This document shows, piece after piece, positions 1-64,000 of a stretch of DNA of 64,000 nt. The notes below the pieces were generated by a model, which was not told the DNA's origin, made no database searches, and saw nothing but the letters and a program-made list of their open reading frames with translations. How positions within the stretch are numbered: the stretch's first letter is position 1; every line of letters begins with the position of its first letter. A program made the position numbers and the translations under genes. This stretch comes from Pontiella sp. (GTDB lineage Bacteria; Verrucomicrobiota; Kiritimatiellia; Kiritimatiellales; Pontiellaceae), in contig JBNKHE010000002.1 in NCBI GenBank assembly GCA_050290185.1, forward strand, positions 32,001-96,000, in the 5' to 3' direction.

Positions 1-744
1 GAAGCGCGAATGAACCAAAGCAATCGCACTGACGGCGGATTCGTTCTTCAGGTCGAGGAAGTATTGCGGCACCTGCTCGGTGACCAGCTGCCCCTTATAA
101 TTGATGGTCTTGTAGGAACAGGAAATAATATTCAGTCCGTCGGGACCAATGCCCGCTACGGTTTCATTGGCCACGCGCTCGGCGCTCTTGCGGAAAACGA
201 ACAGCTTGCGGTCAAATTCCTCGACCGACATGCCGGCCGGCTTGCCGATGAAAATCTGCTGAACACTCGGCTCGGTGGCCGCGGAATCGCGACCGAGGCC
301 GGAGTTGTCGACCGGCACAACACGATAGCCCAGCAACGGCAACTGAAACTTGGCCAGTTTCCGCTCGATGATATCCTTACATTCCGCCTGCTTAACCTCA
401 TCGCGCGGGAAAAAGGTCATCCCCACGCCATATTCCCCGAATTGAGGTAGCTTGATGCCCGACTTGGGGCACTCTTCCACAAAAAGTTCATGCGGAATCT
501 GGAGCAGAATTCCGGCACCGTCGCCGGACTTGATATCGAACCCGGTACCGCCGCGGTGTTCCATGCAGGAAAGCATGCCCAATGCATCGGAGATGACGGA
601 ATGCTTCTTGCGGCCCTTCAGGTTGGCGACGAAGCCGATGCCGCAACTGCTGTGCTCAAAATCGGAACGGTACATGCCCTGACCTTCGGGCTGTCCGTAG
701 CAGTTTAGCTCATTTTCCTTATAAATAGTAGTGTTATTGCTCAT
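1..744 (-). CDS. gltB: glutamate synthase large subunit, N-terminal part (runs off window start)
   Basis: Not in the ORF track because no stop lies in the window. Manual translation from ATG 744 gives MSNNTTIYKENELNCYGQPEGQGMYRSDFEHSSCGIGFVANLKG...MEHRGGTGFDIKSGDGAGILLQIPHELF, the GltB Ntn-amidotransferase signature. Confidence 0.95.
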   Translation of the reverse strand, partial: MSNNTTIYKENELNCYGQPEGQGMYRSDFEHSSCGIGFVANLKGRKKHSVISDALGMLSCMEHRGGTGFDIKSGDGAGILLQIPHELFVEECPKSGIKLPQFGEYGVGMTFFPRDEVKQAECKDIIERKLAKFQLPLLGYRVVPVDNSGLGRDSAATEPSVQQIFIGKPAGMSVEEFDRKLFVFRKSAERVANETVAGIGPDGLNIISCSYKTINYKGQLVTEQVPQYFLDLKNESAVSAIALVHSRF

Positions 745-958
745 ATCAAACCTCGTAATCGCTCGGATAAAATAGCGGTGTAATTTGCCCACCACCCTCT
801 TGCAAGTCAAATCCTTACGACCAATAAATCGGGCGCACAAGCAATATATAGAACCTTTTCAATCCGATATTGTTCAATGCCGAAAAAGTCGAACTTCCAT
901 AATCAAAACAGCTTTGGAACATCTGGACCGGCAGATCGGTTATGAATGCCGGACGTCC

Positions 959-1369
959 TTAAAACATCCATCCGTGCGAACTGAAAACCTCGTCGAACAA
1001 GGTCGGCACTATCGGTTTTCCATGGCGAGTGAGTACCCCGGTGACCTGCGCCTCAAGCACGGTCCGGCCGCTGTCCTTCCGGACAATGGCCTGATCGAAC
1101 ACAAAGCGAAGCCGGCCCTGCTTATGCATGCCCAGCCTAACGATGAAGGCATCGCGCGACTTTAGCGGAAGCTTGTAATCCATCTCTATGCGGGTGACCA
1201 CGGCGTCGATCCCGTCCTTGCAGAGCTGTTCAAAGTTGAGTCCGACTTTATGAAGAAACTCGTGGCGACAGTGTTCCAGGTAGTTCTGGTAAACGGCGTT
1301 ATTGACGATCCCTTGCATATCGCACTCGTAGTCGCGCACCATCATTTCCGTTTCAAAAACATATTCCAT
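959..1369 (-). CDS. acyl-CoA thioesterase (4HBT/YbgC-like hot-dog fold)
   Basis: VRDYECDMQGIVNNAVYQNYLEHCR motif; overlaps the rsgA stop. Confidence 0.9.
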   Translation of the reverse strand: MEYVFETEMMVRDYECDMQGIVNNAVYQNYLEHCRHEFLHKVGLNFEQLCKDGIDAVVTRIEMDYKLPLKSRDAFIVRLGMHKQGRLRFVFDQAIVRKDSGRTVLEAQVTGVLTRHGKPIVPTLFDEVFSSHGWMF

Positions 1370-2448
1370 TAATGGTCCCCCTTGTTTCGGCGGCTATTGC
1401 TTTGGACAGAACGATAAAAGCGGCTGAGCTTGCGGTCCTGTTCCCTTTTATCCAAGGCCGATTGCTCGTGGAAGGCGGCTTCTTTCATCAGACGGACATA
1501 GTTGTTGTAGCGCGGCTCGGAAAGCGCTCCACGCTCCACGGCTTCGATAACGGCGCATCCCTTGGTATTCACGTGGGAGCAATCGTTGAACTTGCATTGG
1601 GCGGCCAACGCAACAATGTCGTCGAAGGTTTCGTCGATGCCCTCGTTCACGTCCATGTTTCCCAGCTCGCGCATACCCGGCGTATCGACCACCAGCGCGC
1701 CGTTATCAAGTGTGATCAACTCCCTCCAAGTGGTGGAATGCACGCCTTTGCCGTCGGATTCGCGAACCGGCAGGGTGAAGAGATAATCCTCCTCGCCCAG
1801 CAGGTTGTTGAGCAGCGTGGTCTTCCCCACCCCGGATGTTCCGATCACACAATAGGTGCGGCCGGGCTCGAAGAGCTCCATAACATCATCCAGCCCGCCG
1901 CCCTCGGTATTGCTGAAGGCATGGAGCCGGACGCCTGGCATGCGCGTCTCAACCTCGGCCGTTTTTTCGGCCAGCTCTTCGGGCAGGAGCAGATCAGCCT
2001 TGCTGAGCAGAACAATCGGTTCAATACCGCTTTCGTTGACCATGACAAGATAGCGCTCCAGGCGCTGAAGATTAAAGCCAGGACCGACGTTTTGCATGAT
2101 AAAGGCGGTATCAATGTTTGCCGCAATCAGCTGGTAGCGGGTGGTACGTCCAGCGGTTTTTCGCCTGAGTGCAGACTGGCGGTCCAGCACTCGTTGTATA
2201 CGGCCAAAGTTTTCATCATTGAAATCCTTCACCAGCACCCAATCGCCGACCGTGGGATAATCCAGCTTGGACTTTGCAAGATGACGCAGACGCCCCGTGG
2301 TCTTGGCGGGGCGGGTTTCCTCCCCGTCGGAAACTTCGCATTCGCCCTTGTGTACGGCGGTTACGCGCGCAATCGCCAGACCGTCATCCCGTTCGGGATC
2401 GATCTGATCGGCAAACCATGCGTTGAAGCCAAACTCCTCTAATGTCAT
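1369..2448 (-). CDS. rsgA: ribosome small subunit-dependent GTPase A (circularly permuted GTPase)
   Basis: PTVGDWV, AANID, LSKADL, GTSGVGKTT, DTPGMRE, Zn site CKFNDCSH..C; start 2448 preferred over 2466. Confidence 0.92.
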   Translation of the reverse strand: MTLEEFGFNAWFADQIDPERDDGLAIARVTAVHKGECEVSDGEETRPAKTTGRLRHLAKSKLDYPTVGDWVLVKDFNDENFGRIQRVLDRQSALRRKTAGRTTRYQLIAANIDTAFIMQNVGPGFNLQRLERYLVMVNESGIEPIVLLSKADLLLPEELAEKTAEVETRMPGVRLHAFSNTEGGGLDDVMELFEPGRTYCVIGTSGVGKTTLLNNLLGEEDYLFTLPVRESDGKGVHSTTWRELITLDNGALVVDTPGMRELGNMDVNEGIDETFDDIVALAAQCKFNDCSHVNTKGCAVIEAVERGALSEPRYNNYVRLMKEAAFHEQSALDKREQDRKLSRFYRSVQSNSRRNKGDH

Positions 2449-2602
2449 TCCATCTTCCTGTTTCACGTAAGATGAAAAGCATTAGCACGGAACCCCTTTT
2501 CAATAGAAGCAAATCGAGCCGAAAGATCAGCAGAACATACGCCCTTGCCGCGCGGATACGCGTTCATCCATGGGTATTACATCCTTATCGATATGAATGC
2601 GC

Positions 2603-2839
2603 TCAGACCCTGACCGTTCGGTGAACAATTTCAACGATCACATCATCGCCATAATAATCCTTGGCAAACCGTTCCATACACCTTAGCACCTCATCGATCG
2701 TATCCCCTGCCAGCGCAGCCATTCCCGGCAGATTTCCGATAAAGCGCCGGGACGGATCCGTGCGGATAGAGCCCGTGGCAAGTTGCATGCCTCCCTCAGG
2801 ATGAACAACGACTTCTTCCTCAACATAGTCTATCTTCAT
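2603..2839 (-). CDS. small hypothetical protein, weak HicB-like motif
   Basis: GGAGG/GAGG upstream of the ATG; LPGMAALAGDTIDEVL resembles HicB N-terminal LPG..GDT.EEA. Confidence 0.6.
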   Translation of the reverse strand: MKIDYVEEEVVVHPEGGMQLATGSIRTDPSRRFIGNLPGMAALAGDTIDEVLRCMERFAKDYYGDDVIVEIVHRTVRV

Positions 2840-3372
2840 AACCTCTGCCCTCCAATAGGTTTATACTGCGGGGACTGCCGATTCTCAACCAGGAATCCGA
2901 TTAGTTTTTCCGCAACAGAAAAACCGACCGAAACCCGCAAAAACGAGGGAAAACCGAAATTGGCGTTCAACTCATAACCTCTGTCTGGTTGGGCATGAGA
3001 TCTCATTCTACCTCGTTGAAACCCTCAATCTTGATCATCACATCGACCGGACTGAAGCGCTGCAAACCGCGGGGTGTGGTGCAGAGCATCTTCCGGCTGC
3101 GCATTAACCGCTATGCGCCCGATCCATTGCAGGCTGTAATGCAGCTGCTGCAGCGGAGCATGAACCTCCTGCTCAACGCATCCAAAGCACTCCAGGGTGA
3201 ATGCCCGAAATTCGGACGCCAGCGTAATATCACAAGGCATGGTGCACTCACAAACATCAGGAACAGCCGGTAAAGGTGGATACAGACCAGAACTTTCCGG
3301 CAACAGGACTCGATCTTCGACACCTTATCGGCCATCCTCAATCCGTAGCTTCAAACAGGAATCGAGGTTCAA

Positions 3373-3891
3373 ATGGATAAGCTCCAATCCTACATTCGCA
3401 ATATTCCGGATTTCCCCAAGCCCGGCATCCAGTTCAAAGATATCACCCCTTTGCTGGCCAATGCAGACGGTTTCCATGAAACCATCGATATATTTAAGCA
3501 GCGGCTTGCCCATAAACAAATCGACGTGGTTGTCGGGATCGAAGCCCGCGGCTTCATCTTCGCGTCGGCCCTTGCCTATGCCCTGCATGCCGGAACCTGC
3601 ATGATCCGCAAACCCGGAAAGCTTCCCCATACCGTTCACACGCAGACCTATGAACTGGAATACGGAACCGATACCGTTGAGATTCATACCGACGCCTTCA
3701 TGCCCAGGCAACGCATCGTCATCTTTGATGATGTGCTCGCAACAGGGGGAACCGTTTCAGCCTCTGCCGAGCTGATCGAAAGAAATTTTGAGGTCGAGAT
3801 TGTTGAAATCGACTTTCTGATGGAGCTGAAATTTCTCAACGGCCGGGCTAGATTAACGCGCTGGCCGGCCTATTCAATGCTTGAATACTGA
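3373..3891 (+). CDS. apt: adenine phosphoribosyltransferase
   Basis: IPDFPKPGIQFKDIT, GIEARGF, RKPGKLP, LEYGTD, DDVLATGGT. Confidence 0.97.
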   Translation: MDKLQSYIRNIPDFPKPGIQFKDITPLLANADGFHETIDIFKQRLAHKQIDVVVGIEARGFIFASALAYALHAGTCMIRKPGKLPHTVHTQTYELEYGTDTVEIHTDAFMPRQRIVIFDDVLATGGTVSASAELIERNFEVEIVEIDFLMELKFLNGRARLTRWPAYSMLEY

Positions 3892-3984
3892 GACCATCCG
3901 CCGCCTCTTTGAAATTATATTCAACAATATGGCACTGAAGTGGTCTTTTTGAGTTAACCATAACCAAGAAAGGATCACTGTATC

Positions 3985-4560
3985 ATGAAATACTCTAAAC
4001 TGGCGCTGTGTCTGGCGGCATTGACTATGGGTGCCCATGCGGAAACATTTACCGTCGACACCAGTCACGCTGAAATCGGCTTCACGGTCCGCCATCTGAT
4101 GCTGAGCGATGTTAAAGGCGGCTTTAACTCGTTCCAAGGGACGGTCGACTACGATATTGATGGGAAATCCCTGACCGCTCTTGAAGGGTCGATTGATATC
4201 TCCAGCATCGACACCAATAACGACAAGCGCGACAACCATCTGCAAAGCGGGGATTTCTTCAACGTCGCAGAATACCCCAAAATGATGTTTAAGAGCACTT
4301 CCATAGAAAAAACCGGCGACCATACATTCATGGTAACAGGCATGCTTACCGTGCTGGGCGTCGATCGCAAGGTCGTATTACCGGTAACGGTTGCAGGCCC
4401 GGTCGATGACCCATGGGGGAACAAACGTATCGGACTGAGCTGCACAACCGAATTGAACCGCCGCACCCTCGGCATAACCAATTCGCCTGCAACCATGATC
4501 GGCGACGAGGTTAAGGTCGACATTAACGCCGAAGCGACCTTCAAGCCTGCCGCTGAATAA
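3985..4560 (+). CDS. YceI-family periplasmic lipid/polyisoprenoid-binding protein
   Basis: signal peptide; VDTSHAEIGFTVRH, SIDTNNDKRDNHLQSGDFF, DPWG. Confidence 0.92.
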   Translation: MKYSKLALCLAALTMGAHAETFTVDTSHAEIGFTVRHLMLSDVKGGFNSFQGTVDYDIDGKSLTALEGSIDISSIDTNNDKRDNHLQSGDFFNVAEYPKMMFKSTSIEKTGDHTFMVTGMLTVLGVDRKVVLPVTVAGPVDDPWGNKRIGLSCTTELNRRTLGITNSPATMIGDEVKVDINAEATFKPAAE

Positions 4561-4602
4561 TCCTCTCCCCGGACTGTAGTCCCGAACTTCAGGCTTTTCC
4601 GC

Positions 4603-4630
4603 CTCACCACATTCTGGAGAATGTGGTGAG
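4603..4630. repeat. perfect 13-bp inverted repeat (REP-like palindrome)
   Basis: ctcaccacattct-gg-agaatgtggtgag. Confidence 0.75.
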
Positions 4631-4884
4631 ATGGGATTTATGTTCCGACCAGCAATCCTGCCGTCAAATTGGCGCCATGCACCCGGCCTTAAAATACCGG
4701 GTTTTCTCGCACGTTTCCATAGAGATACCCACAAGTAAATCCGTAGCTCTCTGGCTTTGCCGCGCTTCGCACATTGCAGCTCATGGCAGCGCTGACCTTA
4801 TCTCCCCCAATCCTTGCTGGAGAAATCAAGAAAGGCTCTCATTCATCCACGGGAATCCCTGCGGTGTTCTGTCTTCGACTGCAT

Positions 4885-4920
4885 AAAAACAAAAAAAGCC
4901 CGGCGTGAAACCGGGCTTTT
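4885..4920 (-). terminator. intrinsic terminator, probably bidirectional
   Basis: aaaagcccgg-cgtgaaa-ccgggctttt stem with a long A-tract on the left, downstream of the 4943..5557 gene. Confidence 0.85.
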
Positions 4921-4942
4921 CAATACGAATAGGCGATGCGGA

Positions 4943-5557
4943 TTACATGTTGCCCATTTCATCCAGAAGATCGGCAGCGGAACCACCGTCCTGAGAGTCT
5001 TCCATCCCCATGTCTGAGCCCATATCCGATCCCATGTCTGAGCCCATGTCCATGCCACCGCCAAGGCTTGAATCAAAACCAACATCTTCGGGCTTAATCT
5101 TGTTAAGGCGAATCAGGTTTTCGATCAGTGCTTCAAACCGGCGCTGGGTTTCCTGAGCTTTCATTTCTGCTGTAGCGCGGGCGCTTTCAGCTTCGGAGGC
5201 CTGGGCCTGAGCGGACTTGATGCCTGCCTTGGCGGAAGAAAGTTTTGATTCCAGCGATGAAGCCTTGCTATTTGCATCTGCGATGGAAGTTTTCAGTTCC
5301 TTGACTTGCTCTTTCAATTCAGCATTTAGAGCGGAGGAATCACGCAGGTCTGCAGTCAGCGTACGTACTTTTTCATCCGCTGCCTTCAGCAGAGAGTCCT
5401 TGTCAGCCAGCTCGCGCTTGACTTCATCAACTGCAGCGGTCTTCTCGGACGTCAGCTGTGTAACCATGTTATCGTACTCTTCCTGCTTCACGCATCCGGT
5501 CGACAAAGCGATTACACACCCCGCGACCGCCATCATAGCAATAGACTTAATTTGCAT
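4943..5557 (-). CDS. coiled-coil lipoprotein with C-terminal (MGSD)n repeats
   Basis: GGAGG RBS before ATG 5557; lipobox LSTG-C; long heptad region; tail GMDMGSDMGSDMGSDMGMED. Confidence 0.8.
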   Translation of the reverse strand: MQIKSIAMMAVAGCVIALSTGCVKQEEYDNMVTQLTSEKTAAVDEVKRELADKDSLLKAADEKVRTLTADLRDSSALNAELKEQVKELKTSIADANSKASSLESKLSSAKAGIKSAQAQASEAESARATAEMKAQETQRRFEALIENLIRLNKIKPEDVGFDSSLGGGMDMGSDMGSDMGSDMGMEDSQDGGSAADLLDEMGNM

Positions 5558-5684
5558 TACTTCCTCCATTGGTTGTTAAAGTCACATTTCCCAGAAATGA
5601 AGACAGTATAGAAGGGGAATTCATAAATTCAATACCTCTCGAATAAAATAATTTTCGCCTGCTTCTGGGAATCAAGGGTTAAAC

Positions 5685-6263
5685 TCAAACCAAATCGCAC
5701 GCATCCGGCGGCATCCAATGCGCATCTTTCCCCTCCCACTTCACATTGCACCCGATGGGATTGGTTGCCGGAACAGAAATGGGGTTCCCCGCCAGATGGG
5801 CCTCCAGCGCATCCGCCAGTTCATGGGTAGTAGATTCTTCCCAGTTGCGGGGCGTATCAATCGCCCGTCCGGTATAGATCAGCTTCCGGTTTTCATCAAA
5901 AACATAGAAATGCGGGGTGCGCAGTGCGCCATAGGCCAGTGCCACTTCCTGCGACTCATCGTACAGGTAGATCCACGGGAACTTGTGCTCAGCCATCCGA
6001 GACACCATGTGCTCGAAGCTATCTTCCGCATAGGTGTTCTTGCTGTTCGCGTTGATGGCCACGAAGCGTACCCCCTGACCGGTAAACTTTTCTGCAATAG
6101 CCCGCGTATTTTCATCTGATCCGATCACATACGGGCAATGGTTGCAGGTAAAGAAAATCACCAGTACCTGATCCTTGAAATCACCTAGGGAATAGCTCTT
6201 CCCGTCGGTGGCTGGCAGGTTGAATGATGGGGCCGAATCTCCGATATCCAGTGTAAAAGACAT
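5685..6263 (-). CDS. thioredoxin-like / AhpC-TSA redoxin family protein
   Basis: [36 protein letters not shown] before ATG 6263. Confidence 0.9.
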
Positions 6264-6423
6264 ATTTAACCTCCGTTTAATCCTTTCTTTTTCGCGCGTT
6301 ATCATTCCTTCGGCAATGTATTTCTTTAGATAATACCCGTATTAAGGAGTAGGAATCGCTTGCCTTTAATAAGGATTATCATCTACTTAGGATGTAACCT
6401 AAACCGTTTAAGGAGGTTTACTC

Positions 6424-6741
6424 ATGTTACTGTCCAATGTTGAGCAAGTTCCCGGCAAGCAGATCGTCGAACACTATGGCCTGGTTTCGGGCAGTACGGT
6501 TCGTGCCAAGAATGTGGGCCGTGATTTCGCAGCCAGTCTCAAAAACATCGTTGGGGGCGAATTGAAAGGATATACCGAATTGCTTATGCAATCACGGGAA
6601 CAGGCCGTCGAACGCATGATTGCGCAAGCGACCGAACTGGGAGCAAACGCCATTGTAAATGTTCGCTTCAGTACATCATCGATTACGCAGGGGGCTTCCG
6701 AGCTGTTTGCCTACGGCACAGCGGTGAGAGTGGAGGGCTAG
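6424..6741 (+). CDS. YbjQ/UPF0145 family protein
   Basis: LKNIVGGELKGYTELL, GANAIVNVRF, AYGTAV; AGGAGG RBS. Confidence 0.92.
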   Translation: MLLSNVEQVPGKQIVEHYGLVSGSTVRAKNVGRDFAASLKNIVGGELKGYTELLMQSREQAVERMIAQATELGANAIVNVRFSTSSITQGASELFAYGTAVRVEG

Positions 6742-6748
6742 AATCCCT

Positions 6749-7225
6749 ATGACTGCCGCACTCATACAACTGTTGCTTCCGTGGTTTCTGATCCTGCTCG
6801 CCTTGCTTACCGGAACGGCTCTGGAAAAAGCTCACTTCAAGCGCATCCATCTGCGCGAGGCACGATTTGCCAACCTTCCCGCGCTCAACACCAAGCAGAT
6901 CCCCGAGGATTCCGACATCGTGGAATCCAGACTTGTTTTGGGCGATGTGGTGGTTTCGATCGACTATTTCAAGCGCTTCCTCGCCTCGCTGCGCAATATA
7001 TTCGGAGGAGAGGTTAAATCCTTCGGGAGCCTGCTGGACCGAGGAAGAAGGGAAGCCATCCTGCGTATGAAAGAGCAATGTCCCGATGCAGATTTGATCA
7101 TCAACCTGAGAGTCGAAACCAGTAGCGTCTCGAAGGGGGCCAAAAAACAACTTGGAAGCGTGGAGGTACTGGCCTACGGCACCGCCATTCGCTTTGCAAC
7201 AGGATCCGGAGTTGAAAATAGTTAA
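6749..7225 (+). CDS. membrane-anchored YbjQ-family protein
   Basis: N-terminal TM; LRNIFGGEVKSF..LLDRGRREA, VLAYGTAI. Confidence 0.88.
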   Translation: MTAALIQLLLPWFLILLALLTGTALEKAHFKRIHLREARFANLPALNTKQIPEDSDIVESRLVLGDVVVSIDYFKRFLASLRNIFGGEVKSFGSLLDRGRREAILRMKEQCPDADLIINLRVETSSVSKGAKKQLGSVEVLAYGTAIRFATGSGVENS

Positions 7226-8003
7226 CCGGCAGCCGGTCGAGACCGCGGATGCGAGCAGCAACCGGGGGCAGACATGGAATGAGTTCCACCGGCTTGCCCT
7301 TTATGCGGCACTTCTTGTGGTTGCCGTCTTCTTTTCCATCGGTTGGATCGTCGACCTGATCGTTCCCTTCATTCCGCCAGAACGGGAGGCCGCCCTTTTC
7401 GCATCATGGCAGCCCGGAGGAAAGGTTGATTCCGAGGACGAATCCCGGCTTCAGCCCGTCCAAACCATCCTCGACCAGTTCGTCCTCGACCCCGACGTAC
7501 CACGGCTTCCGTACCGACTGATCCTTATTGAAAATCCTGACCCCAACGCATTTGCATTTCCAGGCGGAACCATTGGCGTGACATCAGGGTTGCTGGATTC
7601 CATCGACAATCCGGCGGCGCTGGGATTTGTTCTCGGTCATGAGCTTGGCCATTTCAAGCATCGTGATCATTTGCGCGGCCTCGGGCGCGCCATCGGCGGC
7701 GGGATCGTCTTTGCCATTCTATTTGGCGGGGATATGGGCAATTCACAATTTTCCGATACCTTCACCTATGTGTTGGGGCGTTCCTACTCCCGATCCCAGG
7801 AAGAGGCCGCCGACCGGTTCGGCATCGATCTGCTATACCGCACCGATGGCGAAACCGAGGGTTGCGATCAGCTGTTCAGGATTCTGAAAGAGGGCGGAAA
7901 AATTCCGGACTGGGCCTTCATGCTCTCCACGCACCCATCGCCGGAAAACCGCATTGAGAAGCTCCGGCAGGAAACGGCGCGCCTGCGCGAAGACCGACCC
8001 TGA
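7212..8003 (+). CDS. M48 family Zn metallopeptidase
   Basis: PNAFAFPGG, HELGH, YSRSQEEAAD, LSTHP; TTG start at 7212 assumed. Confidence 0.9.
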   Translation: MKIVNRQPVETADASSNRGQTWNEFHRLALYAALLVVAVFFSIGWIVDLIVPFIPPEREAALFASWQPGGKVDSEDESRLQPVQTILDQFVLDPDVPRLPYRLILIENPDPNAFAFPGGTIGVTSGLLDSIDNPAALGFVLGHELGHFKHRDHLRGLGRAIGGGIVFAILFGGDMGNSQFSDTFTYVLGRSYSRSQEEAADRFGIDLLYRTDGETEGCDQLFRILKEGGKIPDWAFMLSTHPSPENRIEKLRQETARLREDRP

Positions 8004-8044
8004 ATTCACTTTTCAATGCAGGACAAAACCTTCACCCTGCCAAC

Positions 8045-9220
8045 ATGAAAGCAATCCTGATTGTCCTGGACTCCGTAGGTATCGGTGAAGCACCGGACGC
8101 CGCCGACTATGGCGACACCGGTAGTGCGACCCTCCCGCATATCGCCGGCACAACCGGAGGCCTTGAACTTCCAACCCTGCAGTCTCTGGGTCTCGGAAAC
8201 ATCCCCCCCTTGCTGTCGCACGGGCTGCCGATCGAAGGATGCCCCGCTGTCGAAAAGCCGTTGGCCTCGTTCGGCGCGATGCGCGAGGTCTCAGAAGGCA
8301 AGGACACCATCACCGGCCATTGGGAGATCGCCGGGCTCGAAATCCACCCCGGCTTCCACAACTTTCCGTTGGAATACCCCTCATTCCCGAAAGCCCTCAC
8401 CGACGCCTTTGAAAAGAAGACGGGCCGCCCCGTTATCGGCAACAAGGCCGCCAGCGGCATTGCCATTATTGAGGAACTCGGCGAAGAGCACATGCGTACC
8501 GGCGCATGGATCGCCTATACCAGCGCTGACTCGGTTTTGCAGCTTGCCGCCCACAACGACATCATCCCGCTCGACGAACTCTATAAGGGATGCGAAATCG
8601 CCCGCCGCTTATGCGATCCGCTCAAGGTCGGCCGCGTCATCGCCCGCCCGTTCATCGGCAAGCCCGGCGCCTTCGAACGCACAGAAGACCGCCGCGACTA
8701 TGCCTACACCCCCGAAGAACCGCTGATCACCGAACGCCTCTGCGACGCCGGAATCCCCGTCTTTGGCGTTGGAAAAATCGAGGACATCGTCGCGCACCGC
8801 GGCATTACCGAAAGCATTCATTCCGGCAGCACCGCAGAGTCGCAAAAAGTCGTCGAACACTTCATGCAACAGGAGGGCGACGGCGTTATCTTTGCCAACT
8901 TCATTGACTTCGACATGCTCTACGGCCACCGCCGCGATCCTGTCGGCTATGCCAATGCTTTGCATCAAACCGACGAATGGCTTAGCCGCTTCATAGCAAC
9001 GATGGCGGACGACGATGTACTGATCCTGACCGCCGACCACGGCAACGATCCCACGTTCAAGGGAACTGACCACACCCGCGAATATGTCCCGCTACTCGTC
9101 TATCGGCCGAACCACCTCGGAAAGAACCTTGGCATCCGCCACGGCTTCTACGACATCGCCCAATCGCTCGCCACCTTGTTCAAGCTTCCGCCCCTTCCCC
9201 GCGGGGAATCCTTTTTTTAA
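8045..9220 (+). CDS. deoB: phosphopentomutase
   Basis: IVLDSVGIG, GKDTITGHWE, YTSADSV, GRVIARPF, GHRRD, TADHGNDP, DHTREYVP. Confidence 0.96.
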   Translation: MKAILIVLDSVGIGEAPDAADYGDTGSATLPHIAGTTGGLELPTLQSLGLGNIPPLLSHGLPIEGCPAVEKPLASFGAMREVSEGKDTITGHWEIAGLEIHPGFHNFPLEYPSFPKALTDAFEKKTGRPVIGNKAASGIAIIEELGEEHMRTGAWIAYTSADSVLQLAAHNDIIPLDELYKGCEIARRLCDPLKVGRVIARPFIGKPGAFERTEDRRDYAYTPEEPLITERLCDAGIPVFGVGKIEDIVAHRGITESIHSGSTAESQKVVEHFMQQEGDGVIFANFIDFDMLYGHRRDPVGYANALHQTDEWLSRFIATMADDDVLILTADHGNDPTFKGTDHTREYVPLLVYRPNHLGKNLGIRHGFYDIAQSLATLFKLPPLPRGESFF

Positions 9221-9233
9221 CCACCCCATCAAG

Positions 9234-9707
9234 ATGAGTTATTCCGAAACATTCCTACGCGAAGCGATCCGGCTGTCCGGCGAGAAAATGCAAGCCGGCG
9301 AAGGCGGCCCATTTGGAGCCGTGATCGTAAAGAACGGCGAAATCGTCGGTCGTGGCTGGAACCGTGTAACCTCCGCCAACGACCCCACAGCCCACGCCGA
9401 AGTTGAAGCTATTCGCGATGCCTGCTCAAACCTCGACACCTTTTCTCTTGCTGGATGCGAAATCTATGCCAGCTGCGAACCCTGCCCCATGTGTCTGTCG
9501 GCCATCTACTGGGCGCGGCTCGACGCCCTTTATTATGCTGCCACGCGCCACGATGCCGCCGCAGCCGGCTTTGACGACACCTTGATCTATGAGGAAATTT
9601 CCAAACCCATGCCGGCCCAAGCACTGTCCACGGGAAACCACTTGCGCAATGAGGCGCAAATGATATTGAATGTTTGGCAGGACTTGGAAGGCAAAACACC
9701 GTATTAG
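9234..9707 (+). CDS. nucleoside/guanine deaminase (CDA fold, GuaD-like)
   Basis: GGPFGAVIV, DPTAHAE, SCEPCPMCLSAIYWA, GFDD. Confidence 0.9.
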   Translation: MSYSETFLREAIRLSGEKMQAGEGGPFGAVIVKNGEIVGRGWNRVTSANDPTAHAEVEAIRDACSNLDTFSLAGCEIYASCEPCPMCLSAIYWARLDALYYAATRHDAAAAGFDDTLIYEEISKPMPAQALSTGNHLRNEAQMILNVWQDLEGKTPY

Positions 9708-9724
9708 AAAGAAAGGATTGCACG

Positions 9725-10168
9725 ATGACAAACAGACGCACCATGATGGCTACGCTCGCCGCCGGAACAACGTCGTTGCTTAGCGGCTGCGGAACGATAC
9801 TCTACCCCGACCGCGCCTATCAAAAGAGTCGCGGGAGCCTGGATCCGGCCGTTGTCATTCTGGATGGCATAGGCCTGTTCTTCTTTGTCATTCCCGGACT
9901 CGTCGCCTTTGCCGTGGACTTCACCACCGGAGCCATCTATTTCCCGGCCGGCCATGAACCCGGCGACCGCGAACGCACGATTTTCGACCCCTATAATTCG
10001 GAAGTGAAACTGGATCAAAAGGAAATCGAGCGTGTCGTGAAACTCAAGACAGGCACAGCCATCGACCTCGCCAACGACGACGTACGGGTAGCCGAGATAA
10101 AGAGCCTGAATGAATTCTGGCTGGCACACGCACAACTGTCGTCAGGTGAAATGATTGCATCCCGCTGA
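9725..10168 (+). CDS. conserved hypothetical lipoprotein (possible Tat-type signal)
   Basis: NRRT..LLSG-C lipobox; CGTILYPDR; TM segment GLFFFVIPGLVAFAVDF. Confidence 0.75.
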   Translation: MTNRRTMMATLAAGTTSLLSGCGTILYPDRAYQKSRGSLDPAVVILDGIGLFFFVIPGLVAFAVDFTTGAIYFPAGHEPGDRERTIFDPYNSEVKLDQKEIERVVKLKTGTAIDLANDDVRVAEIKSLNEFWLAHAQLSSGEMIASR

Positions 10169-11101
10169 TTAATCCCGGCAACAATAATAGGTTTCCACGC
10201 CGGTTTTTTCAGTATGCAGCAACCCGGTAGCCACCATTTGCCGGAGCATTTGGTTCACCTCATCTTCCGGCATGTTGAATTCATCGGCCAGTTGCTTGCA
10301 GGTGGCGGGATGGCGCTGGACGAGTCCCAGCAATGCCTGCTCGCTTGGCTCCATCGAGGCAAACCCCTGCTTTTTGAAGGAGGCGGTAATCGATGCCTTT
10401 TCCCCGAACAATTCCACCAAGGCCGCCAAGCGTTTTTCGGGAGGTGCCGAGATTCCTGCAACAGCTGGCGGGCGTATCACGGTATTGATGTCGATGTGGT
10501 CGGGGTTGATGGAACGAACCACCTCCGCAATCCGGCGGCATTGATCCGCATGCGAGTTCATCCCCTCAACGATGAAGACCTCCACCGAAAGTTCGCCTTC
10601 GTACACGTCCCTGAATATGCGTTCGCCTTTCACCAGTAGATCAAAGGTTATCCCTTGTGCCGGCCGGTGAATCTGTTGAAAACTGGCTTCGTCCCAGGCG
10701 CTCAGCGTCACCTTTACCTTGTTGGCCAGGGAAGCCTCCTCGCGCACTTCCGGATAATGGAGCAGCGTCCCATTGGTGAGCAGGACCGACGGGATGGATG
10801 TATGGTCTTTCACCCAGCGGAACACATCGCCGAAATGGACATGCAGAGTCGGCTCGCCGGAGCCGGCCAGGGTGATGTGGTCGGCCAGTCCATCGGTCTG
10901 CTTCCAGTGCTCGAGTTCGGACAGCACATCCTGCATGGGCACGTAATCACCCCGTTCGCTCAGCTCGCAGGGCGTTTCACCCAGCTGGCAGTAGACGCAA
11001 TTCATCGTGCACGTCTTGAATGGAATCAGATCGACGCCGAGAGAGCGGCCCAGCCGGCGCGAAGGCACAGGCCCAAACAGGTATTGGTAGGTTTTCGACA
11101 T
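10169..11101 (-). CDS. radical SAM protein with C-terminal wHTH-like tail
   Basis: FGPVPSRRLGRSLGVD, CTMNCVYC, GSGEPTL. Confidence 0.92.
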   Translation of the reverse strand: MSKTYQYLFGPVPSRRLGRSLGVDLIPFKTCTMNCVYCQLGETPCELSERGDYVPMQDVLSELEHWKQTDGLADHITLAGSGEPTLHVHFGDVFRWVKDHTSIPSVLLTNGTLLHYPEVREEASLANKVKVTLSAWDEASFQQIHRPAQGITFDLLVKGERIFRDVYEGELSVEVFIVEGMNSHADQCRRIAEVVRSINPDHIDINTVIRPPAVAGISAPPEKRLAALVELFGEKASITASFKKQGFASMEPSEQALLGLVQRHPATCKQLADEFNMPEDEVNQMLRQMVATGLLHTEKTGVETYYCCRD

Positions 11102-11160
11102 GACCTAAGAGTGTGCATTTTCACTTGGCGGTTCAAGCCTGCAACACACATACTCCATGT

Positions 11161-12561
11161 ATGAAAACGATTGGCATCATGATCATGATTGTATGCGTAT
11201 CCACGGTTTCATTTGGACAAAAGGCCGGCCAGCTTTATCAGCAACGCTGTGCCGATTGCCATGGCGTACGCTTTCAGGGCGGCAATGCACAAAGCCTCGT
11301 CGACGGTATCTGGCAGTTTGGTGGCGATGAGGCAACCATTGCCGAAAACATCCGGAGCGGGATCGAGCATCTCGGCATGCCGGACTATGGCGATGAATTG
11401 TCCGACGACGAGATCAACGCCCTCGTTCGTTTCTTGCTGGATTCGGAAAAGAAAGCCATCGAACAGCGCGAGCGGATTCCCGACACCCTTAAGACGCTTG
11501 ATTATACCATTGATGTGGATCTGTACGCCGAAGGCCTTGAAGTCCCATGGAGCCTGGCGTTCCTTGATGAAAAAACCGCTCTTGTCACGGAACGTCCCGG
11601 GCGCTTGCGGATCATTGAAAACGGCCGGCTCGATCCAAGGCCGGTGGCCGGAACACCCAAGGTGCTTGCCGAGGGACAAGGCGGATTGCTCGCGGTCGCT
11701 TTCGATCCCGATTACAAGCAAGAGGGCAACCAATGGATCTACCTCGCCTACAGCCATGGACTGGACCCCGAACCAAACGGGAAACGCGCTGGCGCCATGA
11801 CCAAAATCGTGCGCGGCCGGATCAACGGAGGATCGTGGACCGACGAGCAGGTACTCTTCGAAGCGCCGCATGAATCCTATCGCACCACCCGCCATCACTA
11901 CGGCACCCGCATCGTGTTCGACAACGAAAAGAATCTCTACTTCGCCATCGGCGAGCGCGGGCATGGCCGCGACGCACAGGACTTGTCCAAACCCAACGGC
12001 AAGATCCATCGCATCCACCGCGATGGCAGCATCCCAAAGGACAACCCGTTCCGCCTGAAGAAGGATGTAATGGATTCCATCTGGTCCTACGGTCACCGCA
12101 ACCCGCAGGGACTGGCCTACAACCCTGCAACGGATCAGCTATGGGAATCCGAGCACGGCCCCAAGGGCGGCGATGAAATCAATCTGATCCTCCCTGCAAA
12201 AAACTATGGCTGGCCCGTCATCACCTACGGCATCAACTACAACGACACCATCATTACGGACATCGTTCGCAAGGAAGGAATGGAGCAACCCGCCTTCTAC
12301 TGGCGCCCCTCCACCGCCACCTGCGGCCTGACATTCTACCACGGCGACCTCTTTCCGAAATGGAACAACAAGCTGCTTGCCGGCGCATTAAAGTTTGAAG
12401 ATGTCCGCTTGCTAGACATCGAAAATGACCGCGTCATGCACGAAGAGATTATTCTCAAGGGTTCCGGCCGTGTACGCGACGTCGTTTGCGGTCCCGACGG
12501 CGCCATCTACGTGATCCTCAATGATCCCGGGACCATCCTGCGCCTCACCCCAAAGCGGTAG
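11161..12561 (+). CDS. cytochrome c + PQQ-dependent glucose/sorbosone dehydrogenase fusion
   Basis: signal peptide; CADCH heme motif; GQGGLL, YGHRNPQG, EHGPKGGDEIN, NYGWP, GRVRDV. Confidence 0.92.
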   Translation: MKTIGIMIMIVCVSTVSFGQKAGQLYQQRCADCHGVRFQGGNAQSLVDGIWQFGGDEATIAENIRSGIEHLGMPDYGDELSDDEINALVRFLLDSEKKAIEQRERIPDTLKTLDYTIDVDLYAEGLEVPWSLAFLDEKTALVTERPGRLRIIENGRLDPRPVAGTPKVLAEGQGGLLAVAFDPDYKQEGNQWIYLAYSHGLDPEPNGKRAGAMTKIVRGRINGGSWTDEQVLFEAPHESYRTTRHHYGTRIVFDNEKNLYFAIGERGHGRDAQDLSKPNGKIHRIHRDGSIPKDNPFRLKKDVMDSIWSYGHRNPQGLAYNPATDQLWESEHGPKGGDEINLILPAKNYGWPVITYGINYNDTIITDIVRKEGMEQPAFYWRPSTATCGLTFYHGDLFPKWNNKLLAGALKFEDVRLLDIENDRVMHEEIILKGSGRVRDVVCGPDGAIYVILNDPGTILRLTPKR

Positions 12562-12582
12562 GGCGGTTTCGATGAAACCGCC
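12558..12582 (+). repeat. GTAG-footed palindrome (REP-like or terminator)
   Basis: GTAG-ggcggtttc-gat-gaaaccgcc; the GTAG overlaps the stop codon. Confidence 0.6.
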
Positions 12583-12615
12583 GTGATTGCGGACGGGGGT
12601 TTGTGCAAAATGGAT

Positions 12616-13230
12616 TTAACGCCGTTTACCGGCCATCACCAATCCAACGATACCCAGAAGAAGGGCGACGCCACCGGAAATCAAAACGCTTTTGCTGGGA
12701 ATCAGGACATTTCTTCGCAAGGCCACATCCAAGTTGGCGACAGCCAGGTCACCATCATCCCCTCTCCTAACAGACAGGGTGTATGGACCGGCTTCCTCCA
12801 CTGAGAAGGTATTGATGGGAATAGTCACCTTGGGCAGCGTGACTCCGATTTTAAGGGGCTTCTCATCCTTCTTATCGTTCTTGGGTGACACGGAAAAGGT
12901 CTTTGACCACACCGTCGCATTTTCTTTGGCGAGTTCGGTGCGGTACGTCGCCCGCTTCCTCCTTGCAGAGGCTGGCTTCATGTACCGCACAACGGCATTC
13001 ACGGAGATGGGATTCATTTCAGGAGTCAGCTCAAATTCAACAGGCGTATTCCACTGGGCATTGTCACCCGAGCTTTGAAAGGTTACCCCGCCGGCACTGA
13101 AGGAACTCACATCCTGGCTGAACATAGTAACCCGCTGCAGCGACGCGCCGCTAAACGACGTGCAATAGAAAAAATAGCCGGGGCATAGTATCAGCCCTGC
13201 AAGCAACAAAATGGATGAAATCGTTTTCAT
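12616..13230 (-). CDS. hypothetical membrane protein (N- and C-terminal hydrophobic segments)
   Basis: 204-aa ORF with a beta-rich middle region; no family recognised. Confidence 0.7.
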   Translation of the reverse strand: MKTISSILLLAGLILCPGYFFYCTSFSGASLQRVTMFSQDVSSFSAGGVTFQSSGDNAQWNTPVEFELTPEMNPISVNAVVRYMKPASARRKRATYRTELAKENATVWSKTFSVSPKNDKKDEKPLKIGVTLPKVTIPINTFSVEEAGPYTLSVRRGDDGDLAVANLDVALRRNVLIPSKSVLISGGVALLLGIVGLVMAGKRR

Positions 13231-13393
13231 GGCATTCTTCTTTCATTTTGCCCGACGAATAGGCTTTTGAGTGGATTTCTTCGTATCCTGCTTAAGGGAG
13301 GAAGGGATTTCAAGGGAAGGATAGAACCAATGTGCATGCTCAACGGTTTCTGTATATAGATCTGCCGGCTACACGGCTCCCCGTTCCCAGCCG

Positions 13394-14083
13394 TCAATTC
13401 CGTTCGTACCATTCCAACGGGCCGGGCAGGTCACGGTTCGTATATTCGATGTGGATCACCCGGCGGTGCATGGGCTTGACCGCCCGTTTCGACGAATGAA
13501 GCAGCAAGGGCCGCATCAGCACGACATCACCAGCCTGCACGCAACAGGTCTCGACCTTTCCACGACCCACGTGATCGTGAATATCCTTTTCCGGAATCCG
13601 TCCACAAGCATGGCTTCCCGGCACGACCAACAGCGCTCCGTTGGCTTCATCGGCATCATCCAGATGAATGCGCAGGGTAATCATTCCTTCCAGCACGGAA
13701 GTCGGCGGCGACACATGCGGAATGCCTGCCTTGACGGTCCACGGCCCGAAACCTTCCACCTCGGCCTGTTCACACACCGCAATCGATAGATCCTGATGCC
13801 AGAGCACCGGCCAGTTCGCCGACTCGATCTTGTCGAAAAAAATGCCCCGAACCGGAAACCCGCCCACACCAATCGCCCCCTCGACCAGATTGAGCAATCG
13901 TGTAGCGCGAGCCAACGCACCGATCTCCAGAATTTGCCTAAGCAGATCGCGACGCCCCGAAGAACCTCGCTCTGCCACGTACGAATCGAGCAGCGATCGA
14001 TAACGGCCAATGTCTTCATCGCTCAGCACAGACCGGCAAATGCCATAGCCAGACGCTTCAAGCGAACCGATCTTATCTGTCAT
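13394..14083 (-). CDS. phytanoyl-CoA dioxygenase (PhyH) family 2OG-Fe(II) oxygenase
   Basis: FFDK..NW.VLWHQD, RIHLDD..NGALLVVPGSH, LLLHSS, RRVIH; ATGA overlap with the upstream gene. Confidence 0.9.
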   Translation of the reverse strand: MTDKIGSLEASGYGICRSVLSDEDIGRYRSLLDSYVAERGSSGRRDLLRQILEIGALARATRLLNLVEGAIGVGGFPVRGIFFDKIESANWPVLWHQDLSIAVCEQAEVEGFGPWTVKAGIPHVSPPTSVLEGMITLRIHLDDADEANGALLVVPGSHACGRIPEKDIHDHVGRGKVETCCVQAGDVVLMRPLLLHSSKRAVKPMHRRVIHIEYTNRDLPGPLEWYERN

Positions 14084-14331
14084 ACCTGCCTCCTCCAAAT
14101 CGTCTGCTCGTTCTTGCGGACTTCGCGGATGCGGTGGAACGGGATAGCGAGGACTTCACCGTCGATGGTGATGCTGAAGGAGAAGTGGTTGCCCGTTTCC
14201 ATGTGCAGTTCTTCGAGCGGATGGAACTCGACGACGTCGGCGACGCGGTCGTAGATGCCGACATCGAACGAGTCCTTTCCAAACTCATCATCCCAACGGA
14301 TGCGGCTCAACAGCTTCCGGATCGTTTCCAT
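14080..14331 (-). CDS. DUF504 / MJ1316-like domain protein (intact copy)
   Basis: IRKLLSRIRWD..F..GIYDRV..IPFHRIREV..IWRR. Confidence 0.85.
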   Translation of the reverse strand: METIRKLLSRIRWDDEFGKDSFDVGIYDRVADVVEFHPLEELHMETGNHFSFSITIDGEVLAIPFHRIREVRKNEQTIWRRQV

Positions 14332-14387
14332 GAAGCAGATTTAAACACCAAGTCACCAAGAACGCAAAGTTATGCCGAGGCCGGAAT

Positions 14388-14464
14388 GGGGCCACGGACT
14401 AACACACGATTCCGCTCAAACGAAAGAAATTGCCACGAAGGAATTAGCGTTCATCCGTGGCCCC
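14388..14464. repeat. short element with 11-bp terminal inverted repeats
   Basis: ggggccacgga ... tccgtggcccc. Confidence 0.65.
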
Positions 14465-14483
14465 GCCCCAGTTGCGCTTCGGG

Positions 14484-14903
14484 TCAATTTAGACGGGCAA
14501 GAGTCGGTGACCAAAAGTGTGTTTCCCCATCAACGGTTTTGTAGAATCCATGGGGAATCTTTCCGAGCATTGCGCTCATCTCTTTCGTACTGATACGCTT
14601 TACTTCTACAGCGGAATCGCGGGTTGAAAAGGTGGTAAACGTACTCTCGGACACGTTTGCCGAGGCCGTGCCGAATACGACTACGTCTTCCTTCCCGTTG
14701 TTTTGGTCAGGCACGGAGGCCTGAGCCTGATGATCGGAGCCATCGTGCGATGCAGGTCGAAACCAAACAGCCAGAGTGGCCAACAACAAACAAAGAATGA
14801 AACCGGCACGTCGCTGATTCCTGCAACGCCTTTTGTGCCGGACGGCAAGAAGCGTTTGCTCCAGCACTTGTTCCGAAAAATGATCATTGTTTTTCATATG
14901 CAT
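14484..14903 (-). CDS. putative anti-sigma-like single-pass membrane protein
   Basis: short cytoplasmic N-terminus, basic patch, one TM, then a C-terminal domain; directly downstream of an ECF sigma gene. Confidence 0.65.
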   Translation of the reverse strand: MHMKNNDHFSEQVLEQTLLAVRHKRRCRNQRRAGFILCLLLATLAVWFRPASHDGSDHQAQASVPDQNNGKEDVVVFGTASANVSESTFTTFSTRDSAVEVKRISTKEMSAMLGKIPHGFYKTVDGETHFWSPTLARLN

Positions 14904-14911
14904 TTCCTCGT

Positions 14912-15496
14912 TCAGGAATCTCCCTTCATGGCATCACGCAATTTCGCACGGATCCGGGCCAGCTTGGATTCAATGGCCTTGGCGCTGGTATTGAATTGCT
15001 CCGCCAAATCCACGTAGCTGCACCGGGCATAATATTTTCCTTCGATCAGCGCGCGGTCTTCCGGCGAAAGTGATTCCATGCACCGCTCCAGCTCGCCCAA
15101 CCGTTCCATGGCGGCATCGTCGGCATGGCGGCCCAGTTCCGTCCTATGCGCCAACTGCTCCATATATCGCATGCGGCGCAAGCGTTTGCGCCCGGCATCC
15201 GCGGCTACGCATTTTGCCAGACAAGCCAGCCAGTCCCAAAAAGAGGATTCATCTTCAAAGCGGCGAATATGCCGGACCACCCGCAGCATGGTTTGCTGCA
15301 CCAGATCGGCGGCCCGATCTTCGTTTCCGCGCTGCAACACGATTTGGTAACGGAAAAGCCGGTTAAAGTAGGCGTGATGAAACGACCGCCAGGCCGCTTC
15401 ATCTCCCTTCTTCATCGACGTCGTCAAACGTGCAATGGATTCATCATCCAGTAGAGCCATCATCCCCTCGATGCAGGATCGGTATTGCTCCGGCAT
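14912..15496 (-). CDS. ECF sigma-70 factor
   Basis: GDEAAW, AADLVQQT, F..WL, LSPEDRALI..KY, AIESKLARIRAKLR. Confidence 0.9.
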   Translation of the reverse strand: MPEQYRSCIEGMMALLDDESIARLTTSMKKGDEAAWRSFHHAYFNRLFRYQIVLQRGNEDRAADLVQQTMLRVVRHIRRFEDESSFWDWLACLAKCVAADAGRKRLRRMRYMEQLAHRTELGRHADDAAMERLGELERCMESLSPEDRALIEGKYYARCSYVDLAEQFNTSAKAIESKLARIRAKLRDAMKGDS

Positions 15497-15516
15497 TTAT
15501 TGCAAATCGATCGTTT

Positions 15517-16395
15517 CTATTGAACAGCGTTCCGGACGTTTTCCAGATCACTTGCCAACTGGCGGATCTCCGCCTGTAACGCCTCCAGCCTCTGGTGCAA
15601 GGAATAGTTCCTTTCCCGGATCTCCTCCATTTCCGCCTCAAGCTTAGCCATATTCTGCGATAAAGATTGATTCTCTGTTTCGATATTTTTTACCGCCTCC
15701 TTGAGTTCCTCCACTTGATCACTGTCCGTCGCAATAGATGGGTTCTTCCTTTCAGCATTTTCCAAGGCCGTCTTGAGTTCCTCCATTTGCTGGCTGTCCC
15801 CTGTAATGGGTTCGAGTTTTTCAAGAACACCTTGTACTATGCGGAATTGCTCTTCGGTTAAAGATGCCATTAGCATCGATGTTTCTTCATTGAAGGAAAA
15901 GTTCGGACGCGGAACTCCCATGATATTGTATGCTTCTCCAATCACACCAAAAATCTCTTTAGAGGCATGCACTTCCAGCAGGGGTGCCATAGGATACACA
16001 AACAAGGTGGTCGGTGGCGGGAACGTCATCTGACTGAGGGAAGGATCATGATACTGTACAAACATGGTATTAGAATTTCCAACGGAACCGCTAAAATTCT
16101 CGGCAATTGTGTCAAGAATATCCCAGAGTTCACGACAATTGGTTTGTTTCAGGTTTATCGGCGGAACAAGGGCAGAGCTTGCAAATTCATCATCGATCAC
16201 GATTATGTTTAGATTCGGCAGGGCTTCCTTCACATGAATCAGAATTTGTTCAACGGACCCACCTCCAAAATCGAGGTCGAAGCGCTTGTCTAGAGGCCCC
16301 ATCTCCTCTGCCGCAACGGGCAGACACACCGCAGCCATCAACAGCACAACCGCGAAAACGGATTTACACTGAGAATTCATCATTGATTTTTTCAT
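15517..16395 (-). CDS. secreted hypothetical protein with C-terminal coiled coil
   Basis: AGGAG RBS; signal peptide AVCLPVAA; FDLDFGGGS; 24-aa internal repeat; AT-richer than flanks. Confidence 0.75.
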   Translation of the reverse strand: MKKSMMNSQCKSVFAVVLLMAAVCLPVAAEEMGPLDKRFDLDFGGGSVEQILIHVKEALPNLNIIVIDDEFASSALVPPINLKQTNCRELWDILDTIAENFSGSVGNSNTMFVQYHDPSLSQMTFPPPTTLFVYPMAPLLEVHASKEIFGVIGEAYNIMGVPRPNFSFNEETSMLMASLTEEQFRIVQGVLEKLEPITGDSQQMEELKTALENAERKNPSIATDSDQVEELKEAVKNIETENQSLSQNMAKLEAEMEEIRERNYSLHQRLEALQAEIRQLASDLENVRNAVQ

Positions 16396-16485
16396 CTCGA
16401 TCTCCTTTTGCGTTAAACATGATCTATACGGAACACGTCGCTCCTTGCCATATCCCTCGAAAAATATCTACTGCTCAATATCCTC

Positions 16486-16730
16486 TCAACGCCTCCAAAT
16501 ACATTTGCCATTCTTTCGGACTTCACGGATGCGGTGAAAGGGAATGGTCAAGACCTCGCCATCGACGCAGATAGTGGAAGAAAATGGTTGCCCTTTTCGA
16601 GGTACAGTTCTTCGAGGAGATGGAATTCAACAGTATCGTCGACGCGATCGCAGATGCCGACGTCGAACGAGCCCTTTCCAAACTCATCATCCCAGTGGAT
16701 GCGGTTCAACAGCTCCCGGATCGTTTCCAT
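16486..16730 (-). pseudogene. frameshifted second copy of the DUF504 gene
   Basis: METIRELLNRIHWDDEFGKGSFDVGICDRV...GNHF, then a 1-nt deletion, then ICVDGEVLTIPFHRIREVRKNGKCIWRR*; 245 nt where 246 is expected. Confidence 0.85.
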
Positions 16731-16866
16731 GAAACAGATTTAAACACCAAGTCACTAAGAACACAAAGACAGAGCGCTTCCTAAACGCAGTGTCATCATC
16801 TCGCGCAAACACTCAAAAGCGGATCAAAATGACAGCCCACGGGATTCAGCGTCCGCGCCCAAATGA

Positions 16867-17412
16867 TCAAGCGGTTCCATAGGCATCAACCGCTGCTTGC
16901 ATGGCCATGAACATGACCTCAATGGCTTTTTTGGTAATATCATCCGTGAGGTTAAGCCCGTCATCGAATTTGCACTGCGCATCGGGCACATTGATGGAGC
17001 CCTCGACGACCACTCTTGCATTCATTGCAAAGAGGATGAGAACCAAGGGGCTGTGCGAGCGGACACCGCCAAGACCGCTGGTCGATACACTGGTCGCCAC
17101 CACGGGCTTGAAAACCAGCGCATCCGACGACACAAACCAATCAAGCATGTTCTTCAACGCACCCGGAATTCCATGGGCGTACTCCGGAGTACTGATGATT
17201 ACGCCGTCGGCGTCACGGATCATGGAACCCAATTGCTGCACCGATTCAGGGAGATCGTCATCGGCGACATCGGGATGGAAAATAGGGATGTCCTGTATTC
17301 GATCATAGACCGTCATGGTCGACCCTTCCGGACATTGCTGCTGCATTGCCCGAACGAGTGCTCGATTATAGGATTCTTCCCGAACGCTCCCCGCTATAGC
17401 CAATAACTTCAT
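16867..17412 (-). CDS. NADPH-dependent FMN reductase (flavodoxin-like, ChrR/SsuE family)
   Basis: AIAGSVREESYN, ADGVIISTPEYAHGIPGALKNMLDW. Confidence 0.92.
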   Translation of the reverse strand: MKLLAIAGSVREESYNRALVRAMQQQCPEGSTMTVYDRIQDIPIFHPDVADDDLPESVQQLGSMIRDADGVIISTPEYAHGIPGALKNMLDWFVSSDALVFKPVVATSVSTSGLGGVRSHSPLVLILFAMNARVVVEGSINVPDAQCKFDDGLNLTDDITKKAIEVMFMAMQAAVDAYGTA

Positions 17413-17510
17413 GCTGCCGATCCCTCCATCCACAAAACTCGAAATCCCGGTCATTGCCTCACCGAAATCAAGTGGCGGACCTTGCGAAATGAACCACAAT
17501 CGGACAAGCG

Positions 17511-17540
17511 AAAAACATTGAGCGAACGTTTCCGCTCAAA
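17511..17540 (-). terminator. probable intrinsic terminator after pbpC
   Basis: minus strand ttgagcg-gaaacgtt-cgctcaa followed by tgttttt. Confidence 0.6.
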
Positions 17541-17551
17541 TGCAGAACGCA

Positions 17552-19768
17552 TCACTCCACCATGATTTGCACCTGGGCGGCGTGACCGTTGGCGTCGGCG
17601 CAGGCGATGGTGTGCGCGCCTTTTTCGAGCGGCCAGAAAATCGGTTGCCCGGCATCGTCGGCATGCAGCAGCTCATTGTCGACGAACCAGTAGAGTGTGT
17701 TGTTGCTCAAGCCGGAGGCGACGAGCTTGATCTCCTGCCGGATGCCGGGCGAGGCCGGTAGCATGCGAAAGGTTTCTCCGTCAACGGGAGACACAATATC
17801 CAAGCCGTGTTCCGTGGCCCCGCTCTCCGTATCGCACATGCCGCGCTGATCGAGAAAGGACTGCACCTCGGCCGGCCAAATCTCCTGCCCGCTGCGATGA
17901 ATTCCACAATGTTGCACCGGGGAAATCCGCGGAATGTAGAGATCGGCAATGGTGTGCGGGCAATCCGGGCCGGGTGCCAATCCGCTGCATGTGCAGACCT
18001 GCCGGAGTTCAAGTCCGGCTGGCTTTGCATACCAAGGTGAATGCCCGTCCGGATAGAGCCGCCGGAAGATATCGCCAACCACCGGGCCGGCGGCGGTTCC
18101 TCCCACCAAGGCTTCCGATGGAGTGCCGTCGGGATTGCCCAGCCATACGCCAACCACATAGTCGGGATTATAGCCGACGGCCCACGCATCGCGATGGCCG
18201 GAGGACGTGCCGGTCTTCCAGGCGATACGCGGCAGAACAACGTCGGCCATATGACCAACCAGTTCATCCGAACGCTCGTCGCCGCCCAAGATGTCGGCAA
18301 TCATGTAGGCGCCCTCGGCAGAAAAGATTTGTTGCTCCTCTCCCGCTGGTTCGTTTGCCAGAAACCTCAGTGGCTGCCATCTACCACCTCGCGCCAGACA
18401 GGCGTAGGCATTGGAAAGGTCGAGCAACGTCGCTTCGCAACTACCAACCACGACGCCAAGTCCATAATATTCCGCCGGATGATCGATGGTGGTAAATCCG
18501 AGTTGCCGCAACTCGGCAACAAAAGCATCGAGCCCCACCTGCTCCACGCACTTCAACGCCGGGATATTGAGCGACTGCACCAACGCGCGACGAACACTGA
18601 CCGGACCACAATATTCGAGACTGTAGTTTTGCGGCGTGTAGCCTGCAAAGTGCATCGGAACATCGGCCATCATCGTGGCCGACGTGCATAGTCCCTGATC
18701 CATCGCGGCGGCATAGGCAAACGGCTTCAGCGTCGAGCCCGGCGAACGGCGGGCAACAACACCGTTCACCTGACCCGACGCCGAAACATTCCAAAACTCC
18801 GGCGACCCCACCATGGCGAGCAGTTCGCCCGAATGCACATCGATCACCACCACCGCACCTCCATGTACGCCAAGTCCGGACAGCTCGTCGATGTGGCGCT
18901 GCAATGCGCTTTCCGCCAAATGATGAATATCGAGATCAAGGGTGGTATCCAGGTTGGCCCGACCGGGATAGCGCTGAAGGATAAAGTCGCAAAAGTGCGG
19001 CGCGAGAAACGGTAGCGCCTTCCGACGGATCTCAAGCGGTTGGTTGTGCGCTGCCTTGAGCTGCCCGCGCGTGATCATGCCGTTTTCCAGCATACGCGAA
19101 AGCACCACGTCGCGCTGCCGCAGCGCCATCGCAAGATGACGGTCCGGCCGCAAATAGGACGGCGACTGCGGCAAGCCGGCCAGCATGGCGGATTCGGCTA
19201 GACTCAGATTGCAGGCCGGCTTGCCGAAATAGCGCTGGCTCGCGGCTTCAATACCGTAGACGTTGCCCCCGAAGGGCGCCCGGTTGAGGTATTGCTCCAG
19301 GATCTCGTCCTTCGAAAGGTGCGACTCCAACTGGCGGGCGTTATGGGCTTCGACCAGCTTCGTCCAGAGATTGCGTTTGCGCGGCTCGGTCAGTTTGACC
19401 ACCAGCGTCGTGAGGGTCGATGCCCCCGACACCACCTTGCGGCAAACCAGATCATAGACGGCAGCCCGGCAAACCGCAACGGGATCGACGCCGCCGTGCT
19501 GATAGAAACGTTTATCCTCGAACGCCACCACCGCCCGGCCCGTCCACTCGCCAGTCTGCGCAAGCGGAACAGGATCGCACAGGATTTGACTTTCATCGGG
19601 CACCATCCGCAATGGCCTCCCGTGGCGGTCACGGATTTTCACCACCGCATCGAAATCCTCCAAGTCGCCGCGATAGTCGGGGATCGACCACCACACCACT
19701 CCGAACACAATCAAGCCAAAAACCACCATGCGAATGAATGCATTCCTGCTGATCATGCGAATTCTCAT
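17552..19768 (-). CDS. pbpC: penicillin-binding protein 1C
   Basis: transglycosylase EDKRFYQHGGVD, SGASTLT, YLNRAPFGGN; transpeptidase SPGSTLKPF, SLN, KTGTS; C-terminal BiPBP-like domain. Confidence 0.95.
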   Translation of the reverse strand: MRIRMISRNAFIRMVVFGLIVFGVVWWSIPDYRGDLEDFDAVVKIRDRHGRPLRMVPDESQILCDPVPLAQTGEWTGRAVVAFEDKRFYQHGGVDPVAVCRAAVYDLVCRKVVSGASTLTTLVVKLTEPRKRNLWTKLVEAHNARQLESHLSKDEILEQYLNRAPFGGNVYGIEAASQRYFGKPACNLSLAESAMLAGLPQSPSYLRPDRHLAMALRQRDVVLSRMLENGMITRGQLKAAHNQPLEIRRKALPFLAPHFCDFILQRYPGRANLDTTLDLDIHHLAESALQRHIDELSGLGVHGGAVVVIDVHSGELLAMVGSPEFWNVSASGQVNGVVARRSPGSTLKPFAYAAAMDQGLCTSATMMADVPMHFAGYTPQNYSLEYCGPVSVRRALVQSLNIPALKCVEQVGLDAFVAELRQLGFTTIDHPAEYYGLGVVVGSCEATLLDLSNAYACLARGGRWQPLRFLANEPAGEEQQIFSAEGAYMIADILGGDERSDELVGHMADVVLPRIAWKTGTSSGHRDAWAVGYNPDYVVGVWLGNPDGTPSEALVGGTAAGPVVGDIFRRLYPDGHSPWYAKPAGLELRQVCTCSGLAPGPDCPHTIADLYIPRISPVQHCGIHRSGQEIWPAEVQSFLDQRGMCDTESGATEHGLDIVSPVDGETFRMLPASPGIRQEIKLVASGLSNNTLYWFVDNELLHADDAGQPIFWPLEKGAHTIACADANGHAAQVQIMVE

Positions 19769-22700
19769 TCCATGCCAATCCGGATAGTGCCTTTACCACT
19801 GACGCTTTCGATTTCAGGATTGTACATGCACGAGGCCGAAACCGCGGGCCAGACAAACTCGCCGACTGTCACCGCACGTAAGGCATAGCAATAGCTCTTG
19901 CCGCCATCGAATGCCCCCGGAAAGACAAGCACACGGTCATCGCGAATATCGAGATGCTGCACCGGCAAGGTCTGCATATCGCCGGCCCGTCTTACCGACT
20001 CCGATGTTTTCAACGCACTGTTTTCAACTTCCAGTCCTGCGGGCAGTAAATCTTCGATCACCATGTTTTCAAGCCACCGATCCGCCGATAGATTCAGTTT
20101 AACGATATACAGCTCGCCCTGCGTCAATCTCATCGGATCGACATCCTTACCGTTTAGGTCCAGCAAGGATCGTCGAATCCGAACACCCCGGTCATGCTCA
20201 TCGGTTTCGCCATCGGCAGAAACGCCTTCCGACTTCCAACAAAGAAACAAATCACCCTCGCCATGGTTTTCAACTTGCACGTTTTCGCCCCGCAGTGATT
20301 CAAGCGCTACCCGCAATTCTTCACGGTCTTCAAACCCAACACGGTGCGCACCGCCGCCCCAGCTGACCCGGCCCGAAACCGGCTTTTGTTTTGCGGCCAG
20401 TTGCTTCGTATATTTGCCCAGAGCCATCAGCGCCATGGCATTGTCCTGCGTATGGCTCCAACGCCCATTGGATTGGGCGTCCTCCAACCAGCGAACCAGC
20501 ACGGGAATCTTCCCGTTCTCAGGATCGACATCCAACAGCGCGGAAAGCAAAAAAGCATTGCCACGCACGGCGGACCGAAGGCTGCCGCCGCTTTCGACAG
20601 GAACCGATACGGACGACGAACCGCCCAGACGGTCCAGCAGCTCCACCGCCTGCCGCCGTTGCCCGGCCGCCAGCGCGGCGGATACCAGATTGATGCGCGT
20701 ATCGTAGCGGAGCCCATTCCATTTTTCGCACAACCGCGCCATGGTGCCGTGCTGCGGCCGGCCACCCAGCGCGAGCACAAGACATCCATAGGATGCGTTG
20801 TAGTCCCAGCCGTTGTGGTCGAACGACGCGTTGCGCACCTTGTTCTCCACATAATCCAGCGCCTCTTCGAGCCGGTCCTTCGGCACGGTGTATCCCGCGC
20901 GGGAAGCCTCCACTAGAAAATGCGTGGCGTAGATCGAACCCCATTCATAGGTGCCGCCATTCGGCCAGAGCGAAAACCCGCCATGGCTGTTTTGCATCGA
21001 CAGGATGCGGTAGATGCCCGCGTTGACAAATTCGGTCGTCCCATCCTTACCCAACCAACCGGGCCGCGTTTGTTCGACCAGCTCCGACAGGTACAGCAGC
21101 GGAAACGATTTCGAGGTGGTCTGCTCCAGACATCCGCAGGGATAGTCGATGAGGTAATCGAGGCTTCCGCCCAGCTTGACGGCCGGCAATGCGGAGATCC
21201 ACAGCGAAGCCTCTCCGGTTCCTTCCAGCCATTTTCCGGGAATGGAAACGTCCGTCTCCGTCCCGGCCTCGACCTTGCCATATCCGCAGAAAACCGTGCG
21301 CGGTGCCGCCGGACGAACCGCGATTTCAACATCCTCCACATAGTGTTCCGGGCCCATTTCCGCCGTCAGTTTGCAAACAGCCTTCCCGGGCATCGCGGCG
21401 GTCTTCAGATGGAATTCGAGATTGGTGGCGCTGCCCCCCGCGAGGAAGATGCGGGAAGCGGCGGCATCGCATTCGAGCGGCCCCTCGCAAGCCACCGACA
21501 CCGCCACATCGTCGTCTTGCTTTGATTCGTTGTAGACGCGCACCGGCATGGTGAATACATCCTCCGGCGCGAGAAAGCGCGGCAGGCTGCTCTGCACCAC
21601 CAGCGGGCGCTTGACCAACACCGACTGTTCGGCGGAACCAAAGCGGAAGCGATCAATTACCACCGCCATGACCCGCAGCTGGCCGGTAAATTCCGGCACG
21701 TCGAACACGACGCGAGCCTGCCCGTTGGTGTCCGTCTCGACGGAGCTCGACCACAGCGCAACCGGCTTGAAGCGCCGCGCCTTGATCGGATTGAGCCGCT
21801 TGCCGATGGCCGCCAGCATGCCGCCACCCGGCGCCGACGCAGCGCCGGCAACATGGTCCATCGCTTCCGGCATTAACCGGGCGTAGAGGTCGTGCAGTTC
21901 CATCCCCGGCAGGCGCGGACCGAAAAAATAGTCGTAGGGGTCGGGCGTCTTGAATCCGGTCAGCATGCAGATGCCCTCATCGACCGCCGCCAGCACGATT
22001 TCGGATTTGCATCCGGCGCCTTCGGCATCATGGACCAGCAGCGGTATTTCGAGCTTCATGCCGGGCCGCATTTCGGCGGGAAGCTCCATCGCAACCGACA
22101 GCCTTTTTTCCGGCTGTTCCACAATCAATGGAATCCGTCCGGCGGCGCGATGCTGCCCCCACACCTCTTCCGGCAACGCCGGCCGGACCACGCTGACAGA
22201 GCAGTAGACATTCGGGCGGTAGGCCGCCTCGACGGGAAGTTTCACCTCGGCGGTATTGTTGGTCAACTCCATCACCCGGTGCAGCAGGATGGTATCGGAC
22301 TCGACGGTCAGCAGCGCCTTGCCGGGAAACGGCGAGTGAATCGACAACCGGGCGGTGTCGCCCACACGATAGGTTTCGTGGTCCAGTTCCAGCCCAACCC
22401 GATCCGGTGCCGCCATGGACCGTTCACCCCATCGCTGGCCGGGGGCATGGATCTGGAATTCCAGCGAGGATGCCGCCGTGCTTTTCTCGTCTTCAACCAC
22501 CAGCCGGTAATCCCCCGCATGCAGCGCCGCAAATTCAACGGAGGCCCGCCCGTTCACAACGACAACATCCCGGGACTCGATTTCGGAGGCCTGCTGTTCG
22601 GAACGATAGGCATAGTGGTCACCCTCCTTCCGCAACACGGTCACCCAGTTGAGTTTCTCGACCTTCGTCTTCAGTGCTCCGGAGCCAGCGACCAGCGAAC

Positions 22701-25152
22701 CATCCGGCGCAACGACCACCAGATCAAAGGAGTGGGTATTCCCGACCTCCAACGACTCGTCCGGACGGCGAATACCGACATAGCTGGGATAGACATCCAC
22801 GATGCGGCTTCCGTATTCGGTCACCGTCCGCCCCCCGGATTCCTGCACCGATCCTGAAACGACCGCCTTGATGGCCGCCGGCGGACGCCACTTCGTCGAG
22901 ATTTCCGCGGAGAACTCCATCTCACCATCGGCATCGAGCCTCTTCTTCCCCAGCGCCTTCTGCACGGTCTCGAATTCGCGGCGGGCATCGCCAAACGCGT
23001 AGTCTGCCCAGGCGGCCGGCGCAAAACCGCATGGCATGAAATCGATCCGCGCACGGACCGGCATCCCTGCAGCTGGACGCCCGAAGAGATGCTGCCCGGC
23101 CACCTTGAATTTAAAATCCGCGCCCGCCGCAATGCGGTCCCTGGAGATTTGGAGCGTGGTTCGAATTTGCGGCGGCACGAATTCTTCGACCGATACCGTC
23201 AACCCACCGATGCACACGTCCCCTCCCGGCATTTTGGTCTGCAGGTGGTATTTCCCGGTGGCGACATAGTCGGCCAGCGGAATAGTAAACTCGACGGCAC
23301 CATATTCCCCCAGCATGCCGTTGAGCGTTCGGTCGGTCTTGCCGTCAGGACGAATGACCGCCAGCTCCAGTGGGAACGCTTCGGGACAAACCGCATCGCG
23401 CTCGCGCACAACGGCCTTGCAATGCACCGTTTCGCCGGGACGGTAGATGCCGCGATCGGTGAACAGGAAGGCTTCGTAGCCCTTGTCGAGATAGGAGCGA
23501 TCGCCCGCCATGCCCCGCAGATTGACCTGCGAGCCATCGAGCTGCATATAGGTCAGATCGTCGCCATGTTCAACGACCACCAGAAAGGGTTTCCCTTCGG
23601 AAAGCATCGCTTCAGGGTCGAGCCGAAGCAGTCCGTCCGCTCCGGTTTCGCCGCTCAGCAAGAGCTGGTTTTCCTCCGACAGAATCCGAACCGAAGCGCC
23701 TGCGACAGGGTCGAGCGTGCGGATCGAATTGACCCATACCAGCATATCCTTTCCCGACTGCCGCAACGACAGGCCCAGATCGCTGACCACCACATCGTGC
23801 GATGTTTGTCCACCCCGCTCGCCCTTGATCTCAATGTGGAATGCGCCGGTTTTTCCATCGAGCCGATCCCGCAGCTCAAGGTTGCGTTCCACGATTTCGT
23901 TGGCGGCGGCATCGACCGGAAGCTCGAATTCACACACGGGTTGATCGAGTCCCTGGTAAGTCGATCCATAATAATAGCCGCTTCGCCCCGACTGGCGCAT
24001 CACCAGCTGAACCAGATTATTGGAATAGATCCGGTTGATTTTTACCGAACACTTTCCGGCATTCACCGCCTTGAACGGAATCGACAGATTGCCTTGCGGC
24101 GAGAGATAGGTCCCTCTTGCGGAAAATTCCACGGCCGAACGATGCCAGGGAAAATAAACCGTGCGCGCATCGTCCTTTTCCAACAGTGCGGCCTGCTCGC
24201 TCACCAGTCCCTTGCGGAAGGAAACGGTATATTGCTCGCCCGCCTTGAAATCACCCAGAATGCGCAGGTACTGCCGCCCGCTCCAGGAATCGCGGGCTTC
24301 CACGCTAAAATCCATTTCAGGTTTTATGCCGAGAAACGCTTTCGCCACCGCGGGATCGACTGGCGCGTTGAACGCGACCTCCACTTGCCCGGGCTCGAAA
24401 GGCTTCGACTTGGCCGCGATGCGCAAGACGCGTAGATCCCGGGAAACATCGACTTGGCGAACGGCATCCTGCCCCAACCCCAACGGTCCCGCGGTGGAGG
24501 TCAGGCCCTTGCGCACCGTTACCTCCAGTTCGCCTTCCACAATCGCATCCATCGAAACCCGGATGGTTTTGCGGGGCGCGGCGTTACCGCTTGACAGAAC
24601 CTTCACTTCCTTTCCCGCCGCATCCCGGACCGTCAGGTATTTCCTGAGTATCGACGGCGACACCGCTTGGCTGAATTCAAAATCCAGCTGAACCGAAGCT
24701 ACATCCCCAACATTGCTTTGACGAACATCCAACAAGGCAAGCGGCGAAGATTGAAAAGCCGTTGTACGGTTCCCATCCAACGGTTTTCCTTCCAGGGAAC
24801 GAAGGTCATCTTCAAACACCGCCGCAAACGGAACACAGGCTGCCCAGCCGTCGGACGGACGAAAGGAGAGTTCGCTGGCTGCGGTCCAGCAGAATTCACC
24901 CTTCACACCGGGAGAAAACAGGACCGGGCCGCTATCCATCCATTGGCCAATGCGATCGATCGCCACCATGTCCGATGAGAAGCGCCAGCGGACCACATCG
25001 CGCGAACCTGATTCCACCATTCCGTCTTCCGGTGCAACGAGCGAGGCTCGAACGGGGCCCGTATTCCGCTGGCCGCCAAGCCAGCGGAATACGGCGTAGC
25101 CGTTCAGGAGGAGAAAACAGAGACCGAGAACAAACCAGCGATGACCCTTCAC
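19765..25152 (-). CDS. bacterial alpha-2-macroglobulin (YfhM-like)
   Basis: 1795 aa; FTDRGIYRPGE, VEEFVP, AAVDEGI, thioester motif GCLEQ, DLLPAGLE; N-terminal TM anchor. Confidence 0.95.
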   Translation of the reverse strand: MKGHRWFVLGLCFLLLNGYAVFRWLGGQRNTGPVRASLVAPEDGMVESGSRDVVRWRFSSDMVAIDRIGQWMDSGPVLFSPGVKGEFCWTAASELSFRPSDGWAACVPFAAVFEDDLRSLEGKPLDGNRTTAFQSSPLALLDVRQSNVGDVASVQLDFEFSQAVSPSILRKYLTVRDAAGKEVKVLSSGNAAPRKTIRVSMDAIVEGELEVTVRKGLTSTAGPLGLGQDAVRQVDVSRDLRVLRIAAKSKPFEPGQVEVAFNAPVDPAVAKAFLGIKPEMDFSVEARDSWSGRQYLRILGDFKAGEQYTVSFRKGLVSEQAALLEKDDARTVYFPWHRSAVEFSARGTYLSPQGNLSIPFKAVNAGKCSVKINRIYSNNLVQLVMRQSGRSGYYYGSTYQGLDQPVCEFELPVDAAANEIVERNLELRDRLDGKTGAFHIEIKGERGGQTSHDVVVSDLGLSLRQSGKDMLVWVNSIRTLDPVAGASVRILSEENQLLLSGETGADGLLRLDPEAMLSEGKPFLVVVEHGDDLTYMQLDGSQVNLRGMAGDRSYLDKGYEAFLFTDRGIYRPGETVHCKAVVRERDAVCPEAFPLELAVIRPDGKTDRTLNGMLGEYGAVEFTIPLADYVATGKYHLQTKMPGGDVCIGGLTVSVEEFVPPQIRTTLQISRDRIAAGADFKFKVAGQHLFGRPAAGMPVRARIDFMPCGFAPAAWADYAFGDARREFETVQKALGKKRLDADGEMEFSAEISTKWRPPAAIKAVVSGSVQESGGRTVTEYGSRIVDVYPSYVGIRRPDESLEVGNTHSFDLVVVAPDGSLVAGSGALKTKVEKLNWVTVLRKEGDHYAYRSEQQASEIESRDVVVVNGRASVEFAALHAGDYRLVVEDEKSTAASSLEFQIHAPGQRWGERSMAAPDRVGLELDHETYRVGDTARLSIHSPFPGKALLTVESDTILLHRVMELTNNTAEVKLPVEAAYRPNVYCSVSVVRPALPEEVWGQHRAAGRIPLIVEQPEKRLSVAMELPAEMRPGMKLEIPLLVHDAEGAGCKSEIVLAAVDEGICMLTGFKTPDPYDYFFGPRLPGMELHDLYARLMPEAMDHVAGAASAPGGGMLAAIGKRLNPIKARRFKPVALWSSSVETDTNGQARVVFDVPEFTGQLRVMAVVIDRFRFGSAEQSVLVKRPLVVQSSLPRFLAPEDVFTMPVRVYNESKQDDDVAVSVACEGPLECDAAASRIFLAGGSATNLEFHLKTAAMPGKAVCKLTAEMGPEHYVEDVEIAVRPAAPRTVFCGYGKVEAGTETDVSIPGKWLEGTGEASLWISALPAVKLGGSLDYLIDYPCGCLEQTTSKSFPLLYLSELVEQTRPGWLGKDGTTEFVNAGIYRILSMQNSHGGFSLWPNGGTYEWGSIYATHFLVEASRAGYTVPKDRLEEALDYVENKVRNASFDHNGWDYNASYGCLVLALGGRPQHGTMARLCEKWNGLRYDTRINLVSAALAAGQRRQAVELLDRLGGSSSVSVPVESGGSLRSAVRGNAFLLSALLDVDPENGKIPVLVRWLEDAQSNGRWSHTQDNAMALMALGKYTKQLAAKQKPVSGRVSWGGGAHRVGFEDREELRVALESLRGENVQVENHGEGDLFLCWKSEGVSADGETDEHDRGVRIRRSLLDLNGKDVDPMRLTQGELYIVKLNLSADRWLENMVIEDLLPAGLEVENSALKTSESVRRAGDMQTLPVQHLDIRDDRVLVFPGAFDGGKSYCYALRAVTVGEFVWPAVSASCMYNPEIESVSGKGTIRIGME

Positions 25153-26483
25153 TGCGCCGTCCCTTCCGCACGGGAGCCCAGCGCATACCAGTCCAGTTTA
25201 CGGGTGATCATCATGACCAGCGCCATCAAGCCGAACAGCAGGACGGAACCGGCGACCAGCGCATGATCCTCCGACTGCAACAGGACATAGAGGATCCCGT
25301 AGAGCAACGCCAGCAATCCGCCAAACGCCAGCCCACGCCCGATACTGTGCAGAATTCCGCACACGTAAAAGACGATCAGCCCGATGGTGGCCATACTCGC
25401 CACGCCATAGGAAAGGCCGAATCCGACATGCTCGGAAAGGCTGAGCAACAACAGGAAAAAAATCGCCTGCGCCAGCCCGACCAATCCGTACTGTACCGGA
25501 TGGATCTTCAATGCAGCCAGCACCTCGAAAAGCCAGAACGCGGCAAAGGTGATAAAGATGAAAAGAAATCCATATTTCAGCGCGCGGTCGGTCAGCGAAT
25601 ACAGACCAACCGGATCGATCAGGCTTACGCCGAACGACTGGACATAGCCTTTACCGGCTTTGATATTCTGCCGGGCGGAACTGGCCAGTGCATTGACATT
25701 CCAGACCGCCGAAAATCCTTCACCTGAGATCGTTCGATCATCGGGGAGAAATTCGCCTAGAAAGCTGGGGTGCGGCCAATCCGATTTCAGCGTGAAATGG
25801 TTTTCTGTACCGACAGGAATAAACTGGAGTTGCCGGGTACCGTTGATCCTTAGATCCGTACTGAACTGGAACGACTTGCCAAACACCCCGGCCGCATCCG
25901 GGAGCGCCACATGTATCCCTTCCTCCAGAGAAGTGAGTTTGCTGCCCTCTTCAAATTCAAGGGGTTGGCCGTTCCATTGCAGGATCGGAATGGAGGGGAG
26001 TCCCCGCGGATCATCGACGATGAAACAGGCATCCACCGAAACCAGTTCTGTGCGCGTGCTTTTGCGATGGCCCATCGATTCAAAGGATGGAAATGAGACG
26101 CTGCCGGAAAGTTTTCCTGCACTCTGGAATATGTTCGCTTTGAAGATGCCTCGCTTGCGCTCCTGCACCGACATCGTTCCTTCATACGTGCACATGGATG
26201 GGAAAACCAGTTGCGAATGAACGGCATCCATCTCCTTGTCGTACCAGACATCCTTTTCCTCGTTGTACAAGTGTTCGGTCCAAAACTCGCGAAAGATGAC
26301 CTTGAACACCGGTCCGCCGACTTGCTGCACCCCGGCATAACTCCCCGCAATGTTTTGCTCCACTTCATTCAGCCGGTCCTTGCGCTCCTGCGTCAGTCCA
26401 CCAATCGATCCCAACACTGCCAGCAGCACCAGCGAGATGCCGCTGAGCACCAGCAGCTTCAATAACATCTGTCGTCCCATCAT
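25149..26483 (-). CDS. creD: inner membrane protein CreD
   Basis: RKRGIFKA, SDWPHPSF.G.FLP, FGVSL, DRALKYGFLFI, IHPVQY.LVGLA, LLSLSEH, TRKLDWY; AGGAGG RBS before ATG 26483. Confidence 0.95.
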   Translation of the reverse strand: MMGRQMLLKLLVLSGISLVLLAVLGSIGGLTQERKDRLNEVEQNIAGSYAGVQQVGGPVFKVIFREFWTEHLYNEEKDVWYDKEMDAVHSQLVFPSMCTYEGTMSVQERKRGIFKANIFQSAGKLSGSVSFPSFESMGHRKSTRTELVSVDACFIVDDPRGLPSIPILQWNGQPLEFEEGSKLTSLEEGIHVALPDAAGVFGKSFQFSTDLRINGTRQLQFIPVGTENHFTLKSDWPHPSFLGEFLPDDRTISGEGFSAVWNVNALASSARQNIKAGKGYVQSFGVSLIDPVGLYSLTDRALKYGFLFIFITFAAFWLFEVLAALKIHPVQYGLVGLAQAIFFLLLLSLSEHVGFGLSYGVASMATIGLIVFYVCGILHSIGRGLAFGGLLALLYGILYVLLQSEDHALVAGSVLLFGLMALVMMITRKLDWYALGSRAEGTAQ

Positions 26484-26523
26484 ACCCAACCTCCTTGTTA
26501 TGCAGACAGGATGGCCGGGCTCT

Positions 26524-26561
26524 TTGAAAAGAGTTTGAACGCAATGTGAAATGGAGGTGAA
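26524..26561 (-). promoter_or_regulatory. four-unit cre-tag/blr-tag (CreB binding array)
   Basis: minus strand TTCAC-ctccat-TTCAC-attgcg-TTCAA-actctt-TTCAA, exact 11-bp period, between the creC stop and the creD RBS. Confidence 0.85.
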
Positions 26562-26564
26562 AAA

Positions 26565-28001
26565 TCATCCTTCCACGGGAATAAAGAGACTGGCGCACAC
26601 GCCGCCTTCAGGCCGGTTGGACAGCCGGATGTCGCCGCCGTGCAGCTTGGCGATTTCGCGGACAAAGTTGAGACCAAGACCGGAACCCTTCTTTCCGCCG
26701 TCGGGACGGGGCAGTGAATAGAAGCGTTCGAAGATGCGGTTGCGCGCATAATCGGGAATCCCCGAACCTTGATCGAGCACCTCGCAGAAAACAATGCCGC
26801 TTTCATTGCGCACCACCAATTCGACGATCGACTGCTCCGGCGAAAAATCGATTGCATTGCGCAGCAAGTTGGCCAACGCCTGCCGCAATAGGAAATATTC
26901 GCCGCACAGGGCTACATTATCCGGAATGTTTTTATGGATCTCGATCTGCCTCGCCTGCGCTACCGGCATGAGGCTGTCGATCACATCGTTCAACAGCTCG
27001 TGCACATCGATCGCCTCCGTATGCATCAGTCCCTTGCGCTTCTCCAGCGCGGCGAGCGAAAGCATGCGTTCAACCAAGCCCTGCATCCGTTCCGACTCGG
27101 AGCGGATGTTGTCGAGGAAGCGCTTCCGCTGTTCGGGGGTCATGTCCTCGTCCAGCAACTCGGCCGCGCCGCGTATGGCTGCCAAGGGACTCTTCATCTC
27201 GTGGGTGAGCGACTGGACATACTCCTCGACATACTGTTTGCCCTCCAGTGTATCGCGCATTTCCTCAAACGCGTTGGCCAGCTCGCTCATCTCGCCGCCG
27301 TGCCCGAGCTGGGGTCGCTTAACAGAACGCCCGTCGCGGATCGCCCGTGCATAGTCCGTCAGCGCGCGTACCGGCTGAATGATCCAAAGCGAAATGGGCA
27401 CGAGCATCAACAGGATGGCCGCGAAGGCGATCACGCACGAAACGACCAAGCGTTTACGGGCCTGCTGCATGAAGGGTGCAATGCTGCTCACGGGTTTGCC
27501 CACAGTCACCGCCCCGACAATCTCCCCGTCCACAATGACCGGTGCCGCAATGTAGAAATGAAAGCTGTCTAGATCGCCCTTGATGTCGTAGGAAGCCCGC
27601 GCCCCGTATTCCCCGGCCAGAGCCAAGCGGGTGTCCCGCCAATGGTATTCGTCACCTTCATCCAGTTTTCCGCGGGAATCGTAGAGCACCAGTTCAGCAC
27701 GGTTCACGATGATCACCCGCATGTTCATATTGGTTTTCGTAAAGTTGTAGATGTGGGCCGACAATTCACGGTTCCCGGCCCGCTCCAAGGCTTCATCGAA
27801 TGAAGAATCCAGCTTGATCTGGCCATCGGTTGCCTGCAAGGCCACCTGCTCGGCAAGAATCACCGAAGTGTCGACCATCGACTCCTCCATGGTGATGAAA
27901 TAATGCAGCCGCACATCGTGCACGATCCAGTCGACCAGCCAGTAGAATCCAATGGAAAGCAGGATCAGCGCGGTCAGCAGCAGGCGGGTCCGCATTTTCA
28001 T
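26565..28001 (-). CDS. creC: sensor histidine kinase CreC
   Basis: MEESMVDTS.ILAE, LAGEYGARAS, LEGKQYVEEYVQSLTHEMKSPL, NAIDFSP, FYSLPRP..KKGSGLGL. Confidence 0.95.
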   Translation of the reverse strand: MKMRTRLLLTALILLSIGFYWLVDWIVHDVRLHYFITMEESMVDTSVILAEQVALQATDGQIKLDSSFDEALERAGNRELSAHIYNFTKTNMNMRVIIVNRAELVLYDSRGKLDEGDEYHWRDTRLALAGEYGARASYDIKGDLDSFHFYIAAPVIVDGEIVGAVTVGKPVSSIAPFMQQARKRLVVSCVIAFAAILLMLVPISLWIIQPVRALTDYARAIRDGRSVKRPQLGHGGEMSELANAFEEMRDTLEGKQYVEEYVQSLTHEMKSPLAAIRGAAELLDEDMTPEQRKRFLDNIRSESERMQGLVERMLSLAALEKRKGLMHTEAIDVHELLNDVIDSLMPVAQARQIEIHKNIPDNVALCGEYFLLRQALANLLRNAIDFSPEQSIVELVVRNESGIVFCEVLDQGSGIPDYARNRIFERFYSLPRPDGGKKGSGLGLNFVREIAKLHGGDIRLSNRPEGGVCASLFIPVEG

Positions 28002-28705
28002 GCATTCACCTTCAAACAGTAGCCCCAGCCGCGGCGCGTCTGCAGGCAGTCGGCTTCCGGATCAATTTCACGCAACTTGGAGCGCAGGGTCTTGATGTGT
28101 GTATCGACCGTGCGATCCAGGCTAGACTCCGGTTCGTCCCATGCATGATTCATTAGCTGCTCGCGCGAAAACACCTGCCCGGGATGGCAGATCATCAGTT
28201 CCAACATACGGTATTCGTATCGGGAAAGCCCCAGCGGTCTCCCGTGGTAGTAGATATCCTTGCTCTTGGGATCCACCCGAAACAACGAAGGTGGCTCGGA
28301 TGGTGACGTATGGTTATGGTTGCCGTTGGTCCGGCGCAGAATGGCGCGGATGCGGGCGGTCAATTCACGCGGACTGAACGGCTTGGTCACATAATCGTCC
28401 GCCCCCAGCTCCAGACCAACGATCCGGTCGATCTCTTCCTCCCGCGCGGTCAAGAAGATGATCGGCACCTCTGATTTCGTGCGGATGCGGCGGCAAAAAT
28501 CAAATCCATTCTCGTCCGGCAATCCGACATCCAACACCACGAGATCGATAGACTGCCCCTCCAAAATCTCCCACGCTTCGCCGGCCATGCCGACGCAGAT
28601 GGGTTCCATGTTTTCGGTCCCGACCGCAAAGGCAATGTTTTCCGCGATCGACGGTTCGTCCTCGACGATCAGGATCTGATTTCTCGCAATGGGATTGGAT
28701 TCCAT
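27998..28705 (-). CDS. creB: OmpR-family response regulator CreB
   Basis: VEDEPSIA, LDVGLPD, GLELGADDY, LSRYEY, DRTVDTHIKTLRSKL; overlaps creC. Confidence 0.92.
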   Translation of the reverse strand: MESNPIARNQILIVEDEPSIAENIAFAVGTENMEPICVGMAGEAWEILEGQSIDLVVLDVGLPDENGFDFCRRIRTKSEVPIIFLTAREEEIDRIVGLELGADDYVTKPFSPRELTARIRAILRRTNGNHNHTSPSEPPSLFRVDPKSKDIYYHGRPLGLSRYEYRMLELMICHPGQVFSREQLMNHAWDEPESSLDRTVDTHIKTLRSKLREIDPEADCLQTRRGWGYCLKVNA

Positions 28706-28814
28706 AATCGGCAGACTATAGGCACATCCTTTCAGCGTTTCCAGCTTGAACGCCAGACCGTTAGGGCGCGAGATTCTTGATCATGCTTCGAATCCTTCGT
28801 GGTGAATACCCGTA

Positions 28815-30251
28815 TCAGCGCAGGAAGAAGCTGCCGCCGGGCTGACGGGTTTCGCCGGCGGTGGTGACGCGGATGGCGGCGAGGTCGTTGACGGGACATT
28901 CGTGCTGGCAGAGACCGCATCCAATGCAACGTTCCGGGTTCACCCGAGGCTGATGGAGCTCGATCGTCTTTCCGTCCAGCTCCACGGTAACGGTTTCCTT
29001 GTAGATCGCCTTGGGCGAAACGGGACAGACCTCTTCGCAAACCATGCAGTTGCGGCCGAACGACCATGGCAGGCAGCGCGAGCGGTCGACAAACGCATTA
29101 CCGACCTTGACGGGCTCTCCGGTTTCCACACCATGTTTCTGTTCGATGGTCAAACGCTCGATGGCACCGGACGGACAGACCTGCCCGCACATGACGCAGT
29201 TGTATTCGCAATAGCCCCGCTCCAGATCCATCACCGGTGTCCATATGCCGGAAACACCCGCTTCGGTGAAGGCCGGACGAAGCACCCCGGTCGGACAAGC
29301 CTTCATGCATTCACCGCATTTGATGCAACGGTCGAGAAAATGCGGCTCGGCCAACGCACCCGGAGGACGGATGCGTTCGGGATAGCCATCGACCGCCTGG
29401 GATTTCAACGCAATCACCGTGGCACCACCGGCCACGGCCGTGCCGAAGAATGCGCGACGCGATACGCCGACTTCGCGGTTGAGCTCCTCTTCCTTCGGCA
29501 TCCATTGCCAGGCCAGTGCCTTCTCGGGGCAATCCTCGATGCAGTTCCAGCACATGAAGCATTCGGCCATGCGGGTCTTTTGATCGGGGCTGCATGCGCC
29601 GATGCAGTCGCGGTTGCATAGTCCGCAATCGGTGCATTTATGCAGATCGCGAACAACACCGCCGGGAATGAATTTGGACGCGGTCCCGAGCAACGCCCCC
29701 AACGGGCAGATGTAGCGACACCAGAAGCGAGGCTTCCACGCGTTCAGCAGGAAGAGCACGGTGAAGATCGCGATCAGCATCCAGCCGAGCCGCATGCCCG
29801 GCGATACCAGCGCCTGGCAGGTACGGGTCAGCAAAGCGATTGGATCGAACAGACCAACCTGCATGAAACCGAAGGCGCTAGAGAGGAGCAGCACAATAAG
29901 AATCAGATATTTGTAGATCTGTGCCGGACTGTGGAAATTCTGCCGGATACGGTCCTTCACCTTCTTCGGACGCAGCCAGCGCGATGCAAGATGGAACAAG
30001 GTACCGAGCGGGCAGATCCATCCACAGAAGAAGCGTCCAAGAAACGGCGTCAACACCAGAATCAGCAAACCGATTCCCATGGTGTAGGCGATGTTATGGG
30101 CAGACAGCAGTGTGCCGACCGCATTGAGCGCCGAGCTGTCGAGGAACAGTGTAACCGGATATCCCTTCAGCCAGCCCTGTGCCGTCAGTGTGAACGCGAC
30201 GACGAACAGGCCGAGGAAGAATCCCTGATAATAACGGCGCAGCTTTCTCAT
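28815..30251 (-). CDS. membrane polyferredoxin (NapH-like membrane domain fused to NapG/MauM-like domain)
   Basis: GRFFCGWICPLG, RFWCRYICPLG, multiple CxxCxxCxxxCP motifs; internal SRRAFF motif. Confidence 0.9.
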   Translation of the reverse strand: MRKLRRYYQGFFLGLFVVAFTLTAQGWLKGYPVTLFLDSSALNAVGTLLSAHNIAYTMGIGLLILVLTPFLGRFFCGWICPLGTLFHLASRWLRPKKVKDRIRQNFHSPAQIYKYLILIVLLLSSAFGFMQVGLFDPIALLTRTCQALVSPGMRLGWMLIAIFTVLFLLNAWKPRFWCRYICPLGALLGTASKFIPGGVVRDLHKCTDCGLCNRDCIGACSPDQKTRMAECFMCWNCIEDCPEKALAWQWMPKEEELNREVGVSRRAFFGTAVAGGATVIALKSQAVDGYPERIRPPGALAEPHFLDRCIKCGECMKACPTGVLRPAFTEAGVSGIWTPVMDLERGYCEYNCVMCGQVCPSGAIERLTIEQKHGVETGEPVKVGNAFVDRSRCLPWSFGRNCMVCEEVCPVSPKAIYKETVTVELDGKTIELHQPRVNPERCIGCGLCQHECPVNDLAAIRVTTAGETRQPGGSFFLR

Positions 30252-31222
30252 GAGGTTGCCTGCACCTTCTTGAACAGCTTCAGGTTTTCCTGACTCAACA
30301 CACCGAGTCCCAGCTTGGCGGCCATGGCCAGATAGGAAACATCGTTCGGATCAAGCCCCAGCAACTGCACACCAAAACAGTCGATCGCCACCTGGTCGGT
30401 GCCAGCCACAATCACATTGCCGGGTTTCACGTCGGACGGACTGCCGCCGGTCGGCCCATTCGACACCAGCAGGCGCGAGCCATCGAGTACCACGAGCGTC
30501 GGTGTGATGAACTGTCCCAGGTCTGCAATCACCTCGTTGATCGCCTGATGCAACCGGTTGCGCGGTCCGCCCAGCAGGCCATACCAGTTTTTCATGGTCA
30601 ATGTGGCCTTGCTGAGGTTGTGCGACTTGACGGTTGGAATTCCGATCAGTTTATCGGCCCAGTCGAGCGGACGATAGAGTGCCTCCCAGTCGGGAATCCG
30701 CAACGAACCCACCTTCACCTGTCCGAATAACGAAGCGGTCGGAAGCCATACCTCGCCGCCGGCGGAACCGACGGCATCCATCAGGCCGGACTTGACAAAG
30801 CACCCCTCGGGATTGTTGATCGGGTTGTCGATCACGCGCACCTGCGCACCGGCAGCCACGCATTGCCGGACGACTTCGGCCGTTACCTCCGGCGAGGTGG
30901 TGGCCCCGAGATGCGGAGGCCGATCGAAGGCGCAGTTGGGCTTGATTAAAACCCGGTCGCCCGCCCTGACGAAGCGCTCGATGCCACCGAGCTCCTGCAA
31001 CGCCGCGCGCACCGCCAACGCCGGGTCCGTGCCTTCGGCCACGGTCATCATGCCCTCCGTTCCGGGTACCGCAAACGAGGGAATAAGTTTGGCGGTTTCG
31101 CCGGAAGGAACCAGATTGCGGTTATGGAAGAACGCACCGACCGCAGCGGTTCCAGCGGCAAAGCCGGCGGCCGCACCCACGCGCTTCATAAACATTCTGC
31201 GTTCGGATGATGAATTATTCAT
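30248..31222 (-). CDS. DUF362 domain protein with Tat-like signal
   Basis: ERRMFMK; LGGIERFV..GDRVLIKPN, KSH..TLTMKNWYG, NGPTGG, DQVAID. Confidence 0.9.
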   Translation of the reverse strand: MNNSSSERRMFMKRVGAAAGFAAGTAAVGAFFHNRNLVPSGETAKLIPSFAVPGTEGMMTVAEGTDPALAVRAALQELGGIERFVRAGDRVLIKPNCAFDRPPHLGATTSPEVTAEVVRQCVAAGAQVRVIDNPINNPEGCFVKSGLMDAVGSAGGEVWLPTASLFGQVKVGSLRIPDWEALYRPLDWADKLIGIPTVKSHNLSKATLTMKNWYGLLGGPRNRLHQAINEVIADLGQFITPTLVVLDGSRLLVSNGPTGGSPSDVKPGNVIVAGTDQVAIDCFGVQLLGLDPNDVSYLAMAAKLGLGVLSQENLKLFKKVQATS

Positions 31223-32132
31223 TTTCTTCCATCCGCTCCTTCAAGATATTCCAATGGTCCATCAGTGCTTCACGCGAGGTCGCGTTCTGCACGCCCCAGA
31301 CCTGTCCATCGATCACGCCGGCGATGCTCCACGATCCAAACATAGAGCCCCCCGAAGCTCCGCCTTCCGTAAAGAGCTCTTCCCCGCCATACATCGCCAG
31401 CTCCTCGGAATAGGCCGCGACGGTTGCATCATCGCCCGCGGTGGTAAACCAGACGGCCGCATTACTGTTCAGTGAAACATCGACCGTGCGCACCTTATTG
31501 AACGAGGAAAACCCGAATGCATTCTCGGGAATAAAGCCCTCGGCATCGCCGGCTATATCGTTGCCCGCCAATGCGACCAGATCCACCTGATCTACACCGC
31601 TTTCGCCGTCCCCCGTTTGACTGAGATGCGGGATCAGCGCCTTGGCCAGTTCAATGGCGGGCGCGGTGTCCGCACCCGCGGTCAGCGCATTAAGCTGAAG
31701 ATAGTATGTCCCAACCGTCAACGCCACCTGACCGGGAAGCGTGTAGCCTTCCACGCCTTCAAGCGGTTGGCCTTCGACCGGCTTTTCCCCGTTGTACGAT
31801 CCGCGGGCCCCCTGCTCCGCCTCGAAGTGGTAGAGGTACATGTCCCAAAGCTGGCCGCTGGCTTCCCATTCACCGCTGCTGAGATCCATTGCGCCATATT
31901 GGAGATAGTAGTCGGACTTTCCGTTGATCTTCTCGAACATGCGGTCGGCGGGAAGAAAAACCCCGTCGGTCAGCACCCAGCTTCCTAAAGAAACGGGAAT
32001 CGGCAGGGCCGTTACTTCCGAGGCCGGCGGCGTAAAAAAGGCCGGATTGTAGAACTGCCCCTTTACGAGAAACAACAGAAGCACCACGACCGGGAGAATC
32101 CATCCCGCTATCAGAAGAACACGAGGAAGCAT
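31215..32132 (-). CDS. DUF6599-like periplasmic protein
   Basis: N-terminal TM; MFEKINGKSDYYLQYG motif; typical position in AKR-DUF362 operons. Confidence 0.65.
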   Translation of the reverse strand: MLPRVLLIAGWILPVVVLLLFLVKGQFYNPAFFTPPASEVTALPIPVSLGSWVLTDGVFLPADRMFEKINGKSDYYLQYGAMDLSSGEWEASGQLWDMYLYHFEAEQGARGSYNGEKPVEGQPLEGVEGYTLPGQVALTVGTYYLQLNALTAGADTAPAIELAKALIPHLSQTGDGESGVDQVDLVALAGNDIAGDAEGFIPENAFGFSSFNKVRTVDVSLNSNAAVWFTTAGDDATVAAYSEELAMYGGEELFTEGGASGGSMFGSWSIAGVIDGQVWGVQNATSREALMDHWNILKERMEENE

Positions 32133-32141
32133 GGTCGTTTC

Positions 32142-33257
32142 CTAGGCCAGCGCCGTTTCGGCCCGGCGGATATGATGCGCCACCGGCACCCCATTCGGGC
32201 AGGCCCGCTCGCAAATGCTGCAATCGCCGCAAACCGACAACGACGGGGTCCGTCGCAGACCACGATAGGTGTCAAAGGCCATCTGCACATATTCGGCGTT
32301 TTCCATGTAGTAGTCCGAGCAGCGGACCACATCCGATACCTGCAGGCCCTTAGGACAGCTGGACGTGCATACACCGCACATCAGGCAATGGCCGCTCATG
32401 GCCACCCTGGCCGAGTTGCGCAACCGCACGCCCGCCTGCGGATCCGGTTTCGCCTTCGCGGCATCGACCAGCTTCTTGACTTCCGCAAATGAATTGGCGC
32501 CCTTGTTGATCGTCGTGATCCCGGGCGTCGCAAGATAGTGCGGTACGGCGTCTTCGTAGGCACCTTGCACCCCACGCCCTGATTTCATCAAGACGATGCC
32601 GACGCCCTCCTTTGCCGCCCGCTCGAAGATCGGAAGGAATTTTTCCTCGTCCACCATGGAATAGGCCGGCATGAGCGCATCGTAGAACCCCTGGTCCAGC
32701 GCGGCCGTCAGGCAGTTGTCCACATCGCCGTGTGAGGTCAGACCGATGTACTTGAACTTCCCGGCCTTTTTCCAGCGTTCGGCGCCGGCCTTGTATTTTT
32801 CCTGCTTTACATCGTTGGCGTTGTGCAGGTTGAAAAAAGCGATATCGACGCTGTCAACACCGAGTGTTTCGAGCGCCTTGTCCATGGCATAATCGTCATC
32901 CGGAGCCCAGGTAATCTTCAACCCGATCTGCACCTTATCCGTCTGGCCCTTGATCGCCTCGGCGACATGATTGATGGAAACGCCCCCCTTGTATTCGGTC
33001 GAGGTGTGAATAAAGGTCATACCCTGTGCGATGGCGGACTTGATCACATTGACATCCTGCGCCGGCCCGGTGCCCAGCGAAACGGCCGGAAGCATCAGAT
33101 CGGTCTTGCCTAGTTTACGCAGCGGAACGCCACCCTGGGGCGATTTTGCGTTTTCCTCGGCGGCCTGGACCTGTCCGCCTGTCACGACGGTAGCGCCCAC
33201 AACCAAACCGGCACCTTTGAAGAAATCAGAACGGGATAGTTTTCCAGAATCATTCAT
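32142..33257 (-). CDS. aldo/keto reductase with C-terminal 4Fe-4S domain
   Basis: PLRKLGKT, GKFKYIGLTSH, GIVLMK; CLMCGVC...CP and CGDCSICERACP. Confidence 0.88.
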   Translation of the reverse strand: MNDSGKLSRSDFFKGAGLVVGATVVTGGQVQAAEENAKSPQGGVPLRKLGKTDLMLPAVSLGTGPAQDVNVIKSAIAQGMTFIHTSTEYKGGVSINHVAEAIKGQTDKVQIGLKITWAPDDDYAMDKALETLGVDSVDIAFFNLHNANDVKQEKYKAGAERWKKAGKFKYIGLTSHGDVDNCLTAALDQGFYDALMPAYSMVDEEKFLPIFERAAKEGVGIVLMKSGRGVQGAYEDAVPHYLATPGITTINKGANSFAEVKKLVDAAKAKPDPQAGVRLRNSARVAMSGHCLMCGVCTSSCPKGLQVSDVVRCSDYYMENAEYVQMAFDTYRGLRRTPSLSVCGDCSICERACPNGVPVAHHIRRAETALA

Positions 33258-33409
33258 CGCGACCCTTCCTTTCTGGCTGACCGCACCGCGCGGAAACCTT
33301 GAAGAAAGTTGATAACATTCGTCATACAGACCGTCAAACCGTCACCCCGTATCCGTCATCTTTGCACGGAGTCCGATTAGTCCCAGGTAATAGCAGCATG
33401 CGATGCGAA

Positions 33410-34402
33410 TCAATGCGTCCATTTGAGTAACAACAAAACCGTTCCGGTCTGAACCAGGCTAAGCCCGCCCACCAGCAGCATGGCTTTGGGTCCGTGGACC
33501 AGCAGGGAGCGGAACCGGATGCGGCTTCCGACCGCGACCATTGCCACCACCATCAGCACCTTGGCTGCAAGCCGGATATCCAGCATAACCACATGGCTGG
33601 CCGGCAACAGGCTGGCTAGCACGGCGAAGAACAGAAAACCGAGAATATAGCCGGGCATGCGCGGCAGGCGCCGTTTTCCCGCAACATCCGGCGTGTGAAA
33701 AAGATGATGGAGCAGCACGACCAGCGGACCGATCATCAGTACACGCATCATTTTTACAACCAAGGCATGGTTGCCCACATCGCCGGAAACCGCAAAGCCG
33801 GAAGCCGCCACCTGCCCCACCGCCTGAAGGCTGCCGCCGATCAGGTTGGCGGTCTGGTCCGCCGACAGCTTCAACGCCGTAGCGAGCCCCGGCAACACAA
33901 ACATGCCGACCGTTCCCATCAGATTGACGGCTGCGATCGCCACCGGCACTTCGTGCTTGCGGACCTTCAGAGCCGGCGCGCTCGCCAGCACCGCAGAGGA
34001 ACCACAGACCGAATTCCCGATCCCGAGCATCAGAGCCGAATGCCCTGAAAAACCAAGCAGACGACCGAGCGGAAGGGAAACAAGAATCGCCAGCAGCATG
34101 GCCGGAATCGCCACAAGAAACGCGTCCATGCCGGTGTGCCCCATAGCGTGAAGTTCCAGCTCGCTTCCCATCAACGCAATCGCCGCCGGAAGAATGGCGT
34201 GGTCCGCAAAATCAAAACCCGCCGAAAACAGATGCTCCTCCGGCATCAGGTTGCCCGCCACCATCCCGATCAGGATCGCTAGGCAAATCGCGCCCGGCAG
34301 GGGTATCACCTTAGAGAGAAACATCGACAGCACGGCCAAGGCGATGGCGGCCAGCAATCCTGGAATTATTTTTCTATTCGGTAAATTCATGTTCAACCCC
34401 AT
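33410..34402 (-). CDS. YeiH/UPF0324 membrane protein (putative sulfate exporter family)
   Basis: AILIGM..GN, GIGNSVCGSSAV, GGSLQAVGQV, VVKMMRV; multiple TMs. Confidence 0.9.
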   Translation of the reverse strand: MGLNMNLPNRKIIPGLLAAIALAVLSMFLSKVIPLPGAICLAILIGMVAGNLMPEEHLFSAGFDFADHAILPAAIALMGSELELHAMGHTGMDAFLVAIPAMLLAILVSLPLGRLLGFSGHSALMLGIGNSVCGSSAVLASAPALKVRKHEVPVAIAAVNLMGTVGMFVLPGLATALKLSADQTANLIGGSLQAVGQVAASGFAVSGDVGNHALVVKMMRVLMIGPLVVLLHHLFHTPDVAGKRRLPRMPGYILGFLFFAVLASLLPASHVVMLDIRLAAKVLMVVAMVAVGSRIRFRSLLVHGPKAMLLVGGLSLVQTGTVLLLLKWTH

Positions 34403-34467
34403 TTAAAACACGGGTAGTTGATACGCTTTTATGTCTAATTAATCCAATTCATCGTATTTATTGTAGT

Positions 34468-34484
34468 TATCAATTTTTATGATA
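34468..34484. promoter_or_regulatory. LysR-type operator (ATC-N9-GAT)
   Basis: tATC-aatttttat-GATa in the AT-rich divergent yeiH/yeiE intergenic region. Confidence 0.6.
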
Positions 34485-34494
34485 TAAGAACTCC

Positions 34495-35382
34495 ATGAAC
34501 ATCACGCTTCGTCAGCTAGAGGTTTTCTGCGCTATCGCCCATCGCGGCAACGTGAGCCGGGCGGCGGAAGACGCCTCGATCTCGCAATCCGCCGCCAGCA
34601 TGGCGCTGGCGGAACTCGAACGGCAACTTGGCGAACTGCTATTCGATCGCTTCGGAAAAAAACTGGCCCTCAACGAAAACGGGAAACTCCTGCGTCCTCG
34701 GGCGCTTGAACTGCTTGCTCGGACCCACGAAATCGAGGGAATGTTTACCGATGCCGATGGAACCGGCGGCGAACTCAAAACGGGAGCCAGCTCGACCATT
34801 GGCAACTACCTCATGCCCGGCATTCTGTCCCGTTTTTCCCACGAACATCCACGTGCGCGGATCGCCCTGCGGGTGGGAAACACCGAACAGATTATCGCCG
34901 CGGTGCTGGCGTGCGAGATCGACGTTGGATTCATTGAAGGGCCGTGCAGCGATCCGAACATTGAAACGCGGATCTGGCGCGAGGACGAACTGATCGTTTT
35001 CGCCCATCCGGGTCACTCGCTAGCCGCAAAAAAGAAAGTCCTTCCCAAGGATTTGGTTTCCGCCGAATGGGTGCTGCGCGAACGCGGTTCCGGTACGCGC
35101 TCCATCTTCGAACGGGCCGTGGAAAGCCTGCCGGGCAGCCTGTCCATCCGTCATGAACTGGGTCACAGCGAAGCCATCAAGCGGGCCGTCAAAAACGGAC
35201 TCGGGATCAGCTGCCTATCGCGGCTGACCGTTCAGGAGGATCTCGAAAACGGAACACTGGTTGAATTGAAAACCCCGTTCCTGCAACTCCGGCGCAATCT
35301 CTACATCCTGCTCCGTAAGGACAAGTACATGACCGGCACGCTACGGCTGTTCCTTGATGCGCTGACAAATCCAGAATCCTAA
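34495..35382 (+). CDS. LysR-family regulator (YeiE/CysL-like)
   Basis: ITLRQLEVF, SQSAASMAL.ELE, GASSTIGNY, WVLRERGSGTR, SEAIKRAV; divergent from yeiH-like gene. Confidence 0.93.
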   Translation: MNITLRQLEVFCAIAHRGNVSRAAEDASISQSAASMALAELERQLGELLFDRFGKKLALNENGKLLRPRALELLARTHEIEGMFTDADGTGGELKTGASSTIGNYLMPGILSRFSHEHPRARIALRVGNTEQIIAAVLACEIDVGFIEGPCSDPNIETRIWREDELIVFAHPGHSLAAKKKVLPKDLVSAEWVLRERGSGTRSIFERAVESLPGSLSIRHELGHSEAIKRAVKNGLGISCLSRLTVQEDLENGTLVELKTPFLQLRRNLYILLRKDKYMTGTLRLFLDALTNPES

Positions 35383-35391
35383 GCACCCTGA

Positions 35392-35505
35392 GATACGCGG
35401 CCTTTGCTACGCAAAGAGCCACGTCCTACAACGCACAAAAATCATCCCCGATGCAGAACATGAACCCACACGGTGTAGGACGCGCCTCTCCGCAGGAGGG
35501 CGCGT
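35392..35505. repeat. REP doublet (BIME/REPIN-like), left copy
   Basis: GTAGGACGTGGCTCTTTGC..GCAAAGGCCGCGT on minus and GTAGGACGCGCCTCTCC..GGAGGGCGCGT on plus; 35392-35484 is repeated at 36047-36138. Confidence 0.85.
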
Positions 35506-35557
35506 TTTGTTATGAATAATTCTTTCAACTATAATATGATTCCATAACCCTAAAACC

Positions 35558-36031
35558 ATGAACAAACATCACCCCAAACGCCCACCGCGATTGACGAATG
35601 TCTTCCATAAATTCGATCCGCCCCTTTACTTCATCACATTCTGCACATTCGACCGCAAACCGCTCCTTGCCAACGACACCTTCCACCACCATTTTGTGCA
35701 GCACATGAAACGCAAAAGCGGTAACGGCATCGCTTGCGGGGAATATGTCGTAATGCCCGATCACATCCATTGCTTCCTGCGTATCGATCCGCACCGCTTC
35801 CAACTCGGCAAAACAATCGGCTTCATCAAGCAATCCCTCTCCAAACCCTTGCGGGACGCAGGATTCGCACAACCGCACTGGCAGCCCGGTTTCTTCGATC
35901 ATCTCCTGCGAAACGCCGACAGCTATTCTGAAAAATGGGAGTATGTGCGCCACAATCCCGTGCGGGCCGGATTGGTGAAACATGCGGATGATTGGAAATA
36001 CCAAGGAGTCATCGTTCCGATCCGGTACTGA
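35558..36031 (+). mobile_element. REP-associated tyrosine transposase (RAYT / TnpA-REP, IS200/IS605 HUH Y1 family)
   Basis: YFITFCT, YVVMPDHIH (HUH), WQPGFFDHLLR, EYVRHNPVRAGLV; flanked by GTAG REPs. Confidence 0.92.
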
Positions 36032-36046
36032 AAAACCATGCAGACG

Positions 36047-36210
36047 GATACGCGGCCTTTGCTGCGCAAAGAGCCACGTCCTACAACGCATAAAATCATC
36101 CCTGATGCAGAACATGAACCCACACGGTGTAGGACGCGGTTCCCGAAGGGGACGCGTCGAGGTCCGAACGCCGAGATACACGCCCTTCGTGCCAAAGGGG
36201 CGCATACCAC
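36047..36210. repeat. REP doublet, right copy, plus a degenerate third REP
   Basis: near-identical to 35392-35484; includes GTAGGACGCGGTTCCC-GAA-GGGGACGCGT, followed by a decayed gagatacacgccctt..aaggggcg unit. Confidence 0.85.
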
Positions 36211-36218
36211 ATACCGGA

Positions 36219-36551
36219 TCAATAATAGTTCGCGTAGAGCCAATAGATGCCGGCCAGCGCCAATCCATGAACCACAAGATACGGCGTTGAAATCGGGAGC
36301 GCCTGGAACAGCTTGTGTCCGTGGGCGAGCGATCGTTTTGCCAGCAGAACGGCAACGGAAAGCAGAAGCCCGAAAGCGCCAACCGTGGAAAGCATGAAGA
36401 AAAGCGTTTTCACGGCGTCCGAGCAGGACAGGCCCCGGACATAGTTCTCCATGAGATTATCCAGCAGCCCGACCAGCAAAATCGCCTCGGCGGAAATCAG
36501 GCGCTGGTTGGAAAACCAACGCCGCCAGGAAGCATTACGTTTTTTCGCCAT
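36219..36551 (-). CDS. small hypothetical membrane protein
   Basis: 110 aa, about 3 hydrophobic segments; starts 12 nt after the alaS stop. Confidence 0.65.
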   Translation of the reverse strand: MAKKRNASWRRWFSNQRLISAEAILLVGLLDNLMENYVRGLSCSDAVKTLFFMLSTVGAFGLLLSVAVLLAKRSLAHGHKLFQALPISTPYLVVHGLALAGIYWLYANYY

Positions 36552-36563
36552 CGAAACTGCAGC

Positions 36564-39218
36564 CTAGCTGTGCATTTCCTTCAGCAATCCGGGCACGGCC
36601 TTGATGGCGTCGGCGACCTTGGAGCCGTCCTTGCCGCCGGCCTGGGCCTTGTCGGGCCTGCCGCCGCCACCACCGTCGGCGAGCTTGGCGACTGCGCCGA
36701 TGAGCTTGCCGGCATGGATGCCTTCCTTTACCAGATCGTCGCTGACGGACGCCATGAAGCAGGCCTTGCCGTCGGCGTGGCTGCCGAGAATGATGACACC
36801 GCTTTCGAGCTTCTGGCGCAAGCGGTCCATCAGTTCGCGCAGCGCGTCCATCGGGACTTCGCCGGCCGTAGCGGCCAGCAGCGGCATGTTGTCGACCTTG
36901 TCGGTGAGCGTGATGTGCTCGACCTTCGTCAACAGGGCTTCGATGCCGTGGACGGCGGCCTTCATGCGCGCTTCCTTGAGCTGTTTTTCTGCGGTTTTTG
37001 CCTGGTCGGCAATGGCCTTGATCCGGTCCGGCAGGTCGGCAGGTTTGACGCTGAGGCTCTGGCTGAGATTGGTCAGCAGTTCATGCTCTTCGGCGGCCCA
37101 AGCGAGCGCCTCCATGCCGGTGACGGCTTCAATACGGCGGATGCCGGCGGCCACGGATGATTCGGAAAGGATACGGAACTGGCCGATGTCGCCGGTCGAC
37201 TGGACGTGCGTGCCACCGCAGAGTTCCTTGCTAAAATTGCCGACCGTCACGACGCGAACGCTTTCCCCGTACTTGTCGTCGAAGACGGCCTGGATGTCGC
37301 CGGACTTCTGGACGTCGGCCAGCGCCATTTCGGTAGTCGCCACTTCGGTGTTTCGCATGATCTCGTGGTTCACGATCTGTTCGATCTTGCGCAGTTGCTC
37401 GGGCTTGAGTGCCTCGAAATAGTTAAAGTCGAACCGGAGGTAGCCGGGCGCGACGAGCGAACCGGCCTGCTTGATCGTCGGATCAACCACTTGGCGCAAC
37501 GCGGCATTGAGCAGGTGCGTCGAGGTATGGTTGCGGCGGAACTGTCCGCGGCGGTAGCGCTCAACGGCGGCCAATGCCCGGTCGCCCTTTTTAACTTCGC
37601 CAAATTCGAGTTCGCCGACGTGCAGGATGATGCCTTCGGGTGTTTTCTGCGTATCGGTAACCTTGAAGTTGAAGTTGGCACCCTTGATTTCGCCCTGGTC
37701 GCCGAGCTGACCGCCGGATTCGGGATAAAACGGGGATTCCTTGAGAATGACTTCGCCGGATTCAAGCACTTCGAGTACTTCGGTTTCGCACTTGACGGCA
37801 TCGTAGCCGACAAACACGGTCGACTCGACATCCAAAGCGCCGCCTGCGGCCATGACAACCGACTTCTTGCTCTTATAGTCGGCGCGGGCGAGTTCGCGTT
37901 GTTCGTCCATCAGTTTTTCAAAGCCCTCGGCGTCAACGGAGAGGCCGCGTTCGCGAGCCATCACCTGGGTAAGGTCGAGCGGAAAACCGTAGGTATCGTA
38001 AAGCTTGAATGCCTCGTCGGCCGGGAAGGTTTTATCGGACAAGCCGGCAACCACCTGCTCGAAGAGTTCGATGCCGCGGTCGAGGGTGCGGATGAAGGAG
38101 TCCTCTTCGGCCTTCAGTGTTTTGGACACGCGGTCGAGGTTCTTGCGCAGTTCGGGGAAGGCGTCGCCATAGAGTTCGGCGACGGTGTCGGCGAGCTTGT
38201 AGAAGAAGGGATCCTTGAAGCCGAGAACGCGCCCAACACGGACGGCGCGGCGCAGAATCCGGCGCAGCACGTAGCCGCGGCCTTCGTTGGACGGAATAAT
38301 GCCGTCGGCGATCGCGAAGGAGAGGCAACGGATATGGTCGGCGATGACGCGGAAGGCGACATCGACAGAATCGGTCATGGAACTGCCGTATTTCTTTCCG
38401 CTCATTTCCTCCAGCGCGCGGAAGATCGGCGTGAAGACGTCGGTCTCATAGTTGGAGATGATGCCGGAAAAGTCGGTAAAGTTGTTGGTGCACTGGATGA
38501 TCGAGCAGGCGCGCTCGAAGCCCATGCCGGTGTCAACGTGCTGGGCGGGCAACGGCGTATAGCTTCCGTCGGCGTTGGCGTTGAACTGGATGAAAACGAG
38601 GTTCCAGATTTCGATGCAGTCGGCGCTGTCGGCATTGACCATCTTGGCGCCGCAGTTTCCTTCGGGCGTCAGGTCGACGTGCAACTCGGAGCACGGGCCG
38701 CAGGGGCCGGTGTCGCCCATCATCCAGAAGTTGTCCTTGCGATTGCCGGGAACGACGCGTTCCTCTGGCAGGTATTTCAGCCACATCTCCTTGGCTTCGA
38801 GGTCGGCCTCGGATTTATCGTCGCCGCCGAAATAGGTGGCATAGAGGCGCTCTTCCGGAAAACCCCAAACCTTGACGAGCAGTTCCCACGCCCAGTCGAT
38901 GGCTTCCTGCTTGAAATAGTCGCCGAAGGACCAGTTGCCGAGCATTTCAAAGAAGGTGTGGTGGTAGGTGTCGGCGCCGACGTCCTCGAGGTCGTTGTGC
39001 TTGCCGCCGGCGCGGATGCATTTCTGGGTGTCGGCGGCGCGGCCCGGCGTGTAGGGGCAGTTGGCCTGACCGAGGAAGATCGGCACGAACTGGTTCATCC
39101 CCGCATTGGTAAACAGCAGGTTCGGCGCGTCGGGCATCAGACTGGCCGATTTCACGACCGTGTGCTGCTTCGATTCAAAAAAATCCAGAAACGACTGGCG
39201 GATTTCCTTCGATGTCAT
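36564..39218 (-). CDS. alaS: alanine--tRNA ligase
   Basis: LLFTNAGMNQF, HHTFFEMLGNWSFGDYFK, DTGMGFER, RNHTSTHLL, ELCGGTHV, GGGGG.AQAGG. Confidence 0.98.
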   Translation of the reverse strand: MTSKEIRQSFLDFFESKQHTVVKSASLMPDAPNLLFTNAGMNQFVPIFLGQANCPYTPGRAADTQKCIRAGGKHNDLEDVGADTYHHTFFEMLGNWSFGDYFKQEAIDWAWELLVKVWGFPEERLYATYFGGDDKSEADLEAKEMWLKYLPEERVVPGNRKDNFWMMGDTGPCGPCSELHVDLTPEGNCGAKMVNADSADCIEIWNLVFIQFNANADGSYTPLPAQHVDTGMGFERACSIIQCTNNFTDFSGIISNYETDVFTPIFRALEEMSGKKYGSSMTDSVDVAFRVIADHIRCLSFAIADGIIPSNEGRGYVLRRILRRAVRVGRVLGFKDPFFYKLADTVAELYGDAFPELRKNLDRVSKTLKAEEDSFIRTLDRGIELFEQVVAGLSDKTFPADEAFKLYDTYGFPLDLTQVMARERGLSVDAEGFEKLMDEQRELARADYKSKKSVVMAAGGALDVESTVFVGYDAVKCETEVLEVLESGEVILKESPFYPESGGQLGDQGEIKGANFNFKVTDTQKTPEGIILHVGELEFGEVKKGDRALAAVERYRRGQFRRNHTSTHLLNAALRQVVDPTIKQAGSLVAPGYLRFDFNYFEALKPEQLRKIEQIVNHEIMRNTEVATTEMALADVQKSGDIQAVFDDKYGESVRVVTVGNFSKELCGGTHVQSTGDIGQFRILSESSVAAGIRRIEAVTGMEALAWAAEEHELLTNLSQSLSVKPADLPDRIKAIADQAKTAEKQLKEARMKAAVHGIEALLTKVEHITLTDKVDNMPLLAATAGEVPMDALRELMDRLRQKLESGVIILGSHADGKACFMASVSDDLVKEGIHAGKLIGAVAKLADGGGGGRPDKAQAGGKDGSKVADAIKAVPGLLKEMHS

Positions 39219-39280
39219 TTTCACAACCTTCTTTCCATAAAACAAAAGCCGCCGAACCCGGTCGGCGAAAAACAGCGGGC

Positions 39281-39309
39281 TTTATACTGGCATCGGCGAA
39301 CCGATGCAA
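39281..39309 (-). promoter_or_regulatory. sigma70-type promoter of alaS
   Basis: minus strand TTGCAT-N17-TATAAA. Confidence 0.65.
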
Positions 39310-39457
39310 TGGCGGAATCGTGGCGAAAGCGGCCCGAATTGAACGATTGAATCCGAAAGAAGGTCTTACATTAATATGATGATCATGTTTTAAGTTTTTA
39401 TTGTCCAGCACTGGATCAACGACTATAAACCCAGAAACCTACCAAGGAGACCGACTG

Positions 39458-40066
39458 ATGAAACTTTCAATGCAAACCATCGCACTCATCGCAACATGTG
39501 CGGTGCTGAGCTTTGCCGCCAAGGCTGCAACCAACCATTTCGCGTGCGGAAACAGCGGGTTTTCCGCCTACATAATCAATGGCGAAAATAACCCTGATCT
39601 GACGCTGGTGCGCGGATTCACCTACACCTTTAATCTGAATGCCGCCGGGCATCCCTTCTACATCAAGACCGTACAAGGAACAGGAAGCGGGAACGCCTAC
39701 TCGGACGGGGTAACAGGAAACGGCACCCAAATTGGCACGGTTACGTTCACCGTTCCCACCAATGCACCGGACCTCTTGTACTACAACTGCCAATTCCACG
39801 CCCTCATGACGGGCAAACTGAATATTGTGGACACGCCAACGGTCAACATCACAAGCTTCACCGTTGGAACAACCGATGCCACGATCCAGTCCACCGGCAC
39901 CGATACGCTGAATATCAATGTCCTCACGAGCACCAATCTGACGACCAACACCGTTTGGACATCCGCATCGATCCAAACCAACACCTACGCCAACGGCACC
40001 AACACCACGCAAATCGTGAAGCCGGAAGGCGATGCCGCCTTCTTCCAGGTGGAACAGGGCTTCTAG
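39458..40066 (+). CDS. secreted cupredoxin-like protein with C-terminal T-rich/sorting-like domain
   Basis: AAGGAG RBS; signal peptide; GHPFYI and YYNCQFHALMTG (His...Cys-x2-His-x2-Met); ends AAFFQVEQGF. Confidence 0.75.
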   Translation: MKLSMQTIALIATCAVLSFAAKAATNHFACGNSGFSAYIINGENNPDLTLVRGFTYTFNLNAAGHPFYIKTVQGTGSGNAYSDGVTGNGTQIGTVTFTVPTNAPDLLYYNCQFHALMTGKLNIVDTPTVNITSFTVGTTDATIQSTGTDTLNINVLTSTNLTTNTVWTSASIQTNTYANGTNTTQIVKPEGDAAFFQVEQGF

Positions 40067-40070
40067 CCCG

Positions 40071-41501
40071 CTAGAACGAGACCACCCAGCGTCCGCCGAC
40101 GATGTCCTCGTTCTGAAGTGGATCGTCATGCATCCAATGCTCGTGGTTGATGATGAGCAGGCTGCCGCCCGGCAGTGTGATATTGGGCCCCCAGGTAAAG
40201 CGCTCAATAGTTGCCCCACCATACAATACCGGATTCATAATATTGTCGTAGCGGACCAGCATTGAAATCTTCGGATTGCGCCACAACAGTCCCTCGACCT
40301 CTACGACATGTCCGGAAAAGGTACTCTCCAACGTAGGCGTTGTATCCTCCACGCGTCGCGCATATTCAAAGTATCCACGAATATAATCCCGGTATCGCAG
40401 GGTTACATCCCCACCCTCCAGTTGGTAGTTCGTTGTTGGATTTCCAGAGGCCTGCAGCTCGCCTGTTGCAAACGATCCGCCGAGAACGATCCATGAACTG
40501 CCCAACGTCACGCGCCCACCGAGAGCGGTATTGGAATTGTTGTCGTGCCAACTGCGGCTCGGCGTAAAACCGCCTTCCTGCAGCCCGTTGATCGCGTAGC
40601 CATCCAGCTGGACCGCAAATCCGGCAGGCACAGGAACGCCCAAATGCAGATCAACCCCCTCGTCGGCATAAGGCATGGGCAACACCGGCTCGTAGTAGCC
40701 GACCCGACGCCCCATGTTGTACATCAAGGGATTACTTATCGTTCGGTAGACGCCGGGATGGGCCAGGCCCGAAAACGCTCCGAAAGGAACAATGAAGCGG
40801 CCGGCTTTGGCTTCCAGCTCCACGTCCGAATCCCGCTCGTCCGCACTACGCCCCGTCATCATATGGATCAAATCCGCGGTAAAGCTGCCTTCGACCAGCT
40901 CTGCATTCAATCCACCACTGCCATTGTCGTGGCACGTGGTGCATGCCATCACCTGTGCTCGAAAAGGGCTGTCCTTGGGTCGCCAATCCGCCCCAACCCA
41001 TACATCAGGCGAAAATCCCTCGTTTTCCACCTGCATATCCCCCTTGCGCCAGAGCAGTGAAACCGTACCGTTGACGGTGACAGAAGATTCCGCCAAAACC
41101 GTTTTCACCGGAGGCGTGCGATCCGCGTCGTCCGGGGCGGGTTCGGCTGCGTTTAACGAAGCCAAATAGTCGGTAATGGGTTCGATCTCGCTTTTCAGGA
41201 TATTCGACCCCGTTTTTTCGGACATGCGCCGTACGGTCGCCAGCCACTCTTCGCGGGTTTTTAACTTTGACGTCGCACGCTCCGTATCGTGACACTGCGA
41301 ACATCGATTCAGGAACGCCGCCTGAGCATCCCCTCCGTCTCCGCGATCACCTTGCCCGGTAGCTTCCATCTGCGATAAAAGCGCCGAAGTGGATGGAGAC
41401 GCAGACTGCGTATCCACCCCGTCGCGATCCGCCTCATTCGCCATCGCCAGCGTCGCCATCAAAGTTCCCGCCAGTACAAAACAACAACATCCCCTCTTCA
41501 T
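40071..41501 (-). CDS. c-type cytochrome domain fused to a putative outer-membrane beta-barrel
   Basis: signal peptide; CSQCH and CTTCH; porin-like AGRFIVPFG and DNNSNTALGGRV motifs; C-terminal WVVSF. Confidence 0.75.
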   Translation of the reverse strand: MKRGCCCFVLAGTLMATLAMANEADRDGVDTQSASPSTSALLSQMEATGQGDRGDGGDAQAAFLNRCSQCHDTERATSKLKTREEWLATVRRMSEKTGSNILKSEIEPITDYLASLNAAEPAPDDADRTPPVKTVLAESSVTVNGTVSLLWRKGDMQVENEGFSPDVWVGADWRPKDSPFRAQVMACTTCHDNGSGGLNAELVEGSFTADLIHMMTGRSADERDSDVELEAKAGRFIVPFGAFSGLAHPGVYRTISNPLMYNMGRRVGYYEPVLPMPYADEGVDLHLGVPVPAGFAVQLDGYAINGLQEGGFTPSRSWHDNNSNTALGGRVTLGSSWIVLGGSFATGELQASGNPTTNYQLEGGDVTLRYRDYIRGYFEYARRVEDTTPTLESTFSGHVVEVEGLLWRNPKISMLVRYDNIMNPVLYGGATIERFTWGPNITLPGGSLLIINHEHWMHDDPLQNEDIVGGRWVVSF

Positions 41502-41675
41502 ACCCAGTTCTCCAAAGCTTACTTCACGACTAATATGCTAATCTTATACGCATTAGAAAGCAAGTTCGTGCATCCATTGGGTCAAGGTTCGGCGCGATCA
41601 GGAATACCGCCTAAACCATTGAGCGCATCGCCCATCCCTGATAGAACCCGAATGTTCGTTGACGAAGGATACCCC

Positions 41676-43799
41676 ATGAATGTATGTCAGTCCGTATTTA
41701 GCACCTGCGCTTCGGCCATCCTCCTGCTGGGCACACAAGCTTGCGCAACCGTCGCACCCGAAGGCTTGATGATCGAATTCCTGCAAGGGCCCAAGGTTGA
41801 AAACATTGCCGATCCCACCCCCGAGTTTGGTTGGATCGTCCCCTCTTCGGAAAAGAATGCGATGCAGACGGCCTACCGTGTATTGGTGGCGAGCAGCCCC
41901 GATCTTCTCGCGGAAGGCCGTGCGGATCTATGGGACAGCGGCAAGGTTGGATCGGCTCAATCGATCAACGTGCCCTACGGCGGCAAGGCGTTGGAACCCG
42001 GAAAAACCGCGTTTTGGAAGGTGAAGACCTGGACGGACCAGGACGAAGAGAGCGGTTGGTCAAGCGTGCAAGAGTTTTCCATGGGTCAGCCGTCCACCGA
42101 CTACACGGCCACCCGCTATGCCCTGGTGCAGGAGGAAATCGCGCCGGTGAAGGTTACGAGGAAGAACGGCACCTATCTAATCGATTTCGGCAAGGTGGCC
42201 TTTGGCTATCTCCGCCTCGACATCAACTCTCCCAAGGACCAGCAAATCACCATCCACTTTGGGGAAAAAGGCAACGACAATGGCATCGACCGGAAACCCG
42301 GAGGAACCATCCGCTACTACGAAGTAAAGGCATCGCTGAGCAAAGGCGAAAACAAGCTCGATGTCCATGCGCCGCAAGATGGCCGGAACACGGGGAAAGA
42401 CGCCATCAAGATCCCCGCATCGATCGGTGTGATTGAACCGTTCCGCTACATCGAAATCGAGGATTGTCCCATTTCCTTGGATGAATCAATGATCCGACAA
42501 GTGGTTGTGCATTATCCCTTCGACGAAACCGCCTCCAGCTTTGAATCGGACAACGACCTGCTGAACCAAATCTGGGATCTATGCAAACACAGCATGAAGG
42601 CCACCAGTTTCTGCGGCGTGTATGTCGACGGCGACCGCGAGCGCATCCCCTATGAAGCCGATGCCTACATCAACCAGCTTTCGCACTATGCCGTCGACCG
42701 CGAATTTTCGATCGCGCGCTACAGCCATGAATATCTGCTCCGGCATTCCACCTGGCCCACCGAATGGAAGCAACATTCCGTCATGCTGGCATGGGCTGAC
42801 TACATGTATACCGGCAATACGGAATCGCTCGAAAAAAACTATGCTGTGCTGAAGAAGGACAAGACGCTTGAGTGGCGCGCACGCGAAGATGGCCTGCTGA
42901 AAACCGATGGAATGGCTAACCGCAACGACATCGTCGATTGGCCCGAGGGCGAACGCGACGGATACGACCGCCGCGAGGTCAACACGGTCATCAATTCGTT
43001 CTACTACCTTAATCTAAATCAAATGGCCGACATGGCCAAGGCGCTCGGCAAGAATGCCGAAGCGGAGGATTATCGAAAAAAAGCCGAAACAGTTAAAAAG
43101 CGCTTTAACGAGGTGCTGTTTGACGACGATAAATACATCGACGGCGAGGACTCGCACCACTCGGCCCTGCACGCCAACATGCTGCCGCTGGCCGTCGGAC
43201 TCGTTCCAGAAGATCAGGTTAAATCGGTGGCCGATTTCGTTATTTCCCGCGACATGGCCTGCAGCGTCTACGGCGCGCAGTATCTGCTGGAAGGACTGTA
43301 TAAAGCCGACGAAGCACAGGCCGCCCTCGACCTGATGACTTCGACGAAAAAGCGCAGCTGGTACAACATGATCGACGCCGGCTCGACCATCACGATGGAA
43401 GCGTGGGACAACGAGTTCAAACCCAACCAGGATTGGAACCATGCGTGGGGCGCCGCCCCGGCCAATATCATTTCCCGCTACCTGCTCGGCGTCCGCCCGC
43501 TCGAACCCGGATTTGCAAAAGCGCTGATCCAGCCGCAACCCGCCTCGTTGAAAAACGTGAAGGGCGTCGTCCCGACCATCCGCGGGCCGATCACGGTTAT
43601 CATCAAGAACGAAGACCGCAAGTTCATGATGGGCGTCGAAATCCCCGCCAACATGACTGCCAAGATCGGCATCCCGCACATCAACAAATCTTCGGACACC
43701 GTGCAGCTCGACGGCAAACCGGTGACGGCAGAGGTTGGCGGCGCATATCTCTACATAGACAACGTCGGCTCCGGCCAGCACATGATTATTGCACAGTAG
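41676..43799 (+). CDS. GH78 alpha-L-rhamnosidase-like glycoside hydrolase
   Basis: QTAYRVLVAS..LWDSGKV, IDFGKVAFG, YVDGDRERIPYEAD, IVDWP, TMEAW, WNHAWGAAP, VPTIRG. Confidence 0.92.
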   Translation: MNVCQSVFSTCASAILLLGTQACATVAPEGLMIEFLQGPKVENIADPTPEFGWIVPSSEKNAMQTAYRVLVASSPDLLAEGRADLWDSGKVGSAQSINVPYGGKALEPGKTAFWKVKTWTDQDEESGWSSVQEFSMGQPSTDYTATRYALVQEEIAPVKVTRKNGTYLIDFGKVAFGYLRLDINSPKDQQITIHFGEKGNDNGIDRKPGGTIRYYEVKASLSKGENKLDVHAPQDGRNTGKDAIKIPASIGVIEPFRYIEIEDCPISLDESMIRQVVVHYPFDETASSFESDNDLLNQIWDLCKHSMKATSFCGVYVDGDRERIPYEADAYINQLSHYAVDREFSIARYSHEYLLRHSTWPTEWKQHSVMLAWADYMYTGNTESLEKNYAVLKKDKTLEWRAREDGLLKTDGMANRNDIVDWPEGERDGYDRREVNTVINSFYYLNLNQMADMAKALGKNAEAEDYRKKAETVKKRFNEVLFDDDKYIDGEDSHHSALHANMLPLAVGLVPEDQVKSVADFVISRDMACSVYGAQYLLEGLYKADEAQAALDLMTSTKKRSWYNMIDAGSTITMEAWDNEFKPNQDWNHAWGAAPANIISRYLLGVRPLEPGFAKALIQPQPASLKNVKGVVPTIRGPITVIIKNEDRKFMMGVEIPANMTAKIGIPHINKSSDTVQLDGKPVTAEVGGAYLYIDNVGSGQHMIIAQ

Positions 43800-43844
43800 A
43801 CAACGGGAACGAAATGGCAACCCAATGGCTTCGCTCGAACAAGG

Positions 43845-44924
43845 TCAATAAGCTTCCCCCCGACGATATTTTTCAAGCGTTTGCCTAAATAAGTCCTGCG
43901 TTGCTTTCGAGTGATTTTCCTTATCGGCAAAATCAACAACCGTTTGTTGGAGATATATCGCATAATCAAACTGCCCGTTTTCTGCATAAGCAGCTGCCAG
44001 CTTTGTTCTCCATGCAGTGTATCTGAGAGAGACTCCGCAAACGATTGCCCGATCTGCATATTCAGCAGCCAAGGCCCCGTTTCGCTTCGATTTATCTTCA
44101 TTGGCTCCATAGTATCCTGCCAACCAAGTCAAACAGCCCGGACTGTCTTCTTCAGCGCCTTTCTTGAGCCATTCCAACGCCAAGGCATCGCTTTTTTCTA
44201 ATCCATGTCCTCCCTTAAAATATAACTCGGCCATGGAGGGCACAGCACTGTAGTCGCCGTCTGAGCAGCTTTTTTTATAGTATTTTACAGCCTTTGCATA
44301 ATCGGCTTGCGGCCCTCCCCGAGATCCTGACTCGTATGTTAGACCAATGCAATAATAAGCCTTCAAGGTCCCCTTTTTCCCTGCTCTTTCCAGCAATTCT
44401 ATGGCTTTTTTATATTTACGCTCTTTATGCAACCGCATGCCCTCAAAATATTCTTTTGCCTTTTTTCCCGCAATAAAAGGGCGATTTCGAGGGTGTATAG
44501 GATTTTCATTCCATTCAATTTCATTATGCAATTCCTCGGGAATGGAGATTTCATACATTGGTTGGATACCCCCTCCTCCAAGCCCATATATGCGCAAGAC
44601 CACACCAGCGGGAACAGAATCCAAGCAATATCCCGGAAGACGAATCCTTTTCTCCCCATTGGGTGGAATGCTGCCAATAAATTGATCCAGTCCAAAAGCA
44701 TACATACTGGTCTCACGGGCCTTACTCCTACAATACACCCGATAATCCATGTACAGGTTTTCGAGTTTCTCACCATCCAGGTTCTTTAGAACCACTTCAT
44801 AGTAAGCCCCCTTGGCCCCCCCATCCATTTGCTCGGCGGAAACAGCCAGATATTCCCTACCCGACGAAACAGTGGCTCCCATCATGAAACACACAAGCAG
44901 TCTTGCCGTGAATACCCTCATCAT
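43845..44924 (-). CDS. secreted Sel1-like repeat protein
   Basis: signal peptide; IGLTYESG..DYAKAVKYYKKS, MAELYFKGG..ALEWLKKGAE, LAAAYAENGQFDYA; AT-rich. Confidence 0.85.
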   Translation of the reverse strand: MMRVFTARLLVCFMMGATVSSGREYLAVSAEQMDGGAKGAYYEVVLKNLDGEKLENLYMDYRVYCRSKARETSMYAFGLDQFIGSIPPNGEKRIRLPGYCLDSVPAGVVLRIYGLGGGGIQPMYEISIPEELHNEIEWNENPIHPRNRPFIAGKKAKEYFEGMRLHKERKYKKAIELLERAGKKGTLKAYYCIGLTYESGSRGGPQADYAKAVKYYKKSCSDGDYSAVPSMAELYFKGGHGLEKSDALALEWLKKGAEEDSPGCLTWLAGYYGANEDKSKRNGALAAEYADRAIVCGVSLRYTAWRTKLAAAYAENGQFDYAIYLQQTVVDFADKENHSKATQDLFRQTLEKYRRGEAY

Positions 44925-44981
44925 ACCCCCCTTTTTAGTTTTAGTCTTTTTCTAACCCTATTTGCTCCAGCGATTAAATAT

Positions 44982-45072
44982 TATTCTACGAAGAATTTTA
45001 TTGTGAAAGCACCAGCTTCCCGCAGAAGAATAGGATGCTTGTCCGATAGTTTTTAACGGTTCTAAAGCCGCG
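44982..45072 (-). mobile_element. ISL3-family transposase C-terminal remnant with degenerate terminal repeat
   Basis: minus strand RGFRTVKNYRTSILFFCGKLVLSQ* resembles ISL3 C-termini (ARGFR...YR..ILF.CG.L); tattctacgaagaatt resembles a GGTTCT-type ISL3 end. Confidence 0.65.
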
Positions 45073-45167
45073 GTCAAACTCGGCATCATGCCGCGTCCAG
45101 AAGTGCCGAAACATCTCTTTATAGGTACCATGCATTGGCAGCGCCAAGCTCGGCCTTGACCCGCGAA

Positions 45168-45453
45168 TCGACTTGATGACCTCGAAGGAAAAGCGCAGCT
45201 GGTTTAACATGATCGACGCCGGCTCGACCATTACTTTGCAAAGGCGCTGATCCAGCCGAAGCCGGCTTCGCTCAAGAACGTGAAGAGCGTCGAAATCCCC
45301 GTCAACATGACCGCCAGGACCGGCGTGCCGCGCGTGAATAAATCATCCCTCTCCGTATTGGTTGACGGAGAAACGGTTCAGGCAGTAGCGGAAGGCGACA
45401 CCCTGTTCGTAGACAGCATCGGTTCCGGTCAGCACATGATCCTAGTGCAGCAG
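45168..45453 (+). pseudogene. decayed copy of the GH78 3' end
   Basis: DLMTSKEKRSWFNMIDAGSTIT / FAKALIQPKPASLKNVK / VEIPVNMTA...GSGQHMI aligns with 43327-43799, with two internal deletions and a frameshift. Confidence 0.9.
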
Positions 45454-45464
45454 CCTAAATATGG

Positions 45465-45488
45465 AAGCGACGAGGGCGGCGCGTCTAC
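45465..45488 (-). repeat. single GTAG REP-like unit
   Basis: GTAGACGCGCCGCCCTCGTCGCTT; similar to the units at 47769-47830. Confidence 0.6.
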
Positions 45489-45513
45489 ATTCCAGTTGAC
45501 GAACTCGCATCCC

Positions 45514-47349
45514 CTAAAAATCAACATCGGAGTGCAGGCGGGTTTCGAGCATGGGTCGGGCAAATTCCCATCCTTTCGCAAGGGCGTGGATATCATGCTT
45601 GATGCGGGTGGTTTCCTTGAAGCGATCCTCGTTGGAGAGGTCGGCTCGCCTGGCAAGCGCCGCCTGCTCGCCTTCAAGGTGGCGTTTCCAGAATATAAGG
45701 ATATAGCGTTGAGCCAGCTCCACCGGCAAGGTTTCGGCATCAATCGTACGCGACTCCTCCACCTGCGCACGGCTGATTACCTTCTGGGTTTCCCCATCGA
45801 ACTCATGAAAGCCGTCGGTAAGTGTTTCGGGCGCATCGAGCATCAGAATTTCAACCAGCTTTCTGCAGGTTGGGTCCGTTAGCAGATTGGGCGGAAGAAA
45901 GTCGTGTACCAGCGGGTGGACCTCGTGGTAGTGATGAAGTAGCAGCTCCAGCAGCGCGGTCTCCTGCCGTGGATAGGTTTTTTGCTTGGCAACCGCCGGA
46001 ACTGCAGTCTTTTCCCTGGGTGCCGAGGATCGCTGCTGGCGTTGCACTCTTTTTAAATCCTGACTGAGCGCGAGTGGCGAAATATTCAACCGGTCAGCAG
46101 CGCTGTGGATCATCGGATCCCGGCGGGCGGCGGAAGGGCAATGGGCAAGATACTTGAGCACGGCCTGCACCACGCGCATGCGCCCGGCTTCGGTCCCGGC
46201 GTTCTCCTGCTTCTGAAAGGCATCGATCAGGAAGTCGAGCGCCGACGGCGCTTCCGCGACCAGCGCCGTAAGCGATTCAGGGCCCTTTTTCCGAATCAGA
46301 GAATCGGGATCTTCGCCTTCCGGCAAGGTGACGACGCGAACCGCCAGTTCGGTGGCGATAAAGATTTCGGACGAAGCGAGAGCGGCCTTGATCCCGGCGG
46401 CGTCGGCATCGAGTACGAGGATGACCTCGTCGGCGTGGCGCTTGATGAGCCGGGCATGGTTTTCGGTGAGCGCAGTACCCTGCGAGGCCACCACATTTTC
46501 AAGCCCGGCCTGATGGCAGCGGATGGCATCGATCTGCCCTTCCACCACGATGGCCTGATGCGCATCAACAATGGCCTTGCGCGCCTTGTCGAAGGCGTAG
46601 AGCACCTGGTTTTTCTTGAACAGCAGGGTTTCCGGGCTGTTGACATATTTCGCGCCCTTCTCGGCCTTGTTCATGATACGGCCGCTGAAACCGATGACGC
46701 GCCCGATCTGGTCGCAGATCGGAAACATGATGCGGTTGCGGAAGCGGTCATAGTGGCGGGTCTGCCCCCCGCGTTCCGAGGGAACCACGAGGCCGGCGGT
46801 TTCGAGCTGTTCGGCTTTGTAGCCTTTTTTGAGTGCGCGCGAAAGCAACCCTTCCCAATCGTTGGGGGCATAGCCGATCTGGAACTGCTTGACGAGATCC
46901 GGAGGCAGGTCGCGCTCTTCGAGATAGCGGCGGGCATCGGCGGCGTCGGGGCTGTCTAGCAACATGCGGTGGTAGAAGGCGGCGGCATCGGTATGGAGCT
47001 TGTAGAGTACGTCCTTGTTTCCGCCTTTCTCAGGCTGGCCGCCACCCTCGTACTTGACTTCGACTCCGGCGCGCTCGGCGAGAATGCTGACGGCGGTAAC
47101 AAAATCAACTTTTTCATAGTCCATCACGAAGCGGAAAACGTCCCCGCCGGCGTTGCAACCAAAGCAGTGAAAGATCTGACGGGCATCATTGACGGTAAAA
47201 GAAGGCGTCTTTTCCTGATGGAACGGGCAATTGCACTTGTAGGTGGATCCACGGCGACGCAACTGCGGCAGATACGCCCCCACCACCTCCACAATGCTGC
47301 AGCGGGCCCGTATCTCTTCAATTGTTTCTTTCGATATGATCGCCATCAC
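45514..47349 (-). CDS. dnaG: DNA primase
   Basis: CPFHQEKTPSF..FHCFGC, DRFRNRIMFPI, KYVNSPET, VVEGQID, LDADAAG, GEDPD. Confidence 0.97.
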   Translation of the reverse strand: MMAIISKETIEEIRARCSIVEVVGAYLPQLRRRGSTYKCNCPFHQEKTPSFTVNDARQIFHCFGCNAGGDVFRFVMDYEKVDFVTAVSILAERAGVEVKYEGGGQPEKGGNKDVLYKLHTDAAAFYHRMLLDSPDAADARRYLEERDLPPDLVKQFQIGYAPNDWEGLLSRALKKGYKAEQLETAGLVVPSERGGQTRHYDRFRNRIMFPICDQIGRVIGFSGRIMNKAEKGAKYVNSPETLLFKKNQVLYAFDKARKAIVDAHQAIVVEGQIDAIRCHQAGLENVVASQGTALTENHARLIKRHADEVILVLDADAAGIKAALASSEIFIATELAVRVVTLPEGEDPDSLIRKKGPESLTALVAEAPSALDFLIDAFQKQENAGTEAGRMRVVQAVLKYLAHCPSAARRDPMIHSAADRLNISPLALSQDLKRVQRQQRSSAPREKTAVPAVAKQKTYPRQETALLELLLHHYHEVHPLVHDFLPPNLLTDPTCRKLVEILMLDAPETLTDGFHEFDGETQKVISRAQVEESRTIDAETLPVELAQRYILIFWKRHLEGEQAALARRADLSNEDRFKETTRIKHDIHALAKGWEFARPMLETRLHSDVDF

Positions 47350-47473
47350 CTAGCAATAGCGGAACCCCGCTCCCCCCTCAATCCTGCGCACTAGAATTTT
47401 GCGGCGGAAGGTTGAAGTGGATCGGCCAACTGCCTATGGTTGCGATACTTCTCTCGAAACCAGGGATTGCTGG

Positions 47474-47767
47474 ATGAAACTACCGAAACTTCAAGACCTG
47501 AACAACGAACGCTTTCTGGACGAGGCCTTCAATCCCGAAACCAATGCGGTATGGATTCGTGCCGTCCGCCTGCGCCGGAACGTTTACCTATGGCTCTTCC
47601 TGACCGGTATCGGATGCCTCTTTATCACGGCCTTTACCCATCAAATCCACATGAGTATCCTGTCGCTCTTTCTGGCTACCCTGTCGCTGGTGGTGATGAC
47701 AAAATACGACACGCAGCTCCGCTTCCTGACCAAGCTCAAGCTTCGGGAAGTGAAGGAGCAGGACTAA
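47474..47767 (+). CDS. small hypothetical membrane protein (2 TM)
   Basis: 97-aa ORF with two hydrophobic helices. Confidence 0.65.
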   Translation: MKLPKLQDLNNERFLDEAFNPETNAVWIRAVRLRRNVYLWLFLTGIGCLFITAFTHQIHMSILSLFLATLSLVVMTKYDTQLRFLTKLKLREVKEQD

Positions 47768-47768
47768 C

Positions 47769-47830
47769 GTAGAAGCGACGCCCTCATCGCTTTATCCATC
47801 CGCAGAACGCGACGGGAGCAACGCGTCTAC
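47769..47830. repeat. inverted GTAG REP pair (REPIN-like)
   Basis: GTAGAAGCGACGCCCTCATCGCTT ... ACGCGACGGGAGCAACGCGTCTAC. Confidence 0.7.
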
Positions 47831-47910
47831 AATCCATTCATCAGACGAAATGAGCCGGATTACCTGAAATGGCGGCGGGACGGTACTCCCCTGCAAGCGA
47901 TCGCTTTAAG

Positions 47911-48429
47911 TTATTCCGGGATGAAGAGCTTTTGGCCGACGTAAATGTTGTCGTTCTTGAGGTTGTTGGCCTTCTTGATGGCTTCAACGGAGGTGCCGTA
48001 GGCCTGCGCGATGGCGGAGAGGGTATGCCCCTTTTCCACTACATGTTCATGGCCGGCGCCATGACTGGGCGTGGACGTACGCGGTGATGCGACGGCCTTG
48101 TTCAGCAGTTTTTCCACGCGGCTGACGAGTTCCTTCATTTCACGGGCCTGCTTGGATTCGAGCGCCTGCATATTATGGTTCAGCTGCGTAATCTGGCTGT
48201 TGCAGGAACGGACCTGCTCCTGCAGCTGCTGAATTTGCTGAATCAGATTGCCATATTCCATTTCCACCGATTCCACCCGGCCCTGAACTTTGTACATCCG
48301 TTCTTCGCTCACGCGGGCGGCGGCCTGCTGGCGCGCAGCCGCCTGCTGGCGCTGCTGCGGCGTTTGAATGGTTTCGCAGCCGGATAGCACGGCCAGCACG
48401 GGCAAGGCAATCAACACTCTGGTTTTCAT
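47911..48429 (-). CDS. LysM-domain lipoprotein with coiled coil
   Basis: lipobox VLSG-C; HVVEKGHTLSAIAQAYGTSVEAIKKANNL..IYVGQKLFIP. Confidence 0.92.
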   Translation of the reverse strand: MKTRVLIALPVLAVLSGCETIQTPQQRQQAAARQQAAARVSEERMYKVQGRVESVEMEYGNLIQQIQQLQEQVRSCNSQITQLNHNMQALESKQAREMKELVSRVEKLLNKAVASPRTSTPSHGAGHEHVVEKGHTLSAIAQAYGTSVEAIKKANNLKNDNIYVGQKLFIPE

Positions 48430-48493
48430 CGGAGCACCTCTCTTTTAATATCGTTTCGTTTAAAGCTCGTTGCTTGTTTTTACACACGGCCCA

Positions 48494-49486
48494 TCAGGGC
48501 TTCCACTGGTACAGAAACCGGGGCGAATCGAAGGCGTTCATGCCGGGGATTGCCGGCATTTTTGAACCCAGCAAGGAATCCAAAAAGCCCTTCTCTTCGG
48601 AGTAGCGTACGATATACAGCTCCTGCCCTCCCAGCAAATCCTGCAACGCATTGACCGCTTCAAGCCAGTAGCCGATCGCATCGATAAATCCGAGTTCCTG
48701 CGCTTTTTCAGCGGTAAAAACACGTCCATCAAGCAATTCCCGGCTTTCAAGGCCTCTGGATTCCATAACAATCGATGCAAAGCGGTTCTGCATTTCATCC
48801 ACCAGCCCCTGTAGCATTTCCACGTGCTGCGGGTTTACCGCCTCCAAAGGATTCAGCATATCCTTGTTTTCGCCCGATGCGATGGTGACGGACTTCAGCC
48901 CGATCATATCGCCCAGTTCTTTCATGTTGTAGGAGTGCATAATCACCCCGACCGATCCAACAATAGCGGTAGGTTCAGCGATGATATAGTCGCCGGCCAT
49001 GGACGCATAGTAGGCGCCCGACGCCCCCAGGCTGCGGATGAACACCACCACTTTCCGGCCTTCAGCGCTCTGCTTGAACAGTTGCAGGGCAGTGTAGATT
49101 TCGTCGCTCGGGGTTACGGCGCCGCCGGGGGAATCGACTTCCAGCAGAATCGCCTTCACATCCGGATCGTTCCGGGCCACCAGGATCTGGGAAAGGATGG
49201 ATTCGACCATGTCGGGATCGCTGCCGAGCAGACGCTCGTGCTGGCCGCGCATGATCACCCCGGACAACTCGATGCGCACCACCTTGTTTGCCATGGCTTC
49301 GCGGCTGCCGTACGACCAGACCTCCTCAAATACCGGTGTTTCATCGACGGGATAATCGGGCTCAGAACCCGATGCCCCCGAAGCCACCATGGCCAGTATT
49401 CCGATATTGGCAAGTGCGCTCCAGAATAACGCTATCGATAGTAGCGTGATCGCGATCCAGTATCCGATTGATGAGCCTTTGGCCAT
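48494..49486 (-). CDS. sppA: signal peptide peptidase (S49 family)
   Basis: VDSPGG, ASGAYY, GSVGVI, SGENKD, DGRVFTA. Confidence 0.92.
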   Translation of the reverse strand: MAKGSSIGYWIAITLLSIALFWSALANIGILAMVASGASGSEPDYPVDETPVFEEVWSYGSREAMANKVVRIELSGVIMRGQHERLLGSDPDMVESILSQILVARNDPDVKAILLEVDSPGGAVTPSDEIYTALQLFKQSAEGRKVVVFIRSLGASGAYYASMAGDYIIAEPTAIVGSVGVIMHSYNMKELGDMIGLKSVTIASGENKDMLNPLEAVNPQHVEMLQGLVDEMQNRFASIVMESRGLESRELLDGRVFTAEKAQELGFIDAIGYWLEAVNALQDLLGGQELYIVRYSEEKGFLDSLLGSKMPAIPGMNAFDSPRFLYQWKP

Positions 49487-49616
49487 GAATTTTCTCCATT
49501 GTGCTGAATATCGGGACACCATAGAGCTTCGCCCCCTTTATTTGAATAAATAAATTCCATTGGCCGCGATAAATCGGCTAGTTTCTGGCCTGTTTGAAAT
49601 AATCGAGGAGCAGGAT

Positions 49617-50588
49617 TTGGACTATCTTCAACGGGCAAGCGAAGTACTGGCAATCGAGATTTCCGGACTGGAAAAGGTTAAGCAGGATCTGGACGGCGGT
49701 TTCAGCCAGGCGGTTGACGCCATTTTGGAAACTGTCCGGAACGGCGGAAAAGTCGTCGTCGCCGGCGTCGGCAAAAACTGGCATATCGGAAACAAGATCG
49801 CGGCTACGCTGACGAGCACGGGAACGCCGGCGGTGGTGATGCATCCCATCGAAGCCATGCACGGCGACTTCGGCATTCTGGGCGACCGCGACATCCTGCT
49901 GGCCATGAGCTATTCCGGCGCCTCCGACGAGCTGATCGCTCTGCTACAACCCGTCAAGCGCAAGGGCGTCCGGATCATTGCCATGACCGGGGAAATGGAC
50001 AGTCCGCTCGCCCAGCACAGCGATATCATCGTATCGGTCAAGGTCGAAAAGGAGGCCTGCCCGTTCAATATGGCCCCGACCACCAGTACAACGGCCACGC
50101 TCGCACTCGGGGATGCTTTGGCCATGGTGCTGCTTGAAGCCCGCGGATTCAAAATCGAGGACTATGCCAAACTCCATCCGGGCGGCGCGATCGGGCGCAC
50201 CCTGCTCTTGCGGGTCGAGGATGTCATGCGCACCGGCGAACGCTGTGCCACGGTCCAATCCGGTCACGCGGTGCGGGAAGCGCTAATCGCGATGACCGGC
50301 GCCAAGGCCGGATGCGTGGCCATCGTCAATGTCGACAACACGCTGGCGGGCATTATGACGGATGGCGACCTGCGCCGCCACCTGATCGAAACGCCCAATC
50401 TGGTCGAACAGCCGGTGGAAACGGTCATGACGGCCAACCCGATCACCTTGAGCAAGGATATGCTGGCGCTGGAAATCCTGAATATTTACGAAAAACACAA
50501 CATCGACGACTTGATCGTGGTCGATGAAAAGAACCGCGTAATCGGCGCGGTCGACATCCAGGATATGCCCAAGCTTAAAATCCTGTAA
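49617..50588 (+). CDS. kdsD: arabinose-5-phosphate isomerase (KpsF/GutQ, SIS + 2 CBS)
   Basis: GVGKNWHIG.KIAAT, EAMHGD, EACPFNMAPTTS, HPGG.IG; TTG start after GAGGAG. Confidence 0.92.
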   Translation: MDYLQRASEVLAIEISGLEKVKQDLDGGFSQAVDAILETVRNGGKVVVAGVGKNWHIGNKIAATLTSTGTPAVVMHPIEAMHGDFGILGDRDILLAMSYSGASDELIALLQPVKRKGVRIIAMTGEMDSPLAQHSDIIVSVKVEKEACPFNMAPTTSTTATLALGDALAMVLLEARGFKIEDYAKLHPGGAIGRTLLLRVEDVMRTGERCATVQSGHAVREALIAMTGAKAGCVAIVNVDNTLAGIMTDGDLRRHLIETPNLVEQPVETVMTANPITLSKDMLALEILNIYEKHNIDDLIVVDEKNRVIGAVDIQDMPKLKIL

Positions 50589-50689
50589 CGCGGACCGAAA
50601 CGCAATAGTTACCGATTGACCCGTTTGGGTCCAATCTGTAGGGTTTGCGGGTTCTTTTTACAACTATTGGAAAGGGAGAGGACAACACC

Positions 50690-52363
50690 ATGGCTATGAT
50701 GATTTCAAAGTTTCACAAACTCGTTGGTTCCAAGAAGGTTTGGACCGTCTTCGCCGTGCTTATCAGCGCGGCATTCGTGATCGCCTATACGGGCGGAAAA
50801 TCAGGTCGGCAACAGGCCCGGCCTGACGCGTCCTCAGAGACTGTGGGCAAGCTGTACAACGAGAAGGTCTCACGGCACGAACTGAGCCGCGAATACCAGA
50901 ATACCTACCTCATGCTGATCCTGCGGACCGGAAAGCCGCTCAGAATCACCGAGCAGATCGATCAGCTCCTCAAGGAGCAGGCATGGCAACGACTGGCCAT
51001 CTTGAAAAAAGCGGCCAAGATGGGGCTGGTGGTCTCCAAGGAACAGCTGGTCACCGCCATCCGCCAGCAGCCCGTCTTCCTCAACCAGCAGACCGGCCAG
51101 TTCGACCGCCAGGCATACGATGCCTTTTTCGCGCAGATACTTCCCCGCATTGGCGTGAACATGTCCCCCAAGGGATTTGAAACGATGATCTCCGAAAACC
51201 TGCTGATCGAAAAAGCCTCCAGCATGGCGATCCAGAGCGCCCTCGTAACCGATGCAGAAGTCGACCATGCTTTCCATGTATACAGCGACAAGCTGACCGT
51301 ACAGTATGCCTCCATCCCGCAGAGCCTGGCCACGCCCCCGGAAACTACCGAAGCGGATGCGCGCGAATACTACAACAAATACCCGAACCAGTTCACCTAT
51401 CCGGACAAGGTCAAGGTACGCTATGTGGATTTCCCCGTGGCAGACTATACGGCCGACATCGAAGTGACCGATGAAATGCTTGCCCAGGTCTATGATGACA
51501 ACAAGCAAATGTTCATGGTAGAGGGGACCGAAGACAGTGCGTCGCCGGAATACAAGCCGCTGGAAGAGGTAAAGGATACGATCATCGAAGAAATCAAGGG
51601 AGGCATGGGCCGGAAGAAAGCTGCCAATGATGCAGGCCTGTTTGTTTCCAAATTGTCCAGCCAGGCAGGAACCTTCGACAAACTGGCACAGGACGCCGGA
51701 AAAACCATCGCATCGACGCCGCCCTTTGCCCTGACCGATACCGTACGGGACATTGATCCCACCGCAAATTTTGCCCGGGCCGCCTTCGGCCTCGAAGATG
51801 ATGCCAACCATTACTACAGCGATCCGGTGATCGGCAAGGAACACGTCTACATCCTCGTATTGCAGAGCAAAATGCCCTCCTTCCTTCCCGGGTTCGAGAT
51901 CGTTGCGGATGAAGCCATGACAGCCGCCAAAGCTTCCGCCGCCGAAAAAGCCTACGCGCAGAAGGCCGAAGCGATCCACGCCGACCTTGAAACCGCGTTA
52001 AAGGCCGGTGCCTCGTTCGAAGATGCCGCATCCAAAGCCGGGCTGACGATCACCACCACCGAACCGTTCAGCGCAGCCGAACCCCCGGAAGACGATCTGG
52101 GCCAGAACATCCTGAGACAGACCGTGCTGTTCGATGCCGGCACACTCGTCGACCTGATCCCGACCGAAGAGGAGTTCATTGTCGCCTATATCTCCGCGAG
52201 GGAACCTGCCGACCGGCTTACGGCGGATCCAAACCTGATGGCCCAGCTCAAGGCCAGCGTACAGAACGACAAGGCCACCCGTCTTGCAACCGCATGGCGC
52301 GAATCGATCTTGAAAGAGGCCAATCTCGAGATCATCGACCCTGCAGCCAAAGACAACTCCTGA
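50690..52363 (+). CDS. PpiD/SurA N-terminal domain periplasmic chaperone
   Basis: N-terminal TM; F.NQQTGQFD..Y, VT.AEV..F, YKPLEEVK. Confidence 0.8.
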   Translation: MAMMISKFHKLVGSKKVWTVFAVLISAAFVIAYTGGKSGRQQARPDASSETVGKLYNEKVSRHELSREYQNTYLMLILRTGKPLRITEQIDQLLKEQAWQRLAILKKAAKMGLVVSKEQLVTAIRQQPVFLNQQTGQFDRQAYDAFFAQILPRIGVNMSPKGFETMISENLLIEKASSMAIQSALVTDAEVDHAFHVYSDKLTVQYASIPQSLATPPETTEADAREYYNKYPNQFTYPDKVKVRYVDFPVADYTADIEVTDEMLAQVYDDNKQMFMVEGTEDSASPEYKPLEEVKDTIIEEIKGGMGRKKAANDAGLFVSKLSSQAGTFDKLAQDAGKTIASTPPFALTDTVRDIDPTANFARAAFGLEDDANHYYSDPVIGKEHVYILVLQSKMPSFLPGFEIVADEAMTAAKASAAEKAYAQKAEAIHADLETALKAGASFEDAASKAGLTITTTEPFSAAEPPEDDLGQNILRQTVLFDAGTLVDLIPTEEEFIVAYISAREPADRLTADPNLMAQLKASVQNDKATRLATAWRESILKEANLEIIDPAAKDNS

Positions 52364-52375
52364 TCGGTAAAGGTC

Positions 52376-52777
52376 ATGCCGCTGCAATATCTCATCGCCC
52401 TGTTCATCGGCCTTCCGGTCGTTGAACTGGCGTTGCTCTTCAAAGTGCATGATTTCATGGGATGGGGTTCCACCATCCTGCTGGTGTTGCTGACCGGCGT
52501 AATCGGCGCAACACTGGTTCGCCGTCAGGGAATTGCCATCCTGTTCAAAATCCAGCATGAAATGGCACAGGGAAACCTGCCTGCCCCGCAGATGATCGAC
52601 GGCATCATGATCCTGCTTGCTGGCGCTCTGCTCATCACACCCGGCCTCATCACCGACTCCGTCGGCTTTGCGCTGCTCATTCCGCTTGTCCGCGAATCTC
52701 TCCGCGGCTGGTTGCGGAAAAAACTGGAGCAAAAAGCCCGCAACGGTTACATACAGGTAAACATCGACCGCTCGTGA
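52376..52777 (+). CDS. fxsA: FxsA family membrane protein
   Basis: PVVELALL, LTGVIGA.LVRRQG, LLITPGLITD..G. Confidence 0.9.
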   Translation: MPLQYLIALFIGLPVVELALLFKVHDFMGWGSTILLVLLTGVIGATLVRRQGIAILFKIQHEMAQGNLPAPQMIDGIMILLAGALLITPGLITDSVGFALLIPLVRESLRGWLRKKLEQKARNGYIQVNIDRS

Positions 52778-52793
52778 AGGTCGTGTGAGAGCT

Positions 52794-54215
52794 ATGACTG
52801 ATACTAAATCCATTCCACTGTGTGTCGATCTCGATGGAACGCTGGTCAAACTCGATACCCTCCACCAGGCGCTGTTCCTTCTTCTCCGGCGCGATTTTTC
52901 CAGCCTCTTCCGCATTCCCGGATGGATCCTTAAAGGCAAAGCCCACCTTAAGGAACAGGTCATGCAGCGCGTCACGCTCGACGCCACGGCCCTACCCTAC
53001 AACCAGACCTTTCTGAGTTGGCTGCACGAAGAGCGGGCCGCGGGCCGAAAGCTCGTACTGGCGACCGCCTCGAACTACCGTACCGCCAACGCCGTGGCCG
53101 ATCACCTCGGCATCTTCGATGAAATCCTGGCAAGCAATGCGGAAACCAACCTGCGCAACAATCGGAAACTTTCAGCCATACAGGAACGTTTCGAGCGCTT
53201 TGGCTATGCGGGCAACGATGCCCACGACATTCCGATCTGGGAGGCGGCAGCGGAAGTGATTCTCGTCAACCCCACCCGCCCGGCCAAAGCGGCCTGTGCC
53301 TCCAAAGCCGATCGCGTATTCGAGGAACGGCGCCCGGTACTGCGCATGTTCATCAAAGCCATGCGCTGCAATCAATGGCTTAAGAACATTCTCATTTTCT
53401 CCCCCATGTTCCTTGCACACCGCTTTACGGATCGCATCTGCCTGACCGATACCATCATGGCATTCTTTGCGTTTAGTTTTGCCGCATCGTCGATCTATGT
53501 CCTGAACGATCTTTTTGATCTCAGCGCCGACCAGCACCACCCGCGCAAATGTCAGCGACCCTTCGCCTCCGGCGACCTCCCCATCGCGGTCGGATCGCTG
53601 CTGATGCCCTTGCTCGTGATTGTCAGCATCATCTTCTGCATGTTCCTGCCCCTGCCCTTCTTCTTTACCTTGATGGCCTACTATATCATCACCACACTCT
53701 ATTCATGGCGCCTTAAGCAACTCGCCATTGCCGACGTACTGACCCTGGCGATTCTCTTTTCCATGCGCATTCTTGCCGGCTCCGTGGCCACAGGAACTCC
53801 CGCGTCGGGCTGGTTCGTTGAGTTTGCCATTTTTCTATTCCTGAGCCTTGCGCTGGTCAAGCGGCTCTCCGAGCTGCGAGAAATGGAAAATGGCTCCGAA
53901 CTGAAGCAAAAGCAGCGCGAACGCGGTTACAAGACCGACGACCTGCCGCTGCTGCTCGCCTTCGGAACCGCAAGCGGGTACATCGCGGTGCTGGTCTTCA
54001 CTATGTATCTCGGCAGCGAAAAAGTGGCCGAGCTATACCGCCGCCCCGAACTGCTCTGGATCTTCTGTCCGTTGCTGCTCTACTGGATCACCCGCATCTG
54101 GCATCTGGCCTGGCGCGGGCAAATGCAGGACGACCCGCTCGCCTTCGCCGCCAAGGATCTTCAAACCTATCTTGTTGGCGCGATCGGTGCCGCAGCCATG
54201 CTTCTTGCCATTTAA
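52794..54215 (+). CDS. HAD-like + UbiA prenyltransferase fusion (decaprenyl-phosphate phosphoribosyltransferase-like)
   Basis: CVDLDGTL, LATAS, YAGN; QWLKN, YVLNDLFD..DQHHPRK..RPFASG, DDPL.FA. Confidence 0.9.
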   Translation: MTDTKSIPLCVDLDGTLVKLDTLHQALFLLLRRDFSSLFRIPGWILKGKAHLKEQVMQRVTLDATALPYNQTFLSWLHEERAAGRKLVLATASNYRTANAVADHLGIFDEILASNAETNLRNNRKLSAIQERFERFGYAGNDAHDIPIWEAAAEVILVNPTRPAKAACASKADRVFEERRPVLRMFIKAMRCNQWLKNILIFSPMFLAHRFTDRICLTDTIMAFFAFSFAASSIYVLNDLFDLSADQHHPRKCQRPFASGDLPIAVGSLLMPLLVIVSIIFCMFLPLPFFFTLMAYYIITTLYSWRLKQLAIADVLTLAILFSMRILAGSVATGTPASGWFVEFAIFLFLSLALVKRLSELREMENGSELKQKQRERGYKTDDLPLLLAFGTASGYIAVLVFTMYLGSEKVAELYRRPELLWIFCPLLLYWITRIWHLAWRGQMQDDPLAFAAKDLQTYLVGAIGAAAMLLAI

Positions 54216-54236
54216 CCGTTATCGGAGATTAAACCC

Positions 54237-55151
54237 ATGACCAAACCCACCGTTGACCTGACTATTGTTGGATCCATTGGAATCGACACCATTGAAACAC
54301 CGACCGAAAAACGCGAAGAGATTCTCGGAGGCTCCGTCAGCTATGCATGCGCCGCCGCCTCGTTCTTTACCCATACCGGCATGGTCGGTGTCGTCGGCAC
54401 CGACTTTCCCCAGGAATTCCGCGACACATGGACCGACATGAACATCGACCTCGAAGGGCTCCAGACCGTCGAAGGAAAAACATTCCGCTGGTCCGGCGTC
54501 TATCACGAAAACATGGACAACCGCGACACGCTTTCCACCGAACTCAATGTCTTCGAAACCTTCTCCCCCGAACTGCCGGACGATTACCGCGAAGCCCCCT
54601 ACCTTTTCCTCGGCAACATCCACCCCGCGCTCCAGCTCCATGTGCTGGAGCAGGTGCGCGATCCCAAGTTCATTCTGATCGACACCATGGATCTGTGGAT
54701 CAATATCGATAAGGAAAACCTCACGAAGGTGATCGGCAAGTGCCACATGCTCACCCTCAACGAATCCGAGGCCCAGCTCTTTACCGGCGAGCACACGCTC
54801 AACAAAGCCGCACACCAACTCCTTGAACTCGGCCCTGAATATGTACTGATCAAAAAAGGCGGAAACGGATCGATGCTCTTCACCAAGGACGACGTCTTCC
54901 TGCTGCACGCCTATCCGCTCGACTCCTTCAAGGACCCCACCGGCGCGGGCGACACCTTTGCCGGCGGCCTCATGGGCGCACTTGCCGCATCCGGCAAAAC
55001 CGACAAAGAAGCCATCCGTCAAGCCATGGTCTACGGCAGCATCGTCGCCTCCTTCGGCGTCGAGGAATTCAGCCTCGAACGGCTGGTCCAGCTCGACCGA
55101 CCTCAGATCGACACCCGCGTTTCCGAGTTCAAGGAAATGTGCCGGCTGTAA
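54237..55151 (+). CDS. PfkB-family sugar/nucleoside kinase
   Basis: VGSIGIDTIETP, LGGSVSY, DTM..WI, DPTGAGDTFAGG. Confidence 0.92.
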   Translation: MTKPTVDLTIVGSIGIDTIETPTEKREEILGGSVSYACAAASFFTHTGMVGVVGTDFPQEFRDTWTDMNIDLEGLQTVEGKTFRWSGVYHENMDNRDTLSTELNVFETFSPELPDDYREAPYLFLGNIHPALQLHVLEQVRDPKFILIDTMDLWINIDKENLTKVIGKCHMLTLNESEAQLFTGEHTLNKAAHQLLELGPEYVLIKKGGNGSMLFTKDDVFLLHAYPLDSFKDPTGAGDTFAGGLMGALAASGKTDKEAIRQAMVYGSIVASFGVEEFSLERLVQLDRPQIDTRVSEFKEMCRL

Positions 55152-55250
55152 AAGGCTTTAGCTCTTGCATAGAACCTTCCTGCTCTTATCATGATTCAAT
55201 GATCCCGACGTGATTCCGGATACGGGTCAACATGATTAAGGAGAAATGCC

Positions 55251-56375
55251 ATGAAATGCTGGAAACGCATTGTCGTCTGCCTGCTCACAGGAGTGTATCT
55301 GGCAGGAGCCCAGACCAATGAAACCAAAGTAAGCAAACCGATCAGCATCGAGCTGGCGAAAAAGGCCATTTCCGCCATTGAACAAGATCCGCTGGGCGAC
55401 ATCTCAGAAGCCGCGATTGCGGTACTACTGCAATTTGCGGAGGAATCGGAGGACGTCGTGGTTACCATCGACGATTCTATCATGCCCCTGTTGCAGGCCT
55501 CCCAGGAGCATGAATACGGCAAGGTGCTCTTTGCGGCCTTCATTGCGGGAAACATCAAGGTTCAGCTTGATTCCGGCGTATGCGAAGACCAGCGCGAAGC
55601 CGGCATCGCCCAGGCCATTGCAACGTACAACTACCTCAAGGAACACACCGACATTGAGTCCAACCCGATAATCGAGGAATGGATCGAAGAACGACACTCC
55701 GGCATTGAGCCCAAATCGACAACCGAAGAATCCACCACGGAATCAGACGATAAGGATTCGGTCTGGAGCGATCGCCTCGAGCAGGGAAGAAAACAGATCG
55801 AATCGAAAGAGCCTTATGGAGCCATCGCCGATCACCTTGATCCCGTAATTGAGCATTATGAGGAGACCTATAAGGATGAAACCCGAACGATCTATTGTGC
55901 CGCTAACATGAAGGAAACGGTTGCTTACACGGCAATGTCTCTCCCGAAATCATCAGAGGATTCGGGAACCCTTGTACTGGATCAGGTTTGGGCGGAAGCC
56001 TATTACCTGAAAGCCTATTCTTTCGTAGAACTGAACCAGCTTGATCAGGCGAAAGCCGCATTGCAGCATGCCCTGAAACTTTCTCCGCGTCATTCGCAAT
56101 ACTGGGCTGAACTGGGTCACGTGTTCCAAACCGAAAAGGACTGGAAGCGATGCATGACGGCCTACGAAAAAGCAGCAGAGTCCGCTTCATTTTCCGACGA
56201 CGACATGGAAAAAAACCATCTAACCCGCGCATGGCGCGGCATGGGGTTTGTGCTTGTCGAGCTGGGAAAACTCACCGCGGCTGAGGAAAAATACAAACAA
56301 TGCCTGGAACTCGATCCCAACGATAAAAGGGCCAAGGCTGAGCTGGACTATATCAAGGGACTGCGCGGGAAGTAG
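55251..56375 (+). CDS. secreted tetratricopeptide repeat protein
   Basis: AAGGAG RBS; signal peptide; TPR-like AYYLKAY..ALKLSP, ELGHVF, AWRGMGFVLVELG..CLELDPND. Confidence 0.85.
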   Translation: MKCWKRIVVCLLTGVYLAGAQTNETKVSKPISIELAKKAISAIEQDPLGDISEAAIAVLLQFAEESEDVVVTIDDSIMPLLQASQEHEYGKVLFAAFIAGNIKVQLDSGVCEDQREAGIAQAIATYNYLKEHTDIESNPIIEEWIEERHSGIEPKSTTEESTTESDDKDSVWSDRLEQGRKQIESKEPYGAIADHLDPVIEHYEETYKDETRTIYCAANMKETVAYTAMSLPKSSEDSGTLVLDQVWAEAYYLKAYSFVELNQLDQAKAALQHALKLSPRHSQYWAELGHVFQTEKDWKRCMTAYEKAAESASFSDDDMEKNHLTRAWRGMGFVLVELGKLTAAEEKYKQCLELDPNDKRAKAELDYIKGLRGK

Positions 56376-56380
56376 AACGG

Positions 56381-56457
56381 TTCAGCCTCGAACGGCCGGT
56401 CCAGCTCGACCGCGACCAGCTCGACACCCGCGTTTCCGAGTTCAAGGAAATGTGCCG
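56381..56457 (+). repeat. 77-bp direct repeat of the pfkB 3' end (55068-55144)
   Basis: 71/77 identical by manual alignment. Confidence 0.92.
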
Positions 56458-56460
56458 CGT

Positions 56461-58650
56461 CTACAACAGCGACAGCGCATCGACATCCACCGTGCAGGTG
56501 ACGGCCTTCGGCATTTTACAGGATGCGAGGACGTGCCGGACCGGTTTCGTCATCTTCACCGTATGCTCGCATCGTAGCATGATCTGGTAGCGGTAGTACC
56601 CCTTGGCCCGGGCCAGCGGCGCAGGAACCGGCGGCGAGTGGGTCACGGATTCGGGAAGGATTCGTTCCAACCGATCAAAAAACCCGTCGGCCGCCTGCAT
56701 CACTTTGCTCTCGTTCTCCCCCTTGAACGTCAGCAGCACAAGGTGTGAAAACGGCGGATAGGAAAGCTCTTTGCGGAATTCCAGATCCTGCGAGCAGAAG
56801 CCGTCATAGTCGAGGTTGCGCGCCGCCTGGATGGCCGGATGGTGCGGCGTGTAGGCCTGAACAATCACTTCGCCCGCCTTTTCGCCGCGCCCGGCACGCC
56901 CGGCCACCTGCGTCAGCAACTGGAAGGTTCGCTCGCCCGCCCGGAAATCGGGTACGTGCAGCGACATGTCGGCACAGAGCACGCCAACGAGCGTGACGTT
57001 CGGGAAATCGAGCCCCTTGGCGATCATCTGGGTACCGAGCAGAATATCGATCTTTCCGGAGCGGAACTTGTCGAGCACGGTGCGATAGGAATCCTTCTTG
57101 CGCATCGTATCCGAATCCATGCGCGCCACCCGCGCGCTCGGGCACAGCTTCTCGAGCACCTCTTCGATCTTTTCCGTGCCCATCCCCGCATACTTGAAAT
57201 CCGGATCGCCGCAGTCCGGGCAACGGTCCGGTACCTTTTCTTCATGCCCGCAGATGTGGCAGAGCAGTTTGTGGGCGCGCTTGTGGTAGGTCATCGAAAC
57301 GCTGCATTCGCGGCACTCGGCCACATAGCCGCACTGCTCGCACTGGAGCGACGACGAAAATCCGCGACGGTTCAGGAACAATATCACCTGCTCGCGATTG
57401 TTGAGGCGGTCGTAGATGCCCTCCACCAGCTCGCGGGAAAAGATCTGCGGCCTCCCGTCCTTCTCGGCCTCGACGCGCATGTCGACCACCCGCATCAACG
57501 GCATGGAACGGTCGTCGACGCGCAGCAGCATTTCGGCAAGCTCGTAGCGACCTTCCTTCACATTGTTGAACGACTCCATCGACGGCGTCGCCGAGCCGAG
57601 CACCACGCAACAGCTTTCCAGATGGCCCCGCATGACGGCCACATCGCGGGCGTTATAGCGCGGCGACTCGTCCTGCTTGTAGGTCGCTTCGTGCTCTTCG
57701 TCGACCACGATCAGCCCCGGGTTCTCGATCGGCGAAAACAGAGCCGAGCGAGCGCCGATCGCGATCTGCGCCTCGCCGTTGCGGATGCGGTGCCACTCGT
57801 CATGCCGCTCGCCTTCCGAGAGACTCGAATGCAGCACCGCCACGCAATCGCCGAAGCGCGAACGGAAGCGGTCGACCGTCTGCGGCGTTAGCGATATTTC
57901 CGGCACCAGCACAATCGCGCCCTTTCCCTGGTCCAGCGCGTGCTGGATCGCCTGCAAATAGACCTCCGTCTTGCCGCTACCCGTCACGCCGTGCAACAGC
58001 ACCGTGCCCGGCTTTTCGCGATCCATCGCCGCATTGATCTTTTCGAGGGCGGTTTGTTGCTCAACCATCAGCTTGAACGGTTTCGTGCGCAACAACTCCA
58101 TGCCCGCATGCGGATCACGCAGAATGGTCGACTCCTCGATTTTCACCAGCCCATTCTTTTCCAGCGTCCGCACCGGCGAATCCGAGCAGCCCGTGCACTC
58201 TTTCAGTTCAGACAGCGTCATCGAGCCATGGGCTTGCAGGGTTTCGATCACCAGCATCTGCTTGGGTGGCAACGTAGACGCGGCATCCACCAGCGAAACC
58301 ACCAGTTGCTTCTTGTGCTGGGCGCCGCGTTTGCGGACGGCGCTGGGCAGGACGGTGCGGACAGCGTGCTCGATGGGTGCGCAGTAGTAGTCAGCGATCC
58401 AGTAGGCGAGTTTCATGATCGGGTCGGGAATCAGCGGCTTTTCGCCGACGACCCCGGCGATTTCCTTGAGCTTGTCGCCATAGGCCGAATAATTGGAGAG
58501 CCCTACCACGAACCCGCGCAGTTCCCGCGTTTTGAACGGCACCACCACCTGCGTCCCGACCTTGATGATGGACTGCAAATGCGCAGGAATCCGGTAGTCG
58601 AACTCCCGGTCCAGCGATATTTCCACCACAACTTTTGCAATCGATGCCAT
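56461..58650 (-). CDS. priA: primosomal protein N' (replication restart helicase)
   Basis: GVTGSGKTEVY, LVPEISLTPQ, DEEHE, LNRRGF, Cys clusters, GTQMIAKGLDFP, QVAGRAGR. Confidence 0.97.
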   Translation of the reverse strand: MASIAKVVVEISLDREFDYRIPAHLQSIIKVGTQVVVPFKTRELRGFVVGLSNYSAYGDKLKEIAGVVGEKPLIPDPIMKLAYWIADYYCAPIEHAVRTVLPSAVRKRGAQHKKQLVVSLVDAASTLPPKQMLVIETLQAHGSMTLSELKECTGCSDSPVRTLEKNGLVKIEESTILRDPHAGMELLRTKPFKLMVEQQTALEKINAAMDREKPGTVLLHGVTGSGKTEVYLQAIQHALDQGKGAIVLVPEISLTPQTVDRFRSRFGDCVAVLHSSLSEGERHDEWHRIRNGEAQIAIGARSALFSPIENPGLIVVDEEHEATYKQDESPRYNARDVAVMRGHLESCCVVLGSATPSMESFNNVKEGRYELAEMLLRVDDRSMPLMRVVDMRVEAEKDGRPQIFSRELVEGIYDRLNNREQVILFLNRRGFSSSLQCEQCGYVAECRECSVSMTYHKRAHKLLCHICGHEEKVPDRCPDCGDPDFKYAGMGTEKIEEVLEKLCPSARVARMDSDTMRKKDSYRTVLDKFRSGKIDILLGTQMIAKGLDFPNVTLVGVLCADMSLHVPDFRAGERTFQLLTQVAGRAGRGEKAGEVIVQAYTPHHPAIQAARNLDYDGFCSQDLEFRKELSYPPFSHLVLLTFKGENESKVMQAADGFFDRLERILPESVTHSPPVPAPLARAKGYYRYQIMLRCEHTVKMTKPVRHVLASCKMPKAVTCTVDVDALSLL

Positions 58651-58740
58651 AGCGGTACACCCTAGTTGGCCCCATCCTTAAACTCACGAAAAAACATCCC
58701 GCCTCTTGATTTGACGGCCTGCGCCAGTAGTATCCCCCGA

Positions 58741-59367
58741 ATGGTTCGCATATTGGAAATAGATCGGCAGCAACCGGAAACAGAACGGATTGCAGAAGCC
58801 AAAGCGGTGCTGGATGCCGGCGGATTGGTGATTGTCCCGACGGAAACGGTCTACGGCATCGCCTGCAATCCGGCCGTTCCGGGGGCGATGGAGAAGCTGA
58901 TCGCCGCCAAGGGGCGCGATGGCGACAAGCCGGTCGCAAGGTTGGCCGCAGATCCGAAGCAGGTAGCAAAAGCGGCAATCGACTGGAATGCCGGGCTTGA
59001 TGCGTTGGCCGAAAAATATTGGCCGGGCCCGCTGACCATTGTGCTGGAGACCAAAGAGGGATGGGTCGGCTACCGCATTCCGGACCATGCCGTGACGTTG
59101 GGCTTGGCTCAGGCCTGTGGTTGCTCCCTCGCCCTGACCAGCGCCAACCTGAGCGGAGATCCCGACACGAAAACGGCGCAGGAGGCCATGCACTCCGTGA
59201 ATGCCGATCTCGCGCTGGATAGCGGCCCTTCCGCCGAGCAGGCCATTCCCAGCACGGTCGTGAAAGTGGACGACGGGAAAATCGAATGCCTGCGAGCAGG
59301 TTGCATTCCTTTTGAAGAAATTGAACGGGAGTTCAAACACCAAGACACCAAAAACACAAACCCATGA
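58741..59367 (+). CDS. tsaC: L-threonylcarbamoyladenylate synthase (TsaC/Sua5/YrdC)
   Basis: VPTETVYGI, KGR..DKP, WPGPLT, TSANLSG, PSTVV. Confidence 0.92.
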   Translation: MVRILEIDRQQPETERIAEAKAVLDAGGLVIVPTETVYGIACNPAVPGAMEKLIAAKGRDGDKPVARLAADPKQVAKAAIDWNAGLDALAEKYWPGPLTIVLETKEGWVGYRIPDHAVTLGLAQACGCSLALTSANLSGDPDTKTAQEAMHSVNADLALDSGPSAEQAIPSTVVKVDDGKIECLRAGCIPFEEIEREFKHQDTKNTNP

Positions 59368-59407
59368 GCATCAAACCTTCGTGTTTTACGCTTCCGGAGA
59401 CCGGCCC

Positions 59408-59866
59408 ATGAAAAAGATTTTGTTCATCTGCACAGGCAACATTTGCCGTAGCCCCATGGCCGAAGCGCTTTTTCGCCATCGGATCGGGGAAAACTCCGGA
59501 TGGGAGGCGGCATCGGCCGGCACCTATGCCTCGTTTGGGAATCCCGCCAGCGATAATGCCGTGTTGGCGGTGCGGGAACTCGGCATCGATCTTTCCAAAC
59601 ACAAAAGCCAACCGCTTACCGCCGAACTGGTTGAGAATTCCGACATGATCGTGGTCATGACGCAGGAACACCGGTTTCACATTCTCCAGGACTTCCCGGA
59701 GGTTGGGAACAGAGTTTTCTTGATTAAGTCGTTCGGAACCTCAAAAGTGCCCGCCGATGTATCCGATCCCTTCGGTGGATCGCTCAATACATACAAACGG
59801 ATTCGGGATGAAATCGATCGGGCCCTTTCGGACCTGATCCTTTTTATTCGTACGGGTAAAAAATAG
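59408..59866 (+). CDS. low-molecular-weight protein tyrosine/arginine phosphatase (YwlE-like)
   Basis: [13 protein letters not shown]-loop; DVSDPFGG. Confidence 0.92.
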
Positions 59867-59882
59867 AAAGAAGGACCCACTA

Positions 59883-61562
<1,680 letters not shown>

Positions 61563-61590
61563 TCCGTTCTTCAACGCAAGTTCCAAAAGG

Positions 61591-61619
61591 AAAGCGCCCA
61601 TGTAAAACACGGGCGCTTT
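61591..61619. terminator. probable bidirectional terminator
   Basis: aaagcgccc-N11-gggcgcttt between convergent genes. Confidence 0.7.
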
Positions 61620-61646
61620 CGCATTTGTGGAGGAGAAAACCTATTC

Positions 61647-62132
61647 TTATCTGTTCCAGTCGGGCGATGGGTTGTTGACCCATTTGACCGTGTCGCGACC
61701 GCGCCGGTCCGGGAAAAGACGGAGATCGGAGGAAACTTCGGGATACGTCAGCGCATTGTTCGTGGCGCTGCCGGCCGATTGCTCATAGGCGGCAAACCGG
61801 TCGGTGGATGTGGTATAAATTCCGGTATCGCTTTGCGCGGCATGACGGGCATTGACCCCCAGATACTGCAACCCGACAAAAGCAACAAAGACCAATGCAA
61901 CGCCATATTTGGGCTCGGCAAAGAACCACGGGAAGCTGCCTTCCAGCAGATCGCCCATACTCTTACGCTTGCTGCGGCTTTCTTCACGTACCTGACGCAT
62001 GATATTCTGTTTGTTGCGCGTCATGCGCGAAGTCTCGGGAATTTCGTATCCCTTCAGGTGGAAAAGCTGCTTAAGCAGCTCTTCGCCGGACTGATTTCCG
62101 GTCATTTCCAGATTGTTATTTTCACCCATCAT
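61647..62132 (-). CDS. putative anti-sigma factor (single TM)
   Basis: ATGA overlap with the upstream ECF sigma; one TM (YGVALVFVAFVGL). Confidence 0.65.
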   Translation of the reverse strand: MMGENNNLEMTGNQSGEELLKQLFHLKGYEIPETSRMTRNKQNIMRQVREESRSKRKSMGDLLEGSFPWFFAEPKYGVALVFVAFVGLQYLGVNARHAAQSDTGIYTTSTDRFAAYEQSAGSATNNALTYPEVSSDLRLFPDRRGRDTVKWVNNPSPDWNR

Positions 62133-62767
62133 TTCATGAACTCCGAAAGTTCGGCCTGCATTTGTCTTCTTGCATAAAACAGTCTTGAACGAATTGTACC
62201 GACCGAAGCACCCACCATTTTAGCAATCTCTTCGTGTGGAACCCCCTGCATATCATGCAGCACCACAACAGTTCTGTGCTTCTCAGACAGGTTCTGCAGG
62301 GCCTCGTTCAATTTTATTTGCAGCTCCGATAAACTGAGGTTTCTCAGGGGTGATCCCTTCGATGTAAGATCGTGGTACACTTCGTCCAGTTTGATTTCAT
62401 TGTCGAACTGGTCCAGACTCATCGCCCGTTTGCGGTTCCGTTTTTTGCGGTAGTTGATGGTCTTGTTCACGGCAATGCGATAGAGCCATGTATAGAATGA
62501 GGAATTTCCCTTGAAGCGCGGCAAGGCCTGAAAGGCCTTCACAAAGATGTCCTGGGTCAAATCCTCGGCATCCTCCCGGTTGGAGGTCATGTTGTAGGTC
62601 AGCCCGTAGATTTTACCGTGGTAGCGCTCCACCAATTCATCAAACGCATGGATATCGCCCTGCTGGGCCTTGAGCACCAGTTCATCATCAGGCGGCCCCT
62701 GCTGCTGGCCGTCCAGGCCGTCTTCTTCCGGGGCATTCTCCGGCTCTGGATTTAATTTCGCTACCAT
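62129..62767 (-). CDS. RpoE-like ECF sigma factor
   Basis: GDIHAFDELVERY, AEDLTQDIF, SSFYTWLYRIAVN, GTIRSRLFYAR. Confidence 0.93.
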   Translation of the reverse strand: MVAKLNPEPENAPEEDGLDGQQQGPPDDELVLKAQQGDIHAFDELVERYHGKIYGLTYNMTSNREDAEDLTQDIFVKAFQALPRFKGNSSFYTWLYRIAVNKTINYRKKRNRKRAMSLDQFDNEIKLDEVYHDLTSKGSPLRNLSLSELQIKLNEALQNLSEKHRTVVVLHDMQGVPHEEIAKMVGASVGTIRSRLFYARRQMQAELSEFMK

Positions 62768-62822
62768 GATTGCGCGCCATGTTAGGCTTTGGCGCCCCCC
62801 TTACCAGTAAAAAGAGTAAAAA

Positions 62823-62847
62823 GACGCATAAAGGAACCGTAACGTTC
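62823..62847 (-). promoter_or_regulatory. candidate ECF-type autoregulatory promoter
   Basis: minus strand GAAC-N17-CGTC, about 55 nt upstream of the ECF start. Confidence 0.5.
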
Positions 62848-62849
62848 AA

Positions 62850-63605
62850 TTATTTCCTCGGCGGCGGTTTCCTGCCCAGCTCCGCCAGCACGATCTGCAG
62901 ATCCTGCCAGGCATCCTTCTTCTTTGACGGATCGCGCAAGAGGTAAGACGGGTGGAAGGTCGGCATCAGCTTGATGCCTTGGTATTCCTGCCAAACGCCC
63001 CGCATACGGGTAATGCCCACCGGCTTCCCGAGCAGGCCTTCCATGGCCGTTCCACCCAGTCCGACGATCACCTTCGGCCGGATCAACCGGATCTGCTGGC
63101 GAAGATATGGCAGGCACATATCCATCTCCTCGCGTTGCGGTTTGCGGTTGTTCGGCGGACGGCATTTGACCACATTGGCAATGTAGATCTCGTCACGTCG
63201 GTACCCCATGGCCTCGATCATCTTATCCAGCAACCTACCGGCCTTGCCGACAAACGGGCGGCCCTGGGCATCTTCCTCCGCCCCCGGCCCTTCCCCGACA
63301 AACATGATATCCGGGGTCTCCGCATTCCCTTCGCCGGGAACCGTGCGGGTGCGCTCCTGGCACAGCGGGCAGTTGCGGCATTGGGCAACATGGGCGCTGA
63401 TGGCTTCCAGGGAATCGAAATCCGACGGAATGGGCGCGGCCTCGACTTCCATGGCTTCCGGCTCAGACACCACCACCTCCGGCTCCCTGGTCAGCGCCTC
63501 CAATACGGCGCGTTCGACCTCCAGCCGCTGGACGCCTTCGTCACGCTGGTATTCAAGGTATTTTTCCAGATCCTCGATCAGGCCATGGAATGTGGTGTCC
63601 GCCAT
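62850..63605 (-). CDS. uracil-DNA glycosylase family 4 (Fe-S)
   Basis: CRNCPL, VGEGPG..ED..GRPFVG, NVVKCRPP.NR, TFHPSYLLR. Confidence 0.95.
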   Translation of the reverse strand: MADTTFHGLIEDLEKYLEYQRDEGVQRLEVERAVLEALTREPEVVVSEPEAMEVEAAPIPSDFDSLEAISAHVAQCRNCPLCQERTRTVPGEGNAETPDIMFVGEGPGAEEDAQGRPFVGKAGRLLDKMIEAMGYRRDEIYIANVVKCRPPNNRKPQREEMDMCLPYLRQQIRLIRPKVIVGLGGTAMEGLLGKPVGITRMRGVWQEYQGIKLMPTFHPSYLLRDPSKKKDAWQDLQIVLAELGRKPPPRK

Positions 63606-64000
63606 TACTTTCCTCTCAAATCGTCCAAAATTCGGCGCATATCATCAAACAACGGGGCCTCGAAAGAAAGCCTTTTCCCGGAAACGGGATGGGTAAACGC
63701 CAAGCGGGCAGCGTGCAGCATCTGCCGTTCGGGCTTTTGGGGAAGACGGTGCCTGCGAGCCCGGCCATACACCGCGTCACCTGCAATCGGATGACCGATA
63801 TGCGCCATGTGCACGCGGATCTGATGCGTCCGCCCCGTCTCGATTTTCACCCGCACCAGTGAAACTTCGGAAAAGTGTTCCACCATTTCATAATTGGAAA
63901 CCGCATTCCGTCCGCCTTCCTTCAGTACTGCCATTTTTTGACGATGGACCGGATGCCGCCCGATCAGCGTTTCAATGCGGCCACGGGCTGGCGGCTCGCC
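63605..64000 (-). CDS. RluA/RluD family pseudouridine synthase, C-terminal part (runs off window end)
   Basis: IGRHPVHRQKMAV, ETGRTHQIRVHM, GD.VYG, RQMLHA..L.F.HP. Confidence 0.93.
   Translation of the reverse strand, partial: GEPPARGRIETLIGRHPVHRQKMAVLKEGGRNAVSNYEMVEHFSEVSLVRVKIETGRTHQIRVHMAHIGHPIAGDAVYGRARRHRLPQKPERQMLHAARLAFTHPVSGKRLSFEAPLFDDMRRILDDLRGK

Follow-up and report, generated by a model that had tools for sequence, protein, structure and literature searches.

In E. coli, Aeromonas and P. aeruginosa, CreBC/BlrAB induces creD via the tag TTCAC-N6-TTCAC, and E. coli CreBC also answers carbon-source cues, as described in PMC4689548. Colicin M is described as an inducer of creD in E. 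coli (PMC3599342). S. maltophilia has a similar tag and gene order, yet its CreBC is described as repressing creD, which is not induced there by beta-lactams, while hp136, located 10 bp downstream of creD, is not co-transcribed (PMC4689548, PMC10039701). CreD function and CreBC outputs are characterized in PMC10039701 as poorly known. For the pair formed by alpha-2-macroglobulin (A2M) and PBP1C, a trap-and-repair role is a long-standing proposal (PMC4498604), and PBP1c is reported in PMC7554673 to have no known role under laboratory conditions.

The window analyzed here, a 64,000-nucleotide stretch of DNA from a Pontiella sp. (class Kiritimatiellia), contains these parts in a single run of genes, with the following features:

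27998..28705, minus strand: creB, response regulator, 235 aa (NCBIfam CreB, 307 bits, cut-off 273)
26565..28001, minus strand: creC, sensor kinase, 478 aa (NCBIfam CreC, 534 bits, cut-off 356)
26524..26561, minus strand: cre-tag array, four TTCA(C/A) repeats at 11-bp pitch, predicted CreB operator
26508..26513, minus strand: -10-like hexamer CATCCT, 10 nt past the fourth repeat
26490..26496, minus strand: creD ribosome-binding site AAGGAGG
25149..26483, minus strand: creD, inner-membrane protein, 444 aa (CreD NF008712, 451, cut-off 275; PF06123, E 8e-131)
25160..25167, minus strand: Shine-Dalgarno-like GGAAGGGA within the creD 3′ end, 5′ of the A2M GTG start, predicted to couple the two genes
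19765..25152, minus strand: A2M, thioester alpha-2-macroglobulin, 1795 aa (bacterial A2M Pfam domain set)
17552..19768, minus strand: pbpC, encoding PBP1C, 738 aa (PBP_1c TIGR02073, 642 bits, cut-off 494)
17518..17539, minus strand: terminator-like hairpin, 9 bp with a U-rich tail, 3′ of pbpC (folding z = -2.97)

The order creB-creC-[gap]-creD-A2M-pbpC, as given in the preliminary description, is confirmed, with five genes, 4-nt overlaps at creB/creC (27998-28001), creD/A2M (25149-25152) and A2M/pbpC (19765-19768), and the array lying in the sole intergenic gap (26484-26564, 81 nt). The hairpin that it placed 3′ of pbpC is also present; terminator-like sites across the whole region are at chance level (13 versus 13.8 expected), and G011 has no comparable hairpin at this position (folding z = -0.56).

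We consider it fairly probable that creD-A2M-pbpC is one transcript, with activation predicted to come from CreB~P at the four-repeat operator, and that A2M-PBP1C is one of two alternative cargoes. CreBC likely switches the trap on, since A2M and pbpC overlap the end of creD, the predicted site is conserved, and the same slot holds a different surface protein in sister genomes. Mechanistically, CreC would sense a periplasmic cue, probably peptidoglycan damage by analogy with E. coli under colicin M, Aeromonas and Pseudomonas, and CreB~P would bind the four repeats at the -35 position and activate transcription from CATCCT. Ribosomes ending creD would then restart at the overlapping GTG via the Shine-Dalgarno-like site inside creD, and again at pbpC, such that CreD, a membrane-anchored thioester protease trap and its partner PBP1C would be gained together.

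The array reads TTCAC-N6-TTCAC-N6-TTCAA-N6-TTCAA, in which the known cre/blr tag (26546-26561) is extended to four repeats, and it is conserved in 15 loci. A TTCAC-N6-TTCAC pair by itself is weak evidence, as it occurs in 17 of 100 window shuffles and five times in the genome. The triple-repeat pattern, on the other hand, has 2 matches versus 0.05 expected, and the only exact TTCAM triples in the genome are the two within this array. A site model trained without the window's own site scored that site at 71.4 bits and the next site in the genome at -0.7. The A2 and T6 of the CATCCT hexamer are constant in 15/15 loci, and TATCCT occupies the corresponding place in the creD promoter of E. coli. 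The array and fixed -10-like hexamer are found together at all 15 Pontiella creD loci whose genome carries CreC, versus none of the four without it; in G057 the array precedes creD-A2M although creC is non-adjacent, on another contig. The recognition helix of CreB (DRTVDTHIKTLR, 28082-28117) is identical to that of E. coli CreB. Based on this comparative evidence, CreB likely binds at the creD promoter. Because the genome has no second full operator, creD-A2M-pbpC is probably the main target of CreB here, and the regulon probably comprises one operon. There is no terminator between creC and creD, so transcription running on from creBC could express these genes whether or not CreB acts.

The same operon and operator could also be under repressive control, as in S. 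maltophilia, or under metabolic or growth-phase control, as in E. coli on fermentable carbon. The precedents for this are the S. maltophilia system, where creD is repressed and beta-lactams do not induce it, and the carbon-source response of E. coli CreBC; in addition, the periplasmic part of CreC shares only 28% identity with its E. coli counterpart (E 3e-22; 39% for the whole protein). However, the operator replaces the -35 box beside a weak -10, as it does in E. coli, where CreB activates, and this layout is a mark of activation in PhoB-type regulators. Both cargo types are also exported envelope proteins, which likewise speaks against this alternative. We regard repressive or metabolic control as unlikely, though the best placed of the alternatives to activation. 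The preliminary description's ‘envelope damage’ signal is nonetheless overstated, being borrowed from Proteobacteria, one of which, S. maltophilia, has a CreBC that represses creD.

Median anti-Shine-Dalgarno pairing of the creD 3′ end is -8.0 kcal/mol where a coupled gene follows (11 loci) versus -2.55 where none does (8 loci), with the caveat that kin are not independent; the G011 site is weak (-3.5). Both the overlap and the Shine-Dalgarno-like site are retained between G000 and G011 at ~73% nucleotide identity. Folding at the creD/A2M and A2M/pbpC junctions was no better than in shuffled sequences. An independent promoter inside creD had been named as a possible refutation, and a sigma-70 consensus scan of the minus strand, a type of scan that can miss promoters, found none inside creD or A2M. 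On the comparative evidence, translational coupling of A2M to creD is likely.

Junctions between creD and A2M were found in five sequences (G000, G011, G057, L093 and L095), which fall into two separate creD clades. The arrangement is thus no one-off, though the neighborhood comparison places it in Pontiella only. Adjacency of creD and A2M was seen in 0/27 other Verrucomicrobiota genomes carrying both genes, and the sample from outside the phylum, which comprised E. coli MG1655 and eight of the 33 plasmid or chromid records that carry creD, showed no A2M within 7-8 kb of creD. A GTDB scan with a single CreD protein reached one close relative. In the rest of the class, 0/20 A2M-pbpC loci have creD or a tag, which means that the cassette does not need CreBC control. 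Within Pontiella, the slot behind creD holds A2M in 3/19 creD-bearing genomes, while the commoner cargo (7/19) is a VIT-vWA protein that in most cases is accompanied by a sortase; both cargoes would be coupled via a ribosome site in the creD 3′ end. Scored against TIGR03788 (cut-off 552), three cargo VIT-vWA proteins gave 562, 549 and 534, one of them above the cut-off, and one cargo sortase scored 67 against TIGR03784 (cut-off 158). A general circuit is hence not supported. As in the preliminary description, which knew of no account of the arrangement, our literature search found no description of CreBC-creD wired to A2M-pbpC, and it found no paper on a Gram-negative VIT/sortase system.

This rarity, together with frequent rearrangement of the locus and the precedent of S. 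maltophilia hp136 as a close but non-co-transcribed gene, would fit an incidental capture, in which A2M-pbpC is driven by a promoter of its own or by a constitutive one, CreB acts on creD alone, and the linkage carries no regulatory meaning. Against this, monophyly of the creD clades with an A2M junction is rejected (p-AU 9e-9), all five Pontiella-type A2Ms with visible upstream DNA lie behind creD, and the overlap and its ribosome site have been kept at the divergence noted above, making incidental capture distinctly improbable in our assessment.

Identity to the G063 contig is ~95-99% before the creD start codon and 65% from it onward (creBC 95%, creD 65%). By these identities the creBC-operator block has been swapped among lineages, and the start codon of creD marks where the exchanged part breaks off. 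This argument rests on within-contig identities, as the rpoB tree is unreliable for G011, G062 and G063, whose bins have rpoB contigs in common (99.8-100%). The assembly of this genome contains no 16S gene, and its placement draws on kinship labels and protein names. While that step in identity and the existence of mixed bins in the group might suggest an assembly chimera or a one-off rearrangement, a chimera would require one junction where creB begins and a second where creD begins, and this explanation is scarcely credible given the complete creB-creC-array-creD-A2M-pbpC order on a single G011 contig and creD-A2M in three further sequences.

The A2M protein has all expected domains (MG, bait-region, TED and C-terminal MG) and matches the ECAM and SaA2M structures over aa 310-1783 (E 1e-113). 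Its CxEQ thioester motif is CLEQ (aa 1341-1344; 21121-21132) and its RDDR motif lies at aa 1737-1740. Of the Tyr/Met pocket that protects the thioester, the protein retains counterparts of Tyr1183 and of the C-terminal MY, while the ECAM Tyr1185 position, a Tyr in 16/19 homologues among the matches listed, is a Cys. Read by eye, the N-terminus has a single hydrophobic anchor segment (aa 7-25) and no lipoprotein signal (LAGC in ECAM); residues 1-38 of the G011 orthologue include no Cys. The nearest homologues lie in Pontiellaceae and Kiritimatiellia and GC3 is like that of neighboring genes, grounds on which a recent horizontal import of A2M-pbpC was rejected.

PBP1C contains GT, TP and BiPBP_C domains, and its transpeptidase motifs STLK, SLN and KTGT are intact (SxxK, SxN and KTGT as defined in PMC4810414). 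Its glycosyltransferase keeps the catalytic Glu84 and has Leu122 in place of the motif-2 Gln, a replacement common to the Pontiella PBP1Cs (Leu in G000, G011, G065 and G365), whereas the Gln is kept in 19/20 class-level PBP1Cs and in three aligned solved structures. This Gln is said, in work by Terrak from 2008, to be needed for glycosyltransferase activity. Glycan polymerization by this PBP1C is accordingly uncertain, and its loss of the conserved Gln weakens the earlier reading as a ‘peptidoglycan synthase for repair’, which now appears doubtful.

CreD has an N-terminal helix, a predicted periplasmic beta-sandwich and C-terminal membrane helices (1 + 5 hydrophobic segments; structure model pLDDT 87.6). 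No sequence kinship between its periplasmic domain and VIT was found (hhalign probability 0.3%). The fold of this domain matches ITIH1 (6fpy; Z 7.8, rmsd 4.2, 160 residues), but the likeness is only a lead, because it ties with many aminopeptidase N-terminal domains and falls below Legionella lpg2210 (Z 12.4).

One speculative and decidedly unlikely reading is that CreBC-creD is a socket for swappable envelope ‘armour’ cassettes, each pairing a large exported plasma-protein relative (A2M or an ITIH-like VIT-vWA protein) with its own transpeptidase (PBP1C or sortase). By the parallel with the VIT-vWA and sortase cassette, the glycosyltransferase-degenerate PBP1C would place A2M at the wall or couple it there instead of repairing glycan, and both cassettes would have a common membrane partner in CreD, whose periplasmic beta-sandwich belongs to the same broad class as that of the VIT region in ITIH. 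Leaving this reading aside, every component is already known and only the wiring may be new. The natural fusion of CreBC-creD with A2M-PBP1C gives genomic support to A2M-PBP1C as an inducible envelope-stress response and names a candidate trigger, and the mutually exclusive cargoes link A2M-PBP1C and VIT-vWA/sortase to the same physiological slot, offering a clue to what these two pairs, and CreD, do. Its weight is limited by a linkage within one genus, by parts already known and by regulation deduced from sequence.

Compared with known systems, the Pontiella locus resembles E. coli creABCD, Aeromonas blrABD and P. aeruginosa creBCD in equivalog-level CreB, CreC and CreD and in gene order, and it shares with E. 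coli the creD promoter layout of tag array and -10 along with the CreB recognition helix. It differs from creABCD in having no creA, four intact repeats and probably a one-operon regulon; E. coli creD is followed by convergent arcA, whereas Pontiella creD heads a coupled A2M-pbpC pair. S. maltophilia creBCD-hp136 is alike in order, in the tag before creD and in a gene close behind it, but in that species creD is repressed by CreBC and not co-transcribed with hp136, while in Pontiella the downstream gene overlaps creD with a Shine-Dalgarno-like site inside. E. coli yfhM-pbpC and Salmonella SaA2M (Type I A2M with PBP1C) have the same domain set, CLEQ, RDDR and pbpC directly downstream; the Pontiella A2M is 26% identical to ECAM, with a hydrophobic anchor in place of ECAM's lipoprotein signal and Cys for Tyr1185, and its PBP1C is without the motif-2 Gln. 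A distance of ~2 Mb separates yfhM-pbpC from creD in E. coli, and in Pontiella A2M-pbpC is directly behind creD. The dedicated sortase system of Proteobacteria (a TIGR03788 VIT-vWA target with a class GN sortase, TIGR03784) is normally paired with PdsRS. The TIGR03788-type VIT-vWA and sortase cargo of the sister genomes, absent from the window itself, can be likened to it, except that the one cargo sortase scored falls far short of the TIGR03784 cut-off and that this cargo sits behind CreBC-creD and not behind a PdsRS pair of its own.

Re-reading of the minus strand bore out the layout of the preliminary description, with five ORFs, three 4-nt overlaps and one 81-nt gap. The identities proposed there also held: CreB, CreC, CreD and PBP1C score above NCBIfam cut-offs, and the 1795-aa ORF carries the domain set of a bacterial alpha-2-macroglobulin (A2M), aligning with the E. 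coli (ECAM) and Salmonella (SaA2M) structures at E of about 1e-113. Its closest named homologues come from Pontiellaceae and Kiritimatiellia. All five genes are single-copy (tblastn, 3.58-Mb genome), and the hairpin reported behind pbpC has z = -2.97. For a cultured representative of the order, a Gram-negative, peptidoglycan-containing wall has been described (PMC5148204).

27998-28705, minus strand: creB
26565-28001, minus strand: creC
26524-26561, inside the 81-nt gap: four TTCA(C/A) repeats with an 11-bp period
25149-26483, minus strand: creD
19765-25152, minus strand: A2M gene
17552-19768, minus strand: pbpC, encoding PBP1C

Downstream of pbpC (14912-17499) lie genes for an FMN reductase, a 292-aa coiled-coil protein and an ECF sigma factor, which are missing between pbpC and a dehydrogenase-like gene in Pontiella genome G011. 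Upstream of creB (28815-33257) are genes for a polyferredoxin (NapG/H-like), DUF362 and DUF6599 proteins and an aldo-keto reductase with a 4Fe-4S domain. In genome G047, a polyferredoxin resembling that of the window is found downstream of creD.

The predicted CreB operator before creD is probably real, judging from its rarity, conservation and company. A lone cre-tag (TTCAC-N6-TTCAC) is near chance (17/100 shuffles), while the triple form exceeds it (2 matches versus 0.05 expected). creD was found in 19 of 54 family genomes, and all 19 loci were read, as was that of sister-family genome G032. Of these creD loci, 15 carry the four-repeat array, 14 of them with creC adjacent; in the other, G057, creC sits on a different contig. 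No array was found at creD of G004, G018, G059 or G032 in the loci read, and these genomes (completeness 78-98%) have no CreC above cut-off; in G021 the DNA upstream of creD is cut off. The Fisher p of 0.0003 for array versus CreC is overstated because kin are not independent. Ten nt behind the fourth repeat, a hexamer (CATCCT in the window) keeps A2 and T6 in 15/15 loci, and the E. coli creD promoter has the same layout, with TATCCT behind a degenerate fourth repeat; the recognition helix of E. coli CreB is identical to that of the window CreB. With a model from 13 other loci, the window site scores 71.4 bits, a value inflated by the nearly identical training locus G062, and the genome's next best site scores -0.7, the absence of a second site being unaffected by that inflation. 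Among 11 metagenome loci, five have the four-repeat array, and L093 has three repeats at its contig start.

TTCA arrays also occur close to creB, upstream of it, or in front of genes other than creD (L174 in G086, L179 in G218, L197 in G647), suggesting other CreB targets or autoregulation. A creD without creBC and without array stands in L013 (G004), L021 (G059), L012 (G018) and L010 (G032). In G004 and G059 it comes behind an ORF that by eye resembles alanyl-tRNA synthetase, and may therefore be read through constitutively. Short CreD variants, matching the family model only in its C-terminal membrane part, are located behind creC in L205-L209 (G571, G573, G511, G639, G619), some with a tag array.

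The gene layout, the operator motif, the conservation of this motif and its occurrence together with CreC are observations; the reading that we consider most likely, and reasonably probable, is that CreB~P activates a single creD-A2M-pbpC transcript, in which CreB would bind the array and the overlapping genes would be translationally coupled. The signal, taken here from homologues, would be of a kind described for them: CreBC reacts to loss of PBP4 in Aeromonas and P. aeruginosa and, in E. coli, to carbon cues (PMC4689548); colicin M induces it (PMC3599342), and CreD helps growth in beta-lactams (10.1101/615310). Reports on S. maltophilia describe repression of creD by CreBC and no co-transcription of a close downstream gene (PMC4689548, PMC10039701), which counts against activation of one transcript. 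A different sign or signal of CreBC control is the foremost alternative, albeit rather unlikely in our estimate.

The position behind creD looks like a slot for coupled genes ('cargo'). Among the 19 Pontiella loci, A2M follows creD in three (G000, the genome of the window, G011 and G057), a 647-656-aa VIT-vWA protein (TIGR03788 type), the commonest cargo, in seven (G006, G054, G062, G063, G064, G067, G069), a 169-aa ORF without Pfam match in one and no coupled gene in seven; one is cut off. Downstream of the VIT protein, a sortase comes next in 6/7 loci, the seventh being truncated. The order creBC-array-creD-VIT-vWA with a 4-nt overlap, plus sortase where the contig reaches, was read in L015 (G006), L019, L020, L024-L026, L029, L097 and L101. 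The 11 metagenome loci include creD-A2M in two (L093, L095) and creD-VIT-sortase in two (L101 and L097, the latter apparently the same as G064), the others being cut or having other neighbors. The overlap with creD is 4 nt in ten of 11 cargo genes, while one begins 1 nt behind creD, and median pairing of the creD 3' end with the anti-SD is -8.0 kcal/mol with cargo versus -2.55 without. The two cargoes are mutually exclusive in the genomes tested: no TIGR03788 match was found in G000, G011 or G065 and only a weak partial one in G057, and PBP1C was not found in any of the seven VIT genomes. PBP1C occurs in 3/54 family genomes. In the third, G065, the contig begins within A2M and creD was not found in the genome; its A2M is 96% identical to protein P0003, whose N-terminus is that behind creD in L093. 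The complete five-gene order was seen in G000 and G011 only, the contigs of G057, L093 and L095 stopping within A2M. In G057 (L022), the reading frame of the A2M gene behind creD is lost at around codon 1126, through either an assembly error or decay of the gene. Six Pontiella genomes hold other, distant A2M-like genes (L214, L218-L223), which reach at most 26% identity to the window A2M over short stretches, and pbpC was not found in their 1.5-kb flanks.

A2M-linked CreDs fall into two clades, (G000, G011, L093) and (G057, L095), each surrounded by VIT-linked or cargo-free relatives; a single clade was rejected (p-AU 9e-9). Incidental capture of A2M-pbpC behind creD, to which we give a low probability, has to be set beside this pattern and the conserved overlap. 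In trees, the G000 CreB and CreC fall with those of the VIT-cargo loci G062 and G063, and its CreD with that of G011; alternative groupings were rejected (p-AU 6e-5 and 0.004, for groups named after the trees were seen). Nucleotide identity to the G063 contig is 95.2% in creB, 94.9% in creC and 98.8% in the gap, steps at the creD start codon to 65.5% in creD and is about 76% in more distant syntenic genes of that contig. Against L025 (G063), the block at 26484-28705 breaks at the creB and creD starts. As this within-contig contrast shows, the sensor-operator-RBS block has been exchanged between lineages, and it is used with either cargo. Bins G011, G062 and G063 are cross-contaminated, since two of the three rpoB contigs in G011 match the rpoB contigs of G063 and G062 at 99.8% and 100% (L079, L086, L090); this blurs the donor species, not the within-contig contrast, and we regard an artefact as very improbable.

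In the window A2M, CLEQ, RDDR and the MY near the C-terminus are all conserved. Where ECAM has a lipoprotein signal and a thioester-shielding Tyr1185, it has an N-terminal hydrophobic anchor without such a signal and a Cys. In PBP1C, every transpeptidase motif is intact and the catalytic Glu is retained. The Gln of glycosyltransferase motif 2, reportedly essential in E. coli PBP1b, is replaced by Leu in the window, in G011 and G065 and in G365, which is the nearest homologue from the class, and is kept in 19/20 class pbpC loci. The predicted CreD structure has, with high confidence, a helical membrane domain that carries a beta-sandwich in the periplasm; its best match is Legionella lpg2210 (Z 12.4, rmsd 3.4, 184 residues), followed by N-terminal domains of aminopeptidases and by ITIH1 (Z 7.8), and these matches imply no function.

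Adjacency of creD to A2M/pbpC, which the preliminary description proposed to seek across genomes, recurs as a creD-A2M junction in G000, G011, G057, L093 and L095; no other genus was seen with it. Range was sampled in two overlapping sets, 401 genomes of the class and 251 of the phylum. Of 27 genomes outside Pontiella that have PBP1C as well as a creD match, 26 carry them on separate contigs and one 90 kb apart; in G188, G216 and G260, the contig ends at or close to creD, and adjacency to A2M/pbpC is possible there. Class pbpC loci on long contigs (20 out of 123) have A2M in 19/20, and neither creD nor tag was found at these 20. Of 50 creC hits in 401 phylum genomes, 40 loci were read, and all 40 lack A2M and pbpC in the up to 12 kb that follow creC, some contigs being shorter than 12 kb; a VIT protein is downstream in 4/40, with an exosortase next in two of these. 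In family f74 of the same phylum (L173, L180, L181, L186), creBC is followed by a VIT protein with no creD between, an exosortase comes next in two, and L180 has a TTCA array before the VIT gene. Together, the creC-locus and Pontiella surveys indicate that CreBC is more widely partnered with VIT-vWA plus a sorting enzyme, A2M-PBP1C being the Pontiella alternative. None of eight plasmid or chromid records examined (of 33 with creD) has A2M near creD; on a Vibrio europaeus plasmid (L225), a response regulator-creC-creD unit immediately follows a gene whose annotation is a TcdA/TcdB pore-forming-domain protein. On genomic evidence, the creD-A2M linkage is real, recurrent and so far confined to one genus.

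A full-text literature search, with most subscription papers outside its reach, did not find the creD-creBC-macroglobulin linkage, nor, among the matches listed, a paper with all three of alpha-2-macroglobulin, pbpC and creD; yfhM was absent from papers with Cre terms among the matches listed (30 of 135). The creD-A2M-pbpC combination, which we did not find described, joins component systems that are all known. In E. coli, by comparison, the creBC-creD and yfhM-pbpC units lie about 2 Mb apart.
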